Position numbers and translations under genes: made by a program. Positions 1-20,000 of a stretch of DNA of 20,000 bases are shown here, one piece after another. Source of the stretch: an uncultured virus (IMG/VR IMGVR_UViG_2838736955_000001) (taxonomy: Duplodnaviria > Heunggongvirae > Uroviricota > Caudoviricetes); IMG/VR virus record IMGVR_UViG_2838736955_000001. One strand, given 5' to 3'. The notes beneath the pieces are model-generated. The model did no database searches, was not told the DNA's origin, and saw only the letters and a program-made list of their open reading frames with translations. The stretch's first letter is position 1. Each line of letters opens with the position of its first letter.

Positions 1-304
1 GAAGGGATTGGGTAACCGGATCTCGGATTGGTTCAGACAGGCGGGAATGCCCCACCTGACATCGCATTCCGTCCGCAAGGGGGCAGCCACCGACGCCGCC
101 CACAATGAGGCGACAGACAATATGCTCGAGGCGATGTTCGGCTGGAAGGATGGGAAGACGTCGAAGATCTACACCCGGCATGCCGAGCGTGCACGACTGG
201 CAAGGCAGACGATATCGAAGATCAATTGGGATGGTGTGGGAGACAGGCTCCTGCCGGCGAATGACACCGAGGAAGGTGTGGCAGGGTGTGGCGGCGCTGA
301 TTGA
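1..304 (+). CDS. Tyrosine recombinase/phage integrase, C-terminal part (5' end outside window)
   Basis: Translation has H-x-x-R (SHSVRKGAAT), the FGW motif and the catalytic Tyr region (SKIYTR); stop TGA at 302-304; lies next to a tRNA-derived att site. Confidence 0.9.
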   Translation, partial: KGLGNRISDWFRQAGMPHLTSHSVRKGAATDAAHNEATDNMLEAMFGWKDGKTSKIYTRHAERARLARQTISKINWDGVGDRLLPANDTEEGVAGCGGAD

Positions 305-337
305 AATTGCTTGGCATTTATTTCAGCCAAGTGTGGC
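276..337 (+). repeat. GTGTGGC direct repeats, probable integrase arm-type binding sites
   Basis: GTGTGGC at 276-282, 286-292 and 331-337, between the integrase end and the att core. Confidence 0.5.
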
Positions 338-379
338 ACCGCGTTTTGGCAATCAATGGAAATCAATCAATTTAGGCAC

Positions 380-396
380 TCCGGGCGAGGCCTCCA
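380..396 (+). repeat. att core: 3' end of tRNA-Cys (TCCGGGCGAGGCCTCCA)
   Basis: Matches, from memory, the T-stem 3' half, acceptor strand and CCA of alphaproteobacterial tRNA-Cys; no TTCG T-loop or 5' half upstream, so a fragment rather than a gene. Confidence 0.8.
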
Positions 397-562
397 ATTT
401 TCCCCGATATTTAAGTGGACATTGCCCCATATGGCAAAAGCCTCCTCATCGGTTAATTTCATTTATCTACAACATGTTAGCAATCGGTATCCGCGCCGAA
501 ACTTGAAATCGTGATCGCCTCTCCTGTCTGGCGAATTCGGAACACAATTTTGCAAGAATTTG

Positions 563-587
563 GGAACCGAACCGAACGCAGCCCGTT
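563..587 (+). promoter_or_regulatory. sigma-EcfG (RpoE2/SigT) general-stress promoter
   Basis: GGAAC(563-567)-N16-CGTT(584-587), the established EcfG consensus, ~30 bp upstream of the DUF982 start. Confidence 0.7.
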
Positions 588-615
588 TTCTGCGCCGCAA
601 ATAAAGGTGCAGGAC

Positions 616-873
616 ATGGACGACAGGCACATCCAAGATACGATTCTCTGGTCAGAGCCCGTCAGGGTAAGGGTGGGCTACGGCTTTATAGAAACCATCA
701 GGGGACCACGTGAAGCGCTCGAATACCTCAATTGGCGCTGGCCGGTTCGCTACGGTGACTATTACGCAAAAGCGCTGAATGAATGCGCAGCATGTCTGCA
801 AAGACGGGTTCCGCTCGACGAGGTCAGGGAAACCTTTATCCTCGCCAGCATTGAGGCAAAGATGCTTGGATGA
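616..873 (+). CDS. DUF982 family protein
   Basis: W-x-x-PV-x-V...I-x-GPREAL-x-x-L...WP...A...C...R-x-x-F-x-x-A-x-x-EA pattern typical of rhizobial DUF982; ATG at 616 with purine-rich upstream sequence. Confidence 0.85.
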   Translation: MDDRHIQDTILWSEPVRVRVGYGFIETIRGPREALEYLNWRWPVRYGDYYAKALNECAACLQRRVPLDEVRETFILASIEAKMLG

Positions 874-1001
874 ACGCTCAACAAGCGAGCTCTTCTTAAC
901 TGAATATTTACACTCCCCGTTAGTCCATTTTTTAAAGCGCGCCACCTAATCATGTCGTTAGCGGCGATGTTGCCGTAACCTTTTATTTCGGAAGGATCGC
1001 C

Positions 1002-1118
1002 ATGACGGCGATGATCGACATGAAACTGACTTTTTCAGACGCCTTCGCGGCGCTCGCGACTATCATATCGCTCTCCAGCATCCTGTATGTGCTCCACATG
1101 GTGCTTGCGCTCTTCTAG
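1002..1118 (+). CDS. Small 38-aa single-TM protein (not in ORF track)
   Basis: GGAAGGA RBS then MTAMIDMKLTFSDAFAALATIISLSSILYVLHMVLALF*; one hydrophobic helix. Confidence 0.5.
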   Translation: MTAMIDMKLTFSDAFAALATIISLSSILYVLHMVLALF

Positions 1119-1411
1119 CCAATTCCCCCTGCCCGACCTCCCGCGACTGAGAACAAACGCCGCTGAATCATTCCTCGCGGGCAAGCCATACAGCAGCAAA
1201 AAACGGCAGGGAGCCGGAGCACCTTGGTGCGCCGCTCACTTGGCGACCAACTCTCTTGAAGCGCCCTCACCGGTAAATTCGGCAAGATCCGCATACTGCG
1301 TCCTTTTGCCGGGTAACATATTTTTGCGTCGGGACGGCGTTGGTGATAAAATGGTTGTGTACCAGGCGGGGAAGGCGTCGGGTATCGGATATGCAGCAGG
1401 AGGAGGCTGGC

Positions 1412-1522
1412 ATGCATTACGTCGAATTTTTCACATCCATCAATCCCATCGTGTTGGGCGTATTAGCCGTGGTGGTCGTTTGCGGTATCTATGACCACTG
1501 GCTGGAGACCCATCACAAGTAG
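1412..1522 (+). CDS. Small 36-aa single-TM protein
   Basis: Strong AGGAGGAGG RBS before ATG 1412; MHYVEFFTSINPIVLGVLAVVVVCGIYDHWLETHHK. Confidence 0.6.
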   Translation: MHYVEFFTSINPIVLGVLAVVVVCGIYDHWLETHHK

Positions 1523-1645
1523 CAAAACCACGGACATATGCCGCACTTCGCTCTCCATCTCGCGCGAGAGTAGGAGCTTCGGGTTTGCTTGACTGGCTGT
1601 TCCTGATATCCATTGCCTCCTCTGCGGCGGCAATGGAGTACTATT

Positions 1646-2287
1646 TTGCAGGCAAAATTCGACTTTCAGGATACCAGCACCTCCCTCAGCGAAACTCTCC
1701 GAGGTCTTATCAAAGGCATTCAGGGACCAACTGTATCGTTGCGGGATCTGATGGAGCGGATTGGAGAACAGGGACTACTGCTCGTCTGCGCCGTCGCCGC
1801 CCTGCCCTTTCTTATTCCGGTCTCCATTCCCGGCGTCAGCACGGTGTTCGGCGCTGCCATCATTCTGATCAGCATTTCAATCACACTGAACCGGATGCCC
1901 TGGCTTCCGGCAAAGATTTTGGATCGCGAACTGGACACGAAAAAACTTCTGCCTGCGCTGGATAAAGGCGCAAACATCGTGTCGCGCCTCGACCGCTTCC
2001 TCAAGCCGCGCTTGCGGGCGCTAACGACCGGAACCACCGTCAACCGACTGAACGGACTTGCCATCACTCTTGCCGGCGTACTTCTAATGTTTCCGTTAGG
2101 GCTTATACCGTTCTCAAATACACTTCCCGGCATAGCCATACTCCTGCTTTCTGCAGGCATACTCCAGCGAGACGGCGCGATCGTACTTGTAGGCCATTTA
2201 TTCAACGTGATTACGATCGTCTATTTTGGCATTCTTGCCTACGCAGCTTTCAGTGCCGGCCAAGGCCTCGCGACCTTTTTCAGCTGA
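1646..2287 (+). CDS. exoD: Exopolysaccharide synthesis ExoD family membrane protein
   Basis: Motifs ALPFLIPVSIPGVSTVFG, PWLP, PLGLIPFSNTLPG and LQRDG; TTG start at 1646 after GGAG (start uncertain). Confidence 0.9.
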   Translation: MQAKFDFQDTSTSLSETLRGLIKGIQGPTVSLRDLMERIGEQGLLLVCAVAALPFLIPVSIPGVSTVFGAAIILISISITLNRMPWLPAKILDRELDTKKLLPALDKGANIVSRLDRFLKPRLRALTTGTTVNRLNGLAITLAGVLLMFPLGLIPFSNTLPGIAILLLSAGILQRDGAIVLVGHLFNVITIVYFGILAYAAFSAGQGLATFFS

Positions 2288-2354
2288 CCAGATCAGCCCT
2301 CCTTCGTTGAGCAGAGAAGAATTCCGGCGTGGTATGGCACAGCCAGGCCGGAAC

Positions 2355-2528
2355 CTATTGCAGGTCTAATCTCAACTGTATTCCCTTGGGAATTTTCGGC
2401 TTGCGTAGCGAGGCTATCTGTACCCGCTCGTAAACTTCCTTGCGCTGCTTATCATGTCGCTCCCGCAAAGCACGGGAGGCAGCGACCATGGCAAGCGCAC
2501 GTTCAGCGACATCTTCGGCACGTTTCAT
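2355..2528 (-). CDS. Small basic 57-aa protein, probably SOS-regulated
   Basis: GGAGGTG RBS (2532-2538 on minus) before ATG 2528; LexA box just upstream; ends GIQLRLDLQ. Confidence 0.65.
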   Translation of the reverse strand: MKRAEDVAERALAMVAASRALRERHDKQRKEVYERVQIASLRKPKIPKGIQLRLDLQ

Positions 2529-2543
2529 CTGCACCTCCATAAT

Positions 2544-2558
2544 GTTCACCTTACGTTC
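2544..2558. promoter_or_regulatory. Alphaproteobacterial LexA (SOS) box
   Basis: GTTC-ACCTTAC-GTTC, an exact GTTC-N7-GTTC consensus. Confidence 0.75.
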
Positions 2559-2742
2559 TATTATTTTTTTCGAGAAAAGTCAAGAACAGAACAGGCCATG
2601 CTGAATCGCTGTGCATCTGAAAGGCAGGGAGAGCCCGCCGTGGTCTTTCAAGACAAAGCTTCGGATCTGCTGGCGTGCAATAAATGATCATTAGCCATGC
2701 ACGGCAACGACACAGAAAATATAATGGAAAAGGATATGAAAT

Positions 2743-2788
2743 AAAAAAGCCCTGTTTTCATGGATATCCACGAAAACAGGGCTTCTTT
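2743..2788 (-). terminator. Rho-independent terminator, likely the native tRNA-Asn terminator
   Basis: AAGCCCTGTTTTC...GAAAACAGGGCTT inverted repeat with a T-run on the minus strand, directly downstream of the tRNA-Asn 3' fragment. Confidence 0.8.
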
Positions 2789-2793
2789 GAATT

Positions 2794-2810
2794 TGGCTCC
2801 CCGGGCCGGA
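2794..2810 (-). repeat. att core: 3' end of tRNA-Asn (TCCGGCCCGGGGAGCCA on minus strand)
   Basis: Reverse complement of TGGCTCCCCGGGCCGGA matches, from memory, the alphaproteobacterial tRNA-Asn 3' end with CCA; the rest of the tRNA is absent; sits ~140 bp before an integrase. Confidence 0.8.
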
Positions 2811-2953
2811 TAATTTTTAGTAACTTTACTGCTCGATAGCGACAACCGTCGCACTCCAAAACCGTTTTCTTTCAATGGCTTACTTGACCATTCCGACCAC
2901 GATGCGCATATATAGCGCATACCCCAATAGCGGGGAAATTGTGGGGAAGATTA

Positions 2954-4177
2954 ATGGGGAGCCATACTCGTAACGTTCTTACTGTGAAGTCTATCGCTGC
3001 TAGTAAGGCCACCAAGCTGCGCGATGGCGGCGGCCTGTATCTCGTCGCCAAGGGTAACGGTCGCTATTGGATGTTCAACTACACCTTTGCCGGCCTGCGG
3101 CGCGAGATGGGTATTGGTCCGCTCCACACAATCGGCCTCGCTGAAGCACGTGAGAAATGCGAGGACGCGCGGAAACTGATTCGCACGGGCGTTGACCCAC
3201 TGGCGGCCAAACGCGAGGCAGAGGAGGCCTCACCCAGCGCGATGACGTTCGGAGCCTATGCCGACGACTTCATCGATGCGGCCGTAAAGGCTGGCCGCTG
3301 GCGCGGAGGTAAGACGGAAGCACGCTGGCGTAATCTACTCGGCAATCACGCAAAGGATATCCGCTCTAAGGCTATCGGCGGCATCCGCGTGGCGGACGTA
3401 GTGAAGGTCATCAAGCCGCTATGGGGCGAAAAACAGGAAACCGCGGAGAAGCTGCGCGAGGCGATTGAGCGTGTTCTTGACGCGGCCAAGGTCGAGGGGC
3501 ATCGCTCCGGTGATAATCCGGCAGCCTGGAAAGGCAACCTCGAACATGTCCTCCACAAGCCTAACGAGCTTGTCGCACGCAACCATCACGCGGCCATGCC
3601 TCACGCCGACGTGCCCGCCTTCATGAAGAAGCTGGCCAAGGTAAGCGGCGTCAGCGCTCGCGCGCTGGAATTGACGATACTCACCGGCGTTCGCAGCGGC
3701 GAAACGCGAGGCGCGGTCTGGCCGGAATTCGATCTTGATGCGAAGGTTTGGACTATTCCAGCAATCCGCATGAAGGGCGGCAAGATACACCGCGTGCCGC
3801 TGTCGGACGAGGCAACTGCGCTCCTGAAAAAGATGGAGGAACAGTCGGTCAACGACTACGTCTTCCCTGGTGTCCGGCACAAGAAGCCTCTGTCGGATGC
3901 CTCACTGGCGAAGGCGCTGGACACTGCGGGCGGCGGAGTGTTCACGGTCCATGGCTTCAGGTCGACTTTCCGCGACTGGGCAACCGAGGTAGCACATGCA
4001 CCGCGAGAGATTGCCGAGGCCGCCCTCGCTCATGCTGTTGGCGATAAGGTCGAGCAGTCCTACGCAAGGTCGGATGCGCTGGAGCGTCGCCGTCAGTTAA
4101 TGCAGCAATGGGCAAACCACTGCATGACCGAGCCGGCAGCCATTGATGGTGAACCGCTCCACAGAAATGCGGCGTGA
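2954..4177 (+). CDS. int: P4-type tyrosine integrase with N-terminal arm-binding domain
   Basis: LRDGGGLYL...W...Y...REMGIG...LAEARE arm domain; catalytic R (GVRSGE), K (RMKGG), HGFR, LAH and Y (SYARSD). Confidence 0.95.
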   Translation: MGSHTRNVLTVKSIAASKATKLRDGGGLYLVAKGNGRYWMFNYTFAGLRREMGIGPLHTIGLAEAREKCEDARKLIRTGVDPLAAKREAEEASPSAMTFGAYADDFIDAAVKAGRWRGGKTEARWRNLLGNHAKDIRSKAIGGIRVADVVKVIKPLWGEKQETAEKLREAIERVLDAAKVEGHRSGDNPAAWKGNLEHVLHKPNELVARNHHAAMPHADVPAFMKKLAKVSGVSARALELTILTGVRSGETRGAVWPEFDLDAKVWTIPAIRMKGGKIHRVPLSDEATALLKKMEEQSVNDYVFPGVRHKKPLSDASLAKALDTAGGGVFTVHGFRSTFRDWATEVAHAPREIAEAALAHAVGDKVEQSYARSDALERRRQLMQQWANHCMTEPAAIDGEPLHRNAA

Positions 4178-4338
4178 CTTTTACGACCATATCGCCTATA
4201 TATTGATTGTCGCTGAGCGACCTGCAACCGGCGGGAACCCCGCCATGATCTGCTAGGCAGATCCAACCTCTAATCCGGCAATGCCGGCCTTCACCTTTTT
4301 ACGTGATTGATCTGGCCGAGTGCCGGAAGAGGAGAACT

Positions 4339-4545
4339 ATGACACCTTCAAATGACAATACCCCTGCCCTCGTCAGCTTGAACGAGGCTTGCCGCCTTAC
4401 GTCCATGTCCCGCACCATGCTGAACCGCTACCGCGCCGAAGGGCGGTTTCCTGTGGCGCTCGAATTGGGCGAGCGCCGAATTGCGTTCGTTCGGTCCGAG
4501 GTCGCCGCTTGGATTCAGGCGAAGATCGACGCGCGCGCCGCCTGA
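4339..4545 (+). CDS. alpA: AlpA family regulator/excisionase
   Basis: LVSLNEACRLTSMSRTMLNRYRAEGRFP...LGERRIAFVRSEV..WI; GAGGAG RBS before ATG 4339. Confidence 0.92.
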   Translation: MTPSNDNTPALVSLNEACRLTSMSRTMLNRYRAEGRFPVALELGERRIAFVRSEVAAWIQAKIDARAA

Positions 4546-4619
4546 TCAACATCACCAACCAGTGACACAACCACCTGCCGGCCCTCGCCGGCGGGCTATC
4601 TCATCGTGGAAGGAGACCA

Positions 4620-4886
4620 ATGCAGATCACCGACTTCAAAACTATAGACGAACCGAGCGGCGGCCATAGAGCCATTGCGGTCTTTGACCTCGAGCTTACC
4701 GATGAATGCCGCCTCTACGGCTTGCGGCTTCTCCGAATGCGCGACGGTCGCTTGCTGACATTTGCGCCGCAGTCTGGATATCGCCGTGTCGCGAGCTTCG
4801 CGACGCCACTGGCTGAACGCATCACCCGACTTGCTCTTGACCAATATGAGGCACTGACCGCCTATGACCGCATCCGCGCAGCCTAA
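4620..4886 (+). CDS. SpoVG-like nucleic-acid-binding protein
   Basis: MQITD...RAIA-x-F-x-L...L-x-GLRL...DG-x-L...P plus a C-terminal helix resembles SpoVG; AAGGAG RBS. Confidence 0.55.
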   Translation: MQITDFKTIDEPSGGHRAIAVFDLELTDECRLYGLRLLRMRDGRLLTFAPQSGYRRVASFATPLAERITRLALDQYEALTAYDRIRAA

Positions 4887-6444
4887 GCCAGATCCCCGCG
4901 AAGAAGCTTGGACAATCCATCGCGAACTCTGCCACATGCTCTCCGGCGACTCGGTACTCATCCCCTTCGCTGACGGCGAACCAGATTGGAGTACAACCAA
5001 CCGGGACACAGTCGAAAAAGTCAATGATTGGGCCGACTTCGAAGAAACAGACATTCCCCGCCTAGCGATCCTGACTGATGGCTTCCAGCGATTTATTGGC
5101 AAGGGCGAGGACGTTTCCGTCGTAACGCTCTGGCGGGCTGGCACGCCTATCATTCAGCAGATTGGTGGTGAGCCCTGCATCAGGGCCGTCGACGCCATCA
5201 TGGATGCCGTCATCGATGACATTCCTTTAGCTGATGTACTGCCCACTGCAGACCCACGTCATGAGATGCCCGACCTCACGCCGATGGAGCGAAAATTGTC
5301 CGAAATCGGCGATCGGCTTGCGAAACCGCCGACCGCCGCGAACGACAACAACCCCCAAAAGCAAGAGCCTGCGGTCCGCGAGATCGGTGTTGTTAATCCG
5401 GTGCACTGGCACGGCGAGGAGGTCCCAGAGCGCGAATGGTATGCAACTGACCTCATCCCGATGCGACAGGTCACGATTATCTCTGGCGATGGTGGCGTCG
5501 GCAAATCACTCCTCGCGCTACAAATTGGTGCCGCGGGTTGCATGGGATCTGAAACGCTCGGTATGACCTTTCTTGGCGGTCGGACGCTGTATCTCGGCGC
5601 TGAGGATGAAGCTGAAGAATTCCACCGGCGACTTCTCGATATCGTCAGCGCGCACGGAAAGACTCTCGCCGACCTTGAGGACTTCCGGCTCGTGCCTTTG
5701 GCCGGGATGGATGCCCTACTAGCCATTCCAGACAACAAAGGGGTGATGCAACCGACCCCGCTTTGGAAGTCGGTCGAAGAATATGCCGAAGGTTTCAAGC
5801 CTAAGCTAGTCGTGCTCGACACCGTGGCCGACCTCTTCGGCGGCGATGAGATCAAGCGCGGCCAGGCGCGCCAGTTCATCTCGATGCTTCGGCATCTAGC
5901 CATCAAGATCGACTGCGCCGTTGTCCTTCTTGCTCACCCATCTGTGCAAGGTATGCAGACTGGCACCGGATCCTCAGGCTCGACCGGATGGAGCAACAGT
6001 TCGCGTAGTCGCCTCTACATGACGAGGCCTGACGATAAGGGAGCTGACGCGGACCTGCGCGTGCTGAGGACGATGAAAATCAACTACGGCAAGGTCGGCG
6101 GCGAGATCACCATCCGATGGAAAGATGGATCATTCGAGCTCGACGACGGCAAGCCGGCCGCCGGATCTATGATGCTGGCGGCACGCGCCGAGGCCATCTT
6201 CCGTGACCTTCTATCAATGTTCAATCGGCAGGGTCGCAGCGTATGTCACGTACCAGGGACAACGTATGCTCCGGCTATGATGGCGAAGATGCCTGAAGCT
6301 GAGGGCGTCCCGAAGGCTAGGTTCGTCGACGCGATGAATGCCTTGCTGCGGTCAGGTGATATAAAGATCGTGGTGGAAGGCCCACCATCGAGGCCTCGGC
6401 AGCGGCTGATTTTGGCGTCGGAAGACTTCGGCGGAGGCAATTAA
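4864..6444 (+). CDS. AAA_25 / RSF1010 RepA-like replicative helicase with uncharacterised N-terminal domain
   Basis: Walker A GDGGVGKS, AEDE, Walker B LVVLD, LLAHPS, SGSTGW...R and K-x-NYG motifs. Confidence 0.9.
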   Translation: MTASAQPKPDPREEAWTIHRELCHMLSGDSVLIPFADGEPDWSTTNRDTVEKVNDWADFEETDIPRLAILTDGFQRFIGKGEDVSVVTLWRAGTPIIQQIGGEPCIRAVDAIMDAVIDDIPLADVLPTADPRHEMPDLTPMERKLSEIGDRLAKPPTAANDNNPQKQEPAVREIGVVNPVHWHGEEVPEREWYATDLIPMRQVTIISGDGGVGKSLLALQIGAAGCMGSETLGMTFLGGRTLYLGAEDEAEEFHRRLLDIVSAHGKTLADLEDFRLVPLAGMDALLAIPDNKGVMQPTPLWKSVEEYAEGFKPKLVVLDTVADLFGGDEIKRGQARQFISMLRHLAIKIDCAVVLLAHPSVQGMQTGTGSSGSTGWSNSSRSRLYMTRPDDKGADADLRVLRTMKINYGKVGGEITIRWKDGSFELDDGKPAAGSMMLAARAEAIFRDLLSMFNRQGRSVCHVPGTTYAPAMMAKMPEAEGVPKARFVDAMNALLRSGDIKIVVEGPPSRPRQRLILASEDFGGGN

Positions 6445-6450
6445 AGGCGG

Positions 6451-6583
6451 TTCCACCAACCGTTCCACCTCGCTTCCACCAGTGTTCCACCACCTTCCAC
6501 CAACCGTTCCACCCCTCCCCCTTATACCCCCACAGGGGTGGAACCACCCCGGTGCCGGTGGAAGCCGGCACGGCGCTTCCACG
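6451..6583. repeat. TTCCACC iteron array, putative replication origin
   Basis: TTCCACC at 6451, 6463, 6474, 6485, 6495 and 6507; inverted GGTGGAA at 6537 and 6557; TTCCACG at 6577; directly after the helicase stop. Confidence 0.75.
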
Positions 6584-6600
6584 CCCCTGTATGATGTTGT

Positions 6601-7406
6601 TCAGCCAATGAGCCAGATGATCGGCTTCACGAAAATCGCGCTGAGCTGCAACCCGGTACCCCACACGATTGCGAGTAAGCCACGTCTAGCCGCCTTCGAC
6701 GAGTTCAGAAGATTACGAACTGCCGGAAGCTTCAAATTTTCTTCTTTGGTTGCTGCCGCATAGCGGGCAACGCCTATGGTGATTGCATCGTTATCGGTAA
6801 GAATGACAGCCTTGGCTGTTATTCCGGCCCCTATCGCAGTGAGGAGCAAACCGATTGACACGAAAACATCAGATGCCACGGCTAGCCAAGTAGCGCCGCC
6901 TGCGTTCAAGATACTGCTCACAATTGCTCCTCGATTGACGATAGCGTCTGCGCCGCCCAACGTGCAGAATGCAGAAGCGAACCCCGTTGTTATGGCGGCC
7001 CAGTGGGTGACATTCAGGCCGGTAGTGTGCGGGCTTTTACCAATCCAGACCTGAGGGTCCCAAAGCATAGCAACATTGGCATTGTGATCGTAGTTATTGC
7101 TGTGCATTGACCAGTTCACCCAAGTGATGAACCCAGTCAGCATGGCCAAAAGTAGCCAGCGACAAACCACCACACTGCAGCCGCGTACCCATTGAGCAGC
7201 TCAGGTTTGTCAGCTACGTCTCCTAAGAACGTAAAGAGGCCGAATAGCGCGCTTCCATGCATAAGAAACAGACTGGCCAGAAGCCAACGACCATACTCTG
7301 CGGAGAGTGTGAACGTTACCCTCTGGCTCTCTTTTAGATCGTGATAGACGGCCGCAGCGCTTTGCTGCCTATCCATCATCCACTTCTTATCTGTCGAATC
7401 GGTCAT
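6601..7406 (-). pseudogene. Multi-pass membrane protein split by a 1-bp frameshift near 7155 (or sequencing error)
   Basis: ORF 7406-7137 ends WWFVAG|YFWPC; one extra C (GGC CTA) joins it to LLLAMLTGFITWVNWS of ORF 7173-6601, giving a continuous TM helix. Confidence 0.6.
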
Positions 7407-8259
7407 GCCCCACCTGTACTAACCCAGATGGAGAATACTGTGTGTCAATCAGATACGACTAGGAGGGGGCGATCATTTCTCCACAGACGAATCTTCGCCT
7501 ACCGGCGGTGTCCAAAACAACGAGTGCTAATACAGTTTTTTCCCTCCCGCGTGCGCAAGCGCGCGAGAAATCATTGAGGTTTTTGGCCTCAAAGTGGAAA
7601 AATTCGCGCTTAGTGCCGCAATCAATGATATTTCTACCGCTTAGTTGGCAGAAACAGCAATGGCCATGGTGTGTACATATGAAGGGTCCACTTACTGCAT
7701 CAGCCGTGGTGTGGATCTATGAGGGGACGAACGTAATAGTTGCTAATCCGCCACACCTAGCTTGCTCCCGTATTCCGGGGAGCTAGTTTGTTTGGCCGAA
7801 AGGTGTGCAAAACGCGAAGTTGTCACCTGTATATGTGAAGGGCGCGAAAAATCGTGCCACGCTACAGCGTATCTTTATGGATGAGTACGAACTCAAACGG
7901 CCTGCTGAGCGGTAATAATGGGGTACGCTGAAAAATCAGCATACCCATGTGCCTTTTCGTGCCGCGTTCTTGCGTACTCCTATGGAGAGATCTGCGCGCC
8001 GTCGCACCACGCGCACTCAGGTCACCAATGGGTGAGAGCCCATTTCAGTTTTCCCATTCGGCACGCCCATGCCGAAGCCGTCCACCTTGCCCTCACAGGG
8101 TGAAAGCGTTGCGCCTACCATCGTAGCGCCCGACGGCAACCTTTTCGTTGACGGCGGATGTAACCGCAGCGACTAGATCCCTTGTCTGCCGACAAGGTCG
8201 ATCGACCCTGCCGCCGACACGGCGCGCGGCGGGGTTCCGTTTCCAGTGGGTGGTTGAAA

Positions 8260-8288
8260 GGGCGTCGGCGAAAGCCGGCGTCTTTTTT
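8260..8288 (+). terminator. Rho-independent terminator upstream of the late operon
   Basis: GGGCGTCGGC-GAAA-GCCGGCGTCT followed by a T-run. Confidence 0.75.
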
Positions 8289-8330
8289 ATTGCCCTGTCA
8301 TTCAACATTCCAAAAAGTATGGAGAACCCA

Positions 8331-8642
8331 ATGCCGCTATCTGGCGTGCATATCGTTGCCGGCTATCCTGGCTCCAGTCAGCCCGATAAGCAGCAACCCA
8401 TCCTCGGCAAAATAGCCTGGTCGGAATCGCCGGCTACCGGCGTAGCGACGACCAATACCGCACCGGCTGTCGGTGACGCCCTCGGCCAGCCTATATTCCG
8501 GCTGCGCTCTTCCGCCGATGCCTACTTTGCGATCGGCAAGACACCGAATCCGTCGATGAGCCCGCGCGTTTTCGTGCCAGCGAACACCGACGTCGACATC
8601 TACGTCGACACTGGCGACAAGGCCGCATGGGTGGCTGCATGA
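8331..8642 (+). CDS. Small beta-rich phage protein (possible head decoration/structural protein)
   Basis: GGAGA RBS; FRLRSSADAYFAIGKTPNP...FVPAN...V..GDKAAWVAA resembles small phage virion proteins; ATGA-coupled to the next gene. Confidence 0.55.
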   Translation: MPLSGVHIVAGYPGSSQPDKQQPILGKIAWSESPATGVATTNTAPAVGDALGQPIFRLRSSADAYFAIGKTPNPSMSPRVFVPANTDVDIYVDTGDKAAWVAA

Positions 8643-9163
8643 AGACCGTAACCCTCGCCGACGCCATTGCCGCTCTCGAGCGCCGCATTGGCTTCCGCCG
8701 CGGCCGTCTAGTTGCGGTTTCGCAGCGCCTGCAACAGGCCAGCCTCATTCCGACCGGCGCACCGCGCACGGCTCCGCAGCTGAACCTTGCGGACGTTGTC
8801 GCGCTTGTGGTCGCCTATGCGGCCGACGCTCCCCTCCACCTGTCTGCAAGGTCGGTCGAGACGTACATCGGCCTGACCCCAGACGGGGCTGACGTGACCG
8901 GAGCACCCGCTGGCTACTGCAAAACCGCCGGCGACGAGCTGCTGGCTATCGCCGAGATGTACGACGATGCCGACCTTCGCAGGCTCCGCTTCGAATTCGT
9001 TTCAAGCTGGCCGGAAGTTGCAATCCACTTCGACGGCGGCGGTATCCACCGCTTCCTCAAACTTGGCGCTCTGCCCGGCCACTGGCAGTACTCCGGGCAT
9101 CGAAAATCCATCGTCATCAACGGCGCAGCTATGGCCGACGTCATCAAGGATCTATTCGCATGA
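8639..9163 (+). CDS. Hypothetical protein (possible N-terminal DNA-binding domain)
   Basis: ATGA overlaps with both neighbours; basic helical N-terminus. Confidence 0.7.
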   Translation: MKTVTLADAIAALERRIGFRRGRLVAVSQRLQQASLIPTGAPRTAPQLNLADVVALVVAYAADAPLHLSARSVETYIGLTPDGADVTGAPAGYCKTAGDELLAIAEMYDDADLRRLRFEFVSSWPEVAIHFDGGGIHRFLKLGALPGHWQYSGHRKSIVINGAAMADVIKDLFA

Positions 9164-9723
9164 AATTCAATAAATCCACCCCATTCCGCGTGCCGACCCT
9201 AGCCGAAGCAGACGCCGATTACGCGGCCATGGAAGCCAAACTCGCCGAGCTTGCAACCGAGGCCAGCCGCACAAACGCTGAGATCGATGAGCTCGCAGCC
9301 GATATTATCGCTCGCCCTGCCCCAAGGATACAGGCAGGCGTTGCCGCTCTTCTCGGCGAGACCGTCGACCAGACCCTTGCTAGCCGACCAGCAAAGCTCG
9401 CTGAACTGCGCAAGCATGCCGCTGACGTAGATGCCGCTATCGAGATCATACGACGCCGTATGCGTGACCGCCAAGCACAGGCGAGCGTAGCAGCATGTGC
9501 TGTCGTCCGTGCCGAATACGGAAAGCGGATCTCGGCTTTGGTCGAAGCGCTCGACGCGGTTCACGCCGCCCGCCTCCATGCCGATGCCCTGCTCGACGGT
9601 CTGGAGAACGAGGGCGTGCAAATCACATACTTACCTGCCGTCCGCGCAAACTTCCTCGGCGAGCGGAACGACGGACACATCCACCGCTTCAGGCGAGAAG
9701 CCGCGGAGGCTGGTTATGTCTGA
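9160..9723 (+). CDS. Alpha-helical coiled-coil hypothetical protein
   Basis: Ala/Glu/Arg/Leu-rich heptad-like helices; ATGA-coupled to the upstream gene. Confidence 0.75.
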   Translation: MKFNKSTPFRVPTLAEADADYAAMEAKLAELATEASRTNAEIDELAADIIARPAPRIQAGVAALLGETVDQTLASRPAKLAELRKHAADVDAAIEIIRRRMRDRQAQASVAACAVVRAEYGKRISALVEALDAVHAARLHADALLDGLENEGVQITYLPAVRANFLGERNDGHIHRFRREAAEAGYV

Positions 9724-9895
9724 ACGCCGCGAGTATGACATCCGTCCAGCCGACAACGGCCGCCCCGCCCTCCGATCCGTGAAACTACCGGGCGAACAGC
9801 GCCACACAGGGCGCTCTGAGAGCGCGAAAGCAATCGCGCGGCGCCTTGCCATCTCCAAGCGTGAGAAGGCTTTAGCGGAGCGCGCGAGTGGCTGA
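9716..9895 (+). CDS. Small basic hypothetical protein (59 aa)
   Basis: GGAGG RBS before ATG 9716; overlaps both neighbours by 8 nt. Confidence 0.55.
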   Translation: MSERREYDIRPADNGRPALRSVKLPGEQRHTGRSESAKAIARRLAISKREKALAERASG

Positions 9896-10382
9896 TGTAA
9901 GCGGGTATGCGGTGCAATGGGGGCGGCCGGCAGTCATTGCCGGACTTTTCGAAGAGCGCTTCGCCCGCGGCGCGTTTGATCGGAGCCTAGTTGATCATCC
10001 CGACGTTGCAGTTCTTTGGGGGCACGACAGCACCAAACCTCTAGCGAGGGTCTCGAATGGCAGCCTAAAACTCCGGTCTGACAATATTGGCCTTTTCTAC
10101 ACCTTCGCACCCGACGAGAAGTCGCCTATGGGCCAAGAGGCGTTGGCGAGCGTGCGGTCTGGCCTCGTCAATGAAGTGTCAGTCGGCTTTTCCTCGATCG
10201 AGGAGGAATGGGACGACAGCGGTAAGCTCCCAAAGCGGCTGATCACTCGCGCTTTTTTGGCGGAGGTCAGCATCGTTCTCTGGGGCGCTTACGGGAAATC
10301 GACGAGCGCCGAGGTTGTCGACCGGCGATCCGCCGCCGCCCAGCGCGCACAAGCGAAGATGAAATCGCGTGGCATCACCTGA
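9888..10382 (+). CDS. HK97-family prohead protease (peptidase S78)
   Basis: SGYA...FEERFARGAF...LWGHD (His)...LAR...L-x-L-x-x-D-x-x-GL...SVGF (Ser)...L-x-EVSIV...AY. Confidence 0.92.
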   Translation: MADVSGYAVQWGRPAVIAGLFEERFARGAFDRSLVDHPDVAVLWGHDSTKPLARVSNGSLKLRSDNIGLFYTFAPDEKSPMGQEALASVRSGLVNEVSVGFSSIEEEWDDSGKLPKRLITRAFLAEVSIVLWGAYGKSTSAEVVDRRSAAAQRAQAKMKSRGIT

Positions 10383-10620
10383 CATCGAATCCATCCGCGC
10401 ACTTTACCAAACCAACACCTGGCGCAGGCTCCGACGCCGGCACATCGAGGCACATCCGCTTTGTCAGGTCTGCATTGAAGATGAGATCGTCGAGGTTGCC
10501 ACTGCCGTAAGCCACCTCTCTCGGCACGACGGCGATCCGGCATTGTTCTTCGACGCGGATCAGCTGGTCAGCCTATGCCGTCCTCACCAAGAGTCGGCGC
10601 GGGCGGCGAAGGGCCTCTAG
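10369..10620 (+). CDS. HK97 gp74-like HNH endonuclease, degenerate active site
   Basis: LY-x-T-x-x-WRRLR...HPLCQVC...AT-x-VSH...H-x-GD...LFFD..QL-x-SLC-x-x-H. Confidence 0.85.
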   Translation: MASPDIESIRALYQTNTWRRLRRRHIEAHPLCQVCIEDEIVEVATAVSHLSRHDGDPALFFDADQLVSLCRPHQESARAAKGL

Positions 10621-10707
10621 GGGCGGTCAGAGGTCGGGCCGAGTGCCGGCTCGACTACCGCTCGGCCTCATTCGCGTACATTCCCACAATTCAAATGTTG
10701 ACCCCTA
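10619..10707. other. Candidate cos/packaging region
   Basis: Non-coding gap after a gp74-like HNH, the position of cos in HK97-like phages; bracketed by GGGCGGTCA (10621-10629) and TTGACCCC (10698-10705). Confidence 0.4.
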
Positions 10708-10725
10708 ATGGGTCTAGGAGGCCCT

Positions 10726-12672
10726 ATGGCCACTGATAACACCGATGACCTGATCATCAGTATCTCCACCGACCAGGCCACTTTGCGCCGGTCGATTCAG
10801 CGCATTGAGAGAGATCTCGGCGGCCTCGCAGGCAGCGTAAAAAAGCAGTTCGATAACGTCGGAAAGACAGTCGACAACTCCCTAACCAGCTCTCTGCAGA
10901 ACCGCATCAACGCTATGACGGGCGTCGCTACCAAGGCGGCGAAAGAGTGGACAGGTGCGCTCGCTGATCAAGGCGCCGAGCTCGAACGGTTGCGTGCTCG
11001 CTACTCACCGCTGTTCAATACCATAAACGGTTACAAATCGGCAGTTGCAGATATCCGTCGTGCCCATGCGCTCGGTGCCATCTCATCTAACGAGATGGCC
11101 GCGGCCATCAGCCGGGAACGACAGGCCGCGTTGGCGGCAACTGCAGCGATCAAAGGCAGAAACAGGGCACTTGTTGAGACGCCCGCGACGCCTTCGGTTC
11201 GTGGCGCCGGCTCTGGGTCGTTCCAGACCGGCAATATCGCCGCACAGTTTCAGGATATCGGCGTTACCGCGTTCGGCGGCATGAACCCGATGACCATCGC
11301 GCTGCAACAGGGCACTCAGCTTTCTGCCGTCCTGTCGCAGATGCGAGGCGAAGGGCAGTCTTCCGGTCGAGCACTCGCGGGGGCATTCGCCTCGATTGTT
11401 AGCCCGCTGTCTCTCGTCACCATCGGCCTTGTTGCCGGCTCAGCTGCTTTGATCCAGTATTTCACCTCCGGTGATGACCAGGCCGAAAAACTGAAGGTTC
11501 AACTCGAAGCGCAAGTAACGCTCATCGAAACCGTCGCTCAGCGATGGGGTGACGCCTATCCAGCCTTGAAAGCTTACTCCGATGAGCTTGTACGGGCACG
11601 GGACGCCGGGCAGCTACAGGACGCGCAGTCTGCTGCGACGACTCGCCTTTACCAGGATCAGGCCGCGGCGCTCGATCAACTCGTGAAGATTTCCCCAGAG
11701 GTCTCGCGCGCTCTCCGAGACGCGACATCGCCGGAGGCGGCCACATCGGCCATTGCTTATGAGCAGGCTATCGCAGACATGCGGAAGTCGCTGGAAGACG
11801 GCAAGGATCCTTCGGACGCATTCGGCCGAGCGACGCAAGCCTTGGCGACAATCATCGAAGCCACCGGTAGCAAGGCACTTAAAGGTTACGGCGACCAGTT
11901 CGATATCCTCGCCGGCAAAATTGAGACCGCCACAGGCAAGGCGGCCGCATTTCGAATGGAGCTTCCACCGCTCGGCACTCTTGGCGAAACGTGGTCCGAA
12001 GGCGGAAAGTTATACACCAGCGAGCAGTTCCAGCCGGTCAACCCAGGCGTCCCGACTCGTCGGCCGCTCGTCGAGCTGGAAGGCCTGCCAGGTGCTGCCG
12101 GTGCCGATAAAAAGTCCGAGACTGCAGCCCAGCGTGCCGCCAATGCATACCGCGACCTGATCAAGTCCGCGGACGACCGTATCGCCCAGATGCAGCTCGA
12201 GGCTGCCCTTCTAGGCAAATTCGGGAATGAAGCTGATGCGGCCCGTTTTAAACTCGACCTGTTGCAGCAGGCCGAGGACAAGGGACGTTCCCTAAATGAC
12301 GCACAGCGCGCCGAGGTCGAAAAGAAGGTTGAGATTTACGGCCGATATGCCGACCAGCTTGCGAAAGCCAAACTGCAACAGGATCTCCTGGAACAGCGAC
12401 GCTTTAGTTCGATGTCGTCGACCGACCAGCAGGTGGTGACGACACTCAAACAGTATGGTCTTTCCACCGACCTCAACAGCCCCGAAGCAGGCCAGATCCG
12501 CAAGTCACTTCGGGATGAATCCTTCCGTGACGATATCAAATCGTTCGCCTCGGACTTCTCGAACGGCGTTCTTCAGAACGGGGGCGGCATTGGCAAGGCG
12601 CTTGCCGACAGCATTCAACGGCCGATCCTGGGGCCGCAAGTCAATTTCACAATGAAGTGGAGCCGCGCATGA
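10726..12672 (+). CDS. Phage tail tape-measure protein (lambda-type N-terminal motif), short, 648 aa
   Basis: GNIAAQFQDIGVT...GMNPMTIALQQGTQL motif, hydrophobic segment SPLSLVTIGLVAG and long Ala-rich helices; AGGAGG RBS. Confidence 0.9.
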   Translation: MATDNTDDLIISISTDQATLRRSIQRIERDLGGLAGSVKKQFDNVGKTVDNSLTSSLQNRINAMTGVATKAAKEWTGALADQGAELERLRARYSPLFNTINGYKSAVADIRRAHALGAISSNEMAAAISRERQAALAATAAIKGRNRALVETPATPSVRGAGSGSFQTGNIAAQFQDIGVTAFGGMNPMTIALQQGTQLSAVLSQMRGEGQSSGRALAGAFASIVSPLSLVTIGLVAGSAALIQYFTSGDDQAEKLKVQLEAQVTLIETVAQRWGDAYPALKAYSDELVRARDAGQLQDAQSAATTRLYQDQAAALDQLVKISPEVSRALRDATSPEAATSAIAYEQAIADMRKSLEDGKDPSDAFGRATQALATIIEATGSKALKGYGDQFDILAGKIETATGKAAAFRMELPPLGTLGETWSEGGKLYTSEQFQPVNPGVPTRRPLVELEGLPGAAGADKKSETAAQRAANAYRDLIKSADDRIAQMQLEAALLGKFGNEADAARFKLDLLQQAEDKGRSLNDAQRAEVEKKVEIYGRYADQLAKAKLQQDLLEQRRFSSMSSTDQQVVTTLKQYGLSTDLNSPEAGQIRKSLRDESFRDDIKSFASDFSNGVLQNGGGIGKALADSIQRPILGPQVNFTMKWSRA

Positions 12673-13448
12673 GCGCATTCGTCTATCTGACCGCACCTGA
12701 CCAATCGGCGGCTTACCTCTTTGCAGACGGCGCCGGCTACGACACCAACGGCGTCGTCGGAAACTTTACGCAAAAGATTGCCTGCGGCCAGGTCGCCCCG
12801 ATTGCCATCACGGCGGTCGGTCACCAGGTACTGGGCGACAAGATGAAAGACTTTCTGATCAAGCAGGCCGACCGCTGGGGAATCGACGAGTTCGTCGACA
12901 ACTTCTTGCCTGCCTTCCTTCGGGAGACGGCGCTTGTGTATGCCGAGCACCAGCAGCACGAGGTGCAGAACGTCGCGATTTTGATCTCGGCGTGGAGTGA
13001 AACCAAGGGCGGCTTCCGCCTTGGCTTCCAGACGATGGACGAACTGCGCGATGACGTTACCGTCAGAGCATTCGAACCAAACATCGATCGTGAGTGCACC
13101 ATGCGCGGAGCGAAGATGGAAGTGATGGATCTAGTCACCATCGCTCGACCTCTCGTACCAGGCGAAACCGTGGAAAGCTACGCACGGTACTTCGGCAAGG
13201 CTGTTCTTTCACGCATGCGTGAGATCCCCGGCCTCCCGATGTACCTGAAGGACACTGATGCGAAGCCTCGCTACCAGATCGGCGGGCACATCGACATGGC
13301 GACGGTCGACAAGGACGGCGCGCGGATCGAGCGCATTCATGTCTGGGATGACAAGGTCGGCCAGATGATCGACCCGTCAGTCGACCACAAGACGGTCGTG
13401 CCGCTCATGAACCGCAAGGCTCGTCGGGCGCTGCGAGGTGCGGCGTGA
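12669..13448 (+). CDS. Proteasome-beta/HslV-like Ntn-hydrolase fold protein (Ser1 type)
   Basis: After Met removal: S1, D19 (FADG), K35, G50, ILISAWS strand and QIGGHIDMATV C-terminal motif; ATGA-coupled to the TMP gene. Confidence 0.6.
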   Translation: MSAFVYLTAPDQSAAYLFADGAGYDTNGVVGNFTQKIACGQVAPIAITAVGHQVLGDKMKDFLIKQADRWGIDEFVDNFLPAFLRETALVYAEHQQHEVQNVAILISAWSETKGGFRLGFQTMDELRDDVTVRAFEPNIDRECTMRGAKMEVMDLVTIARPLVPGETVESYARYFGKAVLSRMREIPGLPMYLKDTDAKPRYQIGGHIDMATVDKDGARIERIHVWDDKVGQMIDPSVDHKTVVPLMNRKARRALRGAA

Positions 13449-13654
13449 GCATCCATCATCGCATGATGCTGCAACGGTATGGCCTCGGCCATACCAGCAG
13501 CCTCTACAGCCAAGTCGTATTCGATCCGATTTTCACACCGTTGTTCACGGCCATCATCGGAAACGTCACGATCGGCGCTACCGGCATCACCGTCGCGTCT
13601 GTTGCTTCGGCGATCACCGTGACAGCCCTTACCGGAGGAATCATCGTCCGATGA
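13445..13654 (+). CDS. 69-aa peptide resembling only the N-terminus of a rhizobial phage tail-tip protein
   Basis: MSIHHRMMLQRYGLG...FDPIFTPLFTAIIG...IGATGITVASVASAI; GTGA/ATGA-coupled on both sides; family resemblance recalled, not searched. Confidence 0.55.
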   Translation: MSIHHRMMLQRYGLGHTSSLYSQVVFDPIFTPLFTAIIGNVTIGATGITVASVASAITVTALTGGIIVR

Positions 13655-14184
13655 CGGCCATCAACGTTATCCTTACCCCGGAATACGCCGTCATTGTCAG
13701 CGACACCTTGGCGCGCGCAGCAGGTAATCCTGACTTTCACGTCGCCAAGGTAATGCCTTGCCCGCATATGCGGCTGGCGGTTGCCACACGCGGCAGGATG
13801 GATGCCATCTCGAAAGTAGTCGGCGCGATCTCCGTCGGCGCATTCGACTACGATAGCTGCCGGGCCTTCCTAGCTGGCACGTATCCCCAGCTAGGCCTGG
13901 ACGAGGTGGAAATCGTCGTTGCAGGTTGGTCCGCAAAAGGTCCGGCGGCCTTCATCATTTCGGCCGCGAACACCGGCGGCAAGGTCATGGACATTCAGCA
14001 CGTCCTGATCACGCCAACCGTTCCCAAGGAAGTCGCCGACGCCTTCTCCGCTGATCCAATCGTACTGATGCCCGATCTCCTCAAAAGTCAGGCGAATTCA
14101 CCCGACGTCGGCGGCTTCATGAACGTCACCCAGATCGGCGAGCACGTCATAGAGACCTACACCGCCGGCCCCATCAGCGCCTAA
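13651..14184 (+). CDS. Proteasome-beta/HslV-like Ntn-hydrolase (Thr1 type)
   Basis: Likely start ATG 13651 (GGAGGA RBS). After Met removal: T1, D17 (VSDT), K32, G47, EIVVAGWS and DVGGFMNVTQI. Confidence 0.72.
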   Translation: MTAINVILTPEYAVIVSDTLARAAGNPDFHVAKVMPCPHMRLAVATRGRMDAISKVVGAISVGAFDYDSCRAFLAGTYPQLGLDEVEIVVAGWSAKGPAAFIISAANTGGKVMDIQHVLITPTVPKEVADAFSADPIVLMPDLLKSQANSPDVGGFMNVTQIGEHVIETYTAGPISA

Positions 14185-14253
14185 GCGCTCACCCCAACTC
14201 ATCCAATCATTCGCACTGGCCGCGCGCCGGAGCGCTTCCGTATGGGAGATTTC

Positions 14254-16689
14254 ATGCCAGAATTGGCAAATACGATTTGGGCCGATGGCCCATCCAGCAT
14301 GCCCACGCAGCCCCAGAAGTCGCAGATCCGCAGCTGGGGTACGTGGATCGAGCAGATCATCGCTGCATTCACGTCGAATGGCGGCCTGATCTACTCTTCG
14401 CTGGCGCTCCTCAATGCAGATCTTTCCAAGCCGGCCAACTCTATGGCTTGGGTTTTCGGCGACTCCGTCGCCGCAAATAACGGAGTCTATGGCAAGGTCG
14501 GCGCTTCGGGCTCTGGTTCGTGGACGCGTCGATCTGACCTACCGTTCAGCTTTATCGTAGCCTCTGACGTTGGAGCAGGAACGCCTAACGCAATCATGGC
14601 GACGACGGCCATCCCGGTTTCGCAGTCTGCGCTCGTGTGGCTGCAGGTTGCACAGACCAATACAGGATCCCCGGTTGTAGTTAGCTTCAACGGCGGTGGG
14701 CCGCTCGTGTTGAAAACCAACACCGGCAACGATCCTGCGACGGGCGGAATAGTCGCAGGCATGGTCGTGCTTGGCATCGTCTCCGGGGCAACGTTTAGGC
14801 TAGTGAGCGATCAAGCCTCTAGTGCGATCGTCGCCGCTGCGGAGGCAGCTGCTGCGGAGGCTCAGGCGGCTGCCGCCAGCGTCAACATCAAAAACGTTGC
14901 GACGCGGGCTCAGGTCAGAGCTCTCAACGCTTCGGTCTCGACGCTGGCTTTTCACAACGAGGGCGGGCGAAAAGGCCAGTTTCGTTGGACGGTTGGTGAT
15001 TTCACCGCCCGCGTCGCATCGGACACCGAAGGCGCCGTATATCTCGAGGCTGACGACGTTTCAGCCAGCGCCGGGTCGTGGGTTCGTGATTTCGACGGTG
15101 GCGTCGATATCCGTTGGTTTGGTGGAGTAGCTGACAATGGAGCTACCGACAATGCTGCATCATTCGTTGCGGCCGCGGCGATAGGCACGCAGATCTACAT
15201 CCCCGAAGGCATCTTCAGAGTTAACGCCACCGCGGCAAATTTCGATACGATCATGACGCTCGCTGGCAGATGCTATGGACCCGGTGTGATCGAGGTTTTA
15301 TGTGGCACAGGCTTCTACCCAGCGACCAACTACTATGGCTTCGTGAGCGCGTTGCCGCTCAACCTGAACCTTCGCGGTGAGAACGGTAGCGGCACCTTGA
15401 CAGCCGCAAGCATCACCTTTGCGGGCACGGCTGGAAACCACACAGCAGCGATCACATTTCCATCGCTACCGGTCGGGATCGCTGTTGGGCAGTTGCTCTC
15501 GCTTGTCCCCACGACCGTCGTCGACAAGCGAACCAGCCAATGCCTCCTCGCAGGCGCGAACAAGATCACAAGCATTGTAGGCAATGTTGTCACGGTCTCA
15601 ATCTCCTACCACGGGACGATCACCGCGAAGATGCCGACTATTGTCGGATCGGTGAGTTTCACGGGCTCTTGGCGGCTGAATAAGTCGATCATCACCTACG
15701 CAGGTTCGCGTACCCCGATCTACGTGCAAAACCAGTTTGCTCGCATCAACATCACCGACGTTGGACTGACCGGGCCTTATACCAGCGGCGCGTTCGTCAA
15801 CACGTCTGGCATAACCGTTGGCTGGATCGACGAGGACCGACACTATGTGAAAGATCAGTTACGTCTCTCCGGCGTCAGCATAAACGGGTTTGCCTCTGGC
15901 GTTCTTGGGCAGGGTGCGCGTACATTCCTGGGGGACCTTCGTGGCTCGAACTGCCTGTCTCTCCTGGCCGGGCGACGCCAATCGCAATTCTACGCGACCG
16001 CGATCTTTGTCGGGGCCTGCGGCGGGGATGCTGTTTCACTCACTGACAATTCGGAGATTTTTGTTTCGGCGGAGGTCATGTCTTGCGGCAATAGCGGGCG
16101 TGGTGTCTGGGCATTCGGCGGTGACTTCAACTGCCCGGGTGTTGTTCATGTCGGATATAATCTCGGTGCTGGAGGCTATGCAAAAGCTGGAGCCAACTTC
16201 ATCGCCGGTGCAACGTCGTGTGCTTTTCGAAACAACGACATCGGCTGGGGAAATGAAAACGGTAAGATGCATGTCGATGACACGGTTTCAGAGTACAATC
16301 TGAAGACCGGTTTCGAGTGCGGAATGGGGCATACCAGCGCCCAGAGAATTGTCTCCCGATACAATGAGAATGGCCTCTATTCTCTGGTGGGCGGCACGAT
16401 CTTCGCAGACGATTGCGATGTCTACGGCAACTCACAAAGCGGTGCTGCCAGTGCCGAGCTGAGTATGGTCCGCGCCTATCGCGGTAAGTTCCATGACAAC
16501 ACTCTCGATGGCGTTTCCATCATTGGGAACTCCCACTTCCGCGGTGACTCCGTGCAGATCAACAACAATGGCAGATACGGCGTCAACGGGATGCTGAACA
16601 GCACCTCTAGAACGCCCGGCGTGACCGGGTCGGGTAACGCCTCCGGTAACACGTTCTTCGACCCCACCAGCAGCGGAACGGTTTGGTAA
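14254..16689 (+). CDS. Tail fibre/tailspike with right-handed beta-helix (putative polysaccharide depolymerase)
   Basis: N-terminal anchor and AAAEAAAAEAQAAAA linker; VDIRWFGGVADNGATDNAA...IYIPEG pectate-lyase-3-like start; C-terminal N-x-x-x-G beta-helix repeats. Confidence 0.85.
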   Translation: MPELANTIWADGPSSMPTQPQKSQIRSWGTWIEQIIAAFTSNGGLIYSSLALLNADLSKPANSMAWVFGDSVAANNGVYGKVGASGSGSWTRRSDLPFSFIVASDVGAGTPNAIMATTAIPVSQSALVWLQVAQTNTGSPVVVSFNGGGPLVLKTNTGNDPATGGIVAGMVVLGIVSGATFRLVSDQASSAIVAAAEAAAAEAQAAAASVNIKNVATRAQVRALNASVSTLAFHNEGGRKGQFRWTVGDFTARVASDTEGAVYLEADDVSASAGSWVRDFDGGVDIRWFGGVADNGATDNAASFVAAAAIGTQIYIPEGIFRVNATAANFDTIMTLAGRCYGPGVIEVLCGTGFYPATNYYGFVSALPLNLNLRGENGSGTLTAASITFAGTAGNHTAAITFPSLPVGIAVGQLLSLVPTTVVDKRTSQCLLAGANKITSIVGNVVTVSISYHGTITAKMPTIVGSVSFTGSWRLNKSIITYAGSRTPIYVQNQFARINITDVGLTGPYTSGAFVNTSGITVGWIDEDRHYVKDQLRLSGVSINGFASGVLGQGARTFLGDLRGSNCLSLLAGRRQSQFYATAIFVGACGGDAVSLTDNSEIFVSAEVMSCGNSGRGVWAFGGDFNCPGVVHVGYNLGAGGYAKAGANFIAGATSCAFRNNDIGWGNENGKMHVDDTVSEYNLKTGFECGMGHTSAQRIVSRYNENGLYSLVGGTIFADDCDVYGNSQSGAASAELSMVRAYRGKFHDNTLDGVSIIGNSHFRGDSVQINNNGRYGVNGMLNSTSRTPGVTGSGNASGNTFFDPTSSGTVW

Positions 16690-16705
16690 AAGGAAGGATC
16701 AGACT

Positions 16706-16909
16706 ATGCAAATCGGCGACAAAGTTATGTGCGGATCGATCACCCCGAGCCCTAGTTCGGGGAATCTAACGCTTGGTGCTGAGTACGAAGTTTCTGGCGT
16801 CACGCCCTCCCGTGATGGCGAGAAGATCTCACTGGTCGATATCGACGGGCTTTTCGAAGCGCTGGATTTTCGGCAAGTCACAACGGTTGAGGCTGCATCA
16901 GTGCTCTGA
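16706..16909 (+). CDS. Small hypothetical protein (SH3-like beta pattern)
   Basis: AAGGAAGG RBS; MQIGDKV-x-C...LT-x-G-x-EYEV pattern. Confidence 0.65.
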   Translation: MQIGDKVMCGSITPSPSSGNLTLGAEYEVSGVTPSRDGEKISLVDIDGLFEALDFRQVTTVEAASVL

Positions 16910-16924
16910 TCAATAATACATCGA

Positions 16925-16956
16925 GGGCGCCGGCCGAAGCCGACGCCCATTTTTTT
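16925..16956 (+). terminator. Terminator closing the late operon (possibly bidirectional)
   Basis: GGGCGCCGGC-CGAA-GCCGACGCCC then A and T7; forms a C(UUCG)G hairpin on the minus strand. Confidence 0.7.
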
Positions 16957-17143
16957 GGAGGGGCTCTTTGGAAACAACTACAATTTGGCACGGTCCATCT
17001 GCATTAGTCGGCGCCCTCGCCGCTCTGTGCTGGACGGGTTCGATGAATTGGATGTGGTTGCCGTTTGTGATCTTGATCTTGGTTGCCGATAGAATCAGAC
17101 TGCGACTGCGCTGACATCGAAAGTTCAATGATTCGGGGGAAAT

Positions 17144-17959
17144 ATGCGGGGCTTAGTTGTAACACCAAGTGTGCAAATCGGTCCTGGTACTCAGTTCGCT
17201 ATGGGTCGACACGACGATCAGTTACTTCGCATGTGGCTTCTTTATTGGGATAAACTCGCGAACCCCACGCAATCAAACTTTGTCGTCGGGCTTCCGAGGG
17301 AATACGAATTTCTTGAAACGGCGGGAATATTCTCCAACCACTTCGTCGATCATTTCGGAGGAACTGGTCCGGACGTATTCAGAGAAACTAGCTTGGAGCT
17401 TTTTGATAGGCTTGAAGAGCACGATATATCGCCTTGGGCGGTGTACGGAATATTAGATCCCGAAGATAAGATGGACGTGAAGGACGGACGAATTCTGCGT
17501 GTCGCACTAATGTCCGCGTTGCCCATTCCAAACCAAGACGTTCCGCTCGATGACATACTTACCTTTCGCGATAGACGCTCTGCAGAACGTGAAGCCCTCA
17601 TGGCTCATATCGACGATGTCTATCAGTCTGTCGTGAATGCCCCTGATCGTCCACTGGCAGAGCACACGGCGTTAAAGCGCTTAGCCTCCGGTGCAAAGGA
17701 TCAGGTGGACGCAATTCATGAATCCAGGATTCCGTTTCGCCTTATGGATTTAGCTTCTGACTTCAATCTCGTTGCCGGCGTTGCTGCAGCGGCTGGATCG
17801 TTAGCAATCGGAGCGACGTGGCCAGTTGCGCTGGGCAATAGTCTTGTGGCCGGCGGAAGCATCACAATCGGAAAGATTGCGGGCATCGGGCAGAAGAAGA
17901 AAAACGATACCCCATTTCGATATGTGGGGCTCTATCATGACGAGGTCTTTAAACCATAA
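17144..17959 (+). CDS. DUF6236-like protein (accessory cargo)
   Basis: MRGLVV-x-P...LLYWDKL-x-x-P...L-x-x-ALPIP-x-x-DVPLDDIL-x-FR-x-RR-x-x-E...PF-x-Y pattern; visibly more AT-rich than the flanks. Confidence 0.7.
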   Translation: MRGLVVTPSVQIGPGTQFAMGRHDDQLLRMWLLYWDKLANPTQSNFVVGLPREYEFLETAGIFSNHFVDHFGGTGPDVFRETSLELFDRLEEHDISPWAVYGILDPEDKMDVKDGRILRVALMSALPIPNQDVPLDDILTFRDRRSAEREALMAHIDDVYQSVVNAPDRPLAEHTALKRLASGAKDQVDAIHESRIPFRLMDLASDFNLVAGVAAAAGSLAIGATWPVALGNSLVAGGSITIGKIAGIGQKKKNDTPFRYVGLYHDEVFKP

Positions 17960-17978
17960 GGTGAAGAGGCCTGCGCGC

Positions 17979-18533
17979 TTAATCTGGCGAAAGCGCCCGC
18001 CATTTCTTGATGCGGGCGGCCTCTGCAACGCCTTCCTCGGTTAGTGAATATCGGAAGGCATTCTTTTCTGTGCCGACCAATCTGGCGGCACCGGCGGCGA
18101 TGAGCTCGTCGAGAAGCACCTGCCCTGCCCCTGGTATCGAGGCAGCTGTGTCGCACTCTGGATGTGTCGCCATGAAAATCAGCGCGGTTTCGATCTTGCC
18201 GCTCAAGCCCAGCTGCGGCTTGTATTTTGCTCTGCGTTTTTCCTTGTCGGCACGCCAGACGGCGATGTCGGTGCCGTGCGCAGAAGACGACCGACTACGT
18301 TTTCCGCCGCCATTTTCGCGCATCCACTTCTCGTAGGGATCGTCTTTTTCGGCGGTGGCAAGCCCGCTGATTTCGTCAAGCTTGGCGTCAATGGCGCGCC
18401 TATCCCACTTGCGAGTTCCAGCGATGGCAGGCGGCATCTTATGCGTCGCCACCCACATGGAAAACGGGGATTCGGCGATGCCGAGGTAAGCAGCAGCTTC
18501 CTTGCGACCAATTAGGCGGGGGCCGTCAGTCAT
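17979..18533 (-). CDS. Excisionase-like HTH fused to a C-terminal winged-helix-like domain
   Basis: PRLIGRKEAAAYLGI...P...RKWDRRAIDAKLD...DPYEKW; C-terminal KPQLGL...YSLTEEG. Confidence 0.75.
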   Translation of the reverse strand: MTDGPRLIGRKEAAAYLGIAESPFSMWVATHKMPPAIAGTRKWDRRAIDAKLDEISGLATAEKDDPYEKWMRENGGGKRSRSSSAHGTDIAVWRADKEKRRAKYKPQLGLSGKIETALIFMATHPECDTAASIPGAGQVLLDELIAAGAARLVGTEKNAFRYSLTEEGVAEAARIKKWRALSPD

Positions 18534-19066
18534 GGCCGAGACTTTCCGCCATAATACTCCGCCAGACGTCTTGCCTCATCTTTGCCGGCCTCTGTAACCA
18601 CCCAGGTCGGATCGCCGTCCTGGTCTTTCTTGCCAGGCCTCAGGGCGCCCTTCTCAACCAGCACATTCATTGTGTGAGTACTGGCATTGGGAACAGCTAG
18701 GTGCGACCGCACGTCGGGATGCTCTGCCATAAACACCAGCGCGTTCTGGCTACGGGTATCGAGGCCGAGTTGCGGCTTCTTTTTCGCGCTACGCCGTTTG
18801 GTGTTATCCCACGCGCTCCAGTCCTCCTTGCCGTCGGGTCCGCCAATCGCGGTCCCCGATCCGATCCCCCAATATTGGGAGTAGAACCTTGCTACCAGAG
18901 GCACTGGGCGGCCATCGTGAAGCGGATCGCGAAGAGGAAATCCCTGCCGCTCTAGCATCGGGATGACAGCCTTCGTGTAATAGGACGCCCTCTCTTTCCC
19001 AACCACGGCAATGGCTATTTCGCGGTCGGTGGCGAAGAGCGGGAGGTTAGCCAGGGCGTCGTTCAT
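18530..19066 (-). CDS. Excisionase-like protein (second family) fused to a paralogous winged-helix-like domain
   Basis: LPLFATDREIAIAVVG...LERQGFP-x-x-DPLHDGR...PDGKEDW; C-terminal KPQLGL...WVVTEAG; coupled to both neighbours. Confidence 0.65.
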   Translation of the reverse strand: MNDALANLPLFATDREIAIAVVGKERASYYTKAVIPMLERQGFPLRDPLHDGRPVPLVARFYSQYWGIGSGTAIGGPDGKEDWSAWDNTKRRSAKKKPQLGLDTRSQNALVFMAEHPDVRSHLAVPNASTHTMNVLVEKGALRPGKKDQDGDPTWVVTEAGKDEARRLAEYYGGKSRP

Positions 19067-19326
19067 GGATGCCGATCGCGAAGGCGGACGCCGGGGCCGC
19101 CTGTCGACGAGTATTCCCCATCGAAGAACTCCGCACCCGCAAGCGCTAGCGCATCGACTATCTTCTGGATCGTATCAGGTCTTCCGCCCAGATCACCATC
19201 ACCGGCCTCAAGCCGCTTGATCGTCGGTTCCGAAATATCTGATGCTTTTGCTAGGTCGGCCTGTGACCAGCCAAGGAGCGCGCGCGCCGCCTTCACCTGA
19301 CGAATTGATACTTTTAGTATTGACAC
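19063..19326 (-). CDS. XRE-family HTH transcriptional regulator
   Basis: QVKAARALLGWSQADLAKASDISEPTIKRLE...AG-x-EF...GPGVRLR; GTG start at 19326 after GGAG. Confidence 0.92.
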   Translation of the reverse strand: MSILKVSIRQVKAARALLGWSQADLAKASDISEPTIKRLEAGDGDLGGRPDTIQKIVDALALAGAEFFDGEYSSTGGPGVRLRDRHP

Positions 19327-19362
19327 ATAATCGCTCCGTGATATTGATACTATTAGTATCAA
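19305..19362. promoter_or_regulatory. Two palindromic operators in a divergent control region
   Basis: TTGATACT-ATT-AGTATCAA (19344-19362, perfect) and TTGATACT-TTT-AGTATTGA (19305-19323, inside the first codons of the XRE gene). Confidence 0.75.
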
Positions 19363-19395
19363 ACCTATCGGACACATGCAACGGAGCGCTCCGAA

Positions 19396-19806
19396 ATGAA
19401 GCGAGACATGGTTACCAACGGGCTAACGGCAGAGGCTATAGCAGCAGTCGCGGTAAGCGCCATGCACCAGTGGCAGCATGCGGATCAGAATCATCGCGAC
19501 ACTGAAAGAGAGATTTCCGCTGAACGAATTTCCCAGCTCGAAACGGAGGCGTCATATTACACCTCCACCACACCCGAAGCAGCACTCTATCAGTTGGGTG
19601 TAGCGCGCTCGCATGCGGACACTCTCGTCGCAAACTACGTCGACGACCTTGAAGGCGTGAACCTCTATCGCAACCTTGAACGCCTTCTCATCCAGATCAC
19701 TCGATACATCGAGGCCACAAGCGGCGTGACGCGTGAACACGCAGGCCTCCTCTATTACTCCGATCCACGGAACGACGGGCATGTGTTCGTGGAGGCCAGC
19801 CGATGA
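19396..19806 (+). CDS. Hypothetical helical protein
   Basis: GGAG RBS; divergent from the XRE gene; ATGA overlap with the next ORF. Confidence 0.7.
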   Translation: MKRDMVTNGLTAEAIAAVAVSAMHQWQHADQNHRDTEREISAERISQLETEASYYTSTTPEAALYQLGVARSHADTLVANYVDDLEGVNLYRNLERLLIQITRYIEATSGVTREHAGLLYYSDPRNDGHVFVEASR

Positions 19807-20000
19807 ACGCGACCGACAAACTCCAGGCGGCAGTTAGGGCACTAGGCATCGAAATCCGTATCATGTCCGCCCTTGTCGCATACGCCGAGGAAGCTGGCAG
19901 CGACACCGAGATTGAGAGCTGGCAGGCCTACCGTGTGTCGGAGGCATTCGACGAGCTGCATGTTCTCGTGAGCCAGCCCTCGAACAAAATGACCCCTTAG
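19803..20000 (+). CDS. Hypothetical protein (65 aa)
   Basis: GGAGG RBS, ATGA coupling, TAG at 19998-20000. Confidence 0.6.
   Translation: MNATDKLQAAVRALGIEIRIMSALVAYAEEAGSDTEIESWQAYRVSEAFDELHVLVSQPSNKMTP

Follow-up and report, generated by a model that had tools for sequence, protein, structure and literature searches.

PICIs are built around an arm that runs from the integrase through alpA to replication genes. Among the cos-type Gram-negative members of this group, EcCICFT073 carries two cos sites (PMC6739421), and the PICI model of SatelliteFinder forbids tail genes (10.1101/2022.09.14.508007). Tail genes have been described in satellites of other kinds: PLEs encode a tape measure protein (TMP), a TAC and a baseplate hub, and chimeric tails are built, while tmp genes occur in other satellites including cf-PICIs (PMC12987554); EPIPs of Mycolicibacterium carry TerS plus a TMP (PMC12822802). 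Tail-blocking by satellites is also on record, for Rta (PMC12987554) and for Tai (PMC11364771). Here we describe an element that carries a TMP and a tail fibre but no recognisable capsid, portal or terminase genes, and that is most likely a cos-type satellite of 16-3-like phages.

The window analysed is a stretch of 20,000 nucleotides at the end of a provirus record of 77,193 nt; all coordinates refer to it, and features lie on the plus strand unless stated otherwise. The first 57.5 kb of the record (record positions 1-57,497) hold a prophage of its own kind, and the integrase of that prophage runs up to window position 304. This prophage was considered as part of the element and ruled out, as host genes and the att site lie between the two; it was also rejected as the helper, since it gave no HK97 capsid or portal family match and no cos match and is of another phage type. 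The element starts at a left att repeat (2784-2811, minus strand), within which positions 2794-2811 form the 3' terminus of a tRNA-Asn. Its end had been placed at 16,956 in an earlier note on this DNA, which proved too short: in contigs of runs X1 and X2, from which this DNA may derive, the 2784-2811 repeat recurs, with 0-2 differences, 205-232 nt past the window end, and there runs into an intact tRNA-Asn with a GTT anticodon, and another strain, X5, has an empty site at the tRNA-Asn att location. The element is 17.4 kb long and bounded by tRNA-Asn repeats. As the right att lies past the window end, DUF6236, two excisionase-like ORFs, xre, o136 and o65 belong to the element, and as only about 205 nt separate the window end from that repeat, there is no room for the head genes that might have been sought further right. 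A circle joint was not present in the contigs examined. Among named sources, homologues of the marker genes occur in Rhizobium, Aminobacter, Ensifer, Bradyrhizobium and Mesorhizobium, so that the host is likely rhizobial.

The left arm agrees with the order att-int-alpA-helicase-iterons proposed in the earlier note. It comprises a tyrosine integrase (2939-4177; Arm-DNA-bind_3, Phage_int_M and Phage_integrase), an AlpA regulator/excisionase (4339-4545; PF05930, E 6e-11), the small ORF o88 (4620-4886), whose homologues precede the primase-helicase in phage RHph_Y3_1 (53%) and siphoprophage G009 (44%), and an AAA_25 helicase/primase-type replication protein (4864-6444; PF13481, E 2e-30; phrog_906). 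Eight of the window's 13 copies of an iteron-like 7-mer fall in 6445-6565, which is likely the origin. Two cargo ORFs of 190 and 89 aa follow (6601-7406, minus strand); they belong to no family and had a match in neither Pfam nor PADLOC. At the other end, Pfam and PHROG scans place o67 and the DUF6236 cargo at 16706-17959, followed by a regulator module of x184, x178, xre, o136 and o65 (17979-20000, no strand assigned) that is common to related elements; its xre-o136-o65 part has 74% nucleotide identity with G009. None of seven window proteins was matched by PADLOC, an Rfam scan gave no match, and the sole match in plasmids was a short o69-like stretch.

A non-coding stretch separates the cargo ORFs from o103, the first late gene. 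A cos-like site of the 16-3/G009 phage type was found at 7462-7568; this site, and a second cos-like motif after the HNH gene, had been missed in the earlier note. Using a profile trained on three phages, 16-3 not among them, the window scored 61.9 bits, compared with at most 10.1 bits in resampled controls (20 x 9). The profile matched seven of nine elements (17.5-61.9 bits) and two of five later-found loci, with no match in G001, G004 and G011. The predicted cohesive decamer (7502-7511) is identical at 10/10 positions to phage L034 and at 7/10 to the annotated cos of 16-3, and window positions 7500-7567 show 86% identity to the spacer between HNH and terS of G009. In all three viral records that have the exact motif it lies between HNH and terS, as does the annotated cohesive end of 16-3, in the same motif frame, and the TerS proteins of 16-3 and G009 are 89% identical. 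Weaker evidence was obtained for the second motif (10620-10706), which is similar to the spacer between HNH and terS in RHph_Y3_1 and to the post-HNH DNA of G007 (84% over 38 nt); by inspection, a different cos-like motif follows HNH in G001, G004, the window, G002 and G007. DNA searches with both sites in named phages returned nothing useful. The match of 7462-7568 to 16-3-type siphophages indicates the type of the helper. Strain X5 holds a colinear G009-like prophage of this helper type; in the source strain, no G009-like helper was seen at 80% likeness.

The late genes are arranged in the order o103-o174-o187-o59-protease-HNH-TMP-Ntn1-o69-Ntn2-fibre-o67. They contain no stop codons, and between 8331 and 16909 neighbouring genes overlap by 4-14 nt at eight of 11 junctions, which bears out the largely coupled operon described before. 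Directly before it stands a stable hairpin with a T-run (8256-8287; -22 kcal/mol, z -4.5) that is absent from the terminator-scan list and that, in this position, would suit helper-dependent read-through. The homologue of o103 (8331-8642) sits behind the lysis cassette in helper-type phages (72% in G009, 55% in RHph_Y3_1). The element marker gene o174 (8639-9163) belongs to no known family. Next is o187 (9160-9723), the best marker of the family, which encodes a predicted long helical hairpin (model pLDDT 88.7), has 60 homologues, and had no match among 50,697 phage records; we regard it as a candidate head-remodelling scaffold. An Atlas lead (0.89) pointed to a cluster with 20% Psu, but an identity with Psu or Sid was not borne out in sequence: PF07455 had no match at E<=1 in any of the 11 records, and against single P4 Psu and Sid sequences hhalign gave probabilities of 0.3 and 0.1. 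A fold search with the o187 model matched only generic coiled coils; that Psu and Sid are missing from its matches does not speak against a fold of their kind. The small conserved ORF o59 (9716-9895) has 54-93% identity in L005, G003, G006 and G007. The two genes that follow encode an HK97-type (S78) prohead protease (9888-10382; PF04586, E 8e-32; TIGR01543 over the cut-off) and a terminase-associated type of HNH endonuclease (10369-10620; phrog_2323, E 2e-18); together with the TMP and the tailspike, these assignments, already made in the earlier note, are supported by Pfam and PHROG matches. The absences reported there also held: family searches for capsid, portal and TerL found no match anywhere in the 77,193-nt record, and no tail tube was matched among 25 window ORFs scanned. 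There is no TerS in the window.

The TMP (10726-12672, 648 aa) is present as claimed, but it corresponds to no more than the N-terminal 635 aa of a phage protein that is 1029-1065 aa long; the C-terminal part of about 400 aa is missing. Residues 4-635 are 85% identical to the TMP of G009 (1029 aa), and identity to that of RHph_Y3_1 (1065 aa) is 51%. The window and L005 proteins both stop at aa 635-640. The C-terminal end of a TMP normally contacts the tail tip. As the window TMP lacks this tip-binding end and has no adjacent chaperone gene, its use as a ruler is doubtful. Downstream, Ntn1 (12669-13448) has a predicted proteasome-beta fold (pLDDT 83) with Ser1/Asp19/Lys35; its best structural matches are all 20S subunits (Foldseek E 1.4e-8, TM 0.50/0.64). 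The second protein, Ntn2 (13651-14184; Thr1/Asp17/Lys32), is placed by its alignment with the Ntn family, and it had no match among the 50,697 phages. In proteasome numbering, the catalytic pattern is an N-terminal Thr or Ser1 with Asp17 and Lys33. This T/S1, D17, K33 pattern is exact in seven of nine TMP-adjacent Ntn proteins and shifted by two in the window Ntn1. Judged from sequence and model, Ntn1 and Ntn2 are putative proteasome-beta-type Ntn hydrolases with their catalytic residues present. Between them lies o69 (13445-13654), the supposed tail-tip-like peptide: its homology to the tip is real (53% to the N-terminus of the G009 tip protein), but at 69 aa it covers no more than the beginning of a protein of 732 aa and is best called an N-terminal piece. 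The tail fibre or spike has a phage-type anchor (14242-16689; phrog_38233, E 3e-91); aa 17-314 are 58% identical to 16-3 p023 and the sequence diverges beyond. It had no match among solved structures.

To place the element, we ran scans seeded with o174, o187 and Ntn1, which yielded ten more near-complete records with o187, and thus a family of 11 (the window, L005, G001-G007, G011 and G012); the fragments L006 and L022, and G013-G015, which lack o187, are outside these counts. The gene order is not a one-off, as it recurs in headless records of 15-19 kb; family records score 20-37% complete. Across the 11, o187 and the TMP are present in all, the protease in ten, TerS in seven, HNH and the fibre in six each, and a TAC-like gene plus Neck1 in five. 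Neither the capsid family PF05065 nor the TerL family PF03354 was found in the ten searchable records, and the portal family PF04860 was not found in the eight searched, the other three being negative by tblastn; for records outside the profile searches, head genes were likewise negative by tblastn with phage proteins. A PHROG scan of 104 ORFs from G001-G008 and L005, most of them drawn from a list of 193, returned no capsid, portal or TerL family. Integrases, replication genes and integration sites differ within the family (tRNA-Asn, -Pro, -Phe and beside -Ser), and the three att-bounded elements measure 17.4, 17.2 and 17.6 kb; in five other records there are no long repeats within the record ends. 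Capsid-bearing layouts occur in related records: the fragment G008 reads o187-TMP-TerS-capsid and lacks TerL, G013, likewise devoid of TerL, carries a capsid at the o187 position, and in G014 the head set is cf-PICI-like (TMP-Ntn-portal-protease-capsid-TerL). A scan of a genome collection gave a single weak, unrelated match (L002). A text-only literature search, with subscription papers mostly outside it, found no publication on the lineage or on the TMP-Ntn pair, and the accessible parts of PMC12429752, PMC9618062 and PMC4936722 do not describe the family.

The pairing of a cut TMP with an Ntn gene is recurrent. In eight records the cut TMP abuts an Ntn gene with the T/S-D-K pattern, and these TMPs represent at least three TMP families. 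Six of the 11 family records (the window, L005, G005, G007, G011 and G012) have a TMP without its C-terminal part and no chaperone gene, and in each of them the TMP overlaps the downstream Ntn1 by 4 nt; G013 and G014 are two further TMP-Ntn cases outside the family. The other five (G001-G004 and G006) have a short TMP that keeps both ends, with a chaperone-like gene; in G001 it measures 651 aa, compared with 859 aa in 16-3, the ends being retained and the middle gone. A scan seeded with Ntn1 only found five new loci, four with a short TMP directly before Ntn1. A ribosomal frameshift fusing TMP and Ntn1 was considered and rejected, as no X-XXY-YYZ slippery site was found in the last 90 nt of nine TMPs. 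A TMP tail motif is present in 7/8 cut and 0/9 whole TMPs (background 2.7%); having been derived from these very sequences, it is given no weight here. The whole phage G015 has an Ntn fragment only, and in phage AH14a a listed proteasome-beta gene precedes the terminase, so that such genes are not restricted to satellites.

Pairwise Nei-Gojobori estimates of dN/dS were 0.08-0.26 in eight of nine genes between the window and L005 (o69, 0.26; Ntn2, 0.12), the TMP being saturated (pN/pS 0.34), and 0.05-0.13 over seven genes between G001 and G002 (TMP, 0.053), the TAC of this pair being left out. The TMPs of G003 and G006 were discarded as an orthologous pair (38% identity, pN/pS 0.63). The late genes are under purifying selection, and values of 0.05-0.26 speak against the neutral evolution that, by the earlier note, would have refuted its reading. 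As o174, o187 and whole Ntn genes are absent from the phage records compared, their selection signal belongs to the elements. That of the TMP may predate its capture, since the middle of the window TMP is 77-95% like G009 but 25-53% like L005. In the protease tree, nine element proteases split from the phage proteases, of which there were only four, at 97/97.

Compared with known systems, the closest parallel is the PLE of Vibrio cholerae, a headless satellite with its own TMP whose tails are shorter than those of its helper (PMC12987554); as in PLE, a TAC-like gene is found, in five of the 11 family records. The helper of PLE, however, is the lytic ICP1, whereas here it is likely a temperate cos siphophage, and the left arm is of the AlpA-helicase type. 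PLE has a TAC and a hub, while the window copy lacks both (no match for either beside the TMP) as well as the TMP end, and it carries Ntn proteases and its own fibre where PLE uses the fibres of the helper (PMC12987554). With cos-type PICIs such as EcCICFT073 the element shares the int-alpA-replication arm, the likely use of the helper terminase and two cos-like sites, but the window has no capsid homologue and Rpp was not recognised; measured against the PICI model, it has the integrase, the AlpA-type regulator and the replication gene, but no TerS, and its TMP and fibre fall under the ban on tail genes. EPIPs are likewise small elements with a TMP, TerS in many members and no tail tube (PMC12822802). 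They differ in having a serine integrase, a head-tail adaptor/stopper, a size of 11 kb and longer tails, and the accessible part of that report mentions neither a protease-TMP pair nor a fibre (PMC12822802); the window has a tyrosine integrase instead and no adaptor/stopper match. HNH and an HK97 prohead protease are shared with cf-PICIs, some of which have tmp, and G014 connects the TMP-Ntn module to a cf-PICI-like layout, but the window lacks capsid, portal, TerL and head-tail adaptors. P4-like satellites (NC_001609) have the same integrase and AlpA types, and o187 is Psu-sized and helical, but there is no sequence similarity to Psu or Sid, and Pfam and PHROG scans found no match to P4 alpha, delta or epsilon in the window. 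The contrast with known satellites drawn in the earlier note was thus overstated, as PLE, EPIPs and some cf-PICIs already have a TMP. Of the candidate new satellite type, what is new is this lineage and its TMP-protease module.

Taken together, we consider it somewhat more probable than its alternatives combined that the element is a cos-type satellite that would be packaged by the helper terminase and would bias helper tails through a short TMP, proteases and a fibre. The att repeats, empty site, integrase, AlpA, helicase and repeats suggest that it would excise and replicate on its own, and helper TerS and TerL would cut and package it at the site matching the HNH-terS spacer. More weakly, o187 and the prohead protease would act on the helper head to fit the element: no other late genes are retained as well as these two, and the lengths of the three att-bounded elements stay within 17.2-17.6 kb, a constant size that would fit a small head or trimers. 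The idea that the element does the opposite of head remodelling is too simple: o187 (11/11) and the protease (10/11) are better kept than the fibre (6/11), and the relatives G008 and G013 carry a capsid gene without TerL. As for the tail module, by analogy with PLE we favour competition, Ntn-dependent processing and chimeric tails. The element TMP would compete with the near-identical TMP of the helper for chaperones and for tube protein; trimming or maturation of the TMP would fall to the Ntn protease, and satellite particles would gain shorter chimeric tails with the satellite fibre, while helper output falls.

The main rival, given that the window TMP lacks the end that meets the tail tip, is that the element is a satellite whose cut TMP, tip peptide and Ntn proteins are purely an inhibitory decoy that jams helper tails and never enters virions. 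The C-terminal cut in six of 11 records, all without a chaperone gene, the selection seen on o69, itself a piece of a tip protein, and the precedents of Rta (PMC12987554) and Tai (PMC11364771) are all in line with such a role. However, blocking every tail would leave the satellite with no way to spread, three of the six cut-TMP records (the window, G007 and G012) retain a full fibre gene, and sister elements have a two-ended short TMP with a chaperone, so that we regard a pure decoy as rather unlikely. Less probable still is a cf-PICI-like lineage that lost its head genes here, in which the element is mobile through cos and the late genes matter only in capsid-bearing relatives: the layouts of G008, G013 and G014 and the tmp genes reported in cf-PICIs (PMC12987554) would agree with this, but most of the records, 11 of them, are headless and have diverged deeply, and the selection on late genes is seen between headless pairs.

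A decayed HK97-like prophage of the G009 type, stripped of head and most tail genes and retained by chance or for its cargo, would account for the G009-like gene order, the 85% identical TMP, the common o103 and xre-o136-o65, a distance from cos to TMP of 3.2 kb as opposed to 9.6 kb in G009, the truncated TMP and tip genes, and the lack of a visible helper in the source strain. Yet the 3.2-kb block does not come from G009 (protease, 34%), o187 and Ntn2 occur in 0 of 50,697 phages, with o174 and whole Ntn genes absent from the phages compared, and elements at many sites lack the same genes, while dN/dS is low and the late reading frames are free of stop codons. This explanation is largely refuted, and we hold it to be highly improbable.

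On the reading that we prefer, a satellite that uses the helper's packaging machinery and biases its tails, one can tentatively go further and suppose that a widespread family of rhizobial satellites edits the helper tail by means of a protease and a cut TMP, with the helper TMP being cleaved or displaced, giving a shorter tail with a swapped fibre, through a module that would have been assembled anew on several unrelated TMP families and would move between headless, capsid-only and cf-PICI-like elements; such a generalisation is speculative. If true, satellite and helper particles would differ in their tails and host ranges on release from the cell. As current satellite detectors exclude elements with tail genes, the family would be classed as broken prophages. 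That the likely helper belongs to a named, cultured type (16-3-like) makes the satellite reading testable, and the recurrent pair of a cut TMP and a proteasome-like protease offers a handle on TMP processing and on how a parasite may tell its own tails from those of its helper. Tail manipulation by satellites, so far known mainly from PLE, would thereby be extended to temperate phages of the cos type in nitrogen-fixing symbionts.

A short way to the left of the element lies a separate, apparently complete prophage (G000:C1:1-57497), whose right end falls at position 304 of the window and at whose edge the empty-site strain X5 has a tRNA with a GCA anticodon. Its genes include a portal, a terminase, a capsid and large internal-protein-like genes, labels that were assigned by reading the ORFs rather than by a family scan. 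This prophage also carries a homologue of o103 (47%). A weak o174-like match (32%) was found in a contig of a Synergistaceae MAG (L002:2432-2680).

The non-coding stretch preceding the late operon (8167-8330) is well conserved between the element and the related headless element L005 (L005:9527-9692), and in both it terminates in a strong hairpin with a T-run; similar termini were observed in the relatives G001, G002 and G007. An Rfam search returned no matches. Elsewhere in L005, we found an AriA/OLD-like ATPase at the expected position of the fibre (L005:16811-18712), which represents defence-like cargo, and a 331-aa ORF (L005:6696-7691; phrog_15411) that we also counted as such. At the right end of the element, the excisionase-like ORFs x184 and x178 (17979-19066) share a C-terminal domain with 37% identity, and most relatives carry them at that end too.

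Three relatives use target sites other than tRNA genes. The record of G003 terminates in a piece of a DNA-repair gene (phrog_10276), which we take to be radC-like, that of G007 terminates in a similar gene piece, and the gene adjoining the start of G005 (L017:1662-2675) is presumably dusA-like.

Directly before Ntn1, the cut TMP of the element (12630-12672) and seven other cut TMPs, drawn from different families, finish with short tails that resemble one another and are G-x-x-F-x-L-E-like, a motif defined post hoc. A cut TMP and Ntn1 also occur in G013 (L042:5626-6744), a 16-kb element with a cos-like site, a TAC-like gene and an HK97 capsid gene at the position of o187 and the protease; no TerL was found in this element. 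Finally, the fragment G014 (L043:70-10428) encodes TMP-Ntn1 followed by portal, protease, capsid and TerL, a cf-PICI-like layout carrying the same TMP-Ntn1 module.

Follow-up and report, generated by a model that had tools for sequence, protein, structure and literature searches.

The window, a 20,000-nucleotide stretch of DNA from an uncultured virus (IMGVR_UViG_2838736955_000001), forms the end of a 77-kb provirus record, and its part from position 2939 onward is a satellite-like island that has no capsid gene and carries broken tail genes; the right end of the island lies beyond the point at which the record stops (20000). The first 57 kb of the record look, by eye from the ORF translations, like a separate podovirus-type prophage, and a tblastn search found no match there to our TMP or J queries. 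The features recognized in the island are:

2939..4177, + strand, tyrosine integrase, probable left end of the island (Pfam Arm-DNA-bind_3, Phage_int_M, Phage_integrase)
4303..4545, + strand, AlpA-type regulator (PF05930)
4864..6444, + strand, AAA_25 primase/helicase-like replication protein (PF13481, PHROG primase/helicase hits)
8639..9163, + strand, island marker protein, cluster c13 (cluster in 6 loci; dN/dS 0.19 vs L005)
9160..9723, + strand, island marker helical protein, cluster c14 (cluster in 6 loci; dN/dS 0.07 vs L005)
9888..10382, + strand, HK97-type prohead protease without an adjoining capsid gene (PF04586, phrog_80)
10369..10620, + strand, small HNH protein (phrog_2323)
10726..12672, + strand, tape measure protein (TMP), N-terminal fragment, 648 aa (its stop overlaps the Ntn-A start, ATGA)
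12669..13448, + strand, Ntn-A, proteasome-beta-like protein, 259 aa (Ser1/Asp19/Lys35/Gly50 once Met is removed)
13445..13654, + strand, J piece, 69 aa, a hydrophobic, plug-like N-terminus of a central tail fibre (4-nt overlap with both Ntn genes)
13651..14184, + strand, Ntn-B, proteasome-beta-like protein, 177 aa (Thr1/Asp17/Lys32/Gly47 once Met is removed)
14242..16689, + strand, tail fibre/spike, 815-aa open frame with a phiLM21 gp62-like N-terminus (phrog_38233; 60% identity over 254 residues)

We found no capsid, portal, terminase, tail tube, distal tail, hub or full-length J between 2939 and 20000, and no family match to the c13 protein; the c14 protein served as the marker for finding islands of the same class. 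A near-identical island, L005, lies beside a tRNA and has the same layout, with a different enzyme in the Ntn-A position (slot A; 25% identity). We regard the window island as a phage satellite, probably of a Hyphomicrobiales host. The original prediction had placed the two enzyme genes within a phage tail operon; the link to tail proteins stood up and extends across the family, but the operon gave way to a satellite-like island carrying a truncated TMP and a J fragment.

The TMP, Ntn-A, J piece and Ntn-B genes all overlap by 4 bases. The TMP fragment is 52% identical to residues 3–655 of the 1065-residue TMP of Rhizobium phage RHph_Y3_1; the match stops at residue 635 and is followed by 13 unrelated residues, and 410 C-terminal residues are missing. 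The J piece matches the N-terminus of the 737-aa phiLM21 gp61 (BlastP E-value of 1e-9) and stops where gp61 continues. Compared with L005, the J piece has a dN/dS of 0.26 and Ntn-B one of 0.11; pS is saturated for the TMP piece, whose pN is 0.26; the low dN/dS of the tail pieces may in part predate their truncation.

It had been predicted that both enzymes are read from shorter starts than those of the ORF list, beginning M-SAFVY (Ntn-A, with D19, K35 and G50 in mature numbering) and M-TAINV (Ntn-B, with D17, K32 and G47), and that they share ILISAWS/IVVAGWS strands and late GG motifs. Translation of 12669–13448 and 13651–14184 bore out these beginnings and residues (S2/D20/K36/G51 and T2/D18/K33/G48, respectively, with the Met counted), and the strands and motifs were found in the two proteins. 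The family points to the same starts, since Thr or Ser occupies position 2 in 132 of the 135 full-length hits, as expected of the free N-terminal nucleophile of the proteasome-like family, and close homologs have equal lengths; the longer upstream starts found no support. By analogy with Anbu (PMC6376114, consulted in part), and from the sequences themselves, we infer that the start Met would be removed from Ntn-A and Ntn-B, exposing Ser1 and Thr1.

Ntn-A and Ntn-B are real, distant members of one unannotated proteasome-beta/Ntn family, an assignment already made in the prediction and supported here by fold, by the Ser1/Thr1-Asp-Lys-Gly residues and by profile match. Our own predicted structure of Ntn-B has the proteasome-beta alpha-beta-beta-alpha fold, with helices at 52–63 and 67–81, and an Atlas model together with a profile match indicates the same fold for Ntn-A. 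The triad Thr1/Ser1-Asp17-Lys33 and Gly47 align residue for residue with beta subunits (also 50/50). A profile search placed 561 clusters (50% identity) in the family at E-values of 0.001 or less, with proteins of about 175–270 aa. As predicted, the catalytic set is conserved in homologs, with D18, K33 and G48 in 140/140 rows of the family alignment and Thr or Ser at position 2 in 139/140, a conservation that is partly by construction as the rows are best hits picked by the profile search. The two enzymes had also been called a paralog pair: remote kinship was recovered with a deeper profile (99.2% probability, the four residues in register), but a pairwise Blast showed no similarity, the two fall in different clades, and slot A is exchangeable. 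The enzyme in slot A of L005 is another family member, only 25% identical, which argues against an obligate heteromer. Two queries found no family member in cultured phages. One family copy is plasmid-borne, with no phage context around it.

The auxiliary residues of the proteasome are Gly-Ser129-Gly and Asp166/Ser169; in the family sequence alignment, Gly-Ser-Gly is replaced by x-T/S/A-Pro (Pro in 139/140) and the Ser169 column by Val/Ile-Gly-Gly. The family stands closest to 20S proteasome beta, HslV, Anbu and BPH (PF00227), whose fold it shares, at 9–18% identity; it differs in these replacements, in having no propeptide (most HslV and 20S beta proteins have one) and no alpha-subunit or HslU neighbor, and in residing on mobile elements. 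Neither the window nor the mapped neighborhoods of relatives contained an HslU or alpha-subunit partner gene, and only 2 of 140 family members reached PF00227 at an E-value of 0.1 or less. Anbu has the same triad, yet its peptidase activity was not detected in the work described in the consulted part of PMC6376114, so that the triad is no guarantee of such activity. Fuchs, Alva and Lupas (2021, PMC8665760) published 22 uncharacterised proteasome homologs (PPH, AAH, RPC, DPH, PMI and FC4 among their names), of which PPH and AAH are phage-borne, RPC and DPH are proteobacterial, and FC4 has C-terminal domains resembling phage tail proteins; they reported no genomic context hinting at function. 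Those proteins are likewise divergent and propeptide-free with Thr1/Ser1; however, helix H2 is present in the Ntn-B model but missing from PPH and RPC, and PPH is about 140 aa whereas our family is about 175–270 aa. The accessions of 10 family proteins were not among the listed representatives of that study, and its alignments may already contain this family. Connectase (PMC7980362, in the part available) offers a precedent for a proteasome-fold enzyme with a dedicated substrate and transpeptidation, but it has no H1/H2 and has a two-helix insertion, features by which the present family is distinct from it. The Ntn genes add a new member to a fold family that is already known.

The arrangement seen in the window recurs in related soil bacteria. 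The family was present in 13/401, 19/301 and 7/201 sampled genomes (the samples overlap), and we compared 45 loci (L003–L047; genes called by script), which are partly dependent (the window, L005 and L006 are related, as are L003 and L009); most are small islands with an integrase and partial HK97-type head modules. Forty-six enzyme genes with a start and upstream DNA were counted, including the two of the window; L019, L020, L038, L039, L046 and the second piece of L045 were left out for lack of one or the other. This neighborhood survey confirmed the tail link, with 30 of the 46 lying behind a TMP or J piece supported by profile or Blast and 10 more behind a weaker candidate. A TMP was directly upstream in 21 (18 called by PHROG and three by Blast). 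Nine others had a J piece there, backed by a profile or by clear homology: four of the 69-aa family (the window, L005, L006, L015), four by phrog_31 (L021, L024, L033, L040) and L008 by its clear likeness to L021. The J pieces of L012 and L029 had moderate scores (9.9–10.0 bits), above all of 20 shuffles, and eight upstream pieces were weak or called by eye (J in L010, L013, L023, L025 and L042; TMP in L027, L037 and L047). When seven of the by-eye pieces were built into a profile, its top match among 370 phage ORFs was the phiLM21 J start, with an E-value of 6e-5 without and 0.12 with composition correction, and in 401 genomes the sole match to the J-piece profile lay directly upstream of an Ntn gene. 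In L003, L009 and L011 a tail piece follows the enzyme and none precedes it, and no tail piece was found beside the enzyme in L004, L017 and L018. At 33 of the 46 enzyme genes the start forms an ATGA-type overlap, the upstream frame being open for 30 codons or more. Starts of the M-T or M-S type often create ATGA on their own.

The coupled tail proteins are shortened. Fifteen of the 21 coupled TMPs proved truncated: for 13, the alignment comes within 45 residues of the fragment's end and the matched TMP extends 75–410 residues further, and two more stop where one of those 13 stops. Another five carry no C-terminal motifs, a call with no direct alignment behind it, and the TMP of L043 is coupled to an Ntn gene with its C-terminus intact. 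All seven TMPs that are not directly upstream of an enzyme keep their natural C-terminal domain (L011, L015, L025, L029, L042, L050 and L055). Two of the seven were taken from a set of six same-class islands in whose examined stretch we saw no enzyme. Four islands of this Ntn-less set had no TMP match in that stretch, which marks the cassette as accessory. For the J pieces, a homolog search restricted to 37–130 aa returned 40 sequences, of which 38 were aligned; 33 of the 38 stop within 8 residues of one glycine, with lengths of 60–112 aa and variable N-termini. The length limit explains why the pieces are short, but not their common end. Seven of these homologs agree with an enzyme hit in the length of the longest contig, which hints at a shared source. 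The last codons of the J piece in the window are a read-through of the Ntn-B ribosome-binding site, and reuse of a Gly codon as ribosome-binding site, not protein function, could be what fixes the end.

We mapped the partner type onto a tree of the enzymes (43 rows, with labels fixed before four cases classed as "other" were re-read as tail pieces). The TMP and J labels each required 7 changes, against shuffled means of 14.5 and 11.9, respectively, and strong branches force at least 3–4 changes of partner label, from which it follows that the pairing arose or switched repeatedly. The clade of Ntn-A has six members, all with TMP partners, and that of Ntn-B is a J clade with three members. At each of the five loci with two enzymes (the window, L005, L006, L010 and L013), one enzyme is paired with a TMP and the other with a J-like piece. 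Three of these loci (the window, L005 and L006) are related, and the J labels of L010 and L013 were assigned by eye.

The family carries a specific, recurring clue to its role: its genes are coupled to shortened forms of the two proteins whose meeting point is the siphophage tail tip. In lambda, according to the portions consulted of PMC10721106 and PMC12617516, the inside of the tail tip is where the C-terminal end of TMP binds the hydrophobic gpI plug; the island keeps N-terminal parts of TMP and J, with a predicted peptidase behind each. The coupling itself names TMP and J as candidate substrates, and processing by the Ntn enzymes of TMP, tail-tip or helper proteins, as first proposed from the sequence, is plausible. 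We tentatively favor a reading in which the cassette disrupts siphophage tail-tip assembly. The enzymatic and tail-tip steps can be sketched, conditionally, from the fold, catalytic residues, truncation, coupling and recurrence described above: the island would hold two copies of one cassette, each an N-terminal TMP or J piece translationally coupled to a propeptide-free Ntn peptidase, in which loss of the start Met would expose Ser1 or Thr1. The tail pieces would keep chaperone- and tip-binding surfaces while lacking the tip-closing parts; with a helper siphophage present or another one invading, they would be built into its tail-tip initiator or would titrate it; the coupled peptidase might then cut TMP or J in these complexes, leaving tailless or faulty phage particles. 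The apparent late operon looks more like induced interference with a helper than like standing defence. A related version, which we consider possible but hold with less confidence, would be a widespread satellite module whose tail fragment, always cut at one site, serves a dedicated proteasome-fold peptidase or transpeptidase as its bait or adaptor; during tail-tip assembly the enzyme would cut phage TMP and central fibre, or join them again.

Several observations could also be accommodated by the building of chimeric tails, in which the pieces would imitate what cleavage leaves in mature tails (TMP resembling gpH* and a plug resembling gpI) and enter satellite particles. The Ntn enzyme would cut helper TMP or J, or join pieces by transpeptidation in the manner of connectase, giving the satellite a tail of its own. 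PLE satellites make chimeric tails with their own TMP (PMC12987554, in part), connectase is a proteasome-fold ligase (PMC7980362), and several TMP pieces end in a glycine-rich region, which is where lambda gpH is cut (PMC12617516, in part); in addition, the window retains a tail fibre, and relatives have neck, tube-like and chaperone genes with no recognized distal tail or full J. Even so, we think this somewhat unlikely. We rate lower still the idea that the Ntn enzyme is accessory cargo with a non-tail target, and that tail relics are kept for the coupling and ribosome-binding site they provide at the end of a late operon. The tails of the upstream pieces at the junctions do read like untranslated leaders, slot A is exchangeable, L032 and L036 have TMPs that are 90% identical with very different Ntns, and the plasmid copy lacks phage context; yet other genes could provide coupling just as well, and 30–40 of the 46 upstream genes are nevertheless tail pieces, which represent two J types and several TMP families. 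Cassettes with a J piece also occur mid-operon (L025, L029), the J pieces share a fixed end despite variable N-termini, and the open frames of the pieces are long and conserved, all of which makes this account unlikely.

The original prediction further suggested a counter-defence, with the enzymes stripping ubiquitin-like or other host conjugates from tail proteins, to which one may add that the hydrophobic pieces could divert host sensors of tail proteins, as decoys. In its favor, modification of the central fibre by host systems is known (cited in PMC11364771), and J-type pieces with a gpI-like domain adjoin some family members. However, no ubiquitin-like conjugation genes were recognized in the window and the removal of such conjugates found no support; the island builds no tail of its own, and an element with no complete tail has little to protect in this way. 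Furthermore, Tai-type systems modify or target the C-terminal region of J (PMC11364771, in the part consulted), which is the part absent here, and the two queries against cultured phages recovered no family member. We consider a counter-defence role improbable.

Disruption of tail-tip assembly, our preferred reading, would add an enzymatic route to the newly recognized interference of satellites with tail assembly. Phage-borne proteasome homologs (PMC8665760), satellite TMPs and tail-assembly inhibitors (PMC12987554, PMC11364771) are already known, and the cassette is a new form of satellite tail manipulation; if the bait-or-adaptor version is correct, it would be an enzymatic hijack of, or defence through, tail assembly and the first function for a mobile proteasome homolog. 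It also bears on how TMP cleavage is catalyzed: lambda gpH is cut in or near its glycine-rich C-terminal region by a catalyst that PMC12617516, in the portion consulted, states to be unknown. Among the systems described in the accessible parts of PMC11364771 and PMC12987554, Tai and Rta are satellite examples that block tail assembly; Tai, Tab, PLE11 Rta and PLE chimeric tails are likewise borne by satellites or prophages and have TMP and J as targets, and PLEs and some cf-PICIs encode their own TMP. The window differs from them in its truncated tail proteins and predicted peptidase, as Rta is an 80-aa protein and the word protease has 0 occurrences in the consulted text of PMC11364771 on Tai. 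PADLOC gave no hit in the window with a 2023 library, which is older than Tai, Tab and Rta. In the literature covered (titles and abstract openings, with most subscription journals outside it), we found no proteasome-like gene coupled to truncated tail proteins. The island shares its integrase, AlpA and primase-helicase with PICIs and cf-PICIs; compared with cf-PICIs, positions 2939–20000 hold a prohead protease and HNH gene with no capsid, portal or terminase found, and have the tail pieces in addition. HK97-type portal, protease, capsid and terminase genes do occur in relatives, e.g., L025, L029, L035 and L036.

Several members of the family of proteasome-beta-like (Ntn) homologs carry additional parts. 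P0088, P0097, P0110, and P0151 each have a C-terminal extension of ~150 residues that, judged by eye, resembles the final part of a tail-tip protein; these extensions gave no PHROG match, and the two that were checked gave no NCBIfam match. The N-terminal part of another member, P0094, matches phrog_342, an internal virion protein family. Our searches also revealed that 48 of the 140 members of the family alignment match phrog_13702 despite its 'terminase large subunit' label; phrog_13702 is probably a mislabelled Ntn family. The match with Ntn-B, the second Ntn gene of the window, is N-terminal.

Stand-alone C-terminal tape measure protein (TMP) pieces occur in two relative loci, L011 (10367-11245, directly 3' of the Ntn gene) and the same-class island L055, and are the complement of the N-terminal TMP pieces usual elsewhere.

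The prohead protease of the island (window 9888-10382) is under purifying selection (dN/dS 0.13), and the island carrying it has no capsid or portal gene, as is likewise the case in the relative loci L005, L007, L010, and L022; helper proheads may be its substrate. Two conserved uncharacterised genes at 8639-9723 (clusters c13 and c14) are markers of this capsid-less island class, c14 being present in 7 of the 301 genomes searched. A 103-aa protein (8331-8642) has a homolog with 48% identity in the upstream prophage (record position about 11045-11362). Immediately 5' of the integrase, a near-perfect 23-bp inverted repeat (2743-2788) is likely a terminator at the left edge of the island.

The right side of the island and the corresponding part of L005 contain the following features:

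Window 17144-17959, DUF6236 protein, in the low-GC cargo 3' of the tail fibre
Window 17979-19066, minus strand, a tandem pair of excisionase-like genes plus an Xre gene
L005 10783-12684, minus strand, OLD/AriA-like ATPase defence gene

The DUF6236 protein had no PADLOC match. In L005 the OLD/AriA-like gene sits after Ntn-B, where the tail fibre would be, which suggests that this position is a variable cargo slot. The tandem excisionase-like genes are 37% similar to each other, and as such excisionase-like/Xre genes stand before a second integrase in both L005 and L007, the island may be composite, extending beyond the record end.
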